From the NCBI GenBank assembly GCA_041666965.1, contig JBAYFX010000002.1, positions 8,417 through 72,416 of the forward strand: 64,000 nt of DNA, in the 5' to 3' direction. Shown here piece by piece: positions 1 through 64,000 of the stretch. The position numbers and the translations under genes are program-made. This DNA comes from Candidatus Shapirobacteria bacterium (GTDB taxonomy: Bacteria; Patescibacteriota; Microgenomatia; UBA12405). The first letter of the stretch is position 1; the number at the start of each line of letters is the position of its first letter. The notes under the pieces are model-generated. The model did no database searches. It saw nothing but the letters and a program-made list of their open reading frames with translations, and was not told where the DNA came from.

Positions 1-1404
1 CGCCGCACCATCTACGAGCTCAAAATCAACTACCAACGAGCCCACATTTTGGAAGGTTTAAAAATTGCCCTCGATAATCTCGACGAAGTCATCAAAACCA
101 TTCGCGCCTCGGAAACCAGCGAAACCGCCAAAACCAATTTAATGTTAAAGTTCAATTTTACTGATCTTCAAGCCGACGCCATTTTAGAAATGCAGCTTCG
201 CCGCCTGGCCGCTCTTGAACGCCAAAAAATTGAAAACGAATACAACGAGGTTAACCAAACCATCAAAGACCTAACCGCCATTATTAAGGAACCAGACAGA
301 ATGATCAATGTCATTAGGGAAGAAAACAAGGAAGTAATGGACAAATTTAACGATCCACGTCTTACCAAAATCTACGCCCGGGAGCTCGAGGATTTCAGCG
401 AAGAAGACCTCATCCCCAAAGAGCCAACCGTCGTTTTGTTTACTAAAAGCGGTTACATTAAACGCGTCACCAAAGACACATACCGCAGTCAACACCGAGG
501 CGGTGTAGGAGTCGTAGGCATGGCGACCAAATCCGAAGATGAAGTCGATTGTATAATGTCCGTCACTACTCACGACAAATTGCTATTTTTCACCAACCGC
601 GGTCGAGTTTTTACCACCCGGGTCTGGGATGTCCCCGAGTCAACCCGTCAGAGCAGAGGAGTTGCCGCCGTCAATTTAGTCAATACTGTCCAAAGTGAAC
701 AAATTCAGGCTATCTTGTCCTTACCTGCGGGCAAAACTGTTGGTAATCAATACATCCTACTAGCTACCAAAAACGGCGTCGTTAAAAAAACTCTTCTTAG
801 TCGCTTTGAAAAAATTCGTCAAAACGGGCTTACTGCCATTAATCTTGACGAAGGCGATCATCTGGTTTGGGCCGAAACCACCACCGGGGACGATCAGGTA
901 TTCATAGTATCTCATCAAGGTAAATGTATCCGTTTCCATGAGTCCGATATTCGCCCCATGGGCCGCCATACCCGAGGGGTTCGGGGTATTACCCTAAAAA
1001 TTGGCGATTATTTAGTGTCTTTAGACGTTTTACCCTCAGTCCGCACTCCATCTTCCAAAAAAGACCCTCACTTTTACCATCTTCTAACTGTCACCGAAAA
1101 AGGCATTGGTAAACGTTCCGATGTTTTCCTCTATCCGCTTCAAAAACGCGGTGGTATGGGTGTAAAAGTATCCCAGTTAAGTGATAAAACCGGCAATGTG
1201 GCCACAGCCAAAGTCGTTACTGAAAACCATCTTCAGGCAATTCTTATCTCCCGCAAAGCTGTCACCATTAATTTACCTCTCAGCAACATTCCGGTCCTCA
1301 ACCGCAGTACCCAAGGGGTAATTTTAATGAGGCTCAAGGACGCCACCGACCAGGTTTCTACCATGACTGTAGTTGAAAAAGAAGTCGAGGAACCAATCAA
1401 GTAA
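1..1404 (+). CDS. gyrA: DNA gyrase subunit A, C-terminal portion (5' end lies outside window)
   Basis: Frame 1 is open from base 1 (RRTIYELKINYQRAHILEGL...). It shows the GyrA coiled-coil region followed by repeated beta-pinwheel blades. The ORF track lists it only from the internal Met at 49. Confidence 0.9.
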   Translation, partial: RRTIYELKINYQRAHILEGLKIALDNLDEVIKTIRASETSETAKTNLMLKFNFTDLQADAILEMQLRRLAALERQKIENEYNEVNQTIKDLTAIIKEPDRMINVIREENKEVMDKFNDPRLTKIYARELEDFSEEDLIPKEPTVVLFTKSGYIKRVTKDTYRSQHRGGVGVVGMATKSEDEVDCIMSVTTHDKLLFFTNRGRVFTTRVWDVPESTRQSRGVAAVNLVNTVQSEQIQAILSLPAGKTVGNQYILLATKNGVVKKTLLSRFEKIRQNGLTAINLDEGDHLVWAETTTGDDQVFIVSHQGKCIRFHESDIRPMGRHTRGVRGITLKIGDYLVSLDVLPSVRTPSSKKDPHFYHLLTVTEKGIGKRSDVFLYPLQKRGGMGVKVSQLSDKTGNVATAKVVTENHLQAILISRKAVTINLPLSNIPVLNRSTQGVILMRLKDATDQVSTMTVVEKEVEEPIK

Positions 1405-1720
1405 GCTAACATATCCTATATAATATTCTTCTAAAGTACTAGTAAAATAAACACGGATTTGGCAGTCTGGGTAGGGGAGTGCTAACAAGGCTAGATTTTT
1501 AGATTACCCCCATAAATAGGGTATAAATTACTCCTTCAGAAAAATGATAAATTTTACATCCTTTTCAAATGGTTATTACCAAACTTAGGCCAATATCCGC
1601 ATTATCCTTTACACACCTATAACTTATCAGTTTTTCTCCCTGTATTACAAATAGTATCGGCTACTAATTTTGTAAATCATTCACAAGAGGGTAGGGGAGT
1701 GTTGGTATACTACTCCAACT

Positions 1721-2326
1721 ATGCCCATCGAAACCATTGTTTTAGCTACCCGTAATCCCGGAAAAGTAATTCAATATCGGCAGGCACTAGAAAGCCTAGG
1801 TATAAACGTATTAGGTTTAACTGAATTAGGAATTAAAGGAAAACCAACCGAATCAGGCGATACCGCCGAAGCCAACGCCGCAATTAAAGGTCTCTTCTAT
1901 TCTGCTCTTACCCCCTATCCTGTTCTTACCGAAGATGAATCTCTGTTAGTTGATTTTCTACCGATCGAACTACAACCCGGTGTTCGTGTTCGCCGTATTA
2001 ATGGGGAAGATGAAGTCACCGATGACCAACTATTCCAGTATTGGAAAGAAATAGTTAGCCGCACACCTCCAAGTTTAAGAACAGGTCGTTGGCATATTGC
2101 CTATTGCTTAGCTACAGGAGGTCAAATCCTTGGCCAAACAGCCCGGGATGTTGAGGTTAAATTCTTCTATCCTCCTTCATCGGTTAGAATTCCCGGCTGG
2201 CCCCTAAGTAGTATTCAGGGTTCTACCGGCAAACCGTCAAGTGAGCGGACTCCAGAGGAAATTCAACAAAGAATTCAAGAAGATGGTCTATTAATTCGCC
2301 AAATCATACAAAAGTTAGTTAGTTAA
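1721..2326 (+). CDS. Ham1/RdgB-like non-canonical purine NTP pyrophosphatase (C-terminal half divergent)
   Basis: IVLATRNPGKVIQYRQAL and TEDESLLVDFL align with the Ham1 N-terminal and DDSGLEVD-type motifs. The protein is ~200 aa. Confidence 0.65.
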   Translation: MPIETIVLATRNPGKVIQYRQALESLGINVLGLTELGIKGKPTESGDTAEANAAIKGLFYSALTPYPVLTEDESLLVDFLPIELQPGVRVRRINGEDEVTDDQLFQYWKEIVSRTPPSLRTGRWHIAYCLATGGQILGQTARDVEVKFFYPPSSVRIPGWPLSSIQGSTGKPSSERTPEEIQQRIQEDGLLIRQIIQKLVS

Positions 2327-2351
2327 CCTTCGGCTAAATAGGGTAGGGGAG

Positions 2352-3302
2352 TCATCCTTCTTTTTTCTTAAAATGGAACCGGTCGTGAACTTCTTTAAGC
2401 CGAGCGTTAGTCACATGGGTATAAATTTGGGTGGTAGCAATATTTTTGTGCCCGAGTAGTTCCTGAACCGAGCGCAGGTCGGCCCCGTTAACTAACAGAT
2501 CAGTGGCCATTGAATGTCTGAGGGTGTGTGGTGTGGCGTCCACCGGCAATTTGGCCAACACTACATATTTTTTTACAATCCTCTGAATGGTACGCGCCCC
2601 AATTCTAACTTTTTTCTCGTCCACAATAATTTCGGTTAGTTTTATATTTCTAACAAAGAGGGGAGTCATCTTGTCCATTCGGCTCCTTAGGTACTCCTCT
2701 ACTTTTTGGGCCGATCTTTCCGACATAAATACCACCCGACTTCGTCCACCCTTACCAATCACTCCAAATTCGCGGGTTTTTAGGTTAACTTGGTCCCGGT
2801 TTAAGGCAACGAGTTCCGACACCCGTAAGCCCGACGAAAATAACAACTCCAAAATCGCCCTGTCCCGTTTGCCGTTAGTACTCGATGAAATTGGTTGGTT
2901 TAACAGTCGTTCTACCTGCTCTCCAGTTAAAAACTTCAACGAGTGGTCTCTAAACTTGGGCACATCAATTACTTCCGGCTTTAGGCATTCCACACCCTTT
3001 CGGGTCAGCCATTTTAAAAATGACCTTAAAGCAATTACATAATAAGCCTGCGTCGTCAAAATCATGTCTTGACCTTTGGTGCCTTTTTTTGTCGTCAGCC
3101 ACAGCCGCCATTCTTTAACATTTTTTTCATTTAAGCTCTTAATGGTCAGTGGATAATTTTTCGTCGCCATAAATGACTGTAGGTCATTTAGGTAATGCCG
3201 ATAGTTTCTAACGGTGAGGCGTGACGATCCTTTTTCAATACTCATATAGTCCAAGTACTTATTTATCCATCCCGACAGTTCATTTAAAGTCTCAACTTCC
3301 AT
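2352..3302 (-). CDS. xerC: Tyrosine site-specific recombinase XerC/XerD family
   Basis: C-terminal catalytic signature RHSMATDLLVNGADLRSVQELLGHKNIATTQIYTHV. The 316 aa length is typical of Xer recombinases. Confidence 0.88.
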   Translation of the reverse strand: MEVETLNELSGWINKYLDYMSIEKGSSRLTVRNYRHYLNDLQSFMATKNYPLTIKSLNEKNVKEWRLWLTTKKGTKGQDMILTTQAYYVIALRSFLKWLTRKGVECLKPEVIDVPKFRDHSLKFLTGEQVERLLNQPISSSTNGKRDRAILELLFSSGLRVSELVALNRDQVNLKTREFGVIGKGGRSRVVFMSERSAQKVEEYLRSRMDKMTPLFVRNIKLTEIIVDEKKVRIGARTIQRIVKKYVVLAKLPVDATPHTLRHSMATDLLVNGADLRSVQELLGHKNIATTQIYTHVTNARLKEVHDRFHFKKKEG

Positions 3303-3985
3303 AGCTAATTATATACTGTGAAGCTTATCTTGTGTTCTAGGGCCTTTGGTGAGGTCATACATATTTTGCCTTATTTACCGCTATTTATAAAATCCCCTTC
3401 ATAAGAGTAGTCAAGTGGAGGCTCTCAGGCTCAAAACCGGTTTTTGGCAGGCACCTCCTACAATAGGGGTAAAGGAGCCAAATATACTAGTCAACTCCAA
3501 TTATTTATTTGAAATTTATATTTTATTAATTATTTATTAATTAGTCAGAAACCTCCCTCCCCCCCTCGGAGAAGTACCTCATGTCGCAAAACATACATTG
3601 TGCGACGTTATACTTTAAGCCCCAAGAACAGTAGGGAACAAGTCTTTTCTCCACTTTCTTCACACTAAAATTAACTGATTAATATTTATCTAACAAAACA
3701 ATTACTGGGGTACCCTCTCTTCTCTTCTTACCCACTTCTCTCCAAATTCACATTTTGTAAGTTTTAGAGTTTTCCACAGAACTATATCATTGTATATCAC
3801 GTATGTGAAATATTTATAGGATATGTGAAAATATAATTATAGGACGTTGTATATTATAGGTCATACTACTTCCCTACCCTAGTCCCCTTGCCTAAAAATT
3901 GAGTACTTATTTATTATTTAAATTTATAAATAATACGAAATCCGTCTCTTGACGGAATAATTCAAAAAATATATTACTTCGGTTC

Positions 3986-4768
3986 CTACCAACTTACAGT
4001 CACGATCAAAGAGATTATTACGGCCACCAAAATCCACCCCAAACTCATAATTGATTTTTTAAACAATCTTTCCCGAATCGTCAGTTGTATCAGGCTTATT
4101 AATATGTATTGAAACGACACCATATACAAGGAACTCTTAAATACCCCCGTTGGCCAAAAAGACAGTACCATCGCCATTTGGGACATCATCCACACCGAAG
4201 CCAAAACATAAGACATAATTGGTAAGTCTTTACCATCATCCGGTAATTCAATTAGCACCGACCAAACAATGTAAGTAAAAATAAAAGGAGTTACCGCCAA
4301 AAATATCAGCATGTTTTGCCAAAACCCCAACCGGTACGAAAAAATAACGTCATATACTAAAAACGAAGCAAATAAGGTTACAACTACGCTTACCGTAAAC
4401 GCCGCCCGGTACAACGGCACAGTTTTATAACCCACCGCCACCATAAACACGTTTTCAATCAAATATATCGTATAGTTCACTCCCCCAAACAACAGCAATA
4501 TCGGAATATCCCACCACCAAGGCAATTCCAAAACAGAAATAAACATCGCCAGTCCAAAAAACCACATAATCGGCAATATAATCGCCGCCAAGCGACTTTT
4601 CCAATCTGAGTAATAAATCAATCCCAGACCGTACCAGGTTGAAAACACCGTCAACGCTAACCCTGTAAATACTCCATATAGTCTGGAATCATAGGGCAAT
4701 TCTACAAACAACAGAAAGCCTAATGCCTGGATTAAGGTTAAAAATAAAAATTTTGCCCGTTTATTCAT
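3986..4768 (-). CDS. Polytopic integral membrane protein, unknown function
   Basis: A 260-aa ORF that is strongly hydrophobic, with multiple predicted TM segments rich in W/Y/F. Confidence 0.5.
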   Translation of the reverse strand: MNKRAKFLFLTLIQALGFLLFVELPYDSRLYGVFTGLALTVFSTWYGLGLIYYSDWKSRLAAIILPIMWFFGLAMFISVLELPWWWDIPILLLFGGVNYTIYLIENVFMVAVGYKTVPLYRAAFTVSVVVTLFASFLVYDVIFSYRLGFWQNMLIFLAVTPFIFTYIVWSVLIELPDDGKDLPIMSYVLASVWMMSQMAMVLSFWPTGVFKSSLYMVSFQYILISLIQLTIRERLFKKSIMSLGWILVAVIISLIVTVSW

Positions 4769-5473
4769 TTATGGGCTCCCAACATTGACTGATTCAACTT
4801 CATCTAACGCCTCCAGTTCATCAATTAAATCCACCAACTGTTGAGTATCCTCCTGGCTCAACTCGAACCTTGCTCCCAAAAACTTATATCTTTTGCCCAA
4901 ACTCACCACCCGCTTACCTTGCTCTTCTAAATACTTTTTAATTACCTCTCCGTTTTCCCCCACCCCGTATTCAATCGTCTCCTCAGTCCAGTCACTCATC
5001 CCTTTTTCCATCAATTGTAACTCTTCCTCTTCACTCAGCTGACCCTCATAGTCAATAACCCCTACTTCCTCAAACTGGAATTTTACGCTCCCTTCATCCC
5101 CCACCGACCCCCCATAAGTCTTAAACAACGACCGAATTTCCCCTAAGCTTCGGTTTTTATTGTCTGTTTCTACTTTTACCATCATTGGCACTCCCCCCGG
5201 CCCGTAACCCTCCAAAAGCAAACTCATTAAATTCTTTTGTTTAGATTGGTAATTACCTAGTAACCGCTCAATATTGTCTTTAGGAACGTTTGCTTCCCTA
5301 GCCTTGTCCAGGGCCACCTTCAGGTAACTGTTAGATTCCGGGTTAATCACTCCACCTCCAAGTTTTATCGCCCCAATTATGGCCCGGGATAATTTGGTAA
5401 AAACTTCACTTCGCTTTTTATCCACCGCCCCCTTGCGATTTTTAATATTGGCCCATTTAGAATGTCCTGACAT
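4769..5473 (-). CDS. yebC: YebC/PmpR family DNA-binding transcriptional regulator
   Basis: N-terminus MSGHSKWANIKNRKGAVDKKRSEVFTKLSRAI is the YebC hallmark. Length is 234 aa. Confidence 0.9.
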   Translation of the reverse strand: MSGHSKWANIKNRKGAVDKKRSEVFTKLSRAIIGAIKLGGGVINPESNSYLKVALDKAREANVPKDNIERLLGNYQSKQKNLMSLLLEGYGPGGVPMMVKVETDNKNRSLGEIRSLFKTYGGSVGDEGSVKFQFEEVGVIDYEGQLSEEEELQLMEKGMSDWTEETIEYGVGENGEVIKKYLEEQGKRVVSLGKRYKFLGARFELSQEDTQQLVDLIDELEALDEVESVNVGSP

Positions 5474-6281
5474 AGCTGCTGTATTTTAACAAATCGGCCA
5501 TCCCTCTCCCAATAACCATTTCTACACCGGCTTTAATTTTTATATCTTTCTTAAGCTCACAGTTCCACAATTGGTTAACTTTATTAATTTGTCTTAAATA
5601 ATTATTGCCCGTTTCTTCCAAGTTATATTTTATTTGGCACAAATTAATTTCTCTATTACTAATGTTGGCTACATTACTCACCCACATTCCCGCCCACACC
5701 AGTCTTTGGGCCACAAAAGATCCTAAACCTTTTTGGTCAGTCCCGTTATAAATCCGCCACTCTACCCCTCCCCGGTCAATTGGAGTATATCCGGTAATCA
5801 CTTGCTTATCCCAATTGTTAAAAATTTCTCCCGTCTCCACTAACCCCAACTCGTCTTCCCTAACAATCCAGCTGCTTCCTTCCCATTTCCACCACAGCCA
5901 TCTTCCGGGGGACCATTTTTTCCACACCTCTTCCACCACTACCTCTCTTGTGCTACTTATAATTTTATCCGGTAATAAGCCAAAATTGTAAAATATTACT
6001 TTGTCCATTAAATTTGTTCCGCCATCGATTTGTTTAACCTTTTCCAGATTTCCGGTTTCATACCACCCCCACCCTCCGGGTACCCAAATTGGTACCTGTT
6101 TGGGCACAATCGCCGTGGCCACCATTTTCCGCTTAGGTGACCAATTAACTACCCTCATTCCCCAGTTGCCGTAAACCACTACCAACCACTCTTTTTCTTG
6201 GCCCAAACTTTTTATCATAGTCCCAAAAACCAAGGCCATTATCCCCAAAATTATTATTAGCGTCCTATGTTTCGATTTCAT
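5457..6281 (-). CDS. Membrane-anchored protein with LytR_C-like C-terminal domain
   Basis: N-terminal TM helix. The Trp-rich segment VEWRIYNGTDQKGLGSFVAQRLVWAGMWVSNVAN fits the LytR_C pattern (V.V.NGt...GLA...a..L). Confidence 0.4.
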   Translation of the reverse strand: MKSKHRTLIIILGIMALVFGTMIKSLGQEKEWLVVVYGNWGMRVVNWSPKRKMVATAIVPKQVPIWVPGGWGWYETGNLEKVKQIDGGTNLMDKVIFYNFGLLPDKIISSTREVVVEEVWKKWSPGRWLWWKWEGSSWIVREDELGLVETGEIFNNWDKQVITGYTPIDRGGVEWRIYNGTDQKGLGSFVAQRLVWAGMWVSNVANISNREINLCQIKYNLEETGNNYLRQINKVNQLWNCELKKDIKIKAGVEMVIGRGMADLLKYSSYVRTF

Positions 6282-6987
6282 ATTGTTTTAAAATCTCCCT
6301 CATGTTTAGGGGGATTGGAATTTCCACCGCCACCCGGCCCCCATCCTTTGAGCTTACTCCCAAAAACCCCTCATGTAACATAAGCCTCGCCTCTTTGGTT
6401 TTCCCATACCACCGATCTCCCACAATCGGCCATCCTAAATAATTTAAATGAACCCGAATTTGATGAGTCCGACCGGTGTATATTCTCACCTTCAGCCAAC
6501 TGTAAGTCAGTCCATCCTTGCGTCCAATCGCCTCCCTCCAAAACTCGGTTATTGCCATCTTTCCATCAATTTTCACTTTTCTTTTTACTACCCCTTTCCC
6601 CCGCCACATTCCAATAGGCATCTCAATCTTTCCCCACCCGCTACTTTTTCCTGATACGAAACACCAGTAATATTTCTCCACCGCTCTTTGTTTAAATTGA
6701 CTACTATACCAAACTGCTGCCGCCTCACTTAATGCTACCAGCACCCCCCCCGATGTTTCCCTATCAAGTCTGTGAACTATTCCTGCTCGGTACAGCTCCC
6801 GGCTCTCAATCACATTTTCCAGTAGCCAATTTTCCAGGCTTAGTTTTCCTGTGTCTCTACCTACCGTCAGCCAACCTTGGGGCTTATACACCACCACACA
6901 ATCATCTTTTTTATAAATTATTTTCGGTTCTGTTTCCATGTGTCCACAATAATTAGCAATCCACCGGCAACTACGAGCCAGTCCCAC
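6265..6987 (-). CDS. rluD: RluA-family pseudouridine synthase (RluD/RluC-like)
   Basis: Catalytic motif GIVHRLDRETSGGVLVA and the C-terminal THQIRVHLNYLGWPIVGD. Confidence 0.85.
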   Translation of the reverse strand: MGLARSCRWIANYCGHMETEPKIIYKKDDCVVVYKPQGWLTVGRDTGKLSLENWLLENVIESRELYRAGIVHRLDRETSGGVLVALSEAAAVWYSSQFKQRAVEKYYWCFVSGKSSGWGKIEMPIGMWRGKGVVKRKVKIDGKMAITEFWREAIGRKDGLTYSWLKVRIYTGRTHQIRVHLNYLGWPIVGDRWYGKTKEARLMLHEGFLGVSSKDGGRVAVEIPIPLNMREILKQYEIET

Positions 6988-7286
6988 CAGTTATTATAAC
7001 CGCCAATAATCGGTATCCGTAAATTATCAACCACACACCCCGTAAGCCACCTCTGCCACAAGTTACCCGCACCTCCCACTACCATCAACCACCAGCCCGT
7101 TTTTCGATATTTCAAAGCACCCATCACTATCAACAACCAAATTATTGAAGTAATTGCCACCAAATAGGGAATTTGTAACCCAAAGGCAATCCCGCAGTTA
7201 AGCGCCATAAAACTAAATCTCGTCTTCTTTTTCGCAACTAATACAAATTGTTGCCTCAGGGCGGACGGCCAATCTTTCCGTATCAA
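6918..7286 (-). CDS. lspA: Lipoprotein signal peptidase II-like (short form)
   Basis: Motifs LNCGIAFGL, GGAGNLWQRWLTGCVVDNL and GGLLIIVD match the LspA conserved blocks. The true start is probably the internal Met near 7208, given the overlap with the upstream gene. Confidence 0.5.
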   Translation of the reverse strand: MIRKDWPSALRQQFVLVAKKKTRFSFMALNCGIAFGLQIPYLVAITSIIWLLIVMGALKYRKTGWWLMVVGGAGNLWQRWLTGCVVDNLRIPIIGGYNNWWDWLVVAGGLLIIVDTWKQNRK

Positions 7287-7578
7287 TCATCTTGCCACAC
7301 TTTTCACAAATTCCGTACTTACCCAGTTTTAAGCGGGTTAATGCCTTACGCACCTGAACTAATTGCCTGTTTATAAACTTACTTTTTACCTGATTGTCAA
7401 AATGTCCCAACTGTTCATCCACATCTTCTTCGGTTGAATTTTCCCTCAATCTGTCCTCATCCCCAAACGGATCATTCTTAACCATTGCCTTCTCTTTTCT
7501 TTTAAGTTTAACCGCTTCATTTTCCAAAAACTCCCGTATTGGTTTTAGCAAATTAGCGGGTATTGAGAATTTTGTCAT
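7213..7578 (-). CDS. DksA/TraR-family C4 zinc-finger protein
   Basis: C-terminal CEKCGKMIDTERLAVRPEATICISCEKE is a DksA/TraR-type C4 finger. The start is placed at the internal Met that abuts the upstream membrane gene. The track's longer ORF (to 7680) overlaps that gene by 106 nt. Confidence 0.5.
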   Translation of the reverse strand: MTKFSIPANLLKPIREFLENEAVKLKRKEKAMVKNDPFGDEDRLRENSTEEDVDEQLGHFDNQVKSKFINRQLVQVRKALTRLKLGKYGICEKCGKMIDTERLAVRPEATICISCEKEDEI

Positions 7579-8204
7579 TGCCTTCCTAGCATAAACAATC
7601 CCACGCTCATTATCAACGACATAGTCGGTAATAAACCGATTTTTATCATCTCCCCCACTCCCCCTCCCACCAGTACCCAATTTACCCCCATGGCCATAAA
7701 ATATATGGCATTAACGGCAAAAAACACAAATCCCTTTTTCCCGCTGGCGTACCACGCCCACCGTCGATAATTCAGGCTCAGGTAGCGATAAATCCCAAAA
7801 CTTACCAAGGTAATCAGTAAGTCATAAAACTTCCCTTGTCCAAATATTACTTGAACCAATTGAATTATCCCGGTTATTGAGTACAAACCAATCATTACGT
7901 CTTGGGCCATCGACCATATTTTCCAATCCCGTATCCAGGCCATCCATACAATTAATATCTGGGCCAATACTAGTCCCCACACCGGTTGAAACAAATAAGG
8001 ACTCCACCAGCCTAGTACATTACCCACGTTTGTTCTGTCCCCCAACACTCCCAATACTCCCCCCAATCCGTAAACAATAGCTACCAGCCAACCCATTCCT
8101 GTTACTGCCATTTCGTCATAGTCGGCCTTAAGTCGGCGCCACCAAAAAAACTGAAATCCAACAATTAGTAGAATTCCCGTCAACCATCCAATAAATATTC
8201 CCAT
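7575..8204 (-). CDS. Integral membrane protein, unknown function
   Basis: A 209-aa hydrophobic ORF with multiple TM segments. The listed start codon overlaps the tRNA-Leu 3' end, so the true start is probably internal. Confidence 0.45.
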   Translation of the reverse strand: MGIFIGWLTGILLIVGFQFFWWRRLKADYDEMAVTGMGWLVAIVYGLGGVLGVLGDRTNVGNVLGWWSPYLFQPVWGLVLAQILIVWMAWIRDWKIWSMAQDVMIGLYSITGIIQLVQVIFGQGKFYDLLITLVSFGIYRYLSLNYRRWAWYASGKKGFVFFAVNAIYFMAMGVNWVLVGGGVGEMIKIGLLPTMSLIMSVGLFMLGRQ

Positions 8205-8290
8205 GGTGCCGATGCTGGGAATCGAACCCAGATGACATTACTGCCACACGATTTTGAGTCGTGCGCGTCTACCAATTCCGCCACATCGGC
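8204..8290 (-). tRNA. tRNA-Leu (anticodon CAA), type II with long variable arm, CCA encoded
   Basis: The reverse complement is GCCGATGTGGCGGAATTGGTAGACGCGCACGACTCAAAATCGTGTGGCAGTAATGTCATCTGGGTTCGATTCCCAGCATCGGCACCA. It folds as a cloverleaf with acceptor GCCGATG/CATCGGC, anticodon stem CACGA/TCGTG, loop CTCAAAA and T-loop TTCGATT. Confidence 0.85.
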
Positions 8291-8345
8291 TTCAAGCTTA
8301 TTATCTCATGACTTTGTCATTCTGAGGAGCTGGCGACGAAGAATC

Positions 8346-8699
8346 TCAACTATGAAGTTTCAATTTTCTGACCGTAGTAGTTATTGGCACTCCAGTAAAA
8401 GGGCAATTATCCCTCCCCCCAGCTGACTCATAACCATCTATAGTAACCGCACCAAATCTATTGGTTAGCATTTCACAATTTGCTACTGCTTCGGAAGGAA
8501 CTGTTGTCAATAAAAGTTTCAATACTTCTTCGTACCCAAATGCCCGAATTTCTAAACTCACCCCTAAGCTACCCAAATCTCGTTTCAGTCTAACTTCAAC
8601 CCCAGACCTATTGTTAACAGCAGGGTTTAAAACATAGTCCGCCAACGGACAAAACGGCCAACAATTATACTTCCCAAAATCACCTTCGTGTCTTGACAT
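8346..8699 (-). CDS. Small Cys-containing hypothetical protein (paralog A)
   Basis: 117 aa. Shares CxxWCPL...CEML...GG..C spacing with the adjacent ORF 8790-9119. No family recognised. Confidence 0.4.
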   Translation of the reverse strand: MSRHEGDFGKYNCWPFCPLADYVLNPAVNNRSGVEVRLKRDLGSLGVSLEIRAFGYEEVLKLLLTTVPSEAVANCEMLTNRFGAVTIDGYESAGGRDNCPFTGVPITTTVRKLKLHS

Positions 8700-8789
8700 G
8701 TTTGTATTATATCAAACTATAACTTTCAATTCCGTCATCTCACACCCTACCCCGCTTTTTAAGTAGATTCACCAATCAGGTTTAGCTTC

Positions 8790-9119
8790 CTATGCTAAAG
8801 GATATGCGCTCAATATTACTCTTTGCCTCACAACCTTACAATCAGCTTGTCCACCTGAACTTATAGAGCCTCCCGCTACATCGTTTACACTTCTAATTAA
8901 CATTTCACACACCGAAGCGTCCTCTGGCGCTGGATCTACGGTTGCCAAACCCAAAACCCCATTTCTTGATAAGTCAACAACTTCAACCTTTAAACCTTTA
9001 TTTGGAAATGCTCTAACTATATCTTTTCCATTACCACCTAATACCCTTTTTCTTGCTACTAGCCCAAGCGGGCACCAACTTACACATTTTTCTGTTTTTA
9101 AACCAATTTCATCTGCCAT
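8790..9119 (-). CDS. Small Cys-containing hypothetical protein (paralog B)
   Basis: 109 aa. KCVSWCPLGL...VCEMLIRSV...GGQADC parallels NCWPFCPLADY...NCEMLTNRF...GGRDNC in the neighbouring ORF. Confidence 0.4.
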   Translation of the reverse strand: MADEIGLKTEKCVSWCPLGLVARKRVLGGNGKDIVRAFPNKGLKVEVVDLSRNGVLGLATVDPAPEDASVCEMLIRSVNDVAGGSISSGGQADCKVVRQRVILSAYPLA

Positions 9120-9135
9120 TTTCCCGATTATATCA

Positions 9136-10443
9136 CTACTTCTTACTCTCTATATCAAAAAAGCTCACTTGTTTGCCGTTAAAGTACAAATTAAACTGCC
9201 CCGTTGGTCCATTTCGGTGTTTCTCAATCGAGCAGGTCACTACTTCGCGCACCTCTTCATCCTCGCGATGTAAAAACATGACCACATCCGCGTCCTGTTC
9301 TATACTTCCCGATTCTCTTAAGTCCGACAGTCTTGGCTTGCCCCCTCGAGCCTCCATTGCCCGTGAAAGTTGGGCTGCCGCTACAATTGGTATTCCCAGT
9401 TCCCGGGCTAAGTTTTTAAGTCCCTGAGAAATCTCTGACACTTCCTGAACCCGGTTGTCCCGCGTCTGCCCATGCATTAGCTGTAAATAGTCCACCAATA
9501 TAAATTTAATTCCCTTGTCCACCTGTAACCGCCGCGCCTTTGCCCTCAACTCAGTCACCGTTAATCCCGGAGTATCGTCAATATATAGCGGTGATTCGGC
9601 CAATATTCCCATTGATTCTGAAATAGAATTATAGTCATCATCCGACAATTGCCCCGTTTTCAGTTTCCAGGCGTCAATCAACCCCTGGCGCACCAGCAAC
9701 CGATCTCCCAATTCCTCCTTACTCATTTCCAGTGAAAACACACAGGTGGGCAGTTTTTCTTCAACGGCCACGTACCTGGCAATATTCAAACAAAAAGCCG
9801 TCTTCCCCACACCCGGCCGGGCCGCCAACACAATCAAGTTGCTATTTTGCATTCCCGCAAGCAAAGTGTCTAGCCCTTTAAATCCTGTTGGTACCCCCCT
9901 CAATCCTCCCTTTTGCTTTTGCAGTTCATCCAGCCTATCAAAACTGGCCGTCAGCACTTCTTTCATTGACACTGGTACATTTTTGATGTGCTTTTGGGCC
10001 AAAACAAACACTTCCTGCTCGGCAAAATCCAAAAGTTGGTCGGTTGGCAAAGTCTCGTCCAGTGCCTTCTCGGTAATCCGGGCACTGGCAGACACCAGTT
10101 CCCTTCGGGCTGACAATGATTGAATAATTCGCCCATAACTTTCCACATTAGCGCTTGTTGGTACCTCATTGGCCAACTCCACTAAAAACGCTCTCCCGCC
10201 TACCTTTTTTAATAATTTTGCTTCTTTAAGTTTCTGACTAACTGTTACTAAGTCAATTGGAATTCTCTTCTCATAAAGGCTAAGCATGGCCTCAAATATT
10301 TGGCCATAATTATGGTTATAAAAATGAGTCGGCTTCAAAAACTCTGATACTTCAATTATGGCGTCATTATCAATTAAAATCGATCCCAACACACTAACTT
10401 CTGCCTCACTAGAATTTGGCGGTGTCCGATACTCAGTGGTCAT
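9136..10443 (-). CDS. dnaB: Replicative DNA helicase DnaB
   Basis: Walker A ARPGVGKTAFCLNIA, SLEMS and the QLSR arginine-finger region. 435 aa with no intein. Confidence 0.9.
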   Translation of the reverse strand: MTTEYRTPPNSSEAEVSVLGSILIDNDAIIEVSEFLKPTHFYNHNYGQIFEAMLSLYEKRIPIDLVTVSQKLKEAKLLKKVGGRAFLVELANEVPTSANVESYGRIIQSLSARRELVSASARITEKALDETLPTDQLLDFAEQEVFVLAQKHIKNVPVSMKEVLTASFDRLDELQKQKGGLRGVPTGFKGLDTLLAGMQNSNLIVLAARPGVGKTAFCLNIARYVAVEEKLPTCVFSLEMSKEELGDRLLVRQGLIDAWKLKTGQLSDDDYNSISESMGILAESPLYIDDTPGLTVTELRAKARRLQVDKGIKFILVDYLQLMHGQTRDNRVQEVSEISQGLKNLARELGIPIVAAAQLSRAMEARGGKPRLSDLRESGSIEQDADVVMFLHREDEEVREVVTCSIEKHRNGPTGQFNLYFNGKQVSFFDIESKK

Positions 10444-11128
10444 TTAATATCAGAACTTCCAAACTTTCTGATAGGCTTTGCTGTTCAATTTTTACCAAGC
10501 GCACTACTCCGGTATCTGCTCCCAAATCAAACTCATCTTTATATTCAGTCAACACTGCTTCATTTCCCCTAGACCATACTATTAAATGGTTAGATCCGGT
10601 GTTCTTAATCAATTCCCGGCTCTTTTTGGCTCCAATTTTTTCTCCCCAGACCAATAACACATCGGCCTCTCCAATTCTTTCCTGCTTTTTTTTGTCCCAT
10701 TTGTCAGTCAGTTCAGGAACAATGGCTACCTTAACCTCTTCTGCCTCAATAATATATATAGTGCTCTCAGTTCCTACCCTCCAACCCTGAATGTGAAAAC
10801 CGAATACATCAAATTCTCCCGGTCCCCGAATAATCATAGTTTTACTTTCAATATCTCCGTTGCCATATTCCCCTTCAGTGTATAACCCAACTTTTACATC
10901 ATTACTCTTATCCAGGTTTTCTTTAGGAGCGTCCACCCAAAGTAAACCATTTTTTGTTCGAATATAGAGTTGTTTGTCAGCACCAATTTCCATAACCAGT
11001 ATTGTACCATCAAACCCATTTTGTTCGTCTTCTCTGATATCATAACTGTTACAGATGTTTAAAGAAATTACCCTGGCAATTATTCTCGGCGGACTTTTGG
11101 GTGTCGGTTTAACTGGCGGCATTATCAC
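10433..11128 (-). CDS. MBL-fold (UPF0173-like) protein lacking the HxHxDH metal motif
   Basis: Block order resembles beta-lactamase-fold UPF0173 proteins (ILVMEIGADKQLYIR, IIRGPGEFDVFGFHIQGW, IYIIEAEEVKVAIVPELTD, ADVLLVWGEKIG), but the zinc-ligand histidines are absent. Confidence 0.35.
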   Translation of the reverse strand: MIMPPVKPTPKSPPRIIARVISLNICNSYDIREDEQNGFDGTILVMEIGADKQLYIRTKNGLLWVDAPKENLDKSNDVKVGLYTEGEYGNGDIESKTMIIRGPGEFDVFGFHIQGWRVGTESTIYIIEAEEVKVAIVPELTDKWDKKKQERIGEADVLLVWGEKIGAKKSRELIKNTGSNHLIVWSRGNEAVLTEYKDEFDLGADTGVVRLVKIEQQSLSESLEVLILNDH

Positions 11129-11549
11129 GCTTAAAAATCAAAACCGACTCCCCCACTTCAATCAAGTCGCCGCCGACACATTTCCTACACCTGTCTTAAC
11201 TGTCTCCCTAACCGCCTCCAATCTTACCTCCCCCACCACTCAAGTCTCCCCCACTTCCATTGTTCCCACTCCCCCGCCCACCTCCAATATCGAAATCACT
11301 AACTTCAAATCCGGCCAAATTGTCTCAAAAAGTGTCGCCACTCTCAAAGGTTTATCCCCCCCTAACAGTCAAATTATTATCGTCACCCCCCAAGGCAGTG
11401 TCATTTCCTCCTCAACCCCCGATGGGCTTTTTGAAATCGATGTTCAGCTTGAATCCGGCTTCAATCCTCTGGAAATTACCTGTATCGATCCCCAAGATGT
11501 TACCACCCAAATTAATTTTTCACTTACTTACTCAACCGCCCAAATCTAA
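11055..11549 (+). CDS. Membrane-anchored Pro/Thr/Ser-rich hypothetical protein
   Basis: N-terminal TM helix (LAIILGGLLGVGLTGGII) followed by a PT-rich extracellular region. Confidence 0.4.
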   Translation: MFKEITLAIILGGLLGVGLTGGIITLKNQNRLPHFNQVAADTFPTPVLTVSLTASNLTSPTTQVSPTSIVPTPPPTSNIEITNFKSGQIVSKSVATLKGLSPPNSQIIIVTPQGSVISSSTPDGLFEIDVQLESGFNPLEITCIDPQDVTTQINFSLTYSTAQI

Positions 11550-11551
11550 AT

Positions 11552-12313
11552 ATGACCCACGTTCTAATTCTTCTAATCTTACTCTTACCTTCTACAGTTT
11601 TTGCCCAGTCGCCACCTACTCCTACTTCTGACCCGTCTCTCACTCCTACTTCCGCACCTCGGGAAGCTATCGAAGACATTCAAAAAATTAGACAGGCTAT
11701 CCAGGAAAAAGTCAAAGAAAAACTCTCCGAAATTGGCCAGCCTACCAGTTTTAAAAAGGCCATCATTGGTCAAATTAGCCGACTTAATGTTCCCTCCAGT
11801 CTGGAAATCAGTTTCAATGGGGAAACCACTTCTACCTTACTGGACCCGGAAATTGTTTTTATCAATGCTAAAAAAAGTAAAAGTAATCTATCGACTCTCA
11901 AAGTTGGGGACCAAGTTTTAGCCCTCGGAGTCTACGACCCCATCACCCAGCAACTTACCGCCAAGCGCCTCATATCCTTTAATTACGAAAAGGATCTTTC
12001 ACCCCTGCCCCAAACCATTTACGGCACCATCACCGACATGTCCCAATCTGCCAACAGTGTCTTTTTGTCTCTAACTCCTCTAAACGATAAAAATCAGCAA
12101 TATCAAATTGTTACCGATACTACTACCAAATATCTAGATTCCGCTCTCAAGGCTCAAACCTCACTTAAGTTTGAGGTAGGCCAAAAAATAATCGCCATAG
12201 CTAGCAAAAGCGAAAAGTCCCAAACCAGCTGGAAAGCCCTAAAAATAGTACTCAAAACTACTCCTACCCCCGCCGCTCCCGCTCCCTCTCCTTCTCCCTC
12301 TCCCACCAATTAG
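11552..12313 (+). CDS. Secreted hypothetical protein with PT-rich linkers
   Basis: Cleavable signal peptide MTHVLILLILLLPSTVFAQS, PT-rich N-terminus and PAAPAPSPSPSP C-terminus. Starts 3 nt after the previous ORF. Confidence 0.5.
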   Translation: MTHVLILLILLLPSTVFAQSPPTPTSDPSLTPTSAPREAIEDIQKIRQAIQEKVKEKLSEIGQPTSFKKAIIGQISRLNVPSSLEISFNGETTSTLLDPEIVFINAKKSKSNLSTLKVGDQVLALGVYDPITQQLTAKRLISFNYEKDLSPLPQTIYGTITDMSQSANSVFLSLTPLNDKNQQYQIVTDTTTKYLDSALKAQTSLKFEVGQKIIAIASKSEKSQTSWKALKIVLKTTPTPAAPAPSPSPSPTN

Positions 12314-12738
12314 ACCATGCTAAACTAATTTGTTATATTTTAATGCCTGTTCATGACTGTTTATAGAAGGCTAGAAGTTTTAGGATTACTTGTCGGTCCG
12401 GCCATACTCTCCCCAGAAAAACCGGTTTTTGCTGAAAGAAGGACACTTTTCCCCGGCCTAGAAATATTACATACCCCTTTTGTTTTACGAACTATTCAAC
12501 CAGATACTGTAACAATATATACTCGAACAATAACAGAGCCCGGTTCAGAAGTTGCTGGCACACTAACCAGAGCCGCAATAAACGCTTCCGCACCTATTGT
12601 CGGATTGGCACCCGGTATTCGTTACCGATATTTTTGGCAAGAAGAAACTTGACTCTCAATAATTTGTTGATAAAATACGTCATGACCAAAAACGTCATCG
12701 CCTCCCATCATCAGTAACTTGGCGGTGGTCAACGTATC

Positions 12739-12762
12739 GACCGCCGCAGGGCGGTTTTTTTT
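12739..12762 (+). terminator. Rho-independent terminator
   Basis: Hairpin CCGCC-GCAG-GGCGG followed by TTTTTTTT. Confidence 0.6.
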
Positions 12763-12892
12763 GGTATTTTTTAGGTCGAAATTTAGAGCATTACGACAAA
12801 TTTAGCCTAAAATACCAATCCCGAAAACTTTCGGGGTGGTCATAATTACTTTGTCATTCTGAGTCCGAAAGCTTTTGGACGAAGAATCTCAT

Positions 12893-12969
12893 GGTGGCAT
12901 TAGCTCAATTGGTTAGAGCGCAGCTCTGTGAAAGCTGAGGTTGCCGGTTCAATTCCGGTATGCCACCCA
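12893..12969 (+). tRNA. tRNA-His (anticodon GTG) with encoded G-1
   Basis: GGTGGCATTAGCTCAATTGGTTAGAGCGCAGCTCTGTGAAAGCTGAGGTTGCCGGTTCAATTCCGGTATGCCACCCA. Anticodon stem CAGCT/AGCTG with loop CTGTGAA. The extra 5' G pairing with C73 is characteristic of tRNA-His. Confidence 0.85.
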
Positions 12970-13006
12970 TAGTTGCATTATTCTATAACCTATAATATAA
13001 TTAACC

Positions 13007-13279
13007 ATGATCAACGAATGTCGTTTCCGTATCTGTGGACCAAAACTCCAGGACGTACCTGAAGTGATCCAATTTGGTGGAAAAACTCCATTTTGTGGAG
13101 TATGTCCTCCTCTGCAAGCAGAATGTACTATGACTTGTGGTGAAACTGAATGTGACACCGCCCGAATCATGCTTTTTGCTTTCGGTTCTGAATATCAACC
13201 AAGTCCCGCTCAACTATCTGGACTGGTTCTCCATCGCCATACCGCGGTCACTCACCAGCGGGGCGGTAACGTGACCTAA
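13007..13279 (+). CDS. Small Cys-rich hypothetical protein (7 Cys in 90 aa)
   Basis: The ORF lies directly downstream of tRNA-His and ends 22 nt before a strong intrinsic terminator (13302-13328). Two antisense ORFs overlap it and were discounted. Confidence 0.35.
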   Translation: MINECRFRICGPKLQDVPEVIQFGGKTPFCGVCPPLQAECTMTCGETECDTARIMLFAFGSEYQPSPAQLSGLVLHRHTAVTHQRGGNVT

Positions 13280-13301
13280 AACTTTTTCCTTTATTTCTCC
13301 A

Positions 13302-13328
13302 AAGCCCCGCAACTACGGGGCTTTTTTA
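13302..13328 (+). terminator. Rho-independent terminator
   Basis: GCCCCG-CAACTA-CGGGGC followed by TTTTTT. Confidence 0.65.
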
Positions 13329-13363
13329 ATGCCCCATTTACTACTATTTACAAAAAATTAATT

Positions 13364-14446
13364 ATGAAACAAGAAATTATTAAACCTACAACTGACTCTA
13401 TCGTCGGCCTATACGAATGCCGGCTTCGAGATAACTGGCCTAAACTCATCTGTGCTGTTGAGGCCAACCTACGTGTATCCCTGGGAGAAATGTCCCTTAC
13501 TGCCTGGGAGCGAAATAACGGTCAGACCGAAATTGGTAGGCCTTGTACCACTCGGCCAAATACTTACTGTCTCCTCTTAAACCAAGTGACAACTGCTGTA
13601 GTAAGGGAGCTTAATCTAACCTCTCCACCAATTCCCACAGAGACTATCTCTGAAACAGAGCCAAATCCAAAACTACTGAATCAACTGGCCATATTGTATG
13701 CCACGGACCTCTGGGCAGGCGCATGGAAAGAATTATTAATTGACGCTCAGGGAAATCAGTTTGGCACTCGGGACAACGATGGTAATATTTACCCAGATAC
13801 TAGGCAAATTATGGAGGAGAACCTCATTGGGTTTGACGATGATTGGCAATTAATTCTTTGGCAACTTGCCTCTCAGGGGTCGTTAACCAGAACGGGTCAA
13901 CCATTACGTCCCTTTTGGACTATCGATTCGGCCACCCAAGCATTACAGGAGTTTATTAACTCATCAGATCAGTCTGGCTACAATGGTGAGATGATGGTTC
14001 TGACAGACACAGAAAATAGACCAATCGGCTTCACTGCTTACACTGTCACAAAAGCCAATAACGGACCCGCTCTCGTTCAAAAAAGATTTCCTTACACTGA
14101 CCTCTTGCTCCCAGACGATATTTCAAATCAAGTTACTAATCCCGTCTCTTTAGAAGATTTAATTGCCTATCTTTACCCGAAAAAACGTATAGGTCTTTAC
14201 CTTGATTTTGCCATATCGGAAAAACGACGTGGTCAAGGCCTAGGAAGTCAGCTGTTCGACAAAAGAATAGATAGATTACTTGAACTTGGTGCTGAAGTGA
14301 TTATTGGGAGAACAATCAAAACTTCCCCTGCGCAATACTATGGCAATTATTTCGCCCGGGGTATGACACCAATTGCCTTCGACCCGCAGAATCCCAATAA
14401 AGCTATTTTTGCTGTCTTAAAAGATAATATTATAAAAAGGAACTAA
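13364..14446 (+). CDS. Two-domain protein with C-terminal GNAT-type N-acetyltransferase fold
   Basis: The C-terminal LDFAISEKRRGQGLGSQLFDKRIDRLLELGAEVIIGRT resembles GNAT motif A (R/Q-x-x-G-x-G/A). The N-terminal ~200 aa are unassigned. Confidence 0.5.
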   Translation: MKQEIIKPTTDSIVGLYECRLRDNWPKLICAVEANLRVSLGEMSLTAWERNNGQTEIGRPCTTRPNTYCLLLNQVTTAVVRELNLTSPPIPTETISETEPNPKLLNQLAILYATDLWAGAWKELLIDAQGNQFGTRDNDGNIYPDTRQIMEENLIGFDDDWQLILWQLASQGSLTRTGQPLRPFWTIDSATQALQEFINSSDQSGYNGEMMVLTDTENRPIGFTAYTVTKANNGPALVQKRFPYTDLLLPDDISNQVTNPVSLEDLIAYLYPKKRIGLYLDFAISEKRRGQGLGSQLFDKRIDRLLELGAEVIIGRTIKTSPAQYYGNYFARGMTPIAFDPQNPNKAIFAVLKDNIIKRN

Positions 14447-14449
14447 CCC

Positions 14450-15592
14450 ATGACTACTAACAATCAAACTCCATTAATAAAGAGAACTATTGAACTTCTT
14501 AGTATTCCCTCTTGGGTGGATTCTAAAAATAATGAAGCAAAAATTGGCCAATATATTTTTACCAACTTAGCAAAATATCCACTTCTCAAAGTTGTAAAGC
14601 AAAAAGTTGTCGGTAACCGTTTTAATGTTATTGCCCAAAACAGTGGAACAATAGATACTCTAATTGTTGGCCACATTGATACTGTCCAGCCTTCAAGCAA
14701 TTGGACAAAAAACCCCATTAAGCCAGTAATTTTAAAAAACAAACTCTTTGGTCTAGGGGCTTCAGACATGAAGTCAGGTATTGCTCTTATGATGGAAATG
14801 GCTATAAAACCAGGGTTGATACCCAACACCATGTTTTTATTTTATATCGATGAGGAGTATGACTTTCTGGGAATGAAAAAGTTCATTGCCGAATTTGTAG
14901 ACAAAATTAAACCAAAACAAATCATCTCTCTTGACGGTAATAACCTAAGTATTACTAATGGTTGTCGTGGGCTAATCGAAATTAGTTGTACCGTTCGGGG
15001 CCAATCAGGACATGCTGCCCGGCCTAAAAGTGGCCTCAACGCCATCAATAAAAGTTTTCAACTGATAAATGAGCTTTATTCTTGGCTGGGTAGTTTTTCC
15101 AATCCTATTTTAGGACCAACAGTAGCTAACCTGGCCTATATTAGTGGCGGCCAGTATCAAGGCTGGAAAAAGGATGTATTACTTTTAGGTAAACAAGGTA
15201 ATATTATCCCCGATATATGCCAATTTGTTATTGACATCCGTCCTAGTCAAACCAGTCTTAACGCAACTAAGGTAATAGAATTTCTGAATGTTGGGGCTAA
15301 AAAGATGGGAGTGAAAATAGAAACTTCCTTAGTCAGACATGATTTAGGAAGCTGGTTAACTGAAAAAAATAATATACCGAACAAAAATAAGTTGCCAAAA
15401 AAATATAACCGCGTTGATCAAACTGGCTACATTGATATTCAATTTCTCTGGCAAACTTTTAACCAAACACCATGTTTCACTATTGGTGCGGGGTCACCAT
15501 CAGTCGCCCACAAACCTGATGAATATGTTGAGATTAGTCAACTAATTAGGCTCGAAAAAATAATCTCATCATTATTTTTAATCTCAACTTAA
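14450..15592 (+). CDS. Peptidase M20 family (ArgE/DapE-like deacylase)
   Basis: Metal-binding blocks LIVGHIDTV and GLGASDMKSG, and a C-terminal dimerisation-domain pattern. 380 aa. Confidence 0.8.
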   Translation: MTTNNQTPLIKRTIELLSIPSWVDSKNNEAKIGQYIFTNLAKYPLLKVVKQKVVGNRFNVIAQNSGTIDTLIVGHIDTVQPSSNWTKNPIKPVILKNKLFGLGASDMKSGIALMMEMAIKPGLIPNTMFLFYIDEEYDFLGMKKFIAEFVDKIKPKQIISLDGNNLSITNGCRGLIEISCTVRGQSGHAARPKSGLNAINKSFQLINELYSWLGSFSNPILGPTVANLAYISGGQYQGWKKDVLLLGKQGNIIPDICQFVIDIRPSQTSLNATKVIEFLNVGAKKMGVKIETSLVRHDLGSWLTEKNNIPNKNKLPKKYNRVDQTGYIDIQFLWQTFNQTPCFTIGAGSPSVAHKPDEYVEISQLIRLEKIISSLFLIST

Positions 15593-15608
15593 ATGTTAAA
15601 CTCAACTT

Positions 15609-16868
15609 ATGAATCAAACTAAATTAATTACACCGGTCAAGGGCACACGGGATTTTTATCCCGAGGCCTGGAGGCGCCAGTTATGGTTATCCGAAAAGTG
15701 GCTCGAAGTTGGCCGCCTATTTGGCTACGAAGAATATGAGGGGCCTGTTTTGGAGTCCATAAATCTTTATCTAGAAAAAAGTAGTCAAGAAATTTTAGAA
15801 AAACAGACTTTTTTAGTAACAGATCGCAGTGGTGACACCTTAGTCATGCGCCCGGAACTCACCCCGACTTTAGCCCGTCTGGTAGCTCAAAGCGAAAAAC
15901 AGCTTGTTTTCCCACTTCGTTGGCAGTCCTATGGCCGCTTTTGGCGCTATGAAAAACCCCAGCGTGGTCGGGGGCGTGAATTTTGCCAGTGGAACATAGA
16001 CATTCTTGGCCCCTCATCCCCTTTAGTTGACGCCGAAATAATTACTATCGCGGCCCTCGCCCTAAAAAGTATTGGCATCACTCCCGATATGGCCCAAATT
16101 AAGTTAAACGACCGTAACGCTCTTGAAACCCACCTCGCCTCAAAGTTAGGCACTAGTCCTCAGATTACTAAAAACGTCATCCGAGCCATTGATAAAATCG
16201 ACAAAATGGAGCCAACCGCCTTTTCTGAATGGTTAACAGAGTTGGGTTTAAATACTACTCAAATTGAAATTTTATTGGAAACAATATCTACCCCATCTGC
16301 TTCTTTCTCCCCTGCCCTCACCCAAACCTTAAATTCTGTTCCCTCAGAACTAAGGGATTATTTTGAAATTGATTTAAAAATTGTTCGTGGTTTTGACTAT
16401 TACACCGGTCTGGTGTTTGAAGCCTGGGCTAAAACCGGTCTCAAACGTTCCCTTTTTGGTGGCGGCCGTTACGACAATCTAACTCAACAGGTGGGCGGGT
16501 CCATTGCTGTCCCCGGAGTTGGTTTTGCCATTGGTGACATGCCCATTTTAGAACTCCTTTCCGAATTGTCTTTGATTCCGGACTTAACTATCAACCCCGC
16601 TCGCGTCCTAGTCACCACTTTTTCACTTGATACCGCCCTTGATTCCTTCAATCTAGCCTCAACTCTGCGCAACTTCAATATTCCTACCCTCCTCTACCCC
16701 CAAGCCGACAAAATCGGCAAACAATTTAAGTATGCCAGTGCCAAAAATATTCCCTACGTTGTGGTATTAGGCCCCGATGAAATTAAATCCGGCTTAGTCA
16801 CCCTAAAAAACATGGTCACAGGTGAGCAGTTTAGCCTAAAGGTAGAAGATATTTCTTCAAATATTTGA
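15609..16868 (+). CDS. hisS: Histidyl-tRNA synthetase
   Basis: Class II motifs: GTRDFYPE, RYEKPQRGRGREFCQWNIDILG, and a C-terminal anticodon-binding domain. Confidence 0.9.
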   Translation: MNQTKLITPVKGTRDFYPEAWRRQLWLSEKWLEVGRLFGYEEYEGPVLESINLYLEKSSQEILEKQTFLVTDRSGDTLVMRPELTPTLARLVAQSEKQLVFPLRWQSYGRFWRYEKPQRGRGREFCQWNIDILGPSSPLVDAEIITIAALALKSIGITPDMAQIKLNDRNALETHLASKLGTSPQITKNVIRAIDKIDKMEPTAFSEWLTELGLNTTQIEILLETISTPSASFSPALTQTLNSVPSELRDYFEIDLKIVRGFDYYTGLVFEAWAKTGLKRSLFGGGRYDNLTQQVGGSIAVPGVGFAIGDMPILELLSELSLIPDLTINPARVLVTTFSLDTALDSFNLASTLRNFNIPTLLYPQADKIGKQFKYASAKNIPYVVVLGPDEIKSGLVTLKNMVTGEQFSLKVEDISSNI

Positions 16869-16881
16869 TACAATATAGCCC

Positions 16882-17151
16882 ATGAAAGCCAACATTCATC
16901 CTAAATACAATCAAGATTGTCAGGTCACCTGTACCTGTGGTAACTCTTTTGTCACTGGTTCAACCTTAGACAAAATTGAAGTCGAAGTTTGTTCAAACTG
17001 TCACCCCTTCTTCACCGGCCAACAAAAGTTTGTCGACGTTAAGGGAAGAATTGACCGTTTCAAAGAAAAACAAGCCAAAGGGCAAGGATACCAGTCCAAA
17101 TCCACCAAAGCCAAAGCTAAAAGTGATAAAAAGGCCACGGCTAACGCTTAG
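16882..17151 (+). CDS. rpmE: 50S ribosomal protein L31
   Basis: MKANIHPKY...CTCG...[10 protein letters not shown] matches the L31 zinc-ribbon consensus. Confidence 0.85.
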
Positions 17152-17157
17152 CTCGCC

Positions 17158-17883
17158 ATGCCTACAGTAGACCCAAATATTGCCATTCTCGAATTTCGTC
17201 CCGGTCCCGGTGGTGAAGAGTCCTATATTTGGCTCCAGGATTTACAAAACATGTACATCCGTTGGTCAAACAAAGTTGGTTGGAAAGTTAATCAACTTGA
17301 CGATGATGTCATCAAAATCACCGGCCTCGACGCTTACAACCAGCTCAAATACGAAACCGGTACTCACCGTGTCCAACGTATTCCTGTAACCGAAAAACAT
17401 GGCCGCATTCACACTTCAACTGCTGCCATCGTCGTCCTCCCTCTCATCACTAGTAACGACACTTCCTTTCGCGCCGAAGACGTAGAAATGACGGCATCAC
17501 GAGCTGGGGGTAATGGAGGTCAAAACGTCAACAAAGTTTCTACGGCCGTCCGCCTGCTTCATAAACCATCTGGCATTACCATTTCAGTCCGCAAGGAACG
17601 CTCTCAGCAACAAAACCGGGAAATCGCCCTCGATATACTAAAGGCCAAACTTTGGGCCATTGAAGAAGAAAAACGTAGTTCCCAAATTGGTTCTGCCCGA
17701 TCAAGTATTGGCCAAGCCCTCAGAGCCGACAAAATCCGTACCTACAATTACGCCAGAAATCAAATCAAAGACCACCGCATCAACAAAGAATTCAATCTCC
17801 AAAAAACTCTCGACGGAGACCTGGGTGATTTACTTTTCGAGCTTACCGTCTATTTCGAAGAACTAACCACCGCTCAAACCTAA
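17158..17883 (+). CDS. prfA: Class I peptide chain release factor, RF1-type, lacking N-terminal domain 1
   Basis: GGQ motif ([10 protein letters not shown]) and an RF1-type PxT tripeptide region ([17 protein letters not shown]). The 241 aa align from about residue 105 of E. coli RF1. Confidence 0.7.
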
Positions 17884-19073
17884 CCGGTTCTTTTTTCCAG
17901 TTTTAGCCTAACACTACTTTCTTTTCCCTCGCGCCAAAACTTGACAGTCACTTCGTCTCCTATTTTCTTTTTATTAACGATATTGGCCAAACTCGAATCC
18001 GCCTCATCAGTTAATTTTTTGCCGTCAATTTCCATAATTATATCCCCCGCCTCAATTCCCCCCTTAGCCGCCGGACTATTTTCTACTACCTGTTGAACAT
18101 AGGCACCAGCCGGAACGTCATTTAATAGTGCTGATTGTTTGGTAATCATTCTGTAGGCTACTCCCACATACGGCCGTTCAAACTCACCGGTGGTTTTAAA
18201 GTTATCAATCGAGTCTTTGACTAAGTTAATCGGTAAAGCAAAACCAATGTTTTGGCCTTGAGCTGACACGGCTACGTTTACCCCCACCACTTCACCCATT
18301 GAGTTAAATAAAGGTCCGCCCGAGTTACCCGGGTTTATCGCCGCATCCGTTTGAATTACGTTATCCAATCTTTCCGACCCATCAGTCGGTCCGCCAGCTG
18401 TAATTCCTCTTCCCAGTCCGGATATCACTCCGGTTGTCACGGTTGAACGAAACTCTCCTAGTGCTGTCCCAATGGCAATTACTGTCTGGCCGACTTTCAG
18501 TTTATCCGAATCCCCCATTGTCACCGGCACCAAACCGGTTCTCTCAATTTTTAATATTGCCAAATCGTTTGACGGATCTCGATATATTTGGGCTACGTCT
18601 ACTACCTGGTCTTTACCAATCACCACCCGGTATTTAGCGCTCGCATCCGACACCACATGTTTATTAGTTACAATTAACCCATCCTGACTAATCACAAAAC
18701 CACTTCCAATATCCTGCTCAACTGGCTGAAGTTGGGTCTGCCCCCTAGGAGCCTGAAACCCAAAAAAATCGCCAAAAATATCAAACCCGGGAAACTGGTC
18801 ATTTAACACACTTGTCTTGCGAATTGATACCGTTACCACACTTGGTGTGGCGTTTGACACAACTCTGGTTACCACCGATTCCTGATCCACCACTTCCTGT
18901 TTACCACCGGGCACCAAATTAGTGCTGTTTCCCCCAGTAACTCTCTCGGGTACTAGCCGGTCCACTACCCCAATTCCCCACAACCTATCCACCACTGCCC
19001 CTCCAATCAACGATCCCAATAACGCAACCCCAAATACAGTCCCTAAAATGAAGTTTTTCATATTATTGGCCAT
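17880..19073 (-). CDS. htrA: HtrA/DegP-family serine protease with PDZ domain
   Basis: N-terminal TM, catalytic GNSGGPLFN, and a C-terminal PDZ region ([12 protein letters not shown]). Confidence 0.85.
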
Positions 19074-19086
19074 CCTTAATTATAAT

Positions 19087-20310
19087 CTATTTGGCAAGCT
19101 CTTCAATTGCTCTTATTAGTTGATTATCATCTTTCCAGCTTAATTCTGGCTGAACTTTCACATCTGGAACATCGGGTTTCTCGTATTTTACTACCACGTC
19201 CGGGTCCACTCCCACACCATGTATATTTTTCCCGTCAGGCAACAGCCATTTAGCCACAGTTACATGTAAGCCGGATCCATCCGAAAAATCTTGCGGTTGT
19301 TGAACCGTGCCTTTACCAAAAGTTTTCTCACCCACCAGTTTTCCCCTTTTGTAATACTTCAGCGCTCCTGCCAAAATTTCTGAGGCACTTGCCGATCCCC
19401 CATTTACCAAAATGGTTAGCTTAGGTTTAGTCAGCCTTCCGGCACTTTTGTCCACCTCATACACCTTTTCTCCCTTGTTATCCGCTTGTTTTACCACTAT
19501 ACCCTTCTCCAGCAAGTCAGACGCTACTACTACACTCGCCTCCAAATACCCCCCCGGGTTGTTTCTCAAGTCCAGCACCATTCCACCCAAATTTTTCTTA
19601 GCGTTGATTTGTTCTACCATTGTCGGCCACTCTTCAAAAATCCTTTCGCTAAATTTATTCAACTGTATCCAAGCTACGTTTTCCGACTCACCCACCCACT
19701 TAAGCTCCAAGCTCGGTACCACAATATTATCCCGAATTAGCTTTACTTCAAATGGCTCCACGTCCCCCTCCCGAAACATCTTTAGAGTCACCTCAGTCCC
19801 AATCTTACCCCTAATCAAATTAACTGCTTCCTCCAGTCCAATACCCACTGTATCCCGGTCAACTTTGTTTTCTTTATCTATTATTTTTAAAATTAAGTCC
19901 CCTGCTTTCAGCCCCGCCCTCATTGCCGGGCTATTGGCCATTGGTGCCACCACCGCCAAATTTCTGTCTTTAAATCCTAAGCTTATGCCTACTCCTCCAA
20001 ATTCTCCGTTCAAATCCTCATTTGACCTTTCGTTATCAGCCGGCGGTAAATATACGGTATATGGATCACCCAAAGACTGTACCAACCCTGAAATCGCCCC
20101 ATAAACCATGCTTTTATTCTCGATTTTTTTTGGGTCCAAATACATTTGTTCCAATTTATCTTTAACCACCCACATCATATTCAAATCCAGTTTACCGGTT
20201 TTCTCCGCCGTCACCGTGTTTTGGGTTTTGGCACTCTGGTAACCAGACAAATACCCAACAGCCAGTATTGCTAATACCACAGCAATATTTTTAATTTTTA
20301 GCATTCTCAA
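19087..20310 (-). CDS. ctpA: Carboxy-terminal processing peptidase S41 (CtpA)
   Basis: PDZ domain followed by S41 catalytic blocks ILVNGGSASASEILAGAL and FGKGTVQ. N-terminal signal/TM. Confidence 0.85.
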   Translation of the reverse strand: MRMLKIKNIAVVLAILAVGYLSGYQSAKTQNTVTAEKTGKLDLNMMWVVKDKLEQMYLDPKKIENKSMVYGAISGLVQSLGDPYTVYLPPADNERSNEDLNGEFGGVGISLGFKDRNLAVVAPMANSPAMRAGLKAGDLILKIIDKENKVDRDTVGIGLEEAVNLIRGKIGTEVTLKMFREGDVEPFEVKLIRDNIVVPSLELKWVGESENVAWIQLNKFSERIFEEWPTMVEQINAKKNLGGMVLDLRNNPGGYLEASVVVASDLLEKGIVVKQADNKGEKVYEVDKSAGRLTKPKLTILVNGGSASASEILAGALKYYKRGKLVGEKTFGKGTVQQPQDFSDGSGLHVTVAKWLLPDGKNIHGVGVDPDVVVKYEKPDVPDVKVQPELSWKDDNQLIRAIEELAK

Positions 20311-21077
20311 GATTTTACCACCAATGCCCTATTGAGCTCACTGTTAACTAAAATAGTTTGTTCTTTATTGTCAGTTTCATCTTTTAACCAAGCCCATTCT
20401 TTCTTACCAAGCTTAAGTACCGGTATTTCCAGTTCCACACTCTCTTCATCCTCCATTACCCACTCTTTAGTTACTACAGCCGCAACCCCAACTACTGCTG
20501 CCTTAATCAGCCACAAGTCATCTAGTGTTTCTACCCCGAGCACTTTCCCAGTCAGTCGGCTACTCAAATCCGTAATTTTATTTAGCCAACAATCTTTGTC
20601 CATTACCCCCCAAACCCTTCCCGAGGTCAACCCCTGTCCTTCAATTTTATTCGCGGTAAATACAAGCTCAATTTTTTCACTCCCTACCACGTCAACCTTG
20701 GCTTTAACCGGACAAATAATTTCAGATTGTTTATCCCCCTTCGTTTGAGCCACAATTAAGTTTCCAAATTCGTCAATTGTTTCTATTTTTCCTTCAATTT
20801 CGGCACTTAAATTTTTAACTCCAAAAATCTTTACCTCTCCCAAGTCAATTTTGTCTCCAATCTTAATCTCCCGACCTGCCAACACACCCCTCAATGTTTC
20901 TTTTTGCTCGTTTGTTAATTGACCAAACCAACCCGACCAATCTGCTTTTGTTTTCTGATTTGTTTCACCTACCGCCACCACGTCACCCCTCTCCACCACA
21001 TCATTCTTTTTTACTTTAATTTTAGAGTGTTGAGGTATTTCAATTACCCATCGGGCTTTAACCCTAACCATAGACAT
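20307..21077 (-). CDS. Hypothetical protein
   Basis: 256-aa ORF translationally coupled to ctpA (4-nt overlap). No recognisable motif. Confidence 0.4.
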   Translation of the reverse strand: MSMVRVKARWVIEIPQHSKIKVKKNDVVERGDVVAVGETNQKTKADWSGWFGQLTNEQKETLRGVLAGREIKIGDKIDLGEVKIFGVKNLSAEIEGKIETIDEFGNLIVAQTKGDKQSEIICPVKAKVDVVGSEKIELVFTANKIEGQGLTSGRVWGVMDKDCWLNKITDLSSRLTGKVLGVETLDDLWLIKAAVVGVAAVVTKEWVMEDEESVELEIPVLKLGKKEWAWLKDETDNKEQTILVNSELNRALVVKS

Positions 21078-21094
21078 TCCCCATTATAACCTTA

Positions 21095-21349
21095 CTACTC
21101 TTTTTCAGCTACTACCCCAGAGAATGATAGTAGTGCCAAATGCCGTGCTTGTTTAATACAGCGAGCCAATCCCTTTTGGTGTCGGGCACAAACTCCGCTT
21201 TGCTTCCGGGCCATAATTCTACCCCTGGCTGTCAAAAAAGCAGAAATTGTCCCTACTTCGCGCCAATTCAATACTTTTTTCTCAGCGCACATCGGGCAAA
21301 CCTGGTTAATTTTTATAATTCTTTTTCTTTTTGGTTTAATTCCGGCCAT
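21095..21349 (-). CDS. rpsR: 30S ribosomal protein S18
   Basis: ISAFLTARGRIMARKQSGVCARHQKGLARCIKQARHLALL matches the S18 core. Confidence 0.8.
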   Translation of the reverse strand: MAGIKPKRKRIIKINQVCPMCAEKKVLNWREVGTISAFLTARGRIMARKQSGVCARHQKGLARCIKQARHLALLSFSGVVAEKE

Positions 21350-21358
21350 ATGTTTATT

Positions 21359-21892
21359 TTAAAAAGGTATTTCGTCTTTTTTGGCAGTGTCGTCAGCTGG
21401 TTGTTCACCCGCTGGAGCTGGTGCTTCCCCGCCAATATCGCCAAAATCGTCTGGAATTGTAATTTCACCCATCTCTGGAGCGGCCATATCGTCGCCAACA
21501 GCTACTTCTTGCTGTTGTTGCTGCTGCTGATGCGCCCCCTCAGTTTTCATTCCTGGACGGCTGTCAAGCACCATCATGTCATCAATTACTATTTCAGTAA
21601 TTTGTTTGCGGTTACCTTCCTGGTCAGTAATTTCTCGGTATTGAATTCTACCTTCAACAAACACCCTTCGACCTTTAGCCAATAGTTGAGAACAAAGTTC
21701 GGCTAGTTTATTCCAAGCTACAATTCTATGAAATTGAGCGTCTTCTTTTCTTTCCCCTTGTTTGGTTACCCACACCCGATTGGTGGCCAATCCAAAGCTG
21801 GTTACAGCCATTCCCCCAGGAGTATATCGAAGTTCAGGGTCTCTGGTTAAATTTCCAATTAAGCTAACTTTATTTAAGCATCTGCTGGGCAT
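21359..21892 (-). CDS. ssb: Single-stranded DNA-binding protein
   Basis: OB-fold N-terminus VSLIGNLTRDPELRYTPGGMAVTSFGLATN, a poly-Q linker, and an acidic C-terminal tail ending DEIPF. Confidence 0.9.
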   Translation of the reverse strand: MPSRCLNKVSLIGNLTRDPELRYTPGGMAVTSFGLATNRVWVTKQGERKEDAQFHRIVAWNKLAELCSQLLAKGRRVFVEGRIQYREITDQEGNRKQITEIVIDDMMVLDSRPGMKTEGAHQQQQQQQEVAVGDDMAAPEMGEITIPDDFGDIGGEAPAPAGEQPADDTAKKDEIPF

Positions 21893-21901
21893 GGTTTCTC
21901 C

Positions 21902-22183
21902 TTATTTCTTGATTAGTAAATAACGAATAATATTATTGTTCCGATTTAAAGTTAAGCTAAAGGCTTTGTGGTCAATTGGTTTTTTAGTGGCTAAGTTCCA
22001 TACCCAATAATTCCCTTTCTCTAGCTTTCGAATCTGATATGCCAATTTCTTGGTTCCCATATTTTCTTCACCGGTAATCTCCCAGCCGAAGGCTGTGAGT
22101 TGTTTTTTAACTTCCTCTGAAGCCGTCGCTTCTGCTTTAGGGCTCAGAATGGTTATTAATTCGTAATTTTTTATTGTATCCAT
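21902..22183 (-). CDS. rpsF: 30S ribosomal protein S6
   Basis: YELITILSP...TKKLAYQIRKLEKGNYWVWNL fits S6. The rpsF-ssb-rpsR order is conserved. Confidence 0.75.
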   Translation of the reverse strand: MDTIKNYELITILSPKAEATASEEVKKQLTAFGWEITGEENMGTKKLAYQIRKLEKGNYWVWNLATKKPIDHKAFSLTLNRNNNIIRYLLIKK

Positions 22184-22213
22184 AAATCGGATTTTAGCTT
22201 AACACAGCCCCTT

Positions 22214-22555
22214 CTATTTTACAACGGTTTCTTCACCAATAGTTTGTTGAAGTTTCTGTTTTCCTTGATTAATCACGTTTTCAGTAAGTTGATCAATCTC
22301 TACCGCTGCTTTTTCTGACGCTGTATCAACTTCTTTTAAAAAATCCCCCATTGCTTGGCTTGTTTGTTCACACGCGTCAGCCTCAATCTGGGCCATCTCA
22401 ATTTCCAAGTCAATCAACGCCGTTAATTTGTCGATTCTCTCATCATCTAAAACATAATCATCAGCCAACCCGAAAAGTATTTCATTGGCTTTTTCATTTA
22501 CTTCCGTAGCAAACGACAAATCCCCAATTAGTTTTTTTGCCTCGTCAACTCTCAT
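22214..22555 (-). CDS. Acidic hypothetical protein
   Basis: 113-aa ORF, helical and acidic. No recognised family. Confidence 0.4.
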   Translation of the reverse strand: MRVDEAKKLIGDLSFATEVNEKANEILFGLADDYVLDDERIDKLTALIDLEIEMAQIEADACEQTSQAMGDFLKEVDTASEKAAVEIDQLTENVINQGKQKLQQTIGEETVVK

Positions 22556-22572
22556 AATTTATATTAACACTC

Positions 22573-23310
22573 TTATGCTGCACTCAAAGTTGTTGCGGCT
22601 TTGTATTTTGCCTTAGAAGCTTCATCCGCTAACTTTTTTACTTTTCTGGCATCTGCTCTCTCATTTTCTAAATCATGTTTGGCTTTTCGAGCAGTTTCGA
22701 CTCTTTGATAAAGTTTTTGGGCACGATTCTGTAGTTGTGTACATCTTTCATTCATCTGTGGATATACCCTTGAAAATCTACGTAATACTTCATACTCCTC
22801 CTCATTGTCAGGATTTAGAGCAACTGCTGTTTTATCCATCGCAGCAATTTTCTCGTCTTCCTTTTGAGCTCGCAACACCGAAATATCTGCCGGTAATTGC
22901 CTTACCCTGTCAATCCCGTCTCTGAATTTGCTAACCAAACCTGGTCCAACACCTAACTCCTGGCAACGGGTTTTTACCCCTTCAACCTTATCTTTTACTC
23001 GTTCACCTATAGTTTTGACTCTTTCCCACAAACTTTTACCTGCCACACTCACTGTTTCGCCTAAATTTCTCAATGTTTGTTTAACTCCACCATCAAAATC
23101 ACCCTTAACTTCCCCAATAACTGCTTCTGCCCTGTCTCTAATTCCCTGAACTCCGGCTCCAACAAATGCTCTAGCCTCAACCGCAAAGTCCTGAACCCTA
23201 TCTCTACCTCTACCTAAAGCACCCGTAAATTTTTCCCAACCGCTACTAACACTGGTTTTCATTCTTTCCCATATATTCGGACGGTTTACTTGTGGAGGCG
23301 CTTCAGTCAT
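22573..23310 (-). CDS. Coiled-coil hypothetical protein
   Basis: 245-aa ORF rich in R/K/E heptad-like segments. Confidence 0.4.
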   Translation of the reverse strand: MTEAPPQVNRPNIWERMKTSVSSGWEKFTGALGRGRDRVQDFAVEARAFVGAGVQGIRDRAEAVIGEVKGDFDGGVKQTLRNLGETVSVAGKSLWERVKTIGERVKDKVEGVKTRCQELGVGPGLVSKFRDGIDRVRQLPADISVLRAQKEDEKIAAMDKTAVALNPDNEEEYEVLRRFSRVYPQMNERCTQLQNRAQKLYQRVETARKAKHDLENERADARKVKKLADEASKAKYKAATTLSAA

Positions 23311-23354
23311 TTGTGTTTAATTAAATTATTATAGGGTAATTATATAGCTTTTTT

Positions 23355-24743
23355 TTAGTCTGTCAACTTGTTAGCTTTTGGGCCTTGGGGCGTGTCCTCC
23401 ACTTCCCAACCTTTAGATTTGATTTCGTCACGTAACCGGTCAGATTCCGCCCAATTTTTCTCACTTCTGGCTTTGGTTCTGGCTTCCATTAGTGTTTCTA
23501 TTTCCTCAGGCACTTCCTCTTTTATACTATAATTATATTGATCCAACTTTAATCCCAATACTCTATCAAAGTCCAGAATTGTTGCTTTTCGGTCCTCATG
23601 GGAAACTGTTTCATCCTTAACCAATTTCCAAACCAAAGCCAGGGCCTCAGGTGTCGCTAAATCATCTGCTAGTTTCTCAATAAACTGACTCTTATAAGTT
23701 TCATTGACCACTCCCCCATCCGGCCACTGATTAATTTTTTCTCTAAGTTTGTTTAAAGCAACTTGGGATGATTTTAAAGAATCTAGGGAAAATTCGATTC
23801 CTTTCCGGTAATGGGACGTTAAAAACTGGTATCTATACCAAAGCGGATCATAACCCATCTCAATCAATTGAGCCACAGTATATAACCCTCCTTCTGACTT
23901 AGATATTTTTCTCCCTCCTGGTCCGGTTAAAAATCCATTATGTATCCAGTAATTAGCTGTCTGGTGGCCAAATGCTCCAAAACCTTGAGCAATTTCGTTG
24001 CTGTGATGAATCGGTATATGGTCAATTCCCCCAGTATGAATGTCAAAAACTTCGCCTAAATTTTTAACAGACATGGCTGTGCACTCTATGTGCCACCCAG
24101 GAAATCCCTTACCCCAAGGGCTGTCCCATTCCATTTCTCTTTTCCTGTCTTTAGGGCTAAATTTCCATAATGCAAAATCACTTTTATTTCTTTTTTGTCG
24201 GCTAATGTCATCACGGTCTGTATCAATTTGCTCATCTAATTTTAAGCGGGCAAACTTCGCATAATCAACAAACTTACTGGTATCAAAATATACGCCATCA
24301 TCGATTACATAGGTAAAACCGTTACTTTCTATCCTTTTTATTAGATCTATTTGTTCTTTAATATATTCTGTCGCCCGGCAAACCACTTCAGGTTTCTCAA
24401 TATTCAACGCCTCACTGCTTTCAAAAAACTCCTGTTCATATTTTTTAGCCACATCCCACACGCTTATCCCCTCTCTTATAGCTCCTTTCTCCATTTTATC
24501 CTCACCGCTACTGGCCAATTCCCCAACATCCGTTATATTCATTACTCTCTTAACTTCGTACCCTAAATAGCGCAAACTCCTTACTAATATGTCATTAAAT
24601 AAGTAGGCATACATGTTTCCTACATGAGGACTCCAATACACTGTCGGGCCGCACGAATAAATTCCTACCTTACCTTCAGTAATTGGTTTAAACTCCTCTT
24701 TCAGTCTGATAGCCGTATTGTATAAATTCACCTTTATTGACAT
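23355..24743 (-). CDS. cysS: Cysteinyl-tRNA synthetase
   Basis: HIGH-region (CGPTVYWSPHVGNMYAY) and KMSKS variant (KISKSEG), plus a Zn-binding Cys. Confidence 0.9.
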   Translation of the reverse strand: MSIKVNLYNTAIRLKEEFKPITEGKVGIYSCGPTVYWSPHVGNMYAYLFNDILVRSLRYLGYEVKRVMNITDVGELASSGEDKMEKGAIREGISVWDVAKKYEQEFFESSEALNIEKPEVVCRATEYIKEQIDLIKRIESNGFTYVIDDGVYFDTSKFVDYAKFARLKLDEQIDTDRDDISRQKRNKSDFALWKFSPKDRKREMEWDSPWGKGFPGWHIECTAMSVKNLGEVFDIHTGGIDHIPIHHSNEIAQGFGAFGHQTANYWIHNGFLTGPGGRKISKSEGGLYTVAQLIEMGYDPLWYRYQFLTSHYRKGIEFSLDSLKSSQVALNKLREKINQWPDGGVVNETYKSQFIEKLADDLATPEALALVWKLVKDETVSHEDRKATILDFDRVLGLKLDQYNYSIKEEVPEEIETLMEARTKARSEKNWAESDRLRDEIKSKGWEVEDTPQGPKANKLTD

Positions 24744-24763
24744 GTCTCAATTTTATCACCAGT

Positions 24764-25294
24764 TTAATCTATCTTTCCCCCTTTAAACTCGCCGGTTTCC
24801 GACATGTCCGCCTGGCTGGCTTTCCCCTGCTTCCCGGTTTTAAAAGCGCTGCCCCGACTCTTTTTCCGTTTGGCCGGATTACTTGATTCTCCAAAGTTGG
24901 TCCATAGGCTTTGTTGCTCAGCAAGTTCGGCTAACCTTTGTTGGCGCAACTGTTCCAAAAACCTTTCCTGCTCTTCCTCTTCTTGAGTTTTGTTTTTACG
25001 TACCTCTTCAATTTCCTGCCCCACATTCCTCCCCATAATCTGTTGTTTTATTTGTTCAATTTCTCTATTTTTGGCCTCTTCATCGGCCTGTTTTGCTTTA
25101 TTATAATCATTAGTGTCCATTGCCTGAATATTCCCCAACCAATCCTTCCCGGTAATTACCCCATCCGCCATTTTAAAAGTTTCCTTCTTGGCAATCTCTA
25201 CCGTTTCCGTTCCAATGGTTTTAATTCCCTGCCACCATTGTTTGGCAATTTGTTTCATAAAAGAGTCTACCCTAAACTGACCGTTTTGACTCAA
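24764..25294 (-). CDS. E/Q-rich coiled-coil hypothetical protein
   Basis: 176-aa ORF with a low-complexity E/Q/K-rich centre. Overlaps the recR start by 23 nt. Confidence 0.35.
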   Translation of the reverse strand: MSQNGQFRVDSFMKQIAKQWWQGIKTIGTETVEIAKKETFKMADGVITGKDWLGNIQAMDTNDYNKAKQADEEAKNREIEQIKQQIMGRNVGQEIEEVRKNKTQEEEEQERFLEQLRQQRLAELAEQQSLWTNFGESSNPAKRKKSRGSAFKTGKQGKASQADMSETGEFKGGKID

Positions 25295-25874
25295 TGGCCC
25301 GAGCTAAAGTGGCTACGTCCGCATAAGTCAAATCAGCCCCCATGGGCATTCCGCTTCCCACCCGATTGATTTCTACCCCCGGGTTCTGTTCTTTGATTTT
25401 TTTGCCCAAATATAATCCCGTAGCCTCCCCTTCAATTGTAAAACTCAGTGCCAACATCACCTCCTCCACTTCTTCATCTTTTATCCGGTCAAACAACTCT
25501 TTGACTCTTATTTCATCCGGTCCAATATGCTCAAGCGGGTTAATCAAACCACCCAATACGTGATATAGCCCCTTATAACTACCGGTGTTTTCAATCGCAA
25601 TTACATCCGTCATTTTTTCCACCACTGCCACTATCTTTTTATTTCGGCTTACATCACAGCAAATCGAACAAATATCATCCTCAGTTAAGCTGAAACAAAC
25701 CGTGCATCGCTTAATATTCTTTTTGGCATCTACCAAAGTTTGGGACAATTTAAAAGCTACTACTTCCGGCGACTCGGCAATATACAGGGCCAGCCTCTGA
25801 GCTGATTTTGGCCCAATCGAGGGCAAGGCCCCCAATGCCGCTACTAACTTGGATAAAGAATCAGGTAGTTCCAC
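25272..25874 (-). CDS. recR: Recombination protein RecR
   Basis: HhH N-terminus, C4 zinc finger CTVCFSLTEDDICSICCD, and a Toprim domain. Confidence 0.9.
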   Translation of the reverse strand: MELPDSLSKLVAALGALPSIGPKSAQRLALYIAESPEVVAFKLSQTLVDAKKNIKRCTVCFSLTEDDICSICCDVSRNKKIVAVVEKMTDVIAIENTGSYKGLYHVLGGLINPLEHIGPDEIRVKELFDRIKDEEVEEVMLALSFTIEGEATGLYLGKKIKEQNPGVEINRVGSGMPMGADLTYADVATLARAIESKRSV

Positions 25875-25875
25875 G

Positions 25876-26124
25876 CTACATTAAACCATCAAGCCCGCCC
25901 ATTTCTTTCATTTTCCGGGCAGCCACTTCTTGGGCTTTTTTCATGGCTTTATTAATCACTTCCACTACAATTTTATTCTCTCCACCGTTAATGGTCAGTT
26001 TACGAATTTTGTTGTCTCCCGATACTTCTACCATCACCCCATTTTCTTCTACCACCACTACCTCCCCCTCAATCGCTCTCTTAAGTTTTAATGCCTGGGC
26101 AATCATTTTTGCTTTGTCAAACAT
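25876..26124 (-). CDS. ybaB: YbaB/EbfC nucleoid-associated protein
   Basis: 82 aa. MFDKAKMIAQALKLKRAIEG...VTINGG pattern. Sits in the conserved dnaX-ybaB-recR order. Confidence 0.7.
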   Translation of the reverse strand: MFDKAKMIAQALKLKRAIEGEVVVVEENGVMVEVSGDNKIRKLTINGGENKIVVEVINKAMKKAQEVAARKMKEMGGLDGLM

Positions 26125-26164
26125 GGATTTTATTTACTTGTTAACTTTAAGTATCTTACCAGTA

Positions 26165-27691
26165 TTAGCCAAAAATTTCCCGGGCTGCTTGGTACAAATC
26201 TTTATTTTCCGGCTCCGTAGCGGGTTTGCTTCCTGCTTCCACAGATTCCACTTTTGGCACCACAATTGGCGGCTTTACTCCCGGTTTTCCCAATTTACAT
26301 ACAAACACCAGCTCGCTTCCCAACACCAGTTTTAGCACTTCTTCAATTACTCTCCGGTTTCGGGTCTCCTCAAGCCTTTCTTTGTGAAACGGATAAAATA
26401 CTTCTACCGTCAGCTCATTTCCTTCCAGTTCTACTGGTTTGGTTGCTCTTAGAAATGCTTCAATTGAGTGGTTATAAGGCTTGACTTTAGCCAAAACTTC
26501 AGCCCATTTTTCCGCAATCTGCTCTAAACTTACACTACCCACTGCCACTTTTTTAACTATTTTTTCATCCTTTTGAGAAACTACTTCCTTTTTGGGTTGA
26601 GGAATTATTTCTTTAGTTGTAGTTGGAACGCTCCCAGGCTTTTCCTTAAATTTAACTACCGCTAACTCCAGGGGCAATTGTGATAACGGACAATATTTCA
26701 TCTGTCCACTTGCTCCAATTAATTGGTCAATCCACCTAACCCAATAATTTCTCTTTTCATTGTCTCCCCCCCCTGCTAACAACTGTTGTTGGGAGGTTAG
26801 CACCAACCTTTCCAAAAACGCGCTAAAATCAACTCCTTTTTGCGCCATTTCCTCAATTTTAGCCAGTATTTCTTCAACTTCTTTTGTCTCCAAGTCGCTC
26901 AATAACTCACCAGCTCCATACGTACCCCAAATTCTTGAAGAAAACTTGGTCCATTCCTCATCCCCTATCTTTTTACCAACCTCTATTACCAGTTCATTAA
27001 GTAACCGGTGTAAATTTCTAAAACTCCCCTCGCTTTTAGCAATCAGCCCCGCTGCTACGGTTTGAGACATTTCCAACTCCTCACTTTTAACCACCCGGTC
27101 CAAAGACATTTTCAAATCTTCCTCTTTCCCAGCGTTAAATTCCACTTTTACTAATCTTGAAACTATGGTTTCGGGGATCTTTTGGGGGTCGGTCGTACAC
27201 ATTATAAAATAGGTGTTAGCTGGTGGTTCTTCCAAAAGTTTTAGTAGCGCTCCAAAAGCTTCCTTGGTCATCATTTGGGCCTCATCGATTATTATTACCT
27301 TATTTTTCAATTTTGTTGGCGCCAAAAACACTTTTTCCTTCAACATTCTTACCTCATCAATTCCCCGGTTAGATGCCGCATCCATTTCCATAATATCCAT
27401 TGATTTACCCCTACCAATTTCCAAACAATTTTCGCATTTTCCGCAAGCATCTGTTCCTTCTTTTAGGCAATTAACTGCCTTAGCAAAAATCCGAGCTGCA
27501 CTGGTCTTTCCCGACCCCTTCGGTCCACAAAATAAATAGCTTTTGGGAATCGAGCCCTCAACAACTTTTTTTTTGAAAATTGAGCCCAATACTTCCCGTC
27601 CACTACTGTTATCCAGCTCACTTATTGTTTGGGGTCGGTATTGAAGATAATAAACAGCCATCGTCCCATTTAACCAAACCCACACCCCCAA
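26165..27691 (-). CDS. dnaX: DNA polymerase III subunit gamma/tau
   Basis: Walker A GPKGSGKTSAARIFAKAVNC, zinc module CGKCENC, and a clamp-loader AAA+ fold. Confidence 0.9.
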   Translation of the reverse strand: MGVWVWLNGTMAVYYLQYRPQTISELDNSSGREVLGSIFKKKVVEGSIPKSYLFCGPKGSGKTSAARIFAKAVNCLKEGTDACGKCENCLEIGRGKSMDIMEMDAASNRGIDEVRMLKEKVFLAPTKLKNKVIIIDEAQMMTKEAFGALLKLLEEPPANTYFIMCTTDPQKIPETIVSRLVKVEFNAGKEEDLKMSLDRVVKSEELEMSQTVAAGLIAKSEGSFRNLHRLLNELVIEVGKKIGDEEWTKFSSRIWGTYGAGELLSDLETKEVEEILAKIEEMAQKGVDFSAFLERLVLTSQQQLLAGGGDNEKRNYWVRWIDQLIGASGQMKYCPLSQLPLELAVVKFKEKPGSVPTTTKEIIPQPKKEVVSQKDEKIVKKVAVGSVSLEQIAEKWAEVLAKVKPYNHSIEAFLRATKPVELEGNELTVEVFYPFHKERLEETRNRRVIEEVLKLVLGSELVFVCKLGKPGVKPPIVVPKVESVEAGSKPATEPENKDLYQAAREIFG

Positions 27692-27700
27692 TACAAGTTA

Positions 27701-28075
27701 TCAGAATTCCAAATTGGAAAAGCCATGCTCAAGCCATTCCCGAGCTACCAATTTTACGTCAATTTTATTACACTTTGCTTCTTTTATTAACAGTGGTCCA
27801 CATATCACCACATCCCCCACTCTAAAAATCCCATCCATGTCCGGCTCTCTATTTTTAGTCGGAAAAGTTAACACTTGCGGCACATAACTCCTTCGTCGAT
27901 ATTCCTGATTTAGTTTTTTTGCCTTATACTCCCCTACCAGCCATAAGCCAACTTCTCCCCTCAATTTTTCAAACTTTTTCTTTTGGCACATTTGCTCAAT
28001 TTCACCTCGCCAATTTATCCGGTCAAACTTGTTTACCCACGAACCGCCTAAAATTACTGTTACGTTAGTTTCCAC
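27701..28075 (-). CDS. YbeY-like protein (His triad not evident)
   Basis: LNQEYRRRSYVPQVLTFP...GDVVICGPLLIKEA parallels the YbeY block LN.EYR.KD.PTDVLSFP...GDIVI, but the H..H.....H metal motif is absent. Confidence 0.4.
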   Translation of the reverse strand: METNVTVILGGSWVNKFDRINWRGEIEQMCQKKKFEKLRGEVGLWLVGEYKAKKLNQEYRRRSYVPQVLTFPTKNREPDMDGIFRVGDVVICGPLLIKEAKCNKIDVKLVAREWLEHGFSNLEF

Positions 28076-28505
28076 TTAGTTTTTTCTTAACCAGCTCCGA
28101 CACCTGTCCTCCACTAGCTCGTCCCAAACTCTCAGCTATTACTTTCCGCATAATCGCTCCAAAATCTCTGTCTCCATCAGCCATAGCCCTGTCTATCATA
28201 ACCTCAAGCTCATCTTGATCCAAAGCTTTTGGTAAATAACTCTCCAACACTGCAATCTCTTTGGCTTCTGCTGCCGCTAACTCAATCCTTCCGGCGTCTT
28301 CAAATAATTTTTTAGCTTCTTGCTTATTCTTTAATTCTTTTTGCAATACCTTAGTTTCTTCAACCTCATTAAATTCATCCGCCGGAAGTTGTAGCGCCCG
28401 CTTGTCAATCAATGAAATTAAGTACCTTAAAATATCCACCATCTCTTGATCGTGGTTTTTTAAAGCCTTATCGGCTTCGGTTTTAAGTTTATCTCTTAAC
28501 AACAT
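28065..28505 (-). CDS. GatB/YqeY domain protein
   Basis: MLLRDKLKTEADKALKNHDQEMVDILRYLISLIDKRALQ resembles the YqeY N-terminus. 146 aa. Confidence 0.7.
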   Translation of the reverse strand: MLLRDKLKTEADKALKNHDQEMVDILRYLISLIDKRALQLPADEFNEVEETKVLQKELKNKQEAKKLFEDAGRIELAAAEAKEIAVLESYLPKALDQDELEVMIDRAMADGDRDFGAIMRKVIAESLGRASGGQVSELVKKKLSGN

Positions 28506-28716
28506 TGCGTCTCCTTTTGGATCGGCGGCGACACTTATCCCGCCAAATAATTACTTTTTTCTGAGCATACCGAGCGGCCGCCTTACTTACATAAGCCGTT
28601 CGCTTGCGGATTTCATCGGCTACATCCTCATCTAAGCTGATGCGCCTAAATTTCCCAATAATATCGTCTTTAGATTCTCCTTTGTTTTTTGTTACTATAA
28701 TAGACAAAAAATTCAC
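28489..28716 (-). CDS. rpsU: 30S ribosomal protein S21
   Basis: 75 aa with a basic C-terminus KCRRRSKRRRNVVKR typical of S21. Confidence 0.6.
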   Translation of the reverse strand: MNFLSIIVTKNKGESKDDIIGKFRRISLDEDVADEIRKRTAYVSKAAARYAQKKVIIWRDKCRRRSKRRRNVVKR

Positions 28717-28746
28717 CTCCTTAATTTGTTCCTATTTTACCTGTGA

Positions 28747-29541
28747 TTAACGCCCTTGTAAACACTTAATCACATCCAGGCTGTTAACTACTCCGTTCCC
28801 ATCAAAATCCGTCCCATTGCTACATTCGGCTTTAACCGTTCCCGCCGGTGTTACTGTTATCGTTGTAAGAGGAATCACTGGCGTTGTTGCCGATACTGTT
28901 GTTGGTAATGCTGTTCCCGCTCGAGTTTTAAAGCAGGTAATAATGTCTATTGAGTTAGTAACTCCATCATGATTATAATCAACATCACTTTCACAACCCG
29001 CCTTAACTACCGGTGGGGTAACTGTCAGCATGTTTGTTGGCATAGGTTGAACTACTGGAGCTGTCGGTAATATTTCTTCTCGGTTCTCCCCTCCTCCTAT
29101 TGGTCTTTCTATCCCACTGCCAACTTTTGTGTTAAACGAAAAAGGAATTCCGGCGTTATCAAACACTTCCCACTCACTTTTCTTGGCTTCATCCTCCCCC
29201 GCTCGTATTCTAAAATAATAGTTTATATTCACTTTTAACGGGGTCAATACCACTGAATGAGATAGTGACCCGCTGGCTCCATCAATCTCACTTCTTAATA
29301 ACAAACTGGCTGGCGTCGTCCCATATTCCACGTATCCCCGGCTTTCTTTGGTTGTTTTCCAACTTATCGTCACACTTCTACCATCGGCCGTTACATTACT
29401 AGTTACCTCACTTGGTTGAAAATCAGCCGTTGCCCCAGACATATAAGTTTTTACAGTATCCATACCCAAAATTCCTAAAATCACCACCATTCCCATAATT
29501 ACCACCAGTATTACAGTCTTTATTTTAGAAGCTCCCCTCAT
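28747..29541 (-). CDS. Secreted protein with FN3-like domain and C-terminal dockerin-like repeat pair
   Basis: N-terminal signal anchor. FN3-like SVTISWKTTKESRGYVEYGTTPASL...YYFRIRAG. Dockerin-like segments DVDYNHDGVTNSIDIITCF and DFDGNGVVNSLDVIKCL. Confidence 0.55.
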   Translation of the reverse strand: MRGASKIKTVILVVIMGMVVILGILGMDTVKTYMSGATADFQPSEVTSNVTADGRSVTISWKTTKESRGYVEYGTTPASLLLRSEIDGASGSLSHSVVLTPLKVNINYYFRIRAGEDEAKKSEWEVFDNAGIPFSFNTKVGSGIERPIGGGENREEILPTAPVVQPMPTNMLTVTPPVVKAGCESDVDYNHDGVTNSIDIITCFKTRAGTALPTTVSATTPVIPLTTITVTPAGTVKAECSNGTDFDGNGVVNSLDVIKCLQGR

Positions 29542-29542
29542 T

Positions 29543-30220
29543 TTATTTAAGTCCGATTATATATTTCCCCAAGGTTAACACCGCCAGTCCTAAAACACTT
29601 AGTATGACTGTATTTTCTGCCCCTCCTGTTCTTGGTAATTCACTACTAGGTGTTGGTGTCGGCGTCGAGCTTGTAGTTGTTGTCGTCTCACCGCTTCCGG
29701 CTGTTATTTCATACGACCCGCTTTGATTAGCGGCGCAACTTACAATGTCTACTGCCTCACTACTAATGATGTTCGATTCCTTAACCGAGTCCGCCAAGCA
29801 ATTAAAATTTACCGCCGCAGTTCCGGTGGTCTTACCTTTAAAAGTAATCGTAAATAAATCCCCTTTAGCCGCCACCCCTGCCAAAGCACTGGGGTCACTT
29901 GGAGGTAAAGTTATCTCTATTTTTCCGGTATCGTTATGAATTAATGGAACAAAATTGTTACTGTCATACACGAAACCCGGGTTAGATATTGGCTCTACAG
30001 ACACCGCTTCTAATTTAGTCGCATTAAAATCAATTACTACATCAGCACTAATAATAGGCACTGAATCTGAGTCTACCCCCACCGTTACCTTAAAAGTGCC
30101 CCCCACAGGCGTGCTCCCAGTAGTTGGCGATAAAGTAAAATTAGCCACGGCCCCAACAGCCCCTACGCTGCCCGCGCCAATTAGCGCCATTAAAACTAAA
30201 ATATTTAATACTTTTTTCAT
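29543..30220 (-). CDS. Cohesin-like domain protein with LPxTG-type (LPRTG) cell-wall sorting signal
   Basis: Signal peptide. Cohesin-like block GGTFKVTVGVDSDSVPIISADVVIDFNATKLEAVSVEPIS...GKIEITL...GDLFTITFKGK. C-terminus ELPRTGG plus a hydrophobic segment and basic tail. Confidence 0.55.
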   Translation of the reverse strand: MKKVLNILVLMALIGAGSVGAVGAVANFTLSPTTGSTPVGGTFKVTVGVDSDSVPIISADVVIDFNATKLEAVSVEPISNPGFVYDSNNFVPLIHNDTGKIEITLPPSDPSALAGVAAKGDLFTITFKGKTTGTAAVNFNCLADSVKESNIISSEAVDIVSCAANQSGSYEITAGSGETTTTTSSTPTPTPSSELPRTGGAENTVILSVLGLAVLTLGKYIIGLK

Positions 30221-30852
30221 TACTTCAAAATGCTAACACTTAAGTCACCACTGTTAAAAGGTATCACCTTACTGGTTCCAGTTTCAACTAACATAGTTTC
30301 TGCCTCAGACTGGCCTTCACCCATAATTTTAAAACTAGTTTTACCACTTTCTAGTGGAGTAAAATAAATTCTTGCCAGTGCCACACTGCCCGCCGCTGTA
30401 AGTCGGTAACCGCTAGGTGAAGAAATTAGATAATTAACTAAAGCCACGTTTCCCTTTTTACTGATTTTGGCCACAATTGGCTTAGGCATCGAATTGTTAA
30501 TCTCAACTCTCTCCAGTGCCACTTTCTGGGTATCTACTTCAACATATACGCTTACCGCATCAAAACTCTTGCTCACAGTCGTACTCATCATCACATCCAC
30601 AAAACTCAATTGGTCTACAACTACACTAGCCTTTTCTGCCTCTAGTTTTATGGTTACATCCTCATTATTGGCAACTTTACTCACTTCTGGGACGTCTTTA
30701 TCGACCTCAATAATTTCAGGTTTATAACTTATTTGCCTTTGGGTTTTCTGACTCTCTAAACTATTTACCAAAACTACACTTTCTACCAAAACCAACACCG
30801 CAATAATTGGAATAATTATTTTTAGATATTTTTTGCTAATCATATTTGTCAT
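30220..30852 (-). CDS. Membrane-anchored cohesin-like domain protein
   Basis: N-terminal TM. FDAVSVYVEVDTQKVALERVEI...GSVALARIYFTPLESGKTSFKI follows the cohesin beta-sandwich pattern. Confidence 0.45.
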   Translation of the reverse strand: MTNMISKKYLKIIIPIIAVLVLVESVVLVNSLESQKTQRQISYKPEIIEVDKDVPEVSKVANNEDVTIKLEAEKASVVVDQLSFVDVMMSTTVSKSFDAVSVYVEVDTQKVALERVEINNSMPKPIVAKISKKGNVALVNYLISSPSGYRLTAAGSVALARIYFTPLESGKTSFKIMGEGQSEAETMLVETGTSKVIPFNSGDLSVSILK

Positions 30853-30858
30853 TACTTT

Positions 30859-32580
30859 TTAATATTGTTGGTCTTGCCTCTCTTTTAATGTTTGAGCTAG
30901 CAAACTTAAGTCAGCCGACGACATTTGACAATCCCCGTCCATATCGGTTACCAGGGCATTACTGTCCTTTGGTACCGAACTCCTGGCTAAAGCCGCCGTC
31001 TTAACCACCGAATAATCAAGTCCATTACAAACACCGTCCGGACCCGATGAGTTCTTACCCACTACGTCGCAAGCCATATCCGGGTATGCGGTAAAGTCAT
31101 AAACCTGACTGGTTGTTGCCACAGTAGTTAAGCTAATTTCTCCCCCGGGTAAATTATAAAAGCTGTCCTGTTTATCCTTGGCGTACTTAACTTGTAAATG
31201 TCTTGGTCCTTTAATAAACACCGACAAACCGCTTGAACCGGTAAAGTCAGTCAAAGCCAACGAGCCTTTGTACACCCGTAGGTTACCGGCTACCAAACCG
31301 TCCGGAGTCGGAGTATGGTTATAAGTTTTCACCAAATCCCCCTTTCGAACCGTAATTACCACCGGCCAATTGGACGCACATTCATTATTGTTTTTTACAC
31401 CGGCGTAAGTAATCCGATAATTAAGTATTGGTGCGGCGGTTGTCTCAACTACGCATGATGTTCCCCCGGCCTCACACTCAGCCACGCTTAAATATTGGCC
31501 ACCGCTACTTTGACTACAAATATATTTACCAGTAGCTGTATTACATGTTTCTCGGTTGTATTTGGCTACAGCCACCTCACAGCCCGCATCCGCCTCACAA
31601 CCTTCCTTCGTGTTAAATGTCCCGTCAGCTACCTGAATACAAGTCCAAGCACCTGTGGCTGTGTTACATGAAGCCGCAGTTGTCCCGTGACCCCACTTGT
31701 TTATCTTCACACAGTTAGCATCGGCTGTTACACACTCCGCCTCAGTCGCAAAGTCAGCTCCACTGGCTACCAAATTACATGTATATTCTCCGACCTGAGT
31801 ATTACATCCGGTTCTGACATATCCTCCAACTTCAGACTCACAACCTTGGGTATTTTGACATTCCGCCTCAGTCGCAAATTCACCGTTGGCACTTTGCTCA
31901 CAAAACCATTTCCCAGTAGTTGTGTTACATCCTTCTGTCTTACTCCATTTGGTCACTCCTTGACTAAATGTCATTTCCACTCCGTTTACTACCCCGATTT
32001 CCAAATACAAATCAGTACTTCCTTCCACTGGGTTAAACCCTGTCACTTTCGACATATCCTTTACAATTTCAATATTTTCATTACCGCTGGCCAAGGCAGT
32101 AAACTCCACCACTCCCACCAACACCGTCCCCTCTCCCAATTGGGCTTTTGGTTTCTCGGATTTTATCTCAATATTGGCACATGTTTTACCCGCTTGTGCT
32201 CCCGCACCCTCTTCCAGTTGAGATACCATAATCATATTGAATTTGTCCCCTACCCGTACTTGCTCTGAAATATCTCCGGTTTCACTGGCCTCAATTGTCA
32301 CTTTGTTTCCAAAGCACATATATGTCTTAACATAATCCACCTTGGCCTTTTCCCCTTCCGCTCCCATGGCCTTAGTATCTACATATATTTGTATCGAAAA
32401 CTTATCACCAACACTTTTAGTAGTTGCTGAAGATACCAGTAACATATCCGTACCGGCAAAGGCAGCACTGCGTCTGTTGTCCTGGTTCCTGTTTACTAAA
32501 ACTAACGCAGCTACTAAGGCTATTGATAATAAAATCAATACCAAATAAGAGGTTGGGTTGGTTGTCGTTTTTTTTCTCAT
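30859..32580 (-). CDS. Secreted modular protein with an N-terminal cohesin-like domain, four Cys-rich 36-aa repeats and dockerin-like C-terminus
   Basis: TM anchor. Cohesin-like KFSIQIYVDTKAMGAEGEKAKVDY...GTVLVGVVEFTALASG. Four repeats of GCNTxxGxxxC...FxTxxEC...C. C-terminal DMDGDCQMSSADLSLLAQTL. Confidence 0.5.
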   Translation of the reverse strand: MRKKTTTNPTSYLVLILLSIALVAALVLVNRNQDNRRSAAFAGTDMLLVSSATTKSVGDKFSIQIYVDTKAMGAEGEKAKVDYVKTYMCFGNKVTIEASETGDISEQVRVGDKFNMIMVSQLEEGAGAQAGKTCANIEIKSEKPKAQLGEGTVLVGVVEFTALASGNENIEIVKDMSKVTGFNPVEGSTDLYLEIGVVNGVEMTFSQGVTKWSKTEGCNTTTGKWFCEQSANGEFATEAECQNTQGCESEVGGYVRTGCNTQVGEYTCNLVASGADFATEAECVTADANCVKINKWGHGTTAASCNTATGAWTCIQVADGTFNTKEGCEADAGCEVAVAKYNRETCNTATGKYICSQSSGGQYLSVAECEAGGTSCVVETTAAPILNYRITYAGVKNNNECASNWPVVITVRKGDLVKTYNHTPTPDGLVAGNLRVYKGSLALTDFTGSSGLSVFIKGPRHLQVKYAKDKQDSFYNLPGGEISLTTVATTSQVYDFTAYPDMACDVVGKNSSGPDGVCNGLDYSVVKTAALARSSVPKDSNALVTDMDGDCQMSSADLSLLAQTLKERQDQQY

Positions 32581-32584
32581 TTTA

Positions 32585-35500
32585 TTATTTGAAATCTAAA
32601 TAGAACCTTCTCCAATTTGAATAATCGGCCTGGTCTACTAAGTTATTACAGTCAAAGTCAGATTCCCACCGACTCCCAGTTTTAATCTTGTCCAAGTATT
32701 CTTTGCGCCAAATGGAATAATCGGCTTGGTCGGTAACTCCGTTACAATCAGCATCAGCCTTCGCCTTACCTTTAAAGGTCGGTTTTACTACTTGTCTGGT
32801 AGTACAAGCGCTGTCCGGTACTACTTTTTGAACTCCATCTTCAGTGTAATCATGTACATATCCCGTTTGCTCATATCCCAAAACAAACCATTTATAGTTT
32901 TCTCCGTTTTTGTAGCACCTAAACACGCTTGGGCAGTCGTAACATGCCGCCGCCGTCACTGTCAGGCTAGCCGCATCACTGGTTAAATTGTTACAGTTGC
33001 TGGCAGTTGACTGGCATTTAATAGTCACCACTCCTGTTTTTATTGGAACCCAGTCTGTCTTTTTATTAGTATTAAATTCTTCTTTGGTTCCATCAGAGTA
33101 TGTAGCTATTAGTTTGACGCTACTAGCTAATTGGCCACTGGTATTATACATACAACCAATGTTAACTGTTTCCCCATTAACTACTGTCATACTCGTCTTC
33201 CATGGGTCACTATCGTTTGCCTGAACTCGGCTCTGTAAGGAGCTGTAACTACAGTTGTTTCCTGGAGGATTAGTCGGTCCGCCACCCGGAGGACTTGTTG
33301 GGTTTTGAGTCGGAATTGTGGTTGGAATACTAGTTGGTATTGTGGTAGGTACGGTCGAAGGTCGGTTTGTTGGAACAATTGTATTAGTTGGGGTTGGAGT
33401 CACCAAATTTGGGTTATCTATACAACAAATCCCTGACTGTAATACTATTCCGGTCCCGTAAGTCGCACAGCTCTCTCTTGGAGTATTCTCCATCTTTCGA
33501 GCCGGACAAACAGTGCTTAAAGTACAGGTACCTTCACTACATGCTTTCGCTGTTGGTTGATCCGGAGCGCAACATATGCCGTCTACTAAAAATGATCCCT
33601 GACTGGCGTAAGTAGTACAACTTCCGGTATTTTTAAATCCATTCCCACAGCTCACTGCTCCGGTTCCATCTCCGTAAATACACCGGCTGCTGCTATCACT
33701 ACACCCTCTTGGCATCCCCGTTGTCGGGGTTACGGTAGTTCCTGGCTTTTTACAGTTGTTACTACATTGATTTACATCAGTGTACCGACCGGTTCCAGTC
33801 TCTTTACAAGTCCAGGTAGCATCATCGCACTCATAGTATTTTTTGGACACATCCTGATCACATTGACCATCACAGTACGCTTTATCAGTATAGGTTCCGC
33901 TACTGTTATTCGCTTCACAGTTCCCTGTCAGCTTGTTACAGGCGTACTTATTCGACACACATTCACTCCAATCTCCACAACTTGGTTTTGAAGCTATACC
34001 TAGAGTTTGACAAACTTTATATCCAGTCTGACCGGCAACTCCGATACTACACGACATTTCAGTCCCAACTGTACACGGACACACTTGGCCTGTAGGTGTA
34101 GGCACCACCCCTTGTGTCGGAGTGGGAGTCGGTTCTGCTAGAACCGGTTTACACATACATTTGTTGTATCCGTTTTCAATTTCAAACACTTGACAGGAAT
34201 TACCTTGAGCACATGGTCCCTGAGCTCCAATTGGTTGATTTGAGCAAGCTATATAAGATCCGTACCACATAGAAGCACAATTACCTTCCACTGGTACATC
34301 TGGCATTGAACCGCAATAACTTCGCTCAACTGTCTCTCCGTCTACCCGGGTATTATAAGACCCGTTACAACAATTATTACAGTTAGGTGACCCTCCGGTT
34401 CCATAACACCTCGTTCCATCTGCCATACAATTCGGATCAACGGTTGGCGTTGCTACCCCGCACCTATACTGATTGTCTATCATCGATGCCGGTTGGCAAC
34501 AATTTGCACAACTAGTGGCTCCGCTTCCACCATTTACACACCCTATTCCGGAACCCAAACAAGCCGCAGTTGTTGGTGTTGTAGCCACTACCCCGCACCT
34601 ATACTGATTGTCTATCATCGATGCCGGTTGGCAACAATTTCCACATCCAGTTGCCCCGCTACCACCGTTTACACATCCAATTCCAGATCCAAGACAAGCT
34701 GCAGTTGTTGGTGTTGGAGTAACACACAATCCATTTGAAGAATTACATCCCAAATTTCCACAACTTGTTTTCAATGTCCATTGGAATAATGCTCCAATTT
34801 GCATACACTGATAAGAATTTCCACTAACGCACTTTGTTTGATAAGTTTGAGTTTGCAAACAACCAGAACCTGGTGAAATCGCATTGGTTGGTGTTGCTGT
34901 TGGCGGAACCGGGGTTGGGGTTGGAGCTACACACACAGAACCATAAGCCGGGCATACTAATCCGCTACCACATGAGTGAAACACCCATTTTCCATCCTGA
35001 CACTGATTAAATCCGTCGTGCGTATTGGCACATTCAGTAGTGTTATTTGGTTTAGTGCCACATGGTTGTGGATAATGGGTAACCCAACACTTCAAACCAA
35101 CAGCACATGTTGCTGTTTTATCTTCAATAATTTCAGGTAAAGACGGGGCTGATGCTGAGCATACTCCCGTACATGTCGCACACGAAGTTGTGCTAGCACA
35201 CGAATTGGAAGGACAATTTGTAGTAGTCCAACCAGAAGCATCAAATTTACATGTACTAAGTACACCGTTGGCGCAGGTTATTTTATTAGGTGTACATTTC
35301 CAATTCTGAGTTGGTCCGGCGTTCATACATTGGCTAATACAACCGGTATATTCCAATCCTTCTAAACCAATACACACACTAGTACAATCTGGAGTTGGTG
35401 TCGCTTTTGGAGTTGAGGTAGCTGCCGGTCTGGTTGGTACCGGAGTGTTTGTCGGAGGAGCACATAAAGCATTATTATCTTTAGCGTCATCATGGTGCCA

Positions 35501-36088
35501 ACAGCCGTCATTTCCACAGTGTTCTTGAGTTGTACCATTACATCGTTTGTTATCGTCATTTATAGGTGAGCAACCCGTACAGGTTGGTCCTGTCCCGCCC
35601 CCACATACTCCCCCACTACACAACTTTCCATCCGCACACATTTCATTACTGGTACATCCCCCACCCGCTTTTACCTTACAAGACCCATTCTGCCACACTT
35701 CCCATGATTGGCACTGTGGTGTCGCTGTTGGTTGGGGTTTACTTGTCGGTTGAGGTCCGCTTGTTGGAGCCGCACAGCCGTTGGTACAACCCGCCGAATC
35801 ATGGCTACAACTACCTGAGGTAAAAGTTTCGCCGGTACCACTCGAGTTACATGTAGCTGTCACTTCCTTAGCCTTTCCGCAGCCGCAACACTCTCCAAAA
35901 GTTCTTTTAGCTCCAGGCGTACAAGTAGCCGCTCGGTTTTGGGTGTTTTGATTCTGTTGAACTAACTTGGTTGCTGCCGGAAGCGCTATGGCCATCAAAA
36001 GCAATCCCACCATTAATGGTATTTGGGCCAACCCCGCTTGATTAAACCAATTACCTTTACTTTTTGAATTGCGACAGTAATCTTTCAT
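32585..36088 (-). CDS. Giant (1167 aa) secreted Cys-rich multi-module surface protein with PT linkers and dockerin-like C-terminus
   Basis: N-terminal signal anchor. Dozens of Cys in knottin/EGF-like spacing, PT-rich linkers, and two identical-order 45-aa repeats. C-terminal repeat pair DADCNGVTDQADYSIWRKEYL / DFDCNNLVDQADYSNWRRFYL is dockerin-like. Confidence 0.55.
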   Translation of the reverse strand: MKDYCRNSKSKGNWFNQAGLAQIPLMVGLLLMAIALPAATKLVQQNQNTQNRAATCTPGAKRTFGECCGCGKAKEVTATCNSSGTGETFTSGSCSHDSAGCTNGCAAPTSGPQPTSKPQPTATPQCQSWEVWQNGSCKVKAGGGCTSNEMCADGKLCSGGVCGGGTGPTCTGCSPINDDNKRCNGTTQEHCGNDGCWHHDDAKDNNALCAPPTNTPVPTRPAATSTPKATPTPDCTSVCIGLEGLEYTGCISQCMNAGPTQNWKCTPNKITCANGVLSTCKFDASGWTTTNCPSNSCASTTSCATCTGVCSASAPSLPEIIEDKTATCAVGLKCWVTHYPQPCGTKPNNTTECANTHDGFNQCQDGKWVFHSCGSGLVCPAYGSVCVAPTPTPVPPTATPTNAISPGSGCLQTQTYQTKCVSGNSYQCMQIGALFQWTLKTSCGNLGCNSSNGLCVTPTPTTAACLGSGIGCVNGGSGATGCGNCCQPASMIDNQYRCGVVATTPTTAACLGSGIGCVNGGSGATSCANCCQPASMIDNQYRCGVATPTVDPNCMADGTRCYGTGGSPNCNNCCNGSYNTRVDGETVERSYCGSMPDVPVEGNCASMWYGSYIACSNQPIGAQGPCAQGNSCQVFEIENGYNKCMCKPVLAEPTPTPTQGVVPTPTGQVCPCTVGTEMSCSIGVAGQTGYKVCQTLGIASKPSCGDWSECVSNKYACNKLTGNCEANNSSGTYTDKAYCDGQCDQDVSKKYYECDDATWTCKETGTGRYTDVNQCSNNCKKPGTTVTPTTGMPRGCSDSSSRCIYGDGTGAVSCGNGFKNTGSCTTYASQGSFLVDGICCAPDQPTAKACSEGTCTLSTVCPARKMENTPRESCATYGTGIVLQSGICCIDNPNLVTPTPTNTIVPTNRPSTVPTTIPTSIPTTIPTQNPTSPPGGGPTNPPGNNCSYSSLQSRVQANDSDPWKTSMTVVNGETVNIGCMYNTSGQLASSVKLIATYSDGTKEEFNTNKKTDWVPIKTGVVTIKCQSTASNCNNLTSDAASLTVTAAACYDCPSVFRCYKNGENYKWFVLGYEQTGYVHDYTEDGVQKVVPDSACTTRQVVKPTFKGKAKADADCNGVTDQADYSIWRKEYLDKIKTGSRWESDFDCNNLVDQADYSNWRRFYLDFK
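34440..34710. repeat. Tandem 135-bp coding repeat (2 copies, first ~55 bp identical) inside the giant adhesin gene
   Basis: The string taccccgcacctatactgattgtctatcatcgatgccggttggcaacaattt occurs at 34454 and again at 34589. It encodes TTPTTAACLGSGIGCVNGGSGAT.C.NCCQPASMIDNQYRCGV twice. Confidence 0.8.
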
Positions 36089-36183
36089 AATTATGATGAT
36101 TCAGTAAACCATTTCCCCCATACCCCGTCAATAACCTAAATATCCCAACGTCAATTTGTAATAACTTTTGCTACTATCTATAT

Positions 36184-37569
36184 ATGTCCGCATCCCGTAA
36201 CCGCCAGCTCGTTAAAACTGCGCTATTGCTAGCCGCCCTGCCCCTCACTGTCTTGGGGGTTAAAAAAATTATTGATATCCGTAAAAGCGCTGCCGGCACT
36301 CCCGCCAACATCAGTATTGAAGTCGACTCTTACACCGGCTCCCTTCCGACCCAACTCTGGCAAAATTTAGCCCAAGGTGGGGAAGAACCCGCCGACATGA
36401 TCGGCCCCGTCTGGCCTTTAGTCCGCGCTCTTAAACCCCAACTAATCCGTGTCGATCACCTTTTTGACTATTACAATGTCTATCAAGGACCCGACAATTT
36501 TGATTTTTCCCGCCTCGATAAAGTTGTCCAAAGTATCGTCTTAACTGGCGCCACTCCCCTTCTCTCTCTTTCCTACACTCCCTCATCCATGGCCAAAAAC
36601 AATCAGAATGCCGGCGAGCCTCAAGATTGGAACCAATGGTATCAAATGGTCAAAGCCACCGCCGATCGCTACTCCCACCAAAAAAACATAACTGGCATAT
36701 ATTACGAAGTTTGGAACGAACCCGACCTTTTTGGCGGCTGGCATTATTCCAAATCCCCTTCCTACAGTTTGCTCTATTCTCATACTGCCCGGGCAGTTAG
36801 AGATGGCGCCCAAGGTTCAAGCTTTAAAATCGGTGGTCCGGCCATAACTGCTTTTTACCCCAACTGGATTCGATCCCTTTTGGCCACTGCAAGTTCTCAA
36901 CGCCTGCCTCTCGATTTTATTTCTTGGCATCATTATTCCAAAGACCTCAGTGACTTTGAACAGGATATTGAAAAACTTGAGTCAATTCTAGTTGATTATC
37001 CTCAATACATTAACATTGAGCGATTAATTACCGAGGTAGGCCCAAATTCCGAGCCTGATCCTGACTATGACAATTTAGAGTCCGGAGTCCATTTTATTTC
37101 CCTAGTTACTCGTCTTATAGGCCGAGTTCACCGACTCTTTCCTTTTGAAATTGTTGACGGGCCAACAACTCGCTCCAATGTTTCCACCGGTTGGGGCATG
37201 ATCACCCATCCCCCAACTCCTCGCACCAAACCCCGCTATAACGCCATCCAGTTCCTAAACCGCCTCGTTGGTCAAAGGCTAACCGTAGCCGGTCAAGGTT
37301 CCTGGGTTACAGCCTTAGCTACCCGCCAGGGTTCAAGAATTCAAGTGCTTTTATCCAATTATGATTCCCGTTCCCAACATGTCGAAACTTTTCCTCTGGC
37401 TCTGGCTGGTGTCCAACCCGGTACTTGGAAAGTCGAATCATATACTTATCCCCGCTCCGGCATTGAACCGCGAGTAACAAGGGTTGAAGTCACCAGTTTC
37501 CGCTTCCAAAAAGAATACTATCTAGAGCCTAACACTAGTCTCCTTCTGGAATTCACGCCTCAGCCTTAA
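36184..37569 (+). CDS. Secreted glycoside hydrolase, clan GH-A (GH39/GH30-like)
   Basis: Signal peptide. Acid/base block IYYEVWNEPDLF and nucleophile block LITEVGPNSE in a (beta/alpha)8-type order. Transcribed divergently from the cohesin-dockerin operon. Confidence 0.6.
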   Translation: MSASRNRQLVKTALLLAALPLTVLGVKKIIDIRKSAAGTPANISIEVDSYTGSLPTQLWQNLAQGGEEPADMIGPVWPLVRALKPQLIRVDHLFDYYNVYQGPDNFDFSRLDKVVQSIVLTGATPLLSLSYTPSSMAKNNQNAGEPQDWNQWYQMVKATADRYSHQKNITGIYYEVWNEPDLFGGWHYSKSPSYSLLYSHTARAVRDGAQGSSFKIGGPAITAFYPNWIRSLLATASSQRLPLDFISWHHYSKDLSDFEQDIEKLESILVDYPQYINIERLITEVGPNSEPDPDYDNLESGVHFISLVTRLIGRVHRLFPFEIVDGPTTRSNVSTGWGMITHPPTPRTKPRYNAIQFLNRLVGQRLTVAGQGSWVTALATRQGSRIQVLLSNYDSRSQHVETFPLALAGVQPGTWKVESYTYPRSGIEPRVTRVEVTSFRFQKEYYLEPNTSLLLEFTPQP

Positions 37570-38636
37570 CTTCCGATTATCAGTCTTTTTACGTCCACCA
37601 AAGTAATTAAAAGTATTAGTCCCAACAACACCGCCATTCCCGCTCCATTTACCGCATTTTCAAACTTCTCGCTTGGTCTTTTCCGGGTTATGGCTTCGTA
37701 AATCACAAACAAAATTCTACCGCCGTCTAGTGCCGGAAAAGGCAAAATATTTACTACCGCCAAGTTAACTGACACAATTCCAAAAAAGTGGATCACTGCC
37801 AATATTCCTTGGTTTTGTCGGATACTTGTCGTTGCCTGAAACATTCCAATCGGTCCAGCTACATCCGAGGGAACCTTGCCCATTGCCAATCCCGCCACCA
37901 TTTTAAATACACCACCAGCTATCACCTTTCCCCAGTAGTAACCCTCTTTAAATCCGGCGCCAATTCCCTCATAAAACCTCCACCACGGTAATTTCACCAT
38001 TTCAATATTAGATACCGCTACCCCCATTGCTCCCTGCCCTTCCGGCGGGTTGGCCCGAACCTCAACTCTGACTGTTTTAACATCATTTGTACCCTTTGAT
38101 ATCACCCCCAGCTCCACTTCTCCTCCTTTATATTTACCCACCTCAGCTGTTAATTCCGAAGATGTTTTAATTAGTTTAGTTCCCACAAATTTAACCACAT
38201 CCCCCTCTTTTAATCCCGCCTCTTTGGCCGGTGACTTATCCACTATGGCAATTACCTTAACCACCTCTGTTTCTTTAGGAACTCCTGTTATAGCATAAAC
38301 CGCACTAAATATTACAACCGCCAATACCAGATTCATTAATACTCCTCCCACCACAATTAACGCTTTTTGGGCCGGGTTTTTGTGGGCAAACGAATATTGC
38401 TTTTCTTTTTGTTTAGTTTCCTGGGTATCTTCCCCATAAAGTTTACAAAATCCCCCAATTGGCAACCAGTTTAAGGACCACACGGTATCACCAATTTTCT
38501 TCCCCCACATTCGGGGTGGTAAACCCAAACCAAATTCCTCCACTCTCACTCCGGTCTTTTTGGCAGCCAAAAAATGCCCCAATTCGTGAACCATAACCAA
38601 AATTGACAAAGCGATTAAAAAAATTACTACATCCAT
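37566..38636 (-). CDS. rseP: RseP-type site-2 protease (peptidase M50 with PDZ)
   Basis: HELGHFLAAKKTGV (HExxH), a PDZ insert, and a C-terminal LDGGRILF motif. Confidence 0.85.
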   Translation of the reverse strand: MDVVIFLIALSILVMVHELGHFLAAKKTGVRVEEFGLGLPPRMWGKKIGDTVWSLNWLPIGGFCKLYGEDTQETKQKEKQYSFAHKNPAQKALIVVGGVLMNLVLAVVIFSAVYAITGVPKETEVVKVIAIVDKSPAKEAGLKEGDVVKFVGTKLIKTSSELTAEVGKYKGGEVELGVISKGTNDVKTVRVEVRANPPEGQGAMGVAVSNIEMVKLPWWRFYEGIGAGFKEGYYWGKVIAGGVFKMVAGLAMGKVPSDVAGPIGMFQATTSIRQNQGILAVIHFFGIVSVNLAVVNILPFPALDGGRILFVIYEAITRKRPSEKFENAVNGAGMAVLLGLILLITLVDVKRLIIGS

Positions 38637-38650
38637 GAGAATATTATACT

Positions 38651-39238
38651 TTATCCTCTAATTTCTTTCTCTTTTAAAGCGGCAATTGCCTCCACTTTCG
38701 CCACATACTCATCGGTTAACTTTTGTAACTCAATTTCGTTTCGTTTAAATTCATCCTCACCAATAGTTTTATCCTGTTTTTCGTCCATTAATTTTCGGCG
38801 AACGTCGGCACGAATATCCCTAATAATTCCCCTAATTCCTTCCAATTTTCGCCCCAATAGTTTCACGAAATCTTCCCTTTGTTCTCCGGTTAATGCCGGC
38901 AGACTCATTCGAATTAATTCTCCGTCAACTGTGGGTGACATACCAATATTAGCCGCCGTTATACCGTTGGCAATTTCTCTGATAGCCCCCTGGTCCCACG
39001 GAGTAAAAGTCAGCATTCGCACGTCCGGTACCCCAATAGACCCTAGTTCCATCAGTCTCATTTTCTGCCCGCCATATACCGACACCATCACATTTTCAAT
39101 CAACGCCGGCGTCGCCCTTCCAGTCCTAATCGAGCCAATATCGCCAACAAACAAGGCTACTGACCTCTCCATTTTCGCTTTTATCTCAGATGTGTTTAGC
39201 ATACTTACAATATTACAGGTATTACTCTGCCTTCTCAA
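38651..39238 (-). CDS. frr: Ribosome recycling factor
   Basis: Typical RRF sequence across the full 185-aa core (RTGRATPALIENVMVSVYGGQKMRLMELGSI...). Confidence 0.9.
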   Translation of the reverse strand: MRRQSNTCNIVSMLNTSEIKAKMERSVALFVGDIGSIRTGRATPALIENVMVSVYGGQKMRLMELGSIGVPDVRMLTFTPWDQGAIREIANGITAANIGMSPTVDGELIRMSLPALTGEQREDFVKLLGRKLEGIRGIIRDIRADVRRKLMDEKQDKTIGEDEFKRNEIELQKLTDEYVAKVEAIAALKEKEIRG

Positions 39239-39279
39239 TCCCGTACTTACCCCGCCGACTCAGTCGTAAAAGTACAAAT

Positions 39280-39375
39280 CTTAACGAACGAGGCAAACTA
39301 ATTTTTTGGGCGCGCAGCGATACCGGTAAACGCGAAGCACTTTAACCGGCAAGTTCGAGCACCCAAAAAACGGTT
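39280..39375. repeat. Hairpin-containing intergenic repeat, copy 1 (frr-tsf spacer)
   Basis: GAGGCAAACTAATTTTTTGGGCGCGCAGCGATACC...AAGTTCGAGCACCCAAAAAACGGTTGCC. The TTTTTTGGG/CCCAAAAAA arms are complementary. Confidence 0.7.
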
Positions 39376-39392
39376 GCCAAGTTCAATCTTTT

Positions 39393-39851
39393 TTAAATCT
39401 CAAATCGTTCAATCCGCCCCAGTTTCATATTTTCCCCAAATTTAGACACCAGTTCTTTGATTAAGTCATCAATTTTCCGGCTTGGGTCTTTAATATAATC
39501 CTGAGCCAATAATTCAGTCGCGTCTTTAGGATTCATAGCCGCCACTTGAAGGGCTATTTCTCGGGCTACATTCATAAACTCTTCATTTTTAGCCACAAAA
39601 TCAGTTTCGCAAAGCAACTCTACCATCACCCCAATTTTTCCAGTAGTGTGAGTATAGGTAGCTACTCTCCCCTGCCGGGTTTCCCGGTCAGCCTTTTTCT
39701 CCGCTTTCTCGTAACCTTTCTTTTTTAGTATTTCCATTGTTTTGGCCCTGTCGCCCCCGGCTTCCTCAACCGCTGTCTTAATTTCCATCACTCCAAATCC
39801 AGTCGCTTCCCGAATAACCTTTACTAATTCAATTACTTTTTTGTTGTCCAT
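39393..39851 (-). CDS. tsf: Elongation factor Ts (short form)
   Basis: N-terminal UBA-like segment LVKVIREATGFGVMEIKTAVEEAGGD and a core GRVATYTHTTGKIGVMVEL...DFVAKN. 152 aa. Confidence 0.85.
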   Translation of the reverse strand: MDNKKVIELVKVIREATGFGVMEIKTAVEEAGGDRAKTMEILKKKGYEKAEKKADRETRQGRVATYTHTTGKIGVMVELLCETDFVAKNEEFMNVAREIALQVAAMNPKDATELLAQDYIKDPSRKIDDLIKELVSKFGENMKLGRIERFEI

Positions 39852-39878
39852 ATTTGTTTATTAAATATTAATATAATT

Positions 39879-39955
39879 GAGGCAAACTAATTTTTTGGGC
39901 GCGCAGCGATACCCGAAGGGAAGTTCGAGCACCCAAAAAACGGTTGCCGAAATTC
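39879..39955. repeat. Hairpin-containing intergenic repeat, copy 2 (tsf-rpsB spacer)
   Basis: Same 35-nt left arm and 28-nt right arm as copy 1, with a 7-nt centre instead of 26 nt. Confidence 0.7.
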
Positions 39956-39964
39956 ATAAACTGA

Positions 39965-40885
39965 TTATTTAACCCCAGCCGCTTTAATTGCCCGGCCAAT
40001 TTCCTCAACAATTAATGTCACGGCGTGTACATTATCGTCGTTAGTTGGAATCGCCATGTCAACTATTTCCGGGTTACCGTCAGTGTCCACCATAGCTACA
40101 GTTTTTATTTTCCGCAGTTTGGCTTCCCGAACCGCAGTTTTCTCAAAACCGGCATCCACCAAGAAAATTAAATCAAACAATTTGTCAACATTGCCAATTC
40201 CTCCAACATTTCGCTCGAGTCTGTCAAGTTCTTTGTGAAGTACTGACAATTCTTTTTTGGTTTTGTCGCTGAATTTGTTACCATCCAAACCGTCTTTTAA
40301 ATCCCGATATCTTTTAATGGTTTTTCGAATTTGCTCCCAGTTGGAAATAGTACCACCCAGCCACCGGTCAGTCACATATGGAACTCCGGCGTCAAGCGCT
40401 ACTCTTCGGGTCACTTCACGGGCCATCCTTTTAGTACCTACCATCAATATTTGCTTACCGTTTCTTTTGGCGTTATAAATCATGTCACAAGCCTTCTGTA
40501 AAGCGCCCATGGTTTTAGTTAAGTCAATTATTTCAATTCCGTCTTTGGCGGTGTAAATATTCACTCTGGCTCTTGGATGAGTCTTGCTGACTTTGTGCCC
40601 CAAATGGCATCCGGCCCCAAGCAAGTCTTTAAGTCCAATTGTCAGGTTATATCTTTTGTCCTCAAGTTTTCTTTCTTCTTTTTTAGTTATTTTTACTTCC
40701 TCAGGTTTCGCTTTCTGAGCTTCCAATTTGGTAGCTGCAACTCTGGCTTCATTTAGTTTAGCAATCTGTTCTTTGCTGGTAATCTTTTCAGTCTTTTTCT
40801 CTTTAACAACCAGCGCCGCTTTAGTAATTTTTTTACCGGTGCGGTTGACCGTTTTGACAATTCTTTTTTTGGTGGCTTCTGCCAT
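39965..40885 (-). CDS. rpsB: 30S ribosomal protein S2 with K/E-rich N-terminal extension
   Basis: GAGCHLGHKVSKTHPRA...ILMVGTKR...AGVPYVTDRWLGG S2 core. Sits in the rpsB-tsf-frr order. Confidence 0.9.
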   Translation of the reverse strand: MAEATKKRIVKTVNRTGKKITKAALVVKEKKTEKITSKEQIAKLNEARVAATKLEAQKAKPEEVKITKKEERKLEDKRYNLTIGLKDLLGAGCHLGHKVSKTHPRARVNIYTAKDGIEIIDLTKTMGALQKACDMIYNAKRNGKQILMVGTKRMAREVTRRVALDAGVPYVTDRWLGGTISNWEQIRKTIKRYRDLKDGLDGNKFSDKTKKELSVLHKELDRLERNVGGIGNVDKLFDLIFLVDAGFEKTAVREAKLRKIKTVAMVDTDGNPEIVDMAIPTNDDNVHAVTLIVEEIGRAIKAAGVK

Positions 40886-40980
40886 AGGTTTTATCCTTTT
40901 TATTTTCCCTTTGAGGGCAATTTATATTACCCAGGATAAATCGGGAAAAAAATCTTTAACCGCCTATTGTATCATGCCCA

Positions 40981-42192
40981 TTAGCTTAATGTCTCACCCA
41001 CCACTGACCTAATTGCTCCAATAACCTGCTGCTCTACATCAGGATTATTCCTACTGCTTCCGTCTTCAAATTTTTCCCATACAGCCGGCTCCGAGCCGAC
41101 AGCATGCACATTAAACAAACGTCCACCCATCGTAACCACCAAAATTCCCCAATCGGCACTCCGGCTTACCCTAATACTTACGCTTATCCCGCCAATAGTT
41201 ACTACCCCGTCTATGTCTTGTCTAGATTCGATAAGCTGATCCCTAACTCTATCTAATAATCCTCTGTCAGCTTTAATTCTTACCTTTTCAACCGCAAACC
41301 TTTGCTCAAGACTGTCCCCTCCGGTAACTATCAGTGGCCGGGTCGGACCTTTAGCATCGACCGCTCCCTCCGCTTTTATCGGTTCCCACACTTTTGTAAA
41401 GTTCTGATCGTCTTTTCTACCACTAAACTCTGCCATCTCCGAACCAAAGAGTCTTATTAATCTCCGCATAGTTTTATTAACCTCGCCCACTGAAAATGTA
41501 TCACTCCCCAATGGTCTAAAAACAACCTCATCATTCACCTGGTTTAATCCCTCTACTTTGAAATTTTTTCCACCATTGTCCAAAACATTCACTCTCGGAT
41601 TATCACCATCACCTCCTTGAATAATTACCATCATCATTTCTCCTCTTCCATCTTCGGTTAGTTGGCAATGTAACACCGTGTGAATACTACCATCTTGGCT
41701 CCTATGCTCTTTACCCCCTAACCTTTGTAATCCGGCTACAATTACTCCAAATCTTGAATCTTCTGGTGTCAAACAAAACTCGCTTCTTGAATTAGTATCA
41801 ACAGTCTTAGCTACCTCTCTTGTCCCCACTGATATTATTTTCGCCTCCGCCGATTTCACTGTTATCTCCTCACCTCCCATTCTCTTTTCAGGTACATAAC
41901 CAGTATCAAGACCTTGCAAACCTTTCGTTTTTCCGGCTGCGCGATTCTTCCTCACCAACTCATCAGTCCAGTTCCAAGCAGACATTCCCCTATCATCCGC
42001 GTCCGCTCCCCCATCTCTCCACCTTAGTCTACTTACTGCTTTAAATATTATTTCACCATTTCCCAAGTTCCTAATTCTAAAAACACCTTGCTCTTGCTCT
42101 CTTTCCTGATATACGATATTTTCATCAATCACCTCCCCCCCAAACCTAACATGATAAACATATTTTTGACCTTCAGGACAATTCTTACACAT
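40981..42192 (-). CDS. Hypothetical protein, island gene (G/E/R-rich, 403 aa)
   Basis: Long uninterrupted ORF with no recognisable motif. Its composition is atypical for the rest of the window. Confidence 0.45.
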   Translation of the reverse strand: MCKNCPEGQKYVYHVRFGGEVIDENIVYQEREQEQGVFRIRNLGNGEIIFKAVSRLRWRDGGADADDRGMSAWNWTDELVRKNRAAGKTKGLQGLDTGYVPEKRMGGEEITVKSAEAKIISVGTREVAKTVDTNSRSEFCLTPEDSRFGVIVAGLQRLGGKEHRSQDGSIHTVLHCQLTEDGRGEMMMVIIQGGDGDNPRVNVLDNGGKNFKVEGLNQVNDEVVFRPLGSDTFSVGEVNKTMRRLIRLFGSEMAEFSGRKDDQNFTKVWEPIKAEGAVDAKGPTRPLIVTGGDSLEQRFAVEKVRIKADRGLLDRVRDQLIESRQDIDGVVTIGGISVSIRVSRSADWGILVVTMGGRLFNVHAVGSEPAVWEKFEDGSSRNNPDVEQQVIGAIRSVVGETLS

Positions 42193-42216
42193 ATGCCAAT
42201 AATATCACAAACTAGA

Positions 42217-42408
42217 TCATGTTTTAACCTTGTTTTCCTCCGTTATGATCAGCCTGGCTTGAGGTAATTCTGGTTTAATCGGAACAATTACTAAACCATT
42301 TGTATCAACTCCTTTTCTCTTCCACCCTCCTAACGGTTCCCATGGTCCTTTTGGTATCTGAAATCCATTATCATTATCTAAAATTTTTTTATAATCATGC
42401 CTTCCCAT
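42217..42408 (-). CDS. Small hypothetical protein (63 aa)
   Basis: Short ORF between island genes. Low support. Confidence 0.25.
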   Translation of the reverse strand: MGRHDYKKILDNDNGFQIPKGPWEPLGGWKRKGVDTNGLVIVPIKPELPQARLIITEENKVKT

Positions 42409-42468
42409 AATTAATTATACTACGCACCCAGTAAGTACACCGTAAAAATTTAATCAGTATTACTACTT

Positions 42469-43059
42469 TTACAAAAGTCCCATTTTCATCATTTGTACGT
42501 TAAATACTCCCATAACCTTAGTTGCTATTTCACTGGCTTTTGTTATCGACATGTCACACAAATTAAAGACCTTGAAACTAGTCAATTGCGCATCTTTCAC
42601 CACAAAACTCAAACCATACCAGTTTTCCCCTGTTCTTACTCTAAGTAAAAACTGATCCTCTACCTTATCCCATTGCGCAACAAATTGATCATCAGGATTC
42701 ATACCAAATATCAAGGAAACACCATTGTAACCAGCCATAGTCAAACTTTTTAATGTGCTACGCATTAGTAAAATCCTATACCAATCATTTTCCCCTATTC
42801 CCGCATCAATCATTTGATTTCTTAATTCATTACTGGTGCCGCTCCATTTTAAAGCTGCTCCGGTTTTATCATATTTAGCTATAGAATAAGTAGGGTCTCT
42901 TAGTCGAATCCCTTCCCCTACAGGGTATGGCAAGCTCCCATCGTCCACAGCCGCCCCAAATCCAAAACATTTTGGGGATAGTTGTACCCCCTTTCCCCAC
43001 AAAGTCGGCCCGTCACTTCCTCTAATCTTACTTTCAATATCTCCAAAACTCATCACCAA
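42469..43059 (-). CDS. Hypothetical protein, island gene (196 aa)
   Basis: ORF preceded by a conserved ATATTATAGGTTTA...TATAAT-N5-ATG architecture shared with the next gene. Confidence 0.45.
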   Translation of the reverse strand: MVMSFGDIESKIRGSDGPTLWGKGVQLSPKCFGFGAAVDDGSLPYPVGEGIRLRDPTYSIAKYDKTGAALKWSGTSNELRNQMIDAGIGENDWYRILLMRSTLKSLTMAGYNGVSLIFGMNPDDQFVAQWDKVEDQFLLRVRTGENWYGLSFVVKDAQLTSFKVFNLCDMSITKASEIATKVMGVFNVQMMKMGLL

Positions 43060-43085
43060 TTATACCATATATAAACCTATAATAT
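43059..43085 (-). promoter_or_regulatory. Conserved promoter-like element upstream of 42469-43059
   Basis: The minus strand reads TAATATATTATAGGTTTATATATGGTATAATTGGTGATG. A TATAAT hexamer sits 5 nt before the ATG, suggesting a leaderless start. The ATATTATAGGTTTA box is shared with 43790-43815. Confidence 0.4.
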
Positions 43086-43103
43086 ATTAAAACTTCTACA
43101 CCC

Positions 43104-43790
43104 TCACCCTAAAGTAGATTGACCATAATAACCATCTTTTCCCGCTAAATCTACTGTAGTTTCTGGATTATTTATTATACTGGGCAACAAAGCCATTATT
43201 TTGTCTATCCCAATTCGTTTTTTACCATTTTCTAATCTAGAATCTCTACCTTCAACTGTAAATTCAACTAACTTACTTCTCTCAAATTTACAGTCCACCA
43301 GTACACTATCAGGATTATCAATTTCACTTACAATCATTCTCAAATTTTTTGTGGAATTATCCCAAAACAGTATTAGTCTATTTCCGCTCTCTCCTATCAA
43401 CTTATTAATTAATGCTGATTCCAATCCTTCAATACGTGAGACCTTATCTTCTAATTTATTTGTTAACCTCATAATCATTTCCCATCTCTCTTGGTTTATT
43501 CCTACTCCCTCCATCATCATAGCCAACCCATAATTATCCATACCTTCCCACAGCTTCGACCACTCTTCTTGTTGCAATGGGCCCCCTACCCCCTGAGTCT
43601 GGTTTTCTACCATATCAGTCAAACCGTGTACAAAAGTCATTGATCCTTCCCCGGGTGGATAACCCCCCACAGTCGGCCGCGTCCAAACACCTATCAATCC
43701 CCATCTTAAAACGAAATCAGCGCCTTGCCCCAAACTCCACTCCCCATCTCCTAATGTGCCCCTTGGGCTCACTTCGTAAATCATCGACAA
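43104..43790 (-). CDS. Hypothetical protein, island gene (228 aa)
   Basis: ORF with the same upstream architecture as the downstream gene. No recognisable motif. Confidence 0.45.
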   Translation of the reverse strand: MSMIYEVSPRGTLGDGEWSLGQGADFVLRWGLIGVWTRPTVGGYPPGEGSMTFVHGLTDMVENQTQGVGGPLQQEEWSKLWEGMDNYGLAMMMEGVGINQERWEMIMRLTNKLEDKVSRIEGLESALINKLIGESGNRLILFWDNSTKNLRMIVSEIDNPDSVLVDCKFERSKLVEFTVEGRDSRLENGKKRIGIDKIMALLPSIINNPETTVDLAGKDGYYGQSTLG

Positions 43791-43815
43791 TTATAGCATA
43801 AGTAAACCTATAATA
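43790..43815 (-). promoter_or_regulatory. Conserved promoter-like element upstream of 43104-43790
   Basis: The minus strand reads AACTAATATTATAGGTTTACTTATGCTATAATTGTCGATG: the same box, a TATAAT, a 5-nt gap and an ATG. Confidence 0.4.
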
Positions 43816-44979
43816 TTAGTTTTTATTATCGTACCACCTAGGCAAGTCCACCCCAAAACACCCAATTACCCCATCACCCTCAACTTCTTTAAACATTGAA
43901 TTAAGATGAACCAGTTTTATCTCTCCTAACCCACCCTCCGTTACACAACAAGACAGCATTTCCACTGCTTTTCTCATTTTTGTTCTTATTCTCCAGTCTA
44001 CCGACTCAACCCCTTTTCCTGTTTGATTCATCAAATTCACTAATACCACCTCTCCCTCCTCATCAAAATTCGCTATTATTTTCCAATTTTCATTTGTAAC
44101 TTTATCTTGAATCACGATTCTTAATATTCTGTCATTTGACTCCCAAGCTCCAATCGCTTTATTAGTTTCTCCGTCTGCTACTAAAATTCCCACATCCGCA
44201 CCCGCATCATAATATAAAGAATTCTCAAGCATCCCTTTTACCCCATAAATCCCATCCAAATCCCCTTGGTTAAAACCCAACCCTTCTAATCTTTTTCTAA
44301 CTTGATATGACGTCCCCTCTTCCCACCCGCCCCCACTCATTTCCTGTTCTTCACGTAACTCAGTTATGTTTTCTTTGGCTGCTTTATGTACTACCTGCCA
44401 CATACTACTCCAATCAAAACCCTCTTTAATATCACCATCTATCTCAGTTACCCTGTCACCCTCAAACCTTACTCTAACTTTTGCTAAAGTTTCACCCTCT
44501 TCTTCTGGCTCCAATTCAATTCTCAAAACTCCATCATCAGCATAACTTGCCAGTAATTTACGGTCCCCTATTCGGTAAGTTAAATATCCAACCTCTCCGC
44601 TCGCCATATCAGTCCCAATTTGTTTTTTTATATCAACCACGCTTAAAAATGCCGCACCCCCCAACTTCATTTCCACCAGCTTACGTTTATCCAATCCACT
44701 AGGTTTCAAAGTCAATGTCTCCGCTTGGGGCATTACTTCACCCTCCACTTTCAGAGTCTCCATAGCTTCTCTAAAGGCCATTTCGTTTTCAATACCTTCC
44801 ATTAAACTCTCCCGGCTTCTCATTGCCCTGGTTACTTCTGGTAATTTTGGTCTTGGTCCGTCCCCCGTCGGATATTCCATTCCTGTTACTCGTGTCCTAA
44901 ATTGACTCAAGCACCCGGCTACTTGCCAACCAAGAGGGTTATACCCTCTCTTTCCTTCACCGCTTTCTATTTTAGCCAT
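43816..44979 (-). CDS. Hypothetical protein, member of island paralog family (387 aa)
   Basis: N-terminal GYNPLGWQVAGC resembles DGLALRPVTGC of the 642-aa protein. Carries a W/E-rich module (AIGAWESNDRILRIVIQDKVTNENWKIIANFDEEGE). Confidence 0.45.
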   Translation of the reverse strand: MAKIESGEGKRGYNPLGWQVAGCLSQFRTRVTGMEYPTGDGPRPKLPEVTRAMRSRESLMEGIENEMAFREAMETLKVEGEVMPQAETLTLKPSGLDKRKLVEMKLGGAAFLSVVDIKKQIGTDMASGEVGYLTYRIGDRKLLASYADDGVLRIELEPEEEGETLAKVRVRFEGDRVTEIDGDIKEGFDWSSMWQVVHKAAKENITELREEQEMSGGGWEEGTSYQVRKRLEGLGFNQGDLDGIYGVKGMLENSLYYDAGADVGILVADGETNKAIGAWESNDRILRIVIQDKVTNENWKIIANFDEEGEVVLVNLMNQTGKGVESVDWRIRTKMRKAVEMLSCCVTEGGLGEIKLVHLNSMFKEVEGDGVIGCFGVDLPRWYDNKN

Positions 44980-45251
44980 TAGTTACTTGGGTGGTACATG
45001 CCCACCCTTGCCCCTAATTTAACTGCATAATCGATTAGGAGTAAATCATCTGTCACCCTGAGTCCCTTTAAATTCAGTTGTATGTCACCTCCACCTCTTG
45101 GTTGTGGTAAATCTGCCACTACCAACTCAGTTGTCAACCCATATTCACCAATACACTTTCGGCAGGCGTCAACCGGCTCTCTTCTCCCCCCTGCTTCCAC
45201 CACCGCCAATCCAACTCCGATTTCAGTTTTGCAAAATGTACATTTACTCAT
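44979..45251 (-). CDS. Zn-ribbon small protein (CxxC...CxxC), island gene
   Basis: 90 aa. CTFCKTEIG...ACRKCIGEYG. Translationally coupled to its flanking genes (1-2 nt junctions). Confidence 0.4.
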   Translation of the reverse strand: MSKCTFCKTEIGVGLAVVEAGGRREPVDACRKCIGEYGLTTELVVADLPQPRGGGDIQLNLKGLRVTDDLLLIDYAVKLGARVGMYHPSN

Positions 45252-45253
45252 AA

Positions 45254-46246
45254 TTAATTCAAATTTAAATTTATAATTCGTCCATTAGTTACAACTGTAT
45301 CTTCCTTCCCCCCATAAACTCCAAACCTATCAACTTTACTTGGATCAACCCATCCCAAGTCAGGTTTAGGGTCATCTACAAATTCAAAGACCGGAATCTC
45401 TTCTTTCTGTGTCTTCTCTTGTTCTAGTTCTACTACTTTCCAATCAGAAGTAACCAACCCGCAAATCAGACCTGTTTCAGCTCCCTCTTCTCCCAGTTCT
45501 CCGCCCTCAGCCTCTTCAATTATCTCAATTCCCCTAATACTCTCCGCTTCTCCGTACTCCATTAAGTGGTTCAAAAAACTACTCACTATTCCTCTTTGAA
45601 CCTCATCAGGCAAACTACCCGCCTGGGTAATAAACGCAAATGCCTCAACTTCCCCGCTCTCACCAAACCCAAAGCTAATCCCAAAATCTTCCATCGAGTC
45701 GTCACTCCAAACAACTGCCAAAGTCCCCTCCGCCCTATCCCACATCACCGAAGCATCAAAACTTCCAGCAGCTAAAAATGCACAGGCGACCTGCTCCATA
45801 CCATTAAGCGCTTTGCCTAATTCCTTCTTAAAATACAATATTCTGGCCCAACTTTCCGGACCAAACCCAAATCCTTCCATCTCCGTTCGGAAATCCCCCA
45901 GCTTCCTCCATTCAATTTCCCTTTCAATTACCTTCAAGCCTTCGTATTTGGGCATATCCGTTACCGGTACTCCCATTCCGGCATAAACGCACAACGATTC
46001 TTCCCAAACTCTAAAAGCCTCTTCCATTTTTAAAAACCGCACTGGCAATACCGGGTCAATCCCTTCCTTCTCCCTCCTGAACCCTACTCCCTTCAGACTC
46101 TCTCCAGTTGCGCCCCCCCCTGCCACGTCCATAACTAACTGCGAATATGGCCTCAACGCCACTCCATCATGACCCTCCCTCCTTTCACTTTTATCTTCAC
46201 CTCTTATTTCTTTTTCTAAATCTCCCATCAGTTTCTCCCCCACCAA
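45254..46246 (-). CDS. Hypothetical protein, member of island paralog family (330 aa)
   Basis: N-terminus MVGEKLMG...DGVALRP parallels MGEKKMG...DGLALRP of the 642-aa protein. Shares the GFGPESWARILYFKKEL motif. Confidence 0.45.
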   Translation of the reverse strand: MVGEKLMGDLEKEIRGEDKSERREGHDGVALRPYSQLVMDVAGGGATGESLKGVGFRREKEGIDPVLPVRFLKMEEAFRVWEESLCVYAGMGVPVTDMPKYEGLKVIEREIEWRKLGDFRTEMEGFGFGPESWARILYFKKELGKALNGMEQVACAFLAAGSFDASVMWDRAEGTLAVVWSDDSMEDFGISFGFGESGEVEAFAFITQAGSLPDEVQRGIVSSFLNHLMEYGEAESIRGIEIIEEAEGGELGEEGAETGLICGLVTSDWKVVELEQEKTQKEEIPVFEFVDDPKPDLGWVDPSKVDRFGVYGGKEDTVVTNGRIINLNLN

Positions 46247-48156
46247 CTACTAATAACTAATCTAGGAGCAAGTTCTTTTATTGTAATTCTTTGCAAACTT
46301 TTCTCACCCATAACACCCCTTAATTCCCAATCAACTGGAAATTCACCTTTGGTCGTGTCATCCACTCTTTTCTCCTTTTTGGGAATAACTTCACAACTCC
46401 AATCATCCTGTTTTGCCGCCATTTCCCCCAATAGTGCCAACCCCATACCCACTTTTCTATTTTGCCACCTTTTTCCCTTTCCCTCTGTTAGTTCCATATC
46501 CCACGCCGCCAATTCTCCACTTTCGTCAAACATAAAATGTAACCTATGTACTTCTTCCCCCTTTCTCCAACCTACCTCTACAAACCCCGGCTTTTCCCCG
46601 CTTACCCAAACCGTATGTTTTCTCAGTTCTGTTTTCAGTTTTATTACTGTACCCTCTGGCTCGTTTATCAAACTTTTTTCAATCCCTCCGGCCATTACCA
46701 CTAAGTCGTACCACCGCTCATGAGTAAACCCCGCCTCCTCCAAAGCTTGCTGAAACTCCCCTACTTTGCTCCAAACCACACCTAGTTGGCTCTCCAGTTT
46801 CTTGTCATTACCTTTATTTAATCCAATTACCCACGACCCTTTAGCTCTGAAAATTTTTGAAGTTAATGTTTCTTCACAAAAGTAATTTGGTTCTGCCTCA
46901 AGAGGTTCGTTTTTAGGTCTAAATCCCCAAAACTTTGCTTCGTGATTTTTCTCCACCCAGCACCGTCCTCCGTCCCTTTCCTCAACCCTAGGTCTCCTCT
47001 CTGCTCTAGGCCCCACTTCTTCCAGCTCAACCAAATTAATATCAATATTCGTCTCTTCCGTCTTCATTAGTCGCATTATGGCCCTTACCTCACCAATTCC
47101 TTCCACCCATTCATCTTTTGGGTACTCTTCACCGTTCCTTTCCACCGTTAACATCGCCAAGTCACCCGCCTTGTCAAACATAAAAGTCAGTGTCTTTTCC
47201 TCACCCTGCCCCGCCCTGTCCCAAATCAGTGTCAACCGGCATTTTCCTTGTTCCCACTCCAACCCAATTACCTTTTCTCCAATGGTAATCTCTCCCACTG
47301 CCATTTTATTACTCTCACCTACAAGTTTAGCTTCCCCAATATCTTTTAGATGAAGTACGTTTACCCAATCTTCGTGTTCAATACCGCAGTCATTTAACAA
47401 CTGCTGTCTTTTACCAACATTTTCCCAAGTCTCAGGCTCCCCTTCACCTAATTGGTCAACTACCAAAGTTCCTTCAGTTGCTAACTGCTGTTCGGTAAAT
47501 GCTCCAATGTCATAAATCAAACTACTTCTGTCCACCTTCTTCATTTTGGCAAGTAATTTCTCTATAACAGTTTTTCTTGTTTCTAAGTCTCCTACCGACT
47601 CTGTGTCAATTTGCAAATCCAAGCACTCAAAGCCACCTTCTTTGCTAAAGCCAATACACAACGAATGCCATCTCAACTCCTCATTATTCCAAAAAATATT
47701 TAGCGAACTCTCGTCCACATCCCATTGAGCCCCCACCTCTTCTCTATTAATCCTTAAATTCCCACTAGAAATAATTTGTTTTTTGTCGCTATCAATAACT
47801 ATCCTTAACTCTTGGCGTAAATACAACACATCCGCCCAAGCTTCCCGGTCAAAGCCGTTTTTCACCAATTCCTCTCCCGCTTTAGTTCCCTTCATTTGAT
47901 CCCAACTACTACTAAAGTCATTTTCTGTCCGATATGGCCATCTGGTCCAAGGCACTTCGTCTCCTCCATGGGCCGCCAAACAAAACTGTACATCTACTCC
48001 CCAAGACTGCTCAAGGTCCGCAATTATTCTTGGAAACAAGTCACTAGAATATGCCGATTCAGCCCCCGGTTCCAATGCTTCCCTAACACATCCCGTTACC
48101 GGTCTGAGCGCCAAACCATCATTCCCCTCAACCCTGCCCATTTTTTTCTCCCCCAT
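46228..48156 (-). CDS. Hypothetical repeat protein, largest member of island paralog family (642 aa)
   Basis: Three internal copies of a ~150-aa module marked by G(F/I)xHExW..VL.L and W...R.L.hhFDe.GE. No known domain. Confidence 0.45.
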   Translation of the reverse strand: MGEKKMGRVEGNDGLALRPVTGCVREALEPGAESAYSSDLFPRIIADLEQSWGVDVQFCLAAHGGDEVPWTRWPYRTENDFSSSWDQMKGTKAGEELVKNGFDREAWADVLYLRQELRIVIDSDKKQIISSGNLRINREEVGAQWDVDESSLNIFWNNEELRWHSLCIGFSKEGGFECLDLQIDTESVGDLETRKTVIEKLLAKMKKVDRSSLIYDIGAFTEQQLATEGTLVVDQLGEGEPETWENVGKRQQLLNDCGIEHEDWVNVLHLKDIGEAKLVGESNKMAVGEITIGEKVIGLEWEQGKCRLTLIWDRAGQGEEKTLTFMFDKAGDLAMLTVERNGEEYPKDEWVEGIGEVRAIMRLMKTEETNIDINLVELEEVGPRAERRPRVEERDGGRCWVEKNHEAKFWGFRPKNEPLEAEPNYFCEETLTSKIFRAKGSWVIGLNKGNDKKLESQLGVVWSKVGEFQQALEEAGFTHERWYDLVVMAGGIEKSLINEPEGTVIKLKTELRKHTVWVSGEKPGFVEVGWRKGEEVHRLHFMFDESGELAAWDMELTEGKGKRWQNRKVGMGLALLGEMAAKQDDWSCEVIPKKEKRVDDTTKGEFPVDWELRGVMGEKSLQRITIKELAPRLVISSWWGRN

Positions 48157-49183
48157 TTTTTATAAACGCATCTAATGCCAACACTAATTGGGGTACTTCC
48201 GCCATTAATCGCAATCTTTCAACTAAACTCATTGGTTTTGTGCCTCTATTAGCTACAAATTTCACCGCACTCTCCTCTCGTATATCAAATTTCTCTTTTG
48301 TTTTACCTACCTTAAAACACATTTGAAATCCTCCCGGTCTGCCATCCAGCGTGCTCGAAATCATCAGGGTTGTCTCGCCCCCCTCAAACTGCCCCAACCA
48401 TAGTCCTCTTGCCTCACTTTCCGTTACTTTAATAGCCATCCCTCTGCCTCCGTCCTCATCTGGTGGCAAATCCTCCAAATTCACCACTAAATCTTCTAAA
48501 TGTTCACGACCAGACAGTTCCATTCCTCTATTGTCCTGAGCCGAGGTCTTTTCTTCTTCCCGTCCCATTTCAGCCAATAATTCTGGAATCCAAGCCAAAA
48601 TCGCTACTTTTTCTCCCCGACACAATTCCCTCTTTTCACCTGTAGGGGTTGCTAATTCATAGCATTCTCCTTCAACATATTTTAATCCCTCCCCCTCCCC
48701 CCTTTTAATCCCAAGAACCATTCGCTGTTCACTTTCACCCTTATTTACTGTAATTTCAATTCGACTTCTTCTTTTTGTAGTTACGTCCATAAAGGCTCGA
48801 ACCCCAATCTCCCCGGCTTGTAACTCCACCTCAGTTCTTTTTCCGTCTTCTTCTTCTAGAAGCCTTCCAGTCATGGCTTGGGCCAGGTCATTAATCCACT
48901 CCTGTTCAACCCCTCCTCTCCTTATCTCAGGATCAACCTCATCTCGTAGACCCCAAACCACTGTCATAATACGAGTCACTAATTCTCCTTCTATTGGTAC
49001 AGCTCCATTAAGTGCCGCCTCCCGAAACCCACCTCTGAAAAAAGTAGTGCCAGATCCATGTTCTGGTGTGTCTAATAGAAAAAGATTTCGCGTCCCCTTA
49101 CCAATTTCACCCGCCCCCGTCTTCAATCCATCATCATTTTTTAGTGTTCTACCTTTTCCAATATTTCGGAAATACTCAGCCAC
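48128..49183 (-). CDS. Hypothetical protein, first gene of island operon (351 aa)
   Basis: GTG start preceded by AAAGGAAC (an SD-like sequence). E/G/R-rich. Overlaps the next gene by 29 nt. Confidence 0.45.
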   Translation of the reverse strand: MAEYFRNIGKGRTLKNDDGLKTGAGEIGKGTRNLFLLDTPEHGSGTTFFRGGFREAALNGAVPIEGELVTRIMTVVWGLRDEVDPEIRRGGVEQEWINDLAQAMTGRLLEEEDGKRTEVELQAGEIGVRAFMDVTTKRRSRIEITVNKGESEQRMVLGIKRGEGEGLKYVEGECYELATPTGEKRELCRGEKVAILAWIPELLAEMGREEEKTSAQDNRGMELSGREHLEDLVVNLEDLPPDEDGGRGMAIKVTESEARGLWLGQFEGGETTLMISSTLDGRPGGFQMCFKVGKTKEKFDIREESAVKFVANRGTKPMSLVERLRLMAEVPQLVLALDAFIKNGGEKNGQG

Positions 49184-49385
49184 TCCGGTTCCTTTGCTTT
49201 AAACCCAATAAATTATTACGTTCCATAATCCGGTTGAATATAAGCACTAATTTTTTGCCCGTGTAATCTATCCCTGTTTGGTCCACAAACTCCGCTAACA
49301 TTCAAGGATTGTGAAAGTGTTCCCTGGTAAACAATTATTCCCATCTCAACTCCGGTAGTTTCTCTTCCCTTTTTTAAACAGATAT

Positions 49386-50000
49386 TTGACATTGTTTTGT
49401 TTTAAAATCCGGGTTCTTGTGTTGTGTGTTGCTTGTGTTTGTTTTGTTTTTTGTTGGCTTGGTTTGTGCCCTTGGCCGCTTTTCCCGCCTGTCGGCGGGA
49501 CGGCATCTCGGGCATCGCCGCTTCTTTGTGTGCGCCCAAGCCACCGTCCCGCCTGCTTTTACGTCGTCGTTACCTCCTCAGGTAGACCTTGCTTGGCACG
49601 GCATTCTGGACATAACTTCCGTCCATAGACCCTGCGTCCGCATCCACCTTGGCACCAGCACCCGTTTTTGCAACGAGTAGAGTCTGACGCCCTTCGACGA
49701 CGCTTTTCCTCAGCCGGCTGTTTGTTGGGAGACATGGTGTCGCCCTCCTTTGAGCGACCCTATACGAGGGGGGTTGGGGAAAGACATTTGTGGCGATTCG
49801 GGAAACCCGAATCGGGGGGCGCAACAGCGCCGAAATCCAACTCGCAAAACTTCAGCGAATGGAACCCAAACGACTCCGGCTCTACCGGAACCCTTTGGGG
49901 TCCATCCACTAACAATCTATTCTTTTCTTCTAGCGCTCTAGCGTACTCTCGTACCAGCGAACTAACGTACTATTTTTACAAGAACCCGGATTGTTAATGA
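49386..50000. other. GC-rich (~57%) structured noncoding element, candidate large ncRNA or cis-regulatory/recombination structure
   Basis: No coherent ORF; only mutually overlapping short frames on both strands. GT-rich 5' part. Nested inverted repeats GGCGGGACGG(49497)/CCGTCCCGCC(49544) and ACGTCGTCG(49559)/CGACGACGC(49693). Hairpin CGATTCGG-GAAA-CCGAATCG at 49794-49814, followed by GGCGC-AACA-GCGCC. Confidence 0.5.
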
Positions 50001-50158
50001 ACCTTCCAGGGCTCCCTCCCAAGCGTTATGGGACTTCACCTTAAAATTACCCCATAATATAAACTCAATTTAATAAATTTGCAAGCACCAAAAGCCCATT
50101 TTTCAGACGTAAAAGAAGTTTGTAACAATTTAGTAAGAAATACTACTTAATATATCTT

Positions 50159-50374
50159 TTATCCTATATTTCCATTCCTCTTATTATTTGTCTTTCTGTG
50201 CTTTACCTCTTCCCAATGTTTTAACGACTGTAAATCAGCACCGTCCACACTATATATTCCCAAATTCATCCGACAGCGCCAGCAAAGAGCCCACTCTTCA
50301 CCGTTTGCCAATTTTGCCACCACCTTAAGCGGTTTGTAATGTCTACACCCAGGACAAAATTCTAAAACCGCCAT
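50159..50374 (-). CDS. Zn-ribbon small protein (71 aa)
   Basis: CPGC...CWRC four-Cys arrangement with a basic tail. Confidence 0.4.
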   Translation of the reverse strand: MAVLEFCPGCRHYKPLKVVAKLANGEEWALCWRCRMNLGIYSVDGADLQSLKHWEEVKHRKTNNKRNGNIG

Positions 50375-50392
50375 AATTAATCATACTCTCCC

Positions 50393-50860
50393 CTACCCCT
50401 CAATCGTCCACAACCTTACTGTATTCCTACGGACTAAGTCACTAATTCCAAAACTCTCATCCGGGTCAACCTCTTTCCATTGCCGGGGTAAAAACACTCC
50501 AAAAGGCTGGGGCCACAAATATGCCCCCACCCAAAAAATAACCGGATCCTCCCGAGCGATTATATTTATTTCTGTCATTGACCAGGTTTTACTCATTAGA
50601 GCAATCTGTCTCAATTGAGGCCATATTCCCCCATCCACTCGATACTTATAACTTCCAGTTAAACTATATTTAAAACTCGGTTCTGCTACTTTTTGAACTG
50701 AAATCAAACTGGGACGGACTATTGGCACTTCCGTTATATTAATCCTCAATACCTGCCAAGGATAAACCTGCAGCACATCTCTTTTTTCCAACATCGGCGA
50801 ATATAACTCAAATAAATAAACTTTTAGTAAATAAATCAACCGACTTTGCTCTATACTCAT
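50393..50860 (-). CDS. Hypothetical protein (155 aa)
   Basis: ORF with no motif. The GGGGTAGGGGAGAGT motif lies at its 3' flank. Confidence 0.35.
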   Translation of the reverse strand: MSIEQSRLIYLLKVYLFELYSPMLEKRDVLQVYPWQVLRINITEVPIVRPSLISVQKVAEPSFKYSLTGSYKYRVDGGIWPQLRQIALMSKTWSMTEINIIAREDPVIFWVGAYLWPQPFGVFLPRQWKEVDPDESFGISDLVRRNTVRLWTIEG

Positions 50861-50862
50861 TT

Positions 50863-53007
50863 ATGTCCGACATGGGCTTAACTTTTCTTGAAGTACGTTT
50901 GCCTCAAACCAATGAGTTTCCCCTGGAAGCCATGAGTTCTCTTCTGTCTAATTTTAGCGGGGCTGTCTCCCGTGGGTTTGTTGACCGAATTTTTGGCCGT
51001 TTTCCCGTCATTTCTTCTTTGGAAGTTGTCTTAAGTGGTAACCTTATTCGCTTCTTTCTCGTCACCCCCACCAGCCGCTCGGAATTTATCAAAAACCAAA
51101 TTTTGGCCCAGTACCCCAGTGCCCTCCTTCGAGAGTCTACAGATGATTACCTGCCTCAAGTTTTTGCCCCCTCCCAACTTGTTTTATCCCGCTCCTACGA
51201 CTATCCGCTCAAAACCAGTAAGGATTTTAGAGACATTGATCCTTTTTCCTCCATTCTCTCTCCTCTGGCTCGCTCTACTTCTGCCACCGATTTCTTTCTT
51301 TATCAAATACTTCTCTCCCCCGCCCCAGACAATTGGCAATCATCTATTACCTCCATCATTCAAAACGGAATTTTGGTTGATTCCGCCAAGAACTTCCGCC
51401 AGTCCCACCCCGACAAAGCCGTCTTTGAGCAAAAAATCCAGTTCCCCGGTTTAACTGCACAAATCAACATAGCTTCCACTTCCCCGGGCCTTCTTTCAGC
51501 TTTCAGCTCCAGCTTCGGGGTTTATACCAATCCCCGGGGAAACATCATTAAATCCTCTTCTCCTGGTCCTTTTAGCCGCTCTAAACTCACCAAATCCATC
51601 ACTACCCGCCGCCTTTTAGGCCGCCGATTAATCCTCAACACCGAAGAATTAGCCGTCCTCTGGCATTTACCTAACAAATACACCAAAATCCCCAACATTG
51701 CCTGGGGCCAAAATTTGTATGCCGACCCTCCGGAAAACCTACCGGTCTCCGATGGCGCCACCGACGAGCAAAAACAAAACATCAACTTTTTTGCCCGTAC
51801 CGACTTCAAAAACCGTAGTGCCATTTTTGGCATCAAAGAAGGCGAGGACCGCCGCCGTCACACCTATATTATTGGTAAGTCCGGTACTGGTAAAACTACC
51901 CTCATTTCCAATATGGCCATCGATGACATTCGTAAAGGCCGGGGAGTTGCCATCATCGACCCTCACGGCGATCTTTGCCAAACCATTCTCGATTATATTC
52001 CTGCCCACCGCGCCAACGACTGCTGTTATTTCAATCCGGCCGACCCCGATTACGCTTACCCTCTAAATGTTTTAGAAGCTCAAAACGATTCTCAGCGGGA
52101 GCTGGTAGCCTCTGGGGTCATTTCCATTTTCAAAAAACTCTACGGTAACATTTCCTGGGGTCCCCGCCTCGAACATATCCTGCGCAACGCCGTCTTAACT
52201 CTTGTTAATGTTCCAGGCTCAGACTTGTCCCACATTGTCGAAATTTTAACTAATAAAACCTTCCGGCAAAAGATCGTTCCTCAGTTAACCAACCAAACTC
52301 TTAAAAACTTCTGGATCAACGAGTTTGACCAAATGGACCCAAAGTTCCAAAACGAAGCCATTGCTCCAATTTTAAATAAGGTTGGCCAGTTCATATCAAG
52401 CAGTAACATCCGTAACACCGTCGCCCACCCCGTCTCCAAGGTTCGGATTCAAGACATCATGGACCAAAAAAAGATTCTTATTGCCGACCTGTCTACCGGT
52501 AAGCTAGGCGAGGACAACTCAGCCTTACTCGGCGCCATGTTAATCACCCAAATCCAACTTTCGGCCATGAACCGGGTATTTCAGGCCCAAGAGGAGCGCT
52601 CCGACTTTTATTTATATGTTGATGAATTCCAAAATTTCGCCACCGAAGCTTTCATCAAAATTCTGTCCGAAGCCCGCAAGTTCCGCCTTAACCTAATTAT
52701 CGCCAACCAGTACATGAGTCAGCTTGAGCGTCCCATTCAGGACGCGATTTTTGGCAACGTCGGCTCCCTAATTGCCTTTGTGGTGGGTAATCAGGATGCT
52801 TTCATCTTAAGTAAAGAATTCGGCCCCAATTTTCCCCCCGAAGATTTGGTCAAAATCGGTAAATACCAAATCATTTCCAAACTCAGCATCGATTCAGCTA
52901 CCACCGAACCCTTCTATGCTCACACTTTAGCTCCACCCGACTGTAAAAACCAAGGCCGCGACAAACTCATCCGCAATTCCCAGGAACGCTGGGGTAAACG
53001 TAAATAA
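50863..53007 (+). CDS. TraD/VirD4/TrwB-like P-loop ATPase (type IV coupling-protein-like), apparently cytoplasmic
   Basis: Walker A IIGKSGTGKTTLISN, IIDPHGDL, Walker B-like YLYVDEFQNF, and ARKFRLNLIIANQYMSQL resembling the TraD/TrwB ARKYG...QS.SQL block. No N-terminal TM segments. Confidence 0.6.
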   Translation: MSDMGLTFLEVRLPQTNEFPLEAMSSLLSNFSGAVSRGFVDRIFGRFPVISSLEVVLSGNLIRFFLVTPTSRSEFIKNQILAQYPSALLRESTDDYLPQVFAPSQLVLSRSYDYPLKTSKDFRDIDPFSSILSPLARSTSATDFFLYQILLSPAPDNWQSSITSIIQNGILVDSAKNFRQSHPDKAVFEQKIQFPGLTAQINIASTSPGLLSAFSSSFGVYTNPRGNIIKSSSPGPFSRSKLTKSITTRRLLGRRLILNTEELAVLWHLPNKYTKIPNIAWGQNLYADPPENLPVSDGATDEQKQNINFFARTDFKNRSAIFGIKEGEDRRRHTYIIGKSGTGKTTLISNMAIDDIRKGRGVAIIDPHGDLCQTILDYIPAHRANDCCYFNPADPDYAYPLNVLEAQNDSQRELVASGVISIFKKLYGNISWGPRLEHILRNAVLTLVNVPGSDLSHIVEILTNKTFRQKIVPQLTNQTLKNFWINEFDQMDPKFQNEAIAPILNKVGQFISSSNIRNTVAHPVSKVRIQDIMDQKKILIADLSTGKLGEDNSALLGAMLITQIQLSAMNRVFQAQEERSDFYLYVDEFQNFATEAFIKILSEARKFRLNLIIANQYMSQLERPIQDAIFGNVGSLIAFVVGNQDAFILSKEFGPNFPPEDLVKIGKYQIISKLSIDSATTEPFYAHTLAPPDCKNQGRDKLIRNSQERWGKRK

Positions 53008-53412
53008 TTATCCCCTTGACACGTGTTATAAGACATCCTATATTTAATTATTAGTCATTAATATAGGATTATGTCAGAACGATTTACATATACACCCGAA
53101 GCAAGAGAAATTGCTCCCCGTTTCCAACCGGACGTAGATACTTTACCCCTGGAATTAACTCAAGCGATTACCTCGAGAGTAATCAATAAAATGCAACTTA
53201 CCAAACCTTTAAAATTTAATTAAATCAAATGGAAAAATCCCCCATCTTTTTTAAACAATTAAGTTCAGAACAATTAACTCTGGCTAAGTCTTCATTTCGA
53301 ACTACTATAGCCGAATTCGGGTCAATCACTCCCACCCCTACCCTCTCTACCCGCACAGGCAATAAAATCTAACCCCTACCAACTCATAATATTTTTTGTA
53401 TAATAGCCGCAT

Positions 53413-53658
53413 ATGACAAGAATTACCACTACTATAGAGTGTTGCCCGTCCGGTTATAGTGCTCCTAACCCCAATTGTGAAATGACACAAGCTGATGGGA
53501 CTAAATGTGAACATGGTTTTGGTAAAACCGTTGATTGCCCTGTGCGAAGGTTTGTTCCAAAACGAGGAAATTGCTTCGACCCAAACGTTAGTACTGCCCC
53601 CGGTCGACACTCAACTCCTGGTACACGCGTCAGTTCAGTTTCTAATTCCCATATATAA
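53413..53658 (+). CDS. Small Cys-rich hypothetical protein (81 aa)
   Basis: Preceded by TTTTTGTATAAT (an extended -10-like sequence) 8 nt before the ATG. Seven Cys including CC. No homology recognised. Confidence 0.3.
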   Translation: MTRITTTIECCPSGYSAPNPNCEMTQADGTKCEHGFGKTVDCPVRRFVPKRGNCFDPNVSTAPGRHSTPGTRVSSVSNSHI

Positions 53659-53750
53659 AATTAAGTCCTTTAATTACAGGCAAAAAGTTTAGTAGTGAAC
53701 TGTATCAAAGTCCAAGCAACTCAACGAGATACCGAAATGAATCGGTCTCA

Positions 53751-55739
53751 CTAAATCTTTTTCCAACTAGCCCACTTGCAATTTGGATAATTGGAACAAC
53801 CGTAAAACTTTCGTCCGGTTTTAGTTTTCTTAACCACTCCCGGGTTGCCGCACGTCGGGCAATTAAATCCAGCGTCTTCCTTATACGTCGCTTTGTAATC
53901 ACAATCCGGAAACCTACCACAACTTATGAATTTCCCAAACCTACCAACTCTGAGTACCAAATCCCCTTCCTCACACTTGGGACATTTCTGACCCAGACTC
54001 TCGGCTTCAACTTTTACCCTTTCCGCTTCTTTTTCAGCCCTTGCTACGTCTGGCTCAAACTTTTTCCAAAAAGATTCTACTTTACTTTGCCACTTGGCTT
54101 CTCCCCGGGCTACCTGATCCAACCCCTCTTCCATAGTCGCCGTAAATGGTAGCGACATTATCTCATCAAAATTCTTCACTAGAAATTCATTTGTAGCTGT
54201 CCCCAAACTCGTTGGTTTAAATTTCCCCTCGTCCCGCTCCACATATTGTCGGTCCTGAATCGTGCTGATAATTGGAGCGTAAGTACTCGGTCGCCCAATC
54301 CCCTGTTTTTCCAAACTCGATACCAGCGATGCGTCGTTATAACGGGGCGGAGGCAATGTTTTTGTTTCTCCGACAATTAGTTTACCGCTCAATTTATCAG
54401 CTACTTTTAAATGAGGCAAATGAACCTCTTCTGTTTTTTCACCAGTGACTCGCAAAAACCCATCAAATACCACACTTACCCCGGTAGCTTCGAATCCAGC
54501 CTTATTGTTAGTTAGTACAACTTTCATTTGGTTGACCCGAGCGTCTGAGGCTTGAGTGGCCACTGCCCGCTTCCAAATTAGGGCATATAACTTTTCTTCT
54601 TTAGTGTCTGTTTCCCCGGTTAGTTCTCTAAGTTTAGGATTTGTTGGCCGAATAGCTTCATGGGCTTCCTGGGCGTTTTTACTGTGGTTTTTAAATACAC
54701 GAGGTTCCGGACTTAAATACTCCACTCCCAAACTGTCTTTTAAATATTCCCGAATCTCCCCTACTGCCTTTGGCGCTAAATAAAACGAATCTGTCCGGTG
54801 ATATGTAATCAAACCTTTTTCATACAATCTTTGAGCCAGTCTCATTGTCTGTTTTCCGCTCCAGCCAAATCTCCGGGCAGCTGTTTGCTGCATTTTAGAA
54901 GTGGTCAGCGGTGGCAAGGGGTGCCTTTTGGCCTCCTTGCTCTCTACACTCTTAACTTCGTAGTCTTTACTAAGAGCTGCCTCAAATTCCTTTACCTGGG
55001 TTTCATTTATAAATTTAGTTGAAGTATAGCTGTAGTGCCCGTCAAACAATTTAATTCTCCGGCTTATTTCAAAATTTTCTTTCCCAATACGAACCAGTCC
55101 TGCCTCAAATTCATCTTTTCCGGATTTGGCTTCCACTGCTACCTTGAAAAAGTTTTCCGACACAAAGGCTTTAATTTCTTTCTCCCGCTCGGCAATCAAG
55201 CGCACGGCCACACTCTGTACCCGTCCGGCTGATAATCCGCGTCGGACCTTTTTCCACAATACTGGTGATAATTTATAGCCCACCAACCGGTCTAAAACTC
55301 TTCTTCCTTGTTGGGCGTCCACCAAGTCCATATCTATTTCTCTGGCCTCACCCATGGCCGTCTCCACTGCTTCTTTGGTAATTTCATGGAATGTTACCCT
55401 CTTAATTTTATCCTCATCAATTTTATTTTTTCCGGTGGTCATTAAGTACCACACATGCCAGGAAATGGCTTCTCCTTCCCGGTCAGGGTCGGTAGCCAAT
55501 ATCACTTCCTTAGCTCCAACAGCAGATTTTAGTAATTTGGAAACTACATCTTTTTTATCGGCAGATACTACGTATTTAGGCTCAAAATTATTCTCCACGT
55601 CTACCGCCAACTCTTTTTTAGGCAAGTCCCGCAAGTGGCCGACCGTAGCAATTACCTCATAATCCTTTCCCAGGTATTTGCCAATTGTCCGAGCCTTAGT
55701 TGGCGACTCCACTACTAGTAGTTTTTTCATTCTCGTCAT
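53751..55739 (-). CDS. topA: DNA topoisomerase I
   Basis: Toprim N-terminus MKKLLVVESPTKARTIGKYLG, the catalytic Tyr region, and C-terminal C4 zinc ribbons (CPKCEEG...CPTCGNPG). Confidence 0.9.
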   Translation of the reverse strand: MTRMKKLLVVESPTKARTIGKYLGKDYEVIATVGHLRDLPKKELAVDVENNFEPKYVVSADKKDVVSKLLKSAVGAKEVILATDPDREGEAISWHVWYLMTTGKNKIDEDKIKRVTFHEITKEAVETAMGEAREIDMDLVDAQQGRRVLDRLVGYKLSPVLWKKVRRGLSAGRVQSVAVRLIAEREKEIKAFVSENFFKVAVEAKSGKDEFEAGLVRIGKENFEISRRIKLFDGHYSYTSTKFINETQVKEFEAALSKDYEVKSVESKEAKRHPLPPLTTSKMQQTAARRFGWSGKQTMRLAQRLYEKGLITYHRTDSFYLAPKAVGEIREYLKDSLGVEYLSPEPRVFKNHSKNAQEAHEAIRPTNPKLRELTGETDTKEEKLYALIWKRAVATQASDARVNQMKVVLTNNKAGFEATGVSVVFDGFLRVTGEKTEEVHLPHLKVADKLSGKLIVGETKTLPPPRYNDASLVSSLEKQGIGRPSTYAPIISTIQDRQYVERDEGKFKPTSLGTATNEFLVKNFDEIMSLPFTATMEEGLDQVARGEAKWQSKVESFWKKFEPDVARAEKEAERVKVEAESLGQKCPKCEEGDLVLRVGRFGKFISCGRFPDCDYKATYKEDAGFNCPTCGNPGVVKKTKTGRKFYGCSNYPNCKWASWKKI

Positions 55740-55777
55740 TGTCCTCTATCATATCACTCCCCGTCAAGTCACTGCTT

Positions 55778-56065
55778 TTAATCGTTTAATTCCTTTCTCA
55801 TTTCTTTTTCTGATTGTAGACCAGTTACAAGGTCTTCTTTTCCTTTACCTCCCGTCACCCACACGGGCCCATACATTTTATTTAAATCTCTATATGCTCT
55901 CACAAATCCTGTACCTCTTATCATTTCTCCCACCTCTCCGTTTTTTAATGTATACGGACCGAAACCTACTCTCCTGACCAGTTTTATTGATACTACAACA
56001 CGATCAATCAAATCAGTTAAAAGCGTTTCCCGACACAAAACAATATTTTCTTTACGATCAACCAT
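55778..56065 (-). CDS. Hypothetical protein (95 aa)
   Basis: ORF coupled to the upstream small ORF by an ATGGTTGA overlap. Confidence 0.35.
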   Translation of the reverse strand: MVDRKENIVLCRETLLTDLIDRVVVSIKLVRRVGFGPYTLKNGEVGEMIRGTGFVRAYRDLNKMYGPVWVTGGKGKEDLVTGLQSEKEMRKELND

Positions 56066-56243
56066 ATCTGCTATCCGGAGGATTGTTACCTTTTAAGTCT
56101 TCTGGTCTGGCTACCGGCGAACCCGCTCTTATCTCTAATCTAGTCTCATAAACCACAGCTGGTTTGACATATAACTTTCTAACATCAACACTTCCCACTA
56201 ACTGTAAAGATTGAACAGGCTTTGCTTCTATTTTTTCTACCAT
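56058..56243 (-). CDS. Hypothetical protein (61 aa)
   Basis: Short ORF translationally coupled to 55778-56065. Confidence 0.3.
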   Translation of the reverse strand: MVEKIEAKPVQSLQLVGSVDVRKLYVKPAVVYETRLEIRAGSPVARPEDLKGNNPPDSRYG

Positions 56244-56334
56244 AGTTTATTATACATTAAATATGCTGTAAGTTCCACTTAATATAGTTTTAACGAATTT
56301 CTCTACGGCCACCTTATCACTATCCATACACTAC

Positions 56335-56985
56335 CTATATATTAAGTATTTCAAGAACATCGGTGGAATTTGTTACCAACCCGGCTCCGTTTTTAATCAG
56401 CCAGTTGGGAGCGCCCGATAGTTCATCAGTAACTCTTCCTGGTACCGCCATTACTTCTCGCCCCAGTCTCCCTCCCCACGCAGCCGTATTCAGGGTCCCA
56501 CTCCTAACTCGCCCAGAAATTACCACTATTCCTTTACACATACCCGCCACTATCCGGTTTCTTCTCAAAAAACTTTCTCTATTTATTCCATTTCCGTTTT
56601 CATCTTCCGACACAATCGCGCCCCCTCTCTTAATTATTAAATCAAACACCCCTGCGTTGGCTTTTGGTCTGGCAATTTCTACTCCCCCAGGAATTACTGC
56701 CACAGCCTTTCCTCCCGCCTCAATCGTCGCCCGGGCTACCAAGGCGTCTACCCCCAGGGCTAGTCCGGAAACTATTGTCCATCCTGCTTCAACCAAGCCT
56801 TTTACCATTTCCCTAATTACTCTAATTGAATAGTCATCCACCTCCCTGCTTCCGACAATTGCCACCATTTTTTGGCTTCCCAAAACCTCCTTATTACCCC
56901 GAACATATATTTTGTTCGGACAATTATCTATTTCCCTAAGTAATCGTGGGTATTCTGTACTTACTTTATTAAATATTTGTCTCAT
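56335..56985 (-). CDS. dprA: DNA processing protein DprA (Rossmann-fold core only)
   Basis: KMVAIVGSREVDDYSIRV...IVSGLALGVDALVARATIEAGGKAVAVIPGGVE...FLRRNRIVAG matches the DprA/Smf core. Confidence 0.78.
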   Translation of the reverse strand: MRQIFNKVSTEYPRLLREIDNCPNKIYVRGNKEVLGSQKMVAIVGSREVDDYSIRVIREMVKGLVEAGWTIVSGLALGVDALVARATIEAGGKAVAVIPGGVEIARPKANAGVFDLIIKRGGAIVSEDENGNGINRESFLRRNRIVAGMCKGIVVISGRVRSGTLNTAAWGGRLGREVMAVPGRVTDELSGAPNWLIKNGAGLVTNSTDVLEILNI

Positions 56986-58540
56986 TTTTTATTGGTTTTG
57001 TGGTTAACCGAGGTACTAGAGTATCCGTCTCGTCAAACCATTCTTTGAGAAAATCTCCCACAATCGGCGCTGCTGCGTCGCTCCCCTCGCCTCCGCGCTC
57101 CAGCAATACTGTAACCGCAATCTCTGGGTTATCTGCCGGCGCAAAAGCCGTCAGCCAGGCATGGGTCTCCGTTGAATTTCCTCCCACCTCAGCCGTCCCT
57201 GTTTTACAAGCTATCGTTGTTTTGAAGTTAAACAACGGCCAAGCCGTCCCTCCCGTCTGACATGCCGCCCTCATTCCCCTTTTTATTATTTCCAAATTTT
57301 CCGGTTTCAACTTTAAGTCCACACAATTTCCACTAGTCCCCGACATAATTGTCGGTCGGCACTTAATACCGCCAGTAGCAATTATTCCGGTTACCATATT
57401 CACCTGTAATGGCGTGGTGGCTACATCCCCCTGGCCAATGGCCATATGATAGGTGTTCCCTGTAAACCACCCTTCTCCCTTAGCTTCTTTTTTCCAATCC
57501 GGATCCGGAATCAACCCTCCCACCTCGGATGGTAGTTCAATTCCTACTGTTTCCCCTAAACCTAACTTATATGCCCAGTCTGATATGGTTTTGGGGCCAA
57601 TTATTTCTCCGGCTTTATAAAAATAGATATCGTTTGATCTCTTTAAAGCAGTTACCAAGTCCACAAACCCATCAGTCCCTCCCCGTTTGTTCCACAACCA
57701 ATTAGTATATTTGTAATTACCTATCATTAAAAATCCCGTATCCTCAACTACCTGATTCGGGTCTAATTTGTTACTTTCCAATCCGGCAATACTTACTGTC
57801 AATTTAAAAGTGCTACCCGGGTGGTATTTCGCCCCAATTGCCCGGTTTAGAAGTGGCAAATTTATTGAGTCATTAATATATTCAAATATCTTATTATTGT
57901 CTCCGATATTGGTAAAAACGTTTGGGTCATATGATGGAGATGACACCAGTGCTACCACTTCCCCAGTATCCGGATAAGACACTACCGCCGCCCCGGCTTT
58001 TCCCTCCATTAACTTATATAGTTTGTCTTGCCAATAAGCGTCAATACTTAGCTTTACATCGATTCCTTTGCTTGGCAGCAGTCTTCCCAATTCACGAATA
58101 TATTTCCCCATCGAGTCCACTTCAACCAGCCTTTTCCCAGCCACTCCGGTTAACTCTTTATCCATAACTTTTTCCACCCCACTCTTCCCCTTCCATCCGG
58201 TCACCGAACCCAAACTTACGCCATACGGATAATACCTGACATTTTTAAAATCCGGCTCCAATTGACTAAATTCCCAACCTTCAAATTCCCCCGGCTCCTG
58301 CCATACTTCTAGCTTTGTTTTTCCATTCCTATAGCTAAACTTATCCTCAGCCACTACCCTCCCCTTCCGGTCCACGATTCTACCTCTTTCAGGCTCAATT
58401 TTAATCTCAGAAATTCGATTATTGTTAGCCAAACTCCGATAATATTTTCCTTTAATCACCATCAGCTCACACGCTTTTACCGCCAATACTCCCAAGCTCA
58501 CCATCACCGCCCACTCAAGTACCCAATACCATCGTTTCAC
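56969..58540 (-). CDS. mrdA: Penicillin-binding protein 2-type transpeptidase
   Basis: N-terminal TM. SxxK (GSTFK), SxN and KTGT (KTGTAEV) motifs. Lies immediately downstream of mreB. Confidence 0.85.
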   Translation of the reverse strand: MKRWYWVLEWAVMVSLGVLAVKACELMVIKGKYYRSLANNNRISEIKIEPERGRIVDRKGRVVAEDKFSYRNGKTKLEVWQEPGEFEGWEFSQLEPDFKNVRYYPYGVSLGSVTGWKGKSGVEKVMDKELTGVAGKRLVEVDSMGKYIRELGRLLPSKGIDVKLSIDAYWQDKLYKLMEGKAGAAVVSYPDTGEVVALVSSPSYDPNVFTNIGDNNKIFEYINDSINLPLLNRAIGAKYHPGSTFKLTVSIAGLESNKLDPNQVVEDTGFLMIGNYKYTNWLWNKRGGTDGFVDLVTALKRSNDIYFYKAGEIIGPKTISDWAYKLGLGETVGIELPSEVGGLIPDPDWKKEAKGEGWFTGNTYHMAIGQGDVATTPLQVNMVTGIIATGGIKCRPTIMSGTSGNCVDLKLKPENLEIIKRGMRAACQTGGTAWPLFNFKTTIACKTGTAEVGGNSTETHAWLTAFAPADNPEIAVTVLLERGGEGSDAAAPIVGDFLKEWFDETDTLVPRLTTKPIKNETNI

Positions 58541-59607
58541 TGACCCATTACCTCCAACTGTCTGGCTAATCCCTGATCATCAAGTAATTTTGCCAATCCC
58601 CGAATTACGGCCCGATCCGGTTCTGCCACCTTAAGGCAACTTATTTTTAACTCTGATTCAATTTGTTCTCTTAAGCCATATTGCAAACTGGCTCCACCTA
58701 CTAAAACAATTCCCCGCCTAGTAACTTGAGCCATTATTTCCGGAGGTGCCTGATCCGCCAATGACTTAATGTTCTTAGTGATTTTTGTCAATTCTAAGGC
58801 TAGGGCTTCCCCAATTTCCCCCCGGTCCACTTTAATACTCACCGGTAATCCTGATTCCAAACTCCTCCCCCGTACCACTGTTTTTTCCCCCGCTTCAATT
58901 TTTCCCAGCTCCTCTCTCGCCCGCCGAGCCGTTACTAGACCAATCAATATCCCATATTTAATTTTAATAAAATTTATTATTGCCTGGTCCATAGTATCCC
59001 CACCTACATTTAGTTTTTTTGACAACACAATTCCCCCCCCCGATACCAAGCTCATTTCAGTTTTCCCCGCACCTACGTCTACTACCAACCCCTCAATATT
59101 ATTTTTAATACTGCTTACGCCTAAAAGCGCCGCCGCCGCTTGGTTAATAAAAGTCAACTTCCCACCACCCGATGCCTCAAACACTCCCTTTATTGCCCGC
59201 CTCTGAACATTCGACATTTCATAAGACACACCTACCACTCCCCGGGTCTTCAAAATTGCCGGATACCGGGTAGGAACACTTCCTAGTTTCTTAAAAAACC
59301 AGGAAACCAGCATTGTTAAGCCGCTTAAGTCCTGAATTTCTCCGCCCATCATCGGCCACACTACTTCCACTTTCTTAGGCTCTTTCTCCTGCATTATTGC
59401 TGCCTTGTCCCCATAAGCTACTACCACTGCCCTTTTCTGCCACCGCTTTTTTTTAATTCGAGCTAAAGCACTGGCTTCTTCCACCACAATTCCCCTCTCA
59501 GCCAAGTAAATCAATGACACCTTAGATCCCAAGTCCAGTGCCAACCTCATTCGGAAACGATCAACCGTTTCCATCCATTTTTCTTTAACTTGACTTATGC
59601 CTACCAT
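58537..59607 (-). CDS. mreB: Rod shape-determining protein MreB (actin-like ATPase)
   Basis: LALDLGSKVSLIYLAERGIVVEE phosphate-1 region and LVVDVGAGKTEMSLVSGGGIV phosphate-2 region. Confidence 0.8.
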   Translation of the reverse strand: MVGISQVKEKWMETVDRFRMRLALDLGSKVSLIYLAERGIVVEEASALARIKKKRWQKRAVVVAYGDKAAIMQEKEPKKVEVVWPMMGGEIQDLSGLTMLVSWFFKKLGSVPTRYPAILKTRGVVGVSYEMSNVQRRAIKGVFEASGGGKLTFINQAAAALLGVSSIKNNIEGLVVDVGAGKTEMSLVSGGGIVLSKKLNVGGDTMDQAIINFIKIKYGILIGLVTARRAREELGKIEAGEKTVVRGRSLESGLPVSIKVDRGEIGEALALELTKITKNIKSLADQAPPEIMAQVTRRGIVLVGGASLQYGLREQIESELKISCLKVAEPDRAVIRGLAKLLDDQGLARQLEVMGQ

Positions 59608-59651
59608 GTCTTATTCTAAAACACATTAGCCCACTCTCCTATAATTACCTT

Positions 59652-61571
59652 ATGACCAAATTATATTATCTTTTGTTTCTAGTTACTCCGCTTTTGTTTT
59701 TTACCCTAAACTCTGAGGTTTTCGAAGTTCCCAAAATGTATTTTGTTTACCTACTGACCCTTCTAATCCTTGCCCGCCATCTTTGGGGTTATCTTAAAGG
59801 AAGGCATCCTCTTTATCTGCCTCACCCCCTTAATCTCCCTCTATCCCTATTTTTTCTAAGTCAACTTATATCTACCCTAATTTCCACTAATCCTACCCTT
59901 TCCTGGTTTGGTTACTATTCCCGATTAAACGGCGGTCTGCTGTCCACCCTCGCTTACCTATTGTTATTTATCATCGCCGTCGTTCATTTCACCCCTTCCT
60001 CATTTTTCCATCTCTTGCACCGCTCTACCCTACTCGCCTCACTTCCGATTGTCACCTATGCTCAGGCTCAACATTTTGGTATCGACTCAAATTACTGGGT
60101 CCAGGACGTCAAGGCTCGGGTCTTCTCAACTTTTGGTCAACCCAACTGGTTGGCTACATATCTCGGTGTAGTTCTGGCCTTCTCTTTAAGTCAAATCAAC
60201 TTACCGGACAATACTTTTATTCGCCGTCTTTCTTCACTCTATCCAATCCTAATCATTATTGCCATTATTTTCACCCAATCAAAAACTGGTTTAACCGCCA
60301 CTGCTTTAGTAATCGGTTTAACCTTTATATTACAAATCGGTAAAACTAAACTATGGCAACTTCTAAGCTACCCGTTTCTATTCTTTTTCCTTCTCTTAAT
60401 TACTCCCAATTTTATTACCCAAAAGCTTTTTCCCGCTTCCCCCGCTGCCGGTACTCAAGTTCCTCCAACTCAGAATGTCACTTCAAGTGGCGACATTCGC
60501 CTTATTGTTTGGCAAGGTGCACTTTCTCTTTGGCGCCAATACCCTCTTTTTGGTACTGGTCCGGAAACTTTTGCTGATACTTATTATTGGGTTCGCCCCA
60601 TCTCCCACAACCTTACCTCTGAATGGGACTTTCTTTACAACAAAGCCCATAATGAATATTTAAATTACGCCGCCACTACCGGTACTTTTGGTATTTTGGC
60701 CTATTTGTCGGTTTTACTGTTCACCCTTATTTTAATCATCCGCTCCCAACAGTACACCCTGCTAACTGCCTACCTCTGTCTTTTAGTCAATCACGCCACT
60801 GGCTTTTCCATCGTCATTAGTGCTCTCTATTTATTTCTCATTCCCGCCGCCATTTCCTGGCCCAAACCAGCCCCCACTCCACTCTCCAAACCAAATCATT
60901 TAGTCTACCTACCCCTGTTTCTGGTCATTGTCTTTTTACTACCCAAAGTTGTGCTTTTTTACCTCTCAGATCTCTACTATGCTCAAGCTTTAAAGCAATC
61001 AAGCGCCGGTCAATACCCAAGTGCCCTCACCCAAATCGAGCTGGCTACGTCCCTTCGGCCAAATTTCCCTGAATACCTCATTAATCTTTCGGTCATTTCC
61101 GCCCAAAATGCCCTGTCTACCACCGACGCCGCACTTCAAAATAAATACTACCAAGCCGCCATTTCAGCCTCTGATAAGGCGCTAGTTTTGTCTCCCAGCA
61201 GCATTAATTACTGGAAATTATCTGCTCAAACCAGCTATTATCTTAAAGATTTTAATCAAAACTTGCTCAAACAAGCCACCACCCGGCTCATTAATGTGTC
61301 CAAGCTAGCCCCCACCGACGCCCGTTTATTCTTTTTAATTGGCGAGTTCCAGCTAGAACTTAAGGATTATTCTGCCGCCCAAAAGAGTTACCAGACAGCA
61401 CTCAACCTCAAATCCAACTACGACCATGCTTCCTTTCGTCTAGCTCAAATTTATTTCTTAAATAAAAAATTCCCCCAGGCTAAAAATATGTTGGAGTTAA
61501 CCCTACGTTTGGCTCCATCCAATATAGACGCCAGAGATTTATTAAATAAAATACCCGCCAATACTAACTAA
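59652..61571 (+). CDS. Polytopic membrane protein (O-antigen ligase/Wzy-like) with C-terminal TPR repeats
   Basis: About 10 TM segments in the N-terminal 400 aa. C-terminal TPR-like helices (AQKSYQTALNLKSNYDHASFRLAQIYFLNKKFPQA). Confidence 0.45.
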   Translation: MTKLYYLLFLVTPLLFFTLNSEVFEVPKMYFVYLLTLLILARHLWGYLKGRHPLYLPHPLNLPLSLFFLSQLISTLISTNPTLSWFGYYSRLNGGLLSTLAYLLLFIIAVVHFTPSSFFHLLHRSTLLASLPIVTYAQAQHFGIDSNYWVQDVKARVFSTFGQPNWLATYLGVVLAFSLSQINLPDNTFIRRLSSLYPILIIIAIIFTQSKTGLTATALVIGLTFILQIGKTKLWQLLSYPFLFFFLLLITPNFITQKLFPASPAAGTQVPPTQNVTSSGDIRLIVWQGALSLWRQYPLFGTGPETFADTYYWVRPISHNLTSEWDFLYNKAHNEYLNYAATTGTFGILAYLSVLLFTLILIIRSQQYTLLTAYLCLLVNHATGFSIVISALYLFLIPAAISWPKPAPTPLSKPNHLVYLPLFLVIVFLLPKVVLFYLSDLYYAQALKQSSAGQYPSALTQIELATSLRPNFPEYLINLSVISAQNALSTTDAALQNKYYQAAISASDKALVLSPSSINYWKLSAQTSYYLKDFNQNLLKQATTRLINVSKLAPTDARLFFLIGEFQLELKDYSAAQKSYQTALNLKSNYDHASFRLAQIYFLNKKFPQAKNMLELTLRLAPSNIDARDLLNKIPANTN

Positions 61572-62137
61572 AGCTTCCCTTCAATTACTTTTTTTACGTC
61601 CCACACCTCTTTTTTCTCCCCCCTCCACCTATAGAATTTTCCTCCCTCCAAGTCAATCCAGTCCACAAATAATATTCCGTCCAAGTGATCTGACTCATGT
61701 TGCCAAACAATTGCCTCAAATCCACCCAAAGCTTTCTTCTTTGTCACCAATTTTTTGTTAATTAGCTCTTGCCACTTAACGTCTATTTTCAAATACCGCC
61801 GCACAGTCCCGTAATAATCGGGAAAAGACAAACATCCTTCCAAAAAGTCTTCGGATGTTTTGTCATCCTTTACAATTACAGGGTATGCTTTTTCCCCATA
61901 TGTTTTGGTTATTTCCGGGTTAATAAATACTTTTACTTTTTTTGTTACCGGATCTTTAATTCCAAAGAATCTCCCCTCAATTCCTAATTGGGTCGCCGCC
62001 AACCCGGCACCGTTTTCCGCCCCCACCAACTCTTTTTTTAATTCATCAATCTCCCTAATCAATTTGGCTTGAACCTTTTCAATCGGTTTTGTCTTTATCC
62101 TTAAAACATCATTAGGATAGGTTACAATTTTGGTCAC
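61568..62137 (-). CDS. def: Peptide deformylase
   Basis: GAGLAATQLG, EGCLSFP and HESDHLDGIL (HExxH) motifs. Confidence 0.9.
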   Translation of the reverse strand: MTKIVTYPNDVLRIKTKPIEKVQAKLIREIDELKKELVGAENGAGLAATQLGIEGRFFGIKDPVTKKVKVFINPEITKTYGEKAYPVIVKDDKTSEDFLEGCLSFPDYYGTVRRYLKIDVKWQELINKKLVTKKKALGGFEAIVWQHESDHLDGILFVDWIDLEGGKFYRWRGEKKEVWDVKKVIEGKL

Positions 62138-62222
62138 GTTCTATTTTATCAAACTGTTCCCTTTGTCTGCCGTTTACCCACTTTCAACTTTATGAACTTT
62201 ATGAACTTAAGTATAATGGGCT

Positions 62223-63125
62223 ATGTTTAGACTAATCTTTTTTGGCTCTTTTGGTCAATACTCCCAACTCACTCTGGAAAAACTTCTTACCCACCCCGAA
62301 ATTAATGTGGTCACAGTCGTCACCTCCCCTCCCCGGCCCGGTAACCGCGGTCAAATTACTAAAAATCCGGTTGAAGTTTTCGCCCAATCCCAAAGTATTC
62401 CCGTCCTGACTCCGTCTACGCTCAAAGACAATCTTCCTCCACTTCCCCCAGCCGATTTCATTTTAGTGGCTGGCTATGGGTTATTAATCCCCGCGTCTTG
62501 GTTATCTCACCCCCGTTACCTGGCTTTAAATGCCCACCCGTCCCTTTTGCCGCTTTATCCCGGACGTTTCCCTGTTGAATGGGCCCTGCTAACCGGGCAA
62601 AAAGAAGTTGGCTTGAGCATAATTTCCATGAACTCCGGCTTTGACTCAGGCGCCCTTGTTTATCAAAAATCACTCGAGGTCTCTCCATCCGATACCCGCC
62701 ACACCCTTTATTTGGAACTTTATGCTCAAACTGGCTTAATTGCACCCGATTTGTTTACCCAACTGAGTAATTCCCTGTTAACACCCTGGTCTCAGCCCAA
62801 CCTACCCACCTTCTATGCCCGAGGTCTTACCCGTGATGACGGATTTATTCCTTTTGATATTTTTCTTAGCTTTGCCAACACTAACCCGATTCCTTCCACC
62901 CCCTGGCCTCTGCTTGAAGAAATTAACCTCCATCTTCCCTCCCCCATCAATCCCCACACCTTAATTAGTCGCATGCAGCTAGCCCTCCAACCCTGGCCAG
63001 GTTTATGGACCAAAACACCTACCGGCATCCGGCTTAAGATCACCCAACTTTCGCCCCTTATGGTTCAGCCTGAAAGCAAGCTTCCTACCCCCTGGACACA
63101 CATAAAAAATCTCCATACTAATTAG
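62223..63125 (+). CDS. fmt: Methionyl-tRNA formyltransferase
   Basis: N-terminal IFFGSFGQYSQLTLEKLL and the LNAHPSLLPLYPG (SLLP) formyltransferase motif. Divergent from def. Confidence 0.8.
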   Translation: MFRLIFFGSFGQYSQLTLEKLLTHPEINVVTVVTSPPRPGNRGQITKNPVEVFAQSQSIPVLTPSTLKDNLPPLPPADFILVAGYGLLIPASWLSHPRYLALNAHPSLLPLYPGRFPVEWALLTGQKEVGLSIISMNSGFDSGALVYQKSLEVSPSDTRHTLYLELYAQTGLIAPDLFTQLSNSLLTPWSQPNLPTFYARGLTRDDGFIPFDIFLSFANTNPIPSTPWPLLEEINLHLPSPINPHTLISRMQLALQPWPGLWTKTPTGIRLKITQLSPLMVQPESKLPTPWTHIKNLHTN

Positions 63126-63219
63126 CTTTATATTCCGCATATATTCCGTATCTTCAGGAACATTTATTTTTGACTTTTAATCAAAAATTTTCAAAATTAA
63201 ATAAAGGAGGTACACAAAT

Positions 63220-63312
63220 ATGCCAGTCAAAAAAAAACCAGCCAAAAAAACAGTCAAAAAAGTGGTTAAAAAAACAGTTAAAAAAACTGTAAAGAAAGCT
63301 AAAAAGAAATAA
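63220..63312 (+). CDS. 30-aa Lys-rich small basic protein (histone-H1-like KKTVKK repeats), not in ORF track
   Basis: AAAGGAGG Shine-Dalgarno 9 nt upstream of the ATG. Translates as MPVKKKPAKKTVKKVVKKTVKKTVKKAKKK. Followed by a terminator at 63331-63356. Confidence 0.45.
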   Translation: MPVKKKPAKKTVKKVVKKTVKKTVKKAKKK

Positions 63313-63330
63313 GTCTAGTTTCTTTCAAAA

Positions 63331-63356
63331 AACGGCACTCCGGTGCCGTTTTTTTG
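63331..63356 (+). terminator. Rho-independent terminator
   Basis: AACGGCAC-TCCG-GTGCCGTT followed by TTTTTTT. Confidence 0.65.
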
Positions 63357-63365
63357 TGTCCAATC

Positions 63366-63560
63366 TTATGCTGAGGCAATTTCCATCTTCAGCCTCTTTA
63401 TACACTTAGTACAAAAATCACCTTTTATGGAACCTTGGGTGGTTTTTATGCTGATTTTTTGAATATTAGCCTTGTAAGTTCGAGGTGTCCTGTTTTGAGC
63501 ATGCGATCTGTTACGGCTAATCACCGTTCCTTTACCGCAAAATGAGCAATTTCGTGTCAT
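63366..63560 (-). CDS. rpmB: 50S ribosomal protein L28
   Basis: MTRNCSFCGKGTVISRNRSHAQNRTPRTYKANIQK...CTKCIK matches the L28 consensus. The start is placed at the internal Met; the track's upstream extension would collide with the divergent gene. Confidence 0.7.
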   Translation of the reverse strand: MTRNCSFCGKGTVISRNRSHAQNRTPRTYKANIQKISIKTTQGSIKGDFCTKCIKRLKMEIASA

Positions 63561-63597
63561 GGCGTATACTATAGCATTAGTCAGCCTTTTTTTAAAC

Positions 63598-64000
63598 ATG
63601 CTCCTTGGACTTCTAATCACCCTAACTTTTCTGATTATCGGAATCACTGTTCATGAATTTTCCCACGCCCTGGTAGCCGACCGCCTAGGTGACCCAACTC
63701 CGCGCTTTTCCGGTCGCCTTACCCTAAACCCCCTCTCGCACCTTGATCCACTGGGTTCAATCATGCTGGTTATTGCCGGATTTGGTTGGGGTAAACCTGT
63801 ACCCATCGACACCTACAACTTTTCTCACCCCCGTCGCGATGAAAATTTAGTCGCCATTGCCGGACCCTTAAGTAATTTACTTATTTTCTCAGTCCTGGGT
63901 TTACTTAACTTGGCTCTACCTCAATTTGGCCCCCTTTGGTTTACTGGCGCCCGTTTAAACCTATTTTTAGCCTTTTTTAACCTCCTTCCCCTCCCCGCCC
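63598..64000 (+). CDS. Peptidase M50 (site-2 protease family), 3' end beyond window
   Basis: [32 protein letters not shown]...[16 protein letters not shown]. The HExxH motif sits within a TM helix. No stop codon before the window end. Confidence 0.65.

Follow-up and report, generated by a model that had tools for sequence, protein, structure and literature searches.

A clade-specific G-rich 13-mer at transcription-unit boundaries of a Shapirobacteria genome: a candidate protein-binding control site

The operators of small regulons, such as the LexA and Fur boxes, are the described systems that most resemble the element reported here: they, too, are short, intergenic and kept at orthologous promoters across species, take up variable positions near or over the −10 box and occur in several copies per genome, sometimes paired. 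The present element differs from them in being non-palindromic and strongly G-rich, in its confinement to one small clade of Shapirobacteria and in having two copies with no downstream gene. Integron attC and attI sites and the dif-flanked elements that exploit Xer recombinases share with it a recombinase beside a variable slot, a repeat at gene boundaries and a break of homology at the repeat, whereas the repeat described here is an asymmetric 13 bp with neither arms nor fold, some junctions lack it and some copies lie far from recombinases. More partial likenesses, taken up below, link it to KOPS and to CIRCE, the operator of HrcA (TTAGCACTC-N9-GAGTGCTAA). Almost nothing is known about gene regulation and genome plasticity in the CPR/Patescibacteria, because most of their members are uncultured. 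Being strictly conserved and adjacent to leaderless promoters, the 13-mer offers a handle for finding its binding protein, and the gyrA–xer slot is a defined hotspot, in which single-gene differences between close relatives break off exactly at the motif. Should the 13-mer be an operator, its targets would form one of the first candidate regulons in Microgenomates; should it be a recombination site, it would represent a new kind of cassette system; and if it were neither, it would be an ordinary lineage-specific cis-element.

The window, that is, the whole 64-kb stretch of DNA analysed here, comes from a chromosomal contig of a Candidatus Shapirobacteria MAG (an uncultured CPR bacterium) and contains a G-rich 13-mer, GGGTAGGGGAGTG, which recurs between genes above chance level. 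With one mismatch at most, it is present in four copies versus 0.15 expected, a number reached in none of 100 dinucleotide shuffles; allowing two mismatches yields 13 matches (2.77 expected), and the core GGGTAGGGG is found seven times (1.21 expected). All four copies with up to one mismatch are co-oriented with the local genes and lie in the non-coding ~9% of the window, which bears out the initial annotation of a non-random, G-rich, intergenic and dispersed motif. The top-enriched 8-mer of the ~5.9 kb of intergenic DNA is GGGTAGGG (6 occurrences versus 0.07 expected), the core common to every copy of the motif, and six of its nine occurrences are intergenic, even though intergenic DNA accounts for only ~9% of the window. 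The density amounts to ~1 copy per 16 kb, and the copies are strongly biased in orientation. The extended consensus reads (T)AGGGTAGGGGAGT(G/C), and similarity between copies spans 13–16 nt and no further. The earlier description of all copies as intergenic holds, with small overlaps at 2341 (the xer stop codon) and 50386 (the TAG stop of a 155-aa ORF); core-only copies are found within genes as well, at 32247 and 43583; a near-copy at 27927 lies within a ybeY-like ORF. Its plus-strand positions, starting at 1469, 1689 and 2341, stand, whereas the minus-strand 17-mer is located at 53327–53343 rather than at 53338–53354. In all, ~10 independent copies were examined, none of them in a complete genome.

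Comparison with related genomes shows the motif to be specific to one small clade of Shapirobacteria. The core GGGTAGGGG is absent from ~690 kb of sequence from 74 loci of more distant Microgenomates, a control set drawn from a metagenome search with a Ham1 alignment and made up of relatives no more than 57% identical; no exact copy of the motif was found in the relative L082, and a GyrA search of genome contigs returned only matches of ~40% identity. Orthologous copies are retained in the sister species (~84% nucleotide identity) and in a third relative, L003 (Ham1 70% identical), and conservation at orthologous spacers, which the initial annotation had proposed as a check, was found at three loci. 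The copy preceding Ham1 is identical in L003 in spite of the 70% identity of Ham1 itself and of different genes upstream; the same GTG variant is present in both genomes, the gap between motif and ATG is 19 nt in the window versus 22 nt in L003, and the region upstream of the motif is a 285-nt spacer in the window versus a GNAT gene in L003. The window spacer was considered as a remnant of a GNAT pseudogene and rejected, because, apart from the motifs, it shares no homology with the GNAT gene of L003. The second locus is the copy GGGTAGGGGAGAG at 50386–50398 on the minus strand (one mismatch at most), the TAG of which serves as the stop of the 155-aa ORF upstream and which is followed directly by TATGAT (50385–50380) and, after 5 nt, by the ATG of a 71-aa Zn-ribbon ORF (50159–50374); in L079 and L083 this copy is identical and embedded in a 47-nt perfect block, whereas the Zn-ribbon ORF downstream of the block is only 32% identical. 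The third is the motif-like GGGTAGGGAAGTA at 3867–3879 on the minus strand, at the start of the conserved, non-coding leader of xer and 2 nt upstream of a −35/−10 pair (ATGACC-17-TATAAT), where the sister species has GGGTAGGGAAGTG and L082 a G-box, GGGGGTAGACGGGGAGCAGGGAAGTG. This last copy corresponds to a weaker relative previously placed at 3876–3890 and is kept in the sister species; the other weaker relative, given as 8738–8750 and read here as GGGTAGGGTGTGA at 8740–8752, probably arose by chance, judging from its lack of conservation in the sister species. The orthologous sites before Ham1 (L003), before the Zn-ribbon ORF (L079/L083) and at the xer leader (sister species) are under purifying selection. 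The shuffles and the conserved orthologous copies together rule out chance as the source of the enrichment.

The conserved copies share a promoter context. A TATAAT-like hexamer lies 4–10 nt 5′ of the start codon in 24 of 69 genes of the window, with a peak at 5 nt, and the promoters of Ham1 relatives abut the start codon likewise; with the −10 box only 5–7 nt before the ATG, the mRNAs of this organism would therefore be leaderless. The conserved copies are found 0–25 nt 5′ of such leaderless −10 boxes, namely those of Ham1, GNAT, the small Zn-ribbon ORF and the xer leader, and the distances from motif end to −10 hexamer among all copies are 0, 4, 6, 13, ~25 and ~47 nt. Since this distance varies from 0 to 47 nt, instead of keeping the fixed 16–18 nt of a sigma-70-type −35 element, the motif is not a core promoter element, in agreement with the earlier remark that it is not simply a promoter box. 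As promoters lie directly against the start codons, little room is left between one unit's end and the leaderless promoter that follows; the motif occupies this interval, and the division into 5′ and 3′ locations that had been drawn between copies largely dissolves.

Our preferred reading, to which we assign a probability of about 40%, is that the 13-mer is an operator-like protein-binding site at transcription-unit boundaries, the repeated copies of which also mediate gene gain and loss. A sequence-specific protein would recognize the 13-mer as a clade-specific cis-acting DNA element, and the operator would sit directly 5′ of the −10 boxes of a few leaderless genes, with Ham1, the GNAT acetyltransferase, the small Zn-ribbon ORF, the xer leader and, in the sister species, a ferredoxin gene that has the motif upstream as the proposed target set, the transcription of which would be controlled by the bound protein. 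The initial annotation had listed a protein-binding site among its options, and this remains the best reading, with binding itself predicted; of the roles weighed, that of a protein-binding control site is the most likely. It draws on the enrichment, the confinement to one clade, the conserved orthologous sites, the placement beside leaderless promoters and the lack of any significant RNA fold, terminator pattern or Rfam match at the motif. Recognition at the DNA level would fit, because a reverse core copy (TGGTAGGGGTTAG at 53369–53381 on the minus strand, reading CCCCTACCA on the plus strand) occupies the −35 position of a leaderless promoter, 17 nt 5′ of the TATAAT of an 81-aa ORF (53410–53655), and is retained in the sister species. 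The motif also travels with its downstream gene, as Ham1 carries a copy both in the window and in L003. Two perfect or near-perfect copies speak against an operator, as neither has a gene that it could control: M1 is in the hairpin loop that follows gyrA, and M3 separates the convergent Ham1 and xer genes. So does a copy of the sister species, L085 20216–20228, which is antisense to both of its neighbours, and so does the 0–47 nt spread to the −10 box, which is unusual for a single mode of regulation. No palindromy was detected in the motif, no candidate binding protein was identified and no common functional theme is obvious among the motif-associated genes.

The three plus-strand copies are clustered between gyrA and xer. 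M1, an exact copy of GGGTAGGGGAGTG at 1469–1481, lies 65 nt past the gyrA stop; it falls in the loop and the 3′ arm of a CIRCE-like hairpin, the conserved inverted repeat TTGGCAGTC-N9-GAGTGCTAA at 1459–1485 of the same strand, which matches 16 of 18 consensus positions of the HrcA operator (0.00 expected) and is retained as a hairpin in L084 and L082. M1 itself is specific to the window lineage, the sister species reading AGAGTGAGTGTTTG at this place; hairpin and motif are separate elements, because in the sister species the hairpin is retained although the motif is missing. The likeness to CIRCE is limited to M1, the other copies having no partner arm, and no chaperone gene was found among the scanned ORFs of the window (several short ORFs were left out). 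M2, likewise an exact GGGTAGGGGAGTG, at 1689–1701, is the final conserved element of the gyrA spacer and is located 4 nt 5′ of the Ham1 −10 hexamer TATACT (1706–1711; preceded by TGg, as in an extended −10, and followed by the ATG 9 nt later) and 19 nt 5′ of the ATG of the gene for a Ham1/RdgB-like non-canonical NTP pyrophosphatase (1721–2326, plus strand). M3, GGGTAGGGGAGTC at 2341–2353, follows 14 nt past the Ham1 stop, so that Ham1 lies between direct copies, and overlaps the stop codon of the convergent xer gene (2352–3302, minus strand), which encodes a XerC/XerD-type tyrosine recombinase (identity: 95% to the sister species, 62% to L082) and adjoins the variable slot.

The content of this slot differs across four relatives: it is empty in L082, holds GNAT in L084, L085 and L086, both GNAT and Ham1 in L003 and Ham1 alone in the window, Ham1 being missing from the slot of the sister species and L082. 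In the window the motif flanks Ham1 on either side; in relatives it precedes both GNAT and Ham1. Homology between window and sister species runs at 87–97% through the last base of GGGTAGGGGAGT and ends there, right after the M2 orthologue, which in L084, L085 and L086 stands before GNAT. M2 bears the GTG variant seen before Ham1 in L003, and M3 carries on its right the flank AGTCATC..., the same as that of the copy resident in the sister species and of the xer end in L003, a pattern around Ham1 as expected of a crossover inside the motif. Together with the tyrosine recombinase gene abutting the slot and the inverted copies at 2339–2352 and 3868–3881 that bracket xer and its leader, this invites the reading that a site-specific recombination or attachment site next to xer has the motif as its core, and that GNAT and Ham1 cassettes were inserted and excised there. 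We regard this as unlikely, in view of several observations. The last slot gene meets xer without an intact motif in both the sister species and L003, where the junction (examined in L084 and L003) lacks the motif or has it decayed to TAGTCATC; no recombinase lies beside the copies at 50386, 3867 and L085 18396 and 20221; and xer and its synteny are kept despite the empty slot of L082, as for a housekeeping Xer. No inverted repeat was found at or around the copies, unlike the inverted arms of dif, attC and other tyrosine-recombinase sites, and the vicinity of xer yielded no match to a Bacillus-type dif or the generic ATAA-N6-TTATGT. An arrangement M-GNAT-M-Ham1-M, from which genes were lost differentially by ordinary deletion between direct repeats of 13–16 bp, explains the pattern equally; L003, the relative that carries both genes, is the more distant one by xer and Ham1 identity. 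It is more doubtful still, and in our estimate improbable, that the 13-mer is the crossover core of an undescribed, integron-like but structurally different CPR cassette system, in which single leaderless genes (GNAT, Ham1) would enter and leave at an asymmetric 13-bp site beside the 3′ end of the Xer-type recombinase gene, with the other copies as secondary sites. In NCBIfam searches the full-length xer protein scores 246 bits as XerD and 244 bits as XerC, versus 108 bits against the integron-integrase model with its cut-off of 265, and so scores as a XerC/D rather than an IntI. It is the 3′ end of the xer gene that is turned toward the slot. Under the operator-like reading, the same copies, because they share sequence, would serve as short direct repeats where the genes of the gyrA–xer slot were gained or lost, as a secondary consequence.

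Because all intergenic copies but two also lie 0–107 nt 3′ of a co-oriented unit, a role at the 3′ end explains their positions about equally well. The distances past the upstream unit are 0 nt for the 155-aa ORF (its stop being inside the motif), 3 nt for the L003 GNAT, 5 nt for the L085 Peptidase_S51 gene, 14 nt for Ham1, 65 nt for gyrA and 107 nt for a DUF5656 gene. Accordingly, the motif could be a 3′-end or boundary signal of the upstream unit, involved in factor-dependent termination, pausing or stabilization through the non-template strand or the RNA and read co-directionally. Such a signal would account for M1 and M3, which an operator does not, and the highly conserved gyrA spacer terminates exactly with the motif; moreover, the 13-mer would fit the G(−10)/Y(−1)/G(+1) pattern of elemental pauses and may loosely resemble the ops element. 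Yet no intrinsic terminator, consisting of a GC-rich hairpin and a U-tract, was found at any copy, although ordinary intrinsic terminators are present elsewhere in the window (e.g., before 13364 and at 3956–3941), and the 3867 copy lies past an intrinsic terminator. When seven motif contexts were folded as RNA, the z-scores ranged from −1.15 to +2.05, none significant; no Rfam match was obtained for 1300–4100 at E ≤1; and in the consensus fold of the three species only the CIRCE-like hairpin is paired, not the motif. The link to a particular upstream gene is not kept either: the motif follows GNAT in L003, where the sister species lacks it, and follows Ham1 in the window but not in L003. The conserved 53369 core is antisense to the local genes. 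We know of no sequence-specific termination factor of such a kind in bacteria, and on balance consider a 3′-end signal somewhat unlikely.

The orientation of the copies raises the prospect of a polar chromosome-organizing sequence, either KOPS-like and orienting FtsK or a Ter-like fork trap, directed toward a dif or terminus near xer. The 8 bases of the core, GGGTAGGG, agree with the KOPS consensus of E. coli, GGGNAGGG, which may not be that of this lineage, and copies point toward xer from both sides: in the window, matches to GGGNAGGG to the left of xer are all on the plus strand (3/3) and those to the right all on the minus strand (25/25), while the 10 kb beyond xer in L085 contain five matches (four of them GGGTAGGG), every one on the G-poor strand, with ~0.09 expected by our own composition-based estimate. 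Gene orientation, too, converges at xer. Nevertheless, this reading is very unlikely. The GC skew is very strong; at xer it drops in the window, L082 and L085 without changing sign, so that there is no evidence of a terminus at xer. The G-richness of the minus strand accounts for much of the excess on that strand, and co-orientation with genes explains the orientation equally. Unlike KOPS, GGGTAGGG is concentrated in intergenic DNA (the six of nine occurrences noted above), the positions under selection number 13 rather than 8, and no dif-like site was found near xer. An AT-only 9+6+9 palindrome at 3912–3935 is not significant.

The most improbable reading that we weighed is that the motif is a G-quadruplex element, a DNA-uptake sequence, an extended Shine–Dalgarno sequence or a by-product of chance in G-rich DNA, the latter being already dealt with by the shuffles and the orthologous copies. 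G-richness would suit a quadruplex, as had been suggested initially, but the canonical pattern of four tracts of at least 3 G with loops of 1–7 nt contrasts with two tracts in the copies at 1469, 1689, 2341, 3867 and 50386; four are reached solely at 53331–53352 on the minus strand, where the degenerate 17-mer GGGTAGGGGTGGGAGTG (53327–53343), partly kept in the sister species, combines with GGGTAGAGA upstream. The window encodes DprA and has core copies inside genes, as might suit DNA uptake, but uptake sequences (DUS/USS) need ~1 copy per kb in both orientations and in coding as well as non-coding DNA, as opposed to four co-oriented, intergenic copies in 64 kb. The GGGGAG within the motif resembles a Shine–Dalgarno sequence and lies 13 nt before the Zn-ribbon ATG, but 21 nt before that of Ham1, with −10 hexamers in between and genes that look leaderless, rather than placing a GGAG core 5–10 nt upstream of a leadered start. 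The proposal of a small dispersed repeat, in the sense of REP or MITE, is not supported: such repeats would show a unit that is palindromic or folded and homologous past a short core, or terminal inverted repeats with target duplications, whereas similarity is confined to 13–16 nt with no significant secondary structure.

Mimicry of 23S rRNA was also considered: the first 11 nt of the motif equal E. coli 23S GGGTAGGGGAGCGTTC, the comparison covering the E. coli rRNA, and the match is treated as a coincidence because it has no paired partner. Text searches of the literature for the motif returned unrelated eukaryotic papers only, and those for CPR promoter motifs nothing beyond one general promoter paper. 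In the spacer upstream of topA, GGGGAGTG, equal to the 3′ half of the motif, occurs at 55755–55762 on the minus strand, 1 nt 5′ of TATGAT; this 38-nt spacer is shared with the sister species at 100% identity, and the kinship of GGGGAGTG to the full motif is uncertain. Finally, an apparent copy inside the GNAT gene was set aside as largely coding sequence, because it encodes the acetyl-CoA motif RGRGVG and the sister species differs there by a synonymous change (GGC instead of GGT).

The motif, a 13-base G-rich word, occurs in the window as exact copies of GGGTAGGGGAGTG at 1469(+) and 1689(+) and with one mismatch at 2341(+) and 50386(−); the first three copies (1469–1481, 1689–1701 and 2341–2353) are referred to as M1, M2 and M3. 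Four copies with at most one mismatch were observed against 0.15 expected, 13 with at most two mismatches against 2.77, and seven copies of the core GGGTAGGGG against 1.21; none of the 100 shuffles per count reached the observed number for the motif or the core. The top 8-mer of the window intergenic DNA (~5.9 kb) is GGGTAGGG (6 observed versus 0.07 expected), and the likeness among the copies is confined to 13–16 nt. Two positions in the initial annotation were off by ~10 nt (corrected, 53327–53343 and 3867–3879), and a relative that it listed at 8740 is probably a chance match, not being conserved in the sister species. The surrounding DNA is chromosomal, from a Candidatus Shapirobacteria MAG (CPR, Microgenomates) with a window GC content of ~43%, and carries ordinary housekeeping genes, namely, gyrA, xer and those for YebC, DnaB, HisRS, L31, RF, CysRS, RecR, DnaX, S2, EF-Ts, RRF, MreB, PBP2, DprA, TopA and a VirD4-like ATPase. 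Its Ham1 protein has a 100% identical counterpart in NCBI, JGI and ENA, encoded on a 72.7-kb contig.

A hexamer matching TATAAT in at least five of six positions lies 4–10 nt before the start codon in 24 of the 69 window genes (for instance, 2352–3302, 8346–8699, 42217–42408 and 62223–63125), its distance peaking sharply at 5 nt (13 genes), and often with TGn ahead of it (TGnTATAAT). The same promoter-abutting-start arrangement is found at genes for the Ham1/RdgB-like NTP pyrophosphatase (Ham1) in distant Microgenomates. Because promoters abut start codons, first genes would as a rule make leaderless mRNAs, and the region upstream of the −10 box serves both as 5′ flank to one unit and as 3′ flank to the preceding one, which mostly removes the contrast between 5′ and 3′ copies drawn in the initial annotation. 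The distance from motif to −10 hexamer is 0 nt at a small Zn-ribbon ORF, 4 nt at the window Ham1, 6 nt at Ham1 of the relative L003, 13 nt at the GNAT gene of the sister species, ~25 nt at the promoter of the xer leader, where the −35 hexamer lies 2 nt after the motif, and ~47 nt at a ferredoxin gene in the sister-species locus L085. One core copy in reverse orientation, CCCCTACCA, precedes the TATAAT of a leaderless 81-aa ORF by 17 nt and is kept in the sister species.

The relatives compared were L003 (JGI, 1.1 kb; Ham1 70% and xer C-terminus ~85% identical, the latter by eye), the sister species (~84% nucleotide identity; TopA and Xer each 95%; loci L079 and L083 around topA, and L084, L085 and L086 around xer), L082 (GyrA C-terminal domain 65%, Xer 62%) and 74 more distant Microgenomates loci (~690 kb) carrying Ham1 at ≤57% identity. 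At orthologous spacers, the motif is kept between species at three loci, namely, Ham1, the Zn-ribbon ORF and the xer leader. Upstream of Ham1, L003 carries an identical GGGTAGGGGAGTG, with TATAAT 6 nt after it and the ATG a further 10 nt beyond that hexamer; the copy before the Zn-ribbon ORF sits within a 47-nt block identical in the sister-species topA-region loci L079 and L083; and before the xer leader, the sister species has GGGTAGGGAAGTG in place of the window copy and L082 has a G-box, GGGGGTAGACGGGGAGCAGGGAAGTG. The core is absent from the 74 distant loci and no exact motif copy is present in L082, so that the motif is restricted to a narrow clade. It is a lineage-specific conserved intergenic cis-element, a known kind of element, although a text search of the literature returned nothing relevant and the motif itself is undescribed there. 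The conserved copies are best fitted by a promoter-linked, putatively protein-bound operator, to which we assign a probability of roughly 0.4. This reading would account for the motif accompanying Ham1 in two differing neighbourhoods and leaves M1, M3 and an antisense copy in L085 unexplained.

Those three copies are accounted for if the motif is a 3′-end signal, a possible but rather doubtful reading: the motif contexts yielded no significant RNA fold or terminator pattern and 1300–4100 no Rfam hit, leaving it without any structural basis, the motif is not retained after the same gene across genomes, and the reverse-oriented promoter copy fits poorly. M1 and M3 are not present in the sister species. 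M1 lies within a hairpin, in its loop and 3′ arm, and both the sister species and L082 retain this structure without the motif. This inverted repeat, 3′ of gyrA (1459–1485), matches the CIRCE/HrcA operator, TTGGCAGTC-N9-GAGTGCTAA, at 16 of 18 positions and is conserved in three species (L084, ~11605–11631(−); L082, ~11818–11844); no chaperone gene was found near it.

What is unusual about the motif is that it lies exactly at the breakpoints of a slot of variable gene content, flanked by gyrA and the convergent xer; the latter encodes a XerC/XerD-type tyrosine recombinase. The slot (window 1405–2351; sister-species locus L084 10952–11688; L003; L082 11747–11971) differs in content among close relatives: a 225-nt spacer alone in L082, spacer-motif-GNAT in the sister species, GNAT-motif-Ham1 in L003 and spacer-M2-Ham1-M3 in the window. 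The 285-nt spacer is 87% identical overall between the window and the sister species, and homology ends exactly after GGGTAGGGGAGT, to be followed by the Ham1 or the GNAT promoter, respectively. The M3 copy and its flank (GGGTAGGGGAGTCATCC...) match both the resident copy and flank of the sister species (GGGTAGGGGAGTCATCG...) and the xer end of L003 (TAGTCATC), and a GTG variant is common to M2 and the L003 Ham1 copy. The pattern would fit either a crossover inside the motif or differential loss, by direct-repeat deletion, from an ancestral motif-GNAT-motif-Ham1-motif array; L003, the more distant by xer and Ham1 identity, has both genes, which favours loss. A recombination core would explain the slot breakpoints and flanking repeats; nevertheless, it is unlikely, lacking the architecture of known sites and leaving copies elsewhere unexplained. 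No inverted repeat was found at the copies and no dif-like site near xer. A motif-like stretch within GNAT was rejected as a copy: it encodes RGRGVG and a synonymous site varies between species. The 3′ half of the spacer (~1570–1688), ~97% identical to the sister species by eye versus ~84% genome-wide, has no ORF or Rfam hit; it is a possible small RNA, or else a region with a regulatory or recombination role.

Left of xer, every copy is on the plus strand, and right of it, every copy is on the minus strand; in L085, the G-poor strand carries four GGGTAGGG (expected ~0.02, a composition estimate) in the 10 kb past xer, where the G-rich strand has none. This polarity and the fit of the core to GGGNAGGG, the E. 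coli KOPS consensus, which may not be that of this lineage, resemble KOPS, a reading we regard as improbable. GC skew weakens at xer and never changes sign in three genomes (window, L082 and L085), so that a terminus there is unsupported, and convergent gene direction would account for the orientation equally well. The window minus strand is strongly G-rich (skew −0.3 to −0.5), with weaker skew at 1–3300 and 12–17 kb. Over the window, L082 and L085, the absolute skew is very strong (0.3–0.5) and shared by genes of the other strand, and it falls to ~0.1 in the gyrB-gyrA block and at 12–17 kb. The ~560-nt non-coding leader upstream of xer, 3303–3866(−), has no Rfam family and is conserved as far as L082, including a promoter (TTCACA-17-TGaTATAGT, 3809–3781), a hairpin (GTCGCA-N12-TGCGAC) and a 40-nt block directly 5′ of the xer start. 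Between the 3867 copy and an intrinsic terminator (3956–3941) lies a perfect AT-only palindrome, TATTATTTA-N6-TAAATAATA (3912–3935), dif-like in geometry and statistically unremarkable for AT-rich DNA.

A G-quadruplex element, an uptake sequence, a Shine–Dalgarno sequence or chance are, even jointly, very improbable. Among motif copies, the four-tract G-quadruplex pattern is limited to the canonical GGGTAGAGAGGGTAGGGGTGGG at 53331–53352(−); six more such patterns lie at ~7.6 kb and 43–49 kb, mostly inside G-rich ORFs. Motif positions 1–11, GGGTAGGGGAG, exactly match an 11-nt stretch in the 23S rRNA of E. coli (GGGTAGGGGAGCGTTC; checked in 5426 genomes), probably by coincidence. The gyrA gene seems to break assemblies: in L082 (9178–11746), it is split into two ORF calls (284 and 581 aa), many GyrA homologues of the group are partial and come from short contigs, and the start of the window, too, falls within gyrA. 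The 71-aa Cys-rich Zn-ribbon-like ORF, 50159–50374(−), is hypervariable between the window and the sister species (32% amino-acid and 22–55% nucleotide identity), with flanks 85–100% identical on both sides. Finally, the window and the sister species agree fully (100% identity) in the 38-nt spacer upstream of topA, 55740–55777(−), TTGACGGGGAGTGATATGATAGAGGACA, whereas the flanking coding DNA diverges.

Follow-up and report, generated by a model that had tools for sequence, protein, structure and literature searches.

What does a bacterium with a reduced genome do with cohesins and dockerins? The question is raised by five genes in a 64-kb stretch of DNA (the window) from Candidatus Shapirobacteria, a CPR lineage, which a preliminary description had read as one operon for a modular surface complex. 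The cluster occupies positions 28747-36088 on the minus strand, as do all features below unless stated otherwise, and consists of ORFs of 264, 225, 210, 573 and 1167 aa, all of which were confirmed. The intergenic gaps are 1, -1 (base 30220 is shared), 6 and 4 nt, none longer than 6 nt, which fits a single operon. When genes were called independently on the source contig, the same five were obtained, with the start of the 210-aa ORF at Met4 (207 aa). The cluster is present in the same gene order in about 20 Candidatus Shapirobacteria species genomes and, because it is syntenic as a whole, is far beyond chance; it is vertically conserved within the housekeeping neighbourhood frr-rseP ... rpsU-yqeY-ybeY-dnaX. 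The operon and the reduced-genome host of the preliminary description are upheld, as is its claim of signal- or membrane-anchored products: each of the five proteins carries a hydrophobic N-terminal segment (anchor or signal) as read from the translations, and in four of them the N-terminus is a TM anchor in which residues are conserved. The reading favoured here, with somewhat better than even confidence, is that the three cohesins and three dockerins encoded by the operon are a closed set and form a self-assembling, non-enzymatic scaffold on a Gram-positive-like CPR cell surface.

Cohesin domains and the sortase-type anchor

The 225-aa anchoring protein (29543..30220) consists of a signal peptide (residues 1-26), a cohesin (27-175), a T/S/P-rich linker, LPRTG, a hydrophobic segment and a tail that contains Lys. 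It scores 43.4 bits with Pfam Cohesin (cut-off 24.1). After the LPRTG motif (residues 195-199; 29624-29638) come a hydrophobic stretch and, C-terminally, a Lys. In 30 aligned homologues L195, P196 and G199 are invariant, T198 is found in at least 90%, and the order LPxTG, hydrophobic segment, basic residue is kept. The LPXTG models fall just under their cut-offs (TIGR01167, 15.2 against 15.9; PF00746, 14.7 against 20); the proposed sortase-substrate signature is borne out by the conserved motif. The search for a sortase gene returned none in the window or in the flanks of 21 related loci (up to 10 kb, as far as the contig extends). A sortase is expected in the host because near-ubiquity in Microgenomates is reported in the literature (PMC6744442).

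A second cohesin lies at residues 41-206 (31963..32460) of the 573-aa protein (30859..32580), behind an N-terminal TM segment. The 210-aa protein (30220..30852) contains no Cys. A Pro, an Ala, a Glu and a Ser are conserved in its N-terminal TM helix, behind which lies a cohesin-like domain of divergent sequence at about residues 62-210 (30223-30669). By hhalign this domain matches the cohesin family at 80% (E 1.4e-5) and the family of the 573-aa N-terminal domain at 94%, and the 210-aa family gives reciprocal HMM matches with both other cohesin families. Its three best PDB sequence matches are cohesins, all weak (E 0.18-0.34), and its AlphaFold model (pLDDT 44) is not usable. The cohesin-like patterns first noticed in these three proteins are real, in divergent form in the 210-aa protein.

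Dockerin tails and the giant protein

F-hand calcium loops are present in the C-terminal tails of the 264-, 573- and 1167-aa proteins. Five of the six loops have D/N at positions 1, 3 and 5, D/N/S at 9 and D at 12; the sixth, the first loop of the 573-aa protein, bears an insertion. With Pfam Dockerin_1 the window copies of the 573-aa (22.0 bits) and 264-aa (18.7 bits) proteins are sub-threshold (cut-off 22.9) and that of the 1167-aa protein has no match. Among orthologues, counted at E up to 0.1, matches were obtained for 12 of 19 (573-aa; best E 1.8e-8), 21 of 21 (264-aa; 5.5e-8) and 10 of 18 (1167-aa; 1.1e-5). The paired calcium-loop tails first proposed are supported as dockerin-type at the level of families, by loops, orthologue matches and PDB profile matches.

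The 264-aa protein (28747..29541) has an N-terminal TM segment, an FN3/purple-acid-phosphatase-N-like domain at residues 43-127 (Pfam Pur_ac_phosph_N, 39.3 bits), a PT linker and a split dockerin. The two F-hand units (28933-28995 and 28762-28824) are each bracketed by an invariant Cys pair and are joined by a linker of variable length; several orthologues also match EF-hand models.

In the 573-aa protein, outlined by a family alignment and an AlphaFold model, the cohesin is followed by four Cys-rich mini-modules (31429..31962), located by regular expression and direct reading. The expression C-N-T-x-T-G-x-[WY]-x-C ... G-x-[FY] ... C ... C finds three copies, and the fourth, similar one was seen by eye. 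This region is a variable insert in the family alignment, absent or reduced in most orthologues. Immediately before the dockerin lies the 'X' domain (residues 385-497; 31090..31428), which all orthologues conserve. It is family-specific in a local HMM search and beta-rich, being modelled as all-beta at pLDDT of about 60-79. The dockerin (30862..31089) has its insertion in loop 1 (DVVGKNSSGPDGVCNGLD...) and a canonical loop 2 (DMDGDCQMSSADLSLLAQTL; 30886-30945). In the PDB its family profile, too, matches only dockerins, among them 8x39 (1.3e-5) and 1ohz_B (1.3e-3); the AlphaFold prediction over it (pLDDT <40) is unusable.

The giant protein of 1167 aa (32585..36088) has an N-terminal anchor module, a Cys-rich middle, a pre-dockerin region and a C-terminal dockerin. 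The description of many Cys-rich modules on PT linkers was accurate: 107 Cys (9.2%) and eight PT-rich linkers were counted. CPR bacteria encode MdbA/VKOR-type disulfide machinery (PMC6744442), which would suit such a protein. An exhaustive phmmer search gave 254 relatives, conserved only at residues ~13-120 and 880-1167, and orthologues range from 419 to 1643 aa; the middle is hypervariable, whereas the termini and the pre-dockerin region are conserved. The N-terminal module (GLAQIPLMVGLLLMAIALPAATKLVQQNQNTQNRA, residues 19-53; 35930..36034) shares 45-70% identity among Cys-rich relatives that otherwise look unrelated, with Q22, L29, P37 and A53 invariant. Tandem Repeats Finder located a 135-bp tandem duplication (34453..34716; 2 copies, 89% match), which is a recent doubling of one 45-aa Cys-rich module, the peptide being visible in the translation. 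The 4-Cys mini-module type of the 573-aa protein recurs at residues 717-779. The dockerin (32588..32818) has two F-hand segments, DADCNGVTDQADYSIWRKEYL (32693-32755) and DFDCNNLVDQADYSNWRRFYL (32597-32659), both with D/N at loop positions 1, 3, 5, 9 and 12, and its family profile matches only dockerins in the PDB (8x39, 5.3e-7; 4fl4, 3.2e-5; 2y3n, 7.3e-5).

Pairing and the proposed scaffold

The three cohesins and three dockerins of the cluster match one to one in number, and no further cohesin or dockerin ORF was detected with local HMMs in the window or in the sequence flanking the 21 loci. Pairing was addressed by an exploratory distance-matrix covariation of short, saturated domains in 13-17 species. 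The strongest signals were those of the 573-aa cohesin with the giant dockerin (rho 0.49-0.64) and of the 225-aa cohesin with the 573-aa dockerin (0.49-0.57), both exceeding within-protein controls (0.28-0.45; Mantel p <0.001). This exploratory result suggests an order from the wall-anchored 225-aa cohesin through the 573-aa adaptor to the giant protein. The 225-aa protein would be secreted and linked covalently to peptidoglycan by sortase, as is ScaE of Ruminococcus flavefaciens; its cohesin would hold the X-dockerin of the 573-aa protein, a monovalent adaptor, whose N-terminal cohesin would in turn hold the giant dockerin. The disulfide-rich, PT-linked, species-variable modules would then be presented outwards as the binding part. 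By elimination, the membrane-anchored 210-aa cohesin and the split dockerin of the 264-aa FN3 protein may form a third pair, for which no covariation was seen (rho ~-0.05). N-terminal segments may keep four of the five proteins in the membrane, which would complicate simple outward stacking.

The scaffold is probably a ScaE-like, sortase-anchored display system for adhesion. Judged from architecture and variability, its likely role is not catalysis but attachment to a surface or to another cell, be it partner or host. The cluster looks like a self-assembling tether displaying a huge, fast-changing Cys-rich protein, a plausible attachment device for Shapirobacteria. A housekeeping scaffold that links the membrane with the wall or gives order to the surface (S-layer-like or wall-spanning), for envelope integrity and not for partner binding, is unlikely: the vertical conservation and the N-terminal anchors speak for it, as does a dockerin-domain envelope protein reported to be essential in a cultivated Saccharibacterium (PMC10633639), but a purely structural role leaves unexplained why the giant protein varies four-fold in length and turns over its modules between species. 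It is improbable that the modules are real but not mutually paired, each binding a partner whose gene lies elsewhere or one on another organism, with co-regulation as the only reason for the clustering. The 264-aa dockerin and the 210-aa cohesin, which covary with nothing, would agree with this; against it stand the 3:3 set conserved in one tight operon and the two inter-protein pairs that covary more than domains of the same protein.

Enzymes and known systems

The cluster had been placed beside a glycoside hydrolase and given a possible role in polymer capture. A GH39-like gene with an N-terminal TM segment (36184..37569, plus strand; Pfam Glyco_hydro_39, 74.9 bits) does adjoin the cluster, divergently transcribed, and is found at the same position in 7 related loci. 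It carries no dockerin by Pfam, and it is missing between rseP and the giant gene in loci L007, L008, L019 and L020, so it is probably not a cluster component, and neither polymer capture nor a cellulosome-like enzyme complex is supported. A miniature cellulosome, with cohesins recruiting dockerin-bearing glycoside hydrolases (distant ones or the GH39 neighbour) for capture or degradation of polysaccharides, has little probability. Cohesin/dockerin modules with a sortase-type anchoring cohesin are hallmarks of the Ruminococcus cellulosome (PMC5301203), the GH39-like gene is adjacent, and dockerin-bearing enzymes could be encoded beyond the 64 kb; however, no catalytic or CBM family was detected on any dockerin-bearing protein of the cluster or on their relatives, and the cohesins and dockerins of the cluster already match one another. 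A sortase-assembled or type IV pilus-like fibre, with the LPxTG protein as pilin or the giant N-terminus (basic stretch, invariant-like Gly, hydrophobic helix) as prepilin-type signal, is largely refuted: CPR bacteria commonly have type IV pili (PMC6744442) and lower-ranked fold matches of the beta-sandwich include Gram-positive pilins, but prepilin/N_methyl models match none of 22 giant-protein family members.

The non-enzymatic scaffold favoured here resembles the sca cluster (scaC-scaA-scaB-cttA-scaE) of R. flavefaciens, with no sequence-level orthology implied. It differs in several respects: it yielded neither enzymes nor CBMs nor a scaffoldin with multiple cohesins; all partner proteins bear a TM anchor at the N-terminus; its cargo is a giant protein that is both disulfide-rich and hypervariable; one of the dockerins is split, its units bracketed by Cys; and the host is a small-genome CPR bacterium rather than a fibrolytic Firmicute. 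Non-cellulosomal cohesin/dockerin modules are known to be widespread, and NCBI gives one homologue the name 'cohesin domain-containing protein'. The pairs of Clostridium perfringens glycosidase/toxin complexes, Archaeoglobus fulgidus and ANME archaea are scattered genes or enzyme-borne modules, whereas here five genes form a compact, syntenic operon that is closed, has a sortase-type anchor and includes no enzyme. What is unusual in a reduced-genome lineage is not the domains themselves, but their organised, lineage-wide, non-enzymatic operon. SEML1_0315 of the Saccharibacterium Southlakia epibionticum is a single protein of another CPR class with no cohesin partner described; by annotation it is likewise a dockerin cell-envelope protein of a Patescibacteria lineage, is essential by Tn-seq, and has been speculated to serve in host-glycan targeting or adhesion (PMC10633639).

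Gene order and conservation of the cluster

The preliminary description placed five ORFs on the minus strand of this region, and all five were recovered at the same positions. They encode the giant protein of 1167 aa (32585-36088), the 573-aa protein (30859-32580), the 210-aa protein (30220-30852), the 225-aa protein (29543-30220) and the 264-aa protein (28747-29541). From the giant gene to the 264-aa gene the intergenic gaps are 4, 6, -1 and 1 nt, which is consistent with one transcription unit. A public contig with identical proteins (ENA ERZ27249449, k141_112945) has independent gene calls that match in all but one respect: the 210-aa ORF is started there from Met4. By direct reading, all five products begin with a hydrophobic segment, as expected for the anchor or signal segments initially described. 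Scans for promoter and terminator consensus sequences gave counts at the level of shuffled sequence. The operon is bounded downstream by a basic ORF of 72 aa (28489-28707, minus strand) that lies between the cluster and yqeY and resembles ribosomal protein S21 (rpsU).

About 20 species have the whole cluster with identical gene order and orientation (BLAST of the ORFs of 21 related loci against the window proteins), always between frr-rseP, with or without a GH39-like gene, and rpsU-yqeY-ybeY-dnaX. The 225-, 210- and 264-aa proteins keep their lengths across the loci. The 573-aa family keeps its N-terminal cohesin and, at the C-terminus, a beta-rich X domain followed by the dockerin, with Cys-rich inserts gained or lost. 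Searched with HMMs of each module family, the window and the flanks of the other loci yielded no additional cohesin or dockerin ORF, and the module set is closed at three cohesins and three dockerins. The CPR/Microgenomates affiliation that had been guessed is borne out by the related proteins and by the 21 loci, taken from species-representative genomes. Where these bear a lineage label it is mostly Shapirobacteria, with one Woesebacteria, and the rest are generic (e.g., ‘Patescibacteria group’). Five of the syntenic loci (L002, L008, L009, L011 and L017) are labelled ‘uncultured Gammaproteobacteria bacterium’ (binchicken co-assemblies), which is probably a placeholder or a mislabel.

Elsewhere in the window, eight consecutive minus-strand ORFs (40981-53007; 155-642 aa) have neither a Pfam match nor a predicted TM segment. 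They adjoin an ATPase resembling TrwB/VirD4-type coupling proteins (50863-53007, plus strand), and the block could be mobile-element or secretion-related. The window has a very strong G/C strand disparity, with 15.1% G and 27.9% C, giving an overall GC skew of -0.30 that is negative in every 2-kb bin from 1 to 64000. It resembles the one-directional G/C strand disparity described for other Microgenomates (PMC7143001), and for Shapirobacteria such a skew has apparently not been noted before.

Cohesin and dockerin modules

Cohesin-like patterns had been described in the 225- and 210-aa proteins and at the N-terminus of the 573-aa protein; they hold for the first and the last of these, while the 210-aa protein is a probable case. 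The 225-aa protein matches Pfam Cohesin (PF00963) with 43.4 bits (gathering cut-off 24.1), residues 30-156 aligning with profile positions 3-132 of 139. Most of its homologues carry a precomputed PF00963 match, and one is named ‘cohesin domain-containing protein [Candidatus Shapirobacteria bacterium]’ in the database. It is the only one of the three to pass the Cohesin HMM, as the N-terminal domain of the 573-aa protein and the 210-aa protein have no Pfam match. Word-indexed homologue searches returned three proteins for the 210-aa family and six for the 573-aa family, and the alignments used for modelling were equally shallow.

A profile of the 573-aa N-terminal domain (18 orthologues) aligned with the 225-aa family in hhalign with 96.8% probability (E 2.5e-10, 153 columns). 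The AlphaFold2 model of this domain, built from a six-sequence alignment, has pLDDT values of 74-92 over residues 41-206, and cohesins made up nearly all of the approximately 40 best PDB matches of the 573-aa model in Foldseek (best E 1.9e-7). The cohesin fold is a nine-stranded jelly-roll; by homology and by the presence of this fold in the model, the domain is identified as a cohesin. The cohesin domain also dominated the results of whole-chain fold searches that included the X domain and the Cys-rich modules. For the 210-aa family, the hhalign probability was 80% with the 225-aa family (E 1.4e-5) and 94% with the N-terminal domain of the 573-aa protein, and plain HMMs gave reciprocal cross-family matches with E 2e-6 to 4e-3 in a set of 1054 ORFs. 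The three best matches of the 210-aa protein in a PDB sequence search were cohesins, but weak ones (E 0.18-0.34), and its AlphaFold model, from a three-sequence alignment, was unusable (pLDDT 44). The protein is probably a divergent cohesin. Its TM helix (30763-30822) has Pro15, Ala18, Glu24 and Ser25 invariant or near-invariant in the family; a charged Glu conserved within a single-pass anchor may point to contacts between this helix and those of the other anchors.

Dockerins consist of two duplicated segments, each with a 12-residue calcium loop (D/N at positions 1, 3, 5, 9 and 12) and a helix behind it. Direct reading gave five loops: DADCNGVTDQAD and DFDCNNLVDQAD in the giant protein, DYNHDGVTNSID and DFDGNGVVNSLD in the 264-aa protein, and DMDGDCQMSSAD as the second loop of the 573-aa protein, whose first loop contains an insertion. 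All have D/N at positions 1, 3 and 5, D/N/S at 9 and D at 12, with a helix-like segment after each, so that the duplicated calcium-loop architecture of dockerins is present. The dockerin part of the 573-aa model has a pLDDT below 40. Against Pfam Dockerin_1 (PF00404; cut-off 22.9 bits) the window copies of the 573-aa and 264-aa proteins score 22.0 and 18.7 bits, and the tail of the giant protein itself has no match, whereas the orthologues do match at E up to 0.1: 12 of 19 for the 573-aa protein (best 1.8e-8), 21 of 21 for the 264-aa protein (best 5.5e-8) and 10 of 18 for the giant protein (best 1.1e-5). In the PDB, profiles retrieved dockerins only, both for the giant tail (8x39, 5.3e-7; 4fl4, 3.2e-5; 2y3n, 7.3e-5) and for the 573-aa family (8x39, 1.3e-5; 1ohz_B, 1.3e-3). 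The three dockerin-type tails noted in the preliminary description are supported by their loop residues and by matches at the level of the family, where the assignment is solid; the Dockerin_1 HMM was matched by orthologues, and the window copies stay below its cut-off.

The three dockerins differ in detail. In the 264-aa family an invariant Cys pair encloses each F-hand unit, and the two units are split by a PT-rich linker of a few to about 36 residues, an atypical layout. The dockerin of the giant-protein family has Trp/Tyr in its helices (D-Y-S-I-W-R) and Cys at position 4 of each loop. Recognition residues of dockerins are usually located at loop positions 10-11. These are QA/QA in one dockerin, SI/SL in another and, for the 573-aa protein, SA in its canonical second loop, which would fit three predicted binding specificities. 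In two related loci (L007, 7673-8092; L008, 2303-2722) the giant dockerin has a degenerate first calcium loop, and of its F-hands just the second is preserved, which would permit a single binding mode only.

Putative wall anchor and proposed order of assembly

The 225-aa protein consists of a signal peptide, the cohesin, a T/S/P-rich linker, LPRTG, a hydrophobic stretch and a short Lys-containing tail. The signal peptide (MKKVLNILVLMALIGAGSVGAVGAVA) is typical, and at the C-terminus LPRTG is followed by 20 mostly hydrophobic residues and K...K. In an alignment of 30 homologues the L, P and G of LPxTG never vary, T is kept in at least 90%, and K/R usually occurs near the C-terminus. The LPxTG anchor proposed initially is upheld by this conservation, while the scores of the corresponding models remain just below their cut-offs (TIGR01167, 15.2 vs 15.9; PF00746, 14.7 vs 20). 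With a signal peptide and a C-terminal sorting signal the protein has the layout of a putative sortase substrate. No TLxTC-type sortase ORF turned up when the 64-kb window and the flanks of the 21 loci (up to 10 kb, contig permitting) were scanned for TLxTC preceded by His and followed by Arg. The sortase family is reported to be near ubiquitous in Microgenomates (Meheust et al., PMC6744442).

The closest known logic is that of the R. flavefaciens sca cluster. There, ScaE, an already known sortase-anchored cohesin, is a single cohesin linked to the wall via LPXTG and accepts both ScaB and the adhesion protein CttA through their X-dockerins, and ScaC is an adaptor with one cohesin and one dockerin (PMC5301203). 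By analogy, the 225-aa protein would be the wall anchor, the 573-aa protein (cohesin at one end, X-dockerin at the other) a monovalent adaptor, and the giant protein the displayed cargo. In an exploratory mirror-tree analysis of 13-17 species, the strongest covariation between proteins was that of the 573-aa cohesin with the giant dockerin (rho 0.49-0.64), followed by the 225-aa cohesin with the 573-aa dockerin (0.49-0.57). Covariation of domains within a protein was lower (0.28-0.45), and both top pairs were robust to the removal of outlier species. This pattern supports a predicted order from the 225-aa through the 573-aa to the giant protein. The 210-aa cohesin and the 264-aa dockerin gave no covariation signal among the 13-17 species and are therefore paired by elimination only.

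The giant protein and the possible role of the cluster

Orthologues of the giant protein range from 419 to 1643 aa and are conserved only in the first ~60 and the last 120-290 residues. Only 254 relatives emerged when 1.84 billion representatives were searched exhaustively with phmmer, and these too are conserved at the ends only. The relatives P0001 and P0002, with 96% and 73% identity, mark close strains. Within the giant gene, a 135-bp tandem duplication (34453-34716; two copies, 89% identical) doubles one 45-aa Cys-rich module, indicating that module turnover is ongoing. MdbA/VKOR-type disulfide-forming proteins are reported to be enriched in CPR (Meheust et al., PMC6744442), which would suit a secreted giant protein with 107 cysteines. 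A 4-Cys mini-module of ~30 aa (C-N-T-x-T-G-x-[WY]-x-C ... G-x-[FY] ... C ... C) that belongs to no Pfam family recurs in the 573-aa protein (31429-31962) and in the giant protein (33752-33940), and occurs as a single copy in some orthologues (loci L003 and L007).

A giant protein that faces outwards, varies between species and is rich in disulfides would point to adhesion, either to a partner cell or to a surface. Adhesion agrees with what has been proposed for non-cellulosomal cohesin-dockerin systems in ANME consortia (PMC9012536) and also fits the essential dockerin-domain envelope protein of a cultivated Saccharibacterium (PMC10633639). A structural role in the envelope is the main rival to adhesion. 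The preliminary description had also tied the cluster to the neighbouring glycoside hydrolase. A cellulosome has carbohydrate-active enzymes that bear dockerins and assemble on cohesin scaffoldins. The GH39-like gene does adjoin the giant gene, but it lacks a dockerin, sits on the opposite strand and is missing at four of the syntenic loci. In addition, the dockerin proteins have no catalytic or CBM family, nor do 9 + 22 relatives, and the 64-kb window contains no additional dockerin; the cellulosomal, GH39-linked reading was rejected as the main explanation. The pilus reading was rejected as well: the cluster has a single LPxTG protein, itself a cohesin. Type IV prepilins carry G / F-x-x-x-E at the cleavage/methylation site, and the N-terminus of the giant protein is superficially similar (basic stretch, Gly, hydrophobic helix), but no N_methyl/TIGR02532 match was found in the window protein or in 22 members, and Pro, not Glu, is at +5.

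Apart from the glycoside hydrolase link and the sortase, the initial interpretation is supported. As a tentative proposal, itself judged rather improbable, the cluster may be a lineage-wide host- or partner-attachment organelle of Shapirobacteria: a three-tier, sortase-rooted cohesin-dockerin tether whose distal, rapidly diversifying and disulfide-rich giant protein would set the cell or surface held by the ultra-small bacterium, while the conserved N-terminal anchor module, not described before, and the Cys-stapled split dockerin would be inventions of the lineage. If true, it would be the first CPR cohesin-dockerin system devoted to adhesion between cells and to host range. The operon as such would carry the logic of sortase-anchored scaffoldins, known from rumen cellulosomes, over to a reduced genome and a role without enzymes. 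Partner attachment in CPR/Patescibacteria is little known beyond a few cultivated Saccharibacteria, and most CPR surface proteins are annotated as hypothetical; a protein identical to the 573-aa product, from a Candidatus Shapirobacteria MAG, is listed as ‘hypothetical protein WCT01_00855’ (NCBI). Against this background the operon is a concrete, conserved and testable attachment candidate whose anchor and adaptor are defined and whose distal protein is hypervariable.

According to Peer et al. 2009, as cited in PMC9012536, cohesin and dockerin modules are well known outside cellulosomes. A literature search of incomplete coverage returned no description of the cluster, of cohesin-dockerin systems in Shapirobacteria or of a compact, closed, lineage-wide and enzyme-free CPR operon of this kind. 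The same search found no hypervariable Cys-rich cargo, no Cys-bracketed split dockerin, no TM anchors on four of five partners and no unusually conserved N-terminal anchor module of this type. The cluster yields divergent cohesin and dockerin sequences that are missed by current Pfam thresholds, and new sequence features in the Cys-bracketed split dockerin, the 4-Cys mini-module and the conserved N-terminal anchor.

The N-terminal module of the giant protein (residues 19-53; 35930-36034) reads ‘[KR]..G[LFI]AQ[IL]P..LLIMAxAxPxxTKLVQxNQ[DE]xRNxA’; Cys-rich proteins that are otherwise hypervariable share it at 45-70% identity. The module and the 573-aa family have a post-TM motif in common, ‘LVxxNQ[DE]TRRGA’ (32464-32493). 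The module may serve as a sorting or processing signal peculiar to the lineage, or may form an intramembrane contact. In locus L002 an extra ORF of 308 aa (2041-2967) with a giant-like N-terminal region is located between frr and rseP, outside the cluster. One relative of the giant protein, P0071 (1041 aa), has the conserved pre-dockerin region followed by a cohesin (Pfam, 48.9 bits) where the dockerin is expected; terminal modules have apparently been swapped in evolution.

Follow-up and report, generated by a model that had tools for sequence, protein, structure and literature searches.

Two ORFan island genes of a Shapirobacteria genome carry leaderless-type extended -10 promoters and share an upstream box

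Extended -10 promoters function without a -35 contact. The lambda cI mRNA is leaderless, and both the lambda PRM/cI promoter with OR2 and the phage T4 middle promoters with their MotA box are -35-less or leaderless arrangements with a site at about -30. In the group C leaderless bacteria of GeneMarkS-2 (Mycobacterium, Streptomyces and Deinococcus), first genes have a Pribnow (-10) box 6-8 nt ahead of the start codon, and the Shine-Dalgarno (SD) sequence is absent at these genes but kept by internal operon genes (PMC6028130). In symmetric -10 promoters, positions 2 and 6 of the hexamers on opposite strands pair, and an enrichment of these promoters in horizontally acquired DNA is reported (Warman et al.; bioRxiv 10.1101/2020.01.31.928960). 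For CPR bacteria, a literature search returned no explicit description of leaderless gene starts, and it likewise found no record of a -35-less, leaderless-rich expression regime of the kind proposed here for Shapirobacteria.

Two adjacent genes with such starts were analysed in a 64-kb window (the whole stretch of 64,000 nucleotides from a Candidatus Shapirobacteria bacterium). They belong to a rapidly diverging island of ORFan genes, delimited here at a hotspot with a TraD/HerA-like ATPase gene on one side and rpsB on the other; the island was found in this genome and in its sister genome L002 only. When 5.8 billion proteins were searched, the 387-, 226- and 194-aa proteins of the island were likewise found in these two genomes only. 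The 226-aa protein gave no family matches in Pfam, PHROG, PADLOC or NCBIfam. Its sole relative was the L002 orthologue (55% identity), a profile search of 1.84 billion representatives returning only this orthologue and a weak CARDB-repeat match, and its AF2 model (pLDDT 57) showed no significant fold match in the PDB. The known RNA families anywhere in the window were two tRNAs and nothing else.

The first-pass annotation had described the same minus-strand arrangement upstream of both genes, and both quoted strings were found exactly, with the box ATATTATAGGTTTA followed by 7 nt, TATAAT, 5 nt and ATG (Table 1). It was also correct that in both genes the mechanically called, TTG-initiated ORF has this ATG as its third codon, that no SD-like run precedes either ATG (the five preceding bases are TGTCG and TGGTG), and that the gene at 49183 has AAAGGA upstream. 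The exact 14-mer ATATTATAGGTTTA occurred at only these two places in the window. Copy 2 overlaps the 387-aa gene upstream by one base, its first A closing the TAA stop codon of that gene; on the + strand this copy is TAAACCTATAATAT and includes a perfect TATAAT (43809-43814). No intrinsic terminators were found between these genes, nor between the upstream operon and them, and read-through transcripts may coexist with transcripts from the internal promoters. It was observed in addition that the next two genes downstream share this type of start, which the first-pass annotation had missed; at the site corresponding to the start of the 63-aa ORF, L002 has TAAAAT-AAATA-ATG.

Table 1. Features of the island, the promoter cassettes and the further box copies. 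Positions of elements within the cassettes follow the minus strand, larger number first.
Feature	Position	Strand	Details
ORFan island, ~10 kb	40981..50860	-	flanks: TraD/VirD4/HerA-like ATPase gene (50863-53007, +) and rpsB (39965-40885)
Canonical promoter heading the island, TTGCAA-17 nt-TATATT	50056..50084	-	within TATATTATGGG; conserved in L002
Box copy 2, ATATTATAGGTTTA	43803..43816	-	upstream of 226-aa gene; identical in L002 at 9969-9982
226-aa gene, core promoter and start	43782..43802	-	spacer CTTATGC 43802-43796; TGn 43798-43796; TATAAT 43795-43790; TGTCG 43789-43785; ATG 43784-43782
226-aa ORFan gene, NCBI WCT01_00905	43104..43784	-	ATG start also chosen by the gene caller
Box copy 1, ATATTATAGGTTTA	43072..43085	-	upstream of 194-aa gene; + strand reads TAAACCTATAATAT
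194-aa gene, core promoter and start	43051..43071	-	spacer TATATGG 43071-43065; TGn 43067-43065; TATAAT 43064-43059; TGGTG 43058-43054; ATG 43053-43051
194-aa ORFan gene, NCBI WCT01_00900	42469..43053	-	L002 orthologue 26-27% identical
Third leaderless-type start, TATAAT-TAATT-ATG	42406..42419	-	reads 42419-42406; 63-aa ORF 42217-42408; without the box
Fourth leaderless-type start, TGaTATTAT-TGGCAT-ATG (N6)	42190..42207	-	reads 42207-42190; 403-aa gene 40981-42192
Further copy of ACCTATAATAT	12988..12998	+	20 nt after tRNA-His; overlaps TATAAT-N5-ATG of ORF 13007-13279
Further copy of ACCTATAATAT	3851..3861	-	first of three tandem CCTATAA[AT] boxes in the gene-free stretch 3303-3985

Both cassettes are retained in L002, where the 226-aa gene has GGTATGT-TATAAT-CGGCC-ATG and the 194-aa gene has ATATTATAGGATTG at the box site, followed by ATTGTGA-TATAAT-CGGCG-ATG. 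The in-frame codons between the TAA of TATAAT and the ATG offer no alternative start in L002, which implies that the ATG 5 nt past TATAAT is the true start. The mechanical TTG starts are thus wrong here and the ATG starts right, a matter that affects gene-start annotation of CPR MAGs. A TGn precedes the hexamer in all four cassettes of the two genes and two genomes (TGC, TGG, TGT and TGA). The cassette of the 194-aa gene was identical between the genomes at 28 of 36 positions, 11 of them contiguous, within surroundings whose DNA is 40-55% identical. The box of the 226-aa gene lies in a 36-nt block that is 100% identical between the genomes, and the block therefore says little about this box itself.

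Starts of this type were found well beyond the two genes. TATAAT-N5-ATG occurred 10 times in the window (0.7 expected), and this type of start also precedes the housekeeping genes MreB, CysRS, RseP, Fmt and HtrA. Fifteen of the 53 perfect TATAAT hexamers sit 5-8 nt ahead of an ORF start. The spacing from TAnAAT to the first ATG showed a sharp peak at 5-7 nt, comprising 19 of 80 window ORFs and 42 of 254 in relatives, most of the remaining spacings having roughly 0-2 (as many as 8 in relatives). At 14 Shapirobacteria loci the start signal was tTGnTAnAAT-N5/6-ATG without a -35 signal. In a promoter model built from 53 sites, T was present at -3 in 35 and G at -2 in 31 (TGn), the information at -35 was zero, and A and T generally prevailed in the promoters at positions -19 to -14 relative to the hexamer. 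A TGn before the hexamer is a signature of recognition by the polymerase rather than the ribosome. In divergent gene pairs the distance from ATG to ATG was 44 bp (59607/59652 in the window) or 31 bp (in the related locus L014), with every ATG 5-6 nt from an outward-facing -10, so that there is no room for leaders. Operon-internal genes of the same island start with GGAG instead.

These results support well, from sequence and comparison, the earlier claim that both genes possess a -10 promoter of their own, from which the mRNA would begin at or next to the ATG. As a mark of the island the claim did not hold, since the architecture is general in this genome and its relatives and does not single out the two genes. 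Leaderless expression from extended -10 promoters appears to be the normal mode for first genes in this Shapirobacteria lineage. In a bolder reading, held with low confidence, most expression in Shapirobacteria would depend on extended -10 promoters that lack a -35, and roughly one gene in three would be leaderless. Many genes of this CPR lineage, whose ribosomes are reduced, appear to be expressed leaderless from -35-less extended -10 promoters, MreB, CysRS, Fmt and RseP among them, a load that bears on initiation by the minimal CPR translation apparatus.

Several other identities of the shared element were tried and rejected. The consensus scan for canonical sigma-70 promoters with a -35 listed neither cassette, the best hexamers at 16-18 nt matching TTGACA at 3/6 positions at most. 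A hairpin of box and -10 in the RNA had the same energies as shuffled sequences. By inspection, the GC of a sigma-54 -24/-12 element (GG...GC) was present in one cassette only, unconserved and with a spacing one base short; the length and upstream part of a T7-like single-subunit polymerase promoter (TATAGG) did not fit; and the inverted partner arm of a dif/Xer site was missing. A tandem duplication of the two genes was rejected after protein comparison (BLASTP E 0.66; hhalign probability 0.7%).

When the two cassettes were aligned on the -10 hexamer over 24 nt, 18 positions were shared. Among the 1378 pairwise comparisons of 53 leaderless-type promoters, all other pairs with at least 16/24 upstream identities were orthologous, the present cassettes giving the only non-orthologous pairs at this level. 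Two identical 14-mers per 64 kb are unremarkable by themselves. A search of the window for further copies yielded four exact copies of the 11-mer ACCTATAATAT against 0.07 expected, all intergenic; two stand in the cassette register, and the two extra ones, outside the island, have no shared register to any gene start. Of the three core copies that the first-pass annotation had placed at 3812-3856, two are exact CCTATAAT (3860-3853 and 3843-3836, minus strand) and the third reads CCTATAAA (3820-3813). They run opposite in orientation to the box on the gene strand, and their link to it amounts to the reverse-complemented 11-mer at 3861-3851 and nothing beyond that level. A metagenome scan with TATTATAGG-N8-TGnTATAAT-N5-ATG returned L002 again and a handful of unrelated low-GC sequences, several of them plainly chance matches and one inside a phage-like ORF; viral contigs scanned for a wider regulon gave nothing. 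The box appears to be shared in the cassette register by these two promoters only. It is a short conserved cis-element, ATATTATAGGT, directly testable as a polymerase or regulator site in a group whose regulation is hardly known.

In our preferred reading, held tentatively and at somewhat less than even probability, a leaderless promoter of the extended -10 type is combined with a second RNA-polymerase site, placed back to back with it at the box. The two genes and the following two would each have their own housekeeping-sigma extended -10 promoter (TRTGnTATAAT, no -35), and with this promoter 5 nt ahead of the ATG, the transcript would start at or beside the start codon and be translated leaderless. 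The box, (T)ATATTATAGGT, would be a separate cis-element, and its conservation at the 194-aa gene together with the upstream identities of the non-orthologous pairs points to selection on it; it lies two helical turns (20 bp) ahead of the -10 hexamer. The core, TATTATA, is a symmetric -10 element that reads TATTAT along the gene strand and has a perfect CCTATAAT on the opposite strand; positions 2 and 6 of the two hexamers are paired (TAnnnTA), as in bidirectional promoters. The box may be a second binding site of RNA polymerase and the cassette a back-to-back (bidirectional) core promoter, resembling the 31-44 bp intergenic regions of the divergent leaderless pairs in these genomes. From the site that faces outward, antisense transcription would enter the 3' end of the gene upstream, and this site could aid the leaderless promoter through supercoiling coupling or by blocking read-through from the terminator-less upstream genes. 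The motifs with their register and conservation, and the architecture across the lineage, are observed directly, whereas we infer that transcription starts at the ATG, that polymerase binds the box and that the box has any effect.

Consistent with a polymerase site, the 11-mer as ACCTATAATAT forms the forward -10 before ORF 13007, CCTATAAT precedes gene 59652, and TATATTATGGG, which matches the box core TATATTATAGG at 10/11 positions, contains the -10 of the island's TTGCAA-N17 promoter at this match. The lack of intrinsic terminators between the genes also speaks for such a site. Against it, 11 contiguous conserved bases, flanking TA and GG included, exceed the needs of a -10; four exact copies of the 11-mer fit a sequence-specific protein better than sigma alone; and the opposite-strand TATAAT is without the TGn usual in the lineage. 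No ORF and no Rfam family was found on the + strand downstream of the box, which would leave an antisense promoter without an obvious product. Shared ancestry instead of function could account for the identical spacing between box and hexamer in the four cassettes.

The box might instead be the operator of a sequence-specific DNA-binding protein that co-regulates both leaderless promoters, encoded by the host or by the island, where several small Zn-ribbon ORFs, at 50159-50374, 49559-49735 and 44979-45251, are candidates. This is doubtful, although nearly as likely as the back-to-back polymerase site, and RNA polymerase seems as good a candidate binder of the box as a dedicated regulator. At about -33 to -20 the box would replace the missing -35, so that a bound protein would block polymerase or act like a class II/MotA-type activator, and a further target of this protein could be the near-identical sequence that covers the -10 of the first island promoter. 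The same motif stands in the same register in two promoters and is conserved in the orthologous promoters, as in an operator or regulon. The 11 contiguous bases kept amid a diverged background, the constant register in all four cassettes, the excess of exclusively intergenic 11-mers, the match at the island head promoter and the three tandem CCTATAA[AT] boxes at 3813-3860, which resemble a site array, all argue for an operator; yet neither dyad nor direct-repeat symmetry is present in the box outside ATTATA/TATAAT, the -10 hexamer itself, and the motif is wholly accounted for as a symmetric -10 element. Moreover, no DNA-binding domain was recognised in any island protein, the strict composite pattern was absent elsewhere in the lineage's contigs of the metagenome collection, and the two extra 11-mers are off-register. 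The common controlling factor of the first-pass annotation stays putative, the core being itself a symmetric -10 element and the 11-mer recurring at two unrelated intergenic sites. It seems rather unlikely that the box serves for dedicated control in a way undescribed in CPR, being either the operator of a small regulator of the fast-evolving ORFan island or an insulating promoter; in the latter case, a maintained outward-facing promoter would shield terminator-less tandem leaderless genes from read-through.

The similarity could also be functionless, a remnant of one ancestral promoter (tandem duplication of gene and promoter) or of gene conversion, in which the box is A+T-rich spacer DNA not yet diverged. 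Collinear weak motifs in both proteins (YPxGEG at residues 42-48 and W..G..N...M..GI...W around 70-110) make ancient paralogy possible, and both the fully identical 36-nt block at the 226-aa gene and the general A/T-richness of lineage promoters at -19 to -14 agree with a functionless similarity. We consider this origin improbable: the box of the 194-aa gene was kept while flanks, spacer and coding sequence diverged to about 50%, the 11-mer is present at two unrelated loci too, and the proteins are not detectably homologous, which would make any duplication far older than neutral DNA survives. Least probable of all, and very unlikely, is that TATAAT-N5-ATG acts in the RNA, the genes being translated from a polycistronic message that reads through from the operon upstream, with the A/U-rich stretch before the ATG as an SD-independent (S1-type/unstructured-region) initiation signal; box and -10 might then pair as a hairpin. 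The absent terminators, the short intergenic gaps (24-60 nt) and the inverted repeat ATTATA(G)...(C)TATAAT within the cassette would suit such a mode, but hairpins were no more stable than in shuffled sequences (z -1.1 to +1.0), the conserved TGn/TRTG directly 5' of the hexamer is a polymerase signature, the same signal occurs at divergent pairs and after large intergenic gaps with no upstream transcript, and operon-internal island genes use GGAG.

Compared with known systems, the locus adds no new mechanism; the box is the unusual part, and its role is putative. The layout is analogous to lambda PRM and the T4 MotA promoters, where a specific box with its centre at about -27 to -30 likewise accompanies a good -10 in the absence of a functional -35. 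In sequence the box resembles neither OR nor the MotA box, and no protein like cI, MotA or AsiA was found. As in symmetric -10 promoters, A2 and T6 of the opposite-strand hexamers pair in the box core TATTATA; here, however, the box is a second element 13 bp upstream of the gene's own -10, and the divergent starts, predicted from sequence, would be ~38 bp apart, not 18. The likeness to group C is close, with a -10 box (TAnnnT) a few nt before the start codon (5-6 nt here against 6-8, and within 5-8 nt), AUG starts without SD as at the first genes of group C, SD at internal genes, and roughly a quarter to half of transcription units of this type. The differences are a low-GC CPR/Microgenomates host, which PMC6028130 does not mention and whose leaderless starts are predicted ones, a TGn that usually precedes the hexamer, and no -35 signal whatever. 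The four cassettes, with TATGn or TGTGn, a perfect TATAAT and no -35, correspond to extended -10 promoters (TGnTATAAT, or the Gram-positive '-16 TRTG'), which here are the default of the lineage instead of a minority class and are fused directly to the start codon.

Both minus-strand sequences quoted in the first-pass annotation for the 226-aa and 194-aa genes (NCBI WCT01_00905 and WCT01_00900; ENA assembly ERZ27249449, a Candidatus Shapirobacteria (CPR/Microgenomates) MAG) were confirmed base for base. In both genes the ATG was codon 3 of the mechanical TTG ORF, as described there, and it is the start used by public gene calls. A window-wide search found only these two exact copies of the 14-mer box. 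When the two cassettes were aligned on the hexamer, 18 of the 24 upstream bases were identical; among 1378 promoter pairs, all others with at least 16 identities were orthologous. The original observation is correct and non-random, and the box is the unusual part. Two more starts of the same type, overlooked in the annotation, were found at the next genes downstream of cassette 1.

Positions of the cassettes, related starts, 11-mer copies and the island in the window
Feature	Strand	Position	Description
Cassette 2, 226-aa gene	-	box 43816-43803; TATAAT 43795-43790; ATG 43784	box ATATTATAGGTTTA; CTTATGC; TATAAT; TGTCG; ATG
Cassette 1, 194-aa gene	-	box 43085-43072; TATAAT 43064-43059; ATG 43053	box; TATATGG; TATAAT; TGGTG; ATG
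63-aa ORF start		42419-42406	TATAAT-N5-ATG
403-aa gene start		42207-42190	TGaTATTAT-N6-ATG
11-mer copies 1-2			inside cassettes 1 and 2
11-mer copy 3		12988-12998	overlaps forward -10 of ORF 13007, right after tRNA-His
11-mer copy 4		3861-3851	first of three tandem CCTATAA boxes
Island		40981-50860	~10 kb, flanked by the TraD/VirD4/HerA-like ATPase gene (50863-53007) and rpsB

It was found that exact TATAAT-N5-ATG occurred 10 times in the window versus 0.7 expected, and that 15 of 53 perfect TATAAT hexamers stood 5–8 nt ahead of an ORF start (ORFs of at least 50 aa). This start type was also present at the genes for a XerC/D-type recombinase, HtrA, CysRS, RseP, MreB, an O-antigen-ligase-like protein and Fmt. 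The spacing from TAnAAT to the first ATG showed a sharp peak at 5–7 nt (19 of 80 ORFs in the window, 42 of 254 in relatives), other spacings mostly accounting for ~0–2 ORFs each (up to 8 in relatives). A model built from 53 sites at 14 loci gave tTGnTAnAAT-N5/6-ATG, with T at -3 in 35 and G at -2 in 31 sites, mild A/T enrichment between -19 and -14 relative to the hexamer, and zero information at the -35 position. The TGn of an extended -10 is a recognition feature of the polymerase, not of the ribosome. In two divergent pairs the ATG-to-ATG gap was 44 bp (MreB 59607 / 59652; window 59605-59654) and 31 bp (comparison locus L014, 21544-21580), with every ATG 5–6 nt from an outward-facing -10. 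Such gaps leave no room for leaders, and these pairs are predicted to be compact back-to-back leaderless promoters. Operon-internal genes, island ones included, carried GGAG in place of this start. The sister genome with the island, L002, kept TGnTATAAT-N5-ATG at both the 226-aa and 194-aa genes, and no alternative start codon was found there in frame between the TAA within TATAAT and the ATG. The two genes probably have their own promoters and probably are leaderless, as had been proposed; the sequence support is good, but the architecture is not island-specific, being the default gene start of the lineage.

In L002 the 226-aa gene is preceded by ATATTATAGGTTTA-7 nt-TATAAT and the 194-aa gene by ATATTATAGGATTG-7 nt-TATAAT. 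The cassette of the 194-aa gene was unchanged at 28 of 36 positions, 11 of them contiguous (TATATTATAGG); the protein was 26% identical and the surrounding DNA 40–55% identical, versus 85–90% in core genes. Judged by this comparison, the box at the 194-aa gene is a clean footprint. The 226-aa site is less informative, because its box lies inside a 36-nt fully conserved block reaching into the end of the 387-aa gene. Paralogy of the two genes was not detectable (BLASTP E 0.66, hhalign probability 0.7%), and their proteins had nothing more in common than a collinear YPxGEG and one loose motif.

In the direction of the genes the box core TATTATA contains TATTAT, and its opposite strand a perfect TATAAT (CCTATAAT); these two hexamers are base-paired at positions 2 and 6. 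The 11-mer ACCTATAATAT had four exact copies in the window versus 0.07 expected. The canonical TTGCAA-N17 promoter of the island (50084-50056), which is kept in L002, has a 10/11 match, TATATTATGGG, as its -10 region, and CCTATAAT also occurred upstream of gene 59652. The cassette layout, ATTATA-N13-TATAAT, resembles a divergent leaderless intergenic region minus one gene. Because of the symmetric core, the 11-mer recurrence and this layout, we favour the interpretation that the box would be an additional polymerase site that makes up, together with the leaderless -10, a back-to-back promoter. From the outward-facing site, antisense transcription would enter the upstream gene at its 3' end; the site might assist the leaderless promoter via supercoiling coupling or by blocking read-through, since there are no terminators at this locus.

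Almost as likely, the box is a candidate operator bound by a sequence-specific regulator, because the 11 conserved bases and the exactly recurring 11-mer exceed the needs of a -10, the outward hexamer lacks TGn, and the outward site has no visible product. The regulator could be a repressor covering -33 to -20 and also lying over the island's first -10 or, by analogy, a MotA- or cI-like protein activating a promoter that lacks a -35; searches of the island proteins revealed no candidate regulator. The common factor put forward in the first-pass annotation may be RNA polymerase itself.

Several other readings of the cassette were excluded: an RNA hairpin, known RNA families, a -35 element (by consensus scan and by the 53-site model), and sigma-54, T7-type and dif sites (by inspection). 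A wider regulon was also rejected, as the strict composite pattern in a metagenome collection retrieved nothing but L002 again and a few unrelated low-GC sequences; in viral contigs it had no match. Some of the unrelated matches were plainly chance and one lay within a phage-like ORF. Two stood ahead of real-looking ORFs, of 130 aa and 210 aa, as intergenic TATTATAGG-N8-TGnTATAAT-N5-ATG in unrelated JGI metagenome contigs of GC 32–34% (L016 3903-3936 and L017 6483-6516), each directly in front of its ORF's first ATG; the search design gives no enrichment estimate for them.

The ORFan block is an insertion between the conserved ATPase gene and rpsB. In 12 other Shapirobacteria/Patescibacteria genomes the ATPase gene (70–73% identity) and rpsB were adjacent or a few kb apart, directly abutting in several; the block was absent from all 12, indicating a genuine island at a variable site. 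The sole other carrier, L002 (island at 4300-12300), came from the same sample (ERZ27249449), and its rpsB was 94% identical. Island proteins had zero matches in Pfam, PHROGs, PADLOC and NCBIfam. No relatives of the 387-, 226- and 194-aa proteins beyond L002 were found among 5.8 billion proteins, and among 1.84 billion representatives a profile search gave nothing further than a weak CARDB-repeat match. The predicted structure of the 226-aa protein was of low confidence and had no fold match.

Between the window genome and L002, a 637/324-aa pair (45300-48200) was unalignable with a single 519-aa gene, as was the 403-aa gene (41000-42100) with a 218-aa gene, and their neighbours were 85–90% identical, a contrast that suggests very rapid turnover or replacement of cassettes. 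Within the 226-aa gene, ~190 nt (43474-43662) were 96–100% identical to L002 and the remainder 60–80%, a mosaic suggesting recent recombination between two co-occurring populations. The island proteins at 48128-49183, 46228-48141, 45254-46228, 43816-44979, 43104-43784 and 42469-43053 all lacked TM segments and were soluble, mostly acidic and Gly/Glu-rich. An N-terminal G.DG[LV]ALRP motif was common to the 637- and 324-aa proteins, and several others had a similar Gly-rich DG...L..G segment at the N-terminus; these segments may be a common tag beside the coupling-protein-like ATPase.

Two gene-poor stretches were also observed. About 1 kb without called genes (49184-50158) had a canonical TTGCAA-17-TATATT promoter at its beginning, conserved hairpins (GATTCGGG-TTT-CCCGAATC and CCCGCC-GACA-GGCGGG), a long conserved C/A-rich tract, small basic CxxC Zn-ribbon ORFs at 49559-49735 (SD AAAGGAGGG) and 49216-49392, and no Rfam match. 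The other, 680 nt at 3303-3985 adjoining a XerC/D-type recombinase gene, contained three tandem CCTATAA[AT] boxes and TTTCACATA repeats; it had no Rfam match and folded no better than shuffles (z -0.6). Of the three core copies reported at 3812-3856, two were exact CCTATAAT, but the third was CCTATAAA, and their orientation was opposite to that of the box in its gene-strand reading. GC skew was extreme and uniform window-wide (-0.04 to -0.51 in 2-kb bins, < -0.25 in ~3/4 of bins), with most genes on the minus strand and coding strands very G-rich. Ribosomal protein S2 (39965-40885) had an ~87-aa N-terminal extension ahead of the Pfam domain, kept in relatives, and EF-Ts (39393-39851) was only 152 aa.

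Taken as a claim about these two genes, the leaderless interpretation is sound yet describes the default of the lineage; the common factor is unproven. The finding is chiefly useful as a lead to the expression regime of one CPR lineage, and as a compact, testable cis-element. No description of group C-type leaderless starts in CPR was found in the literature searched. The Shapirobacteria start architecture matches the "group C" pattern of GeneMarkS-2, described mainly for Actinobacteria and Deinococcus (PMC6028130), and the box core corresponds to the symmetric -10 of bidirectional promoters (bioRxiv 10.1101/2020.01.31.928960).
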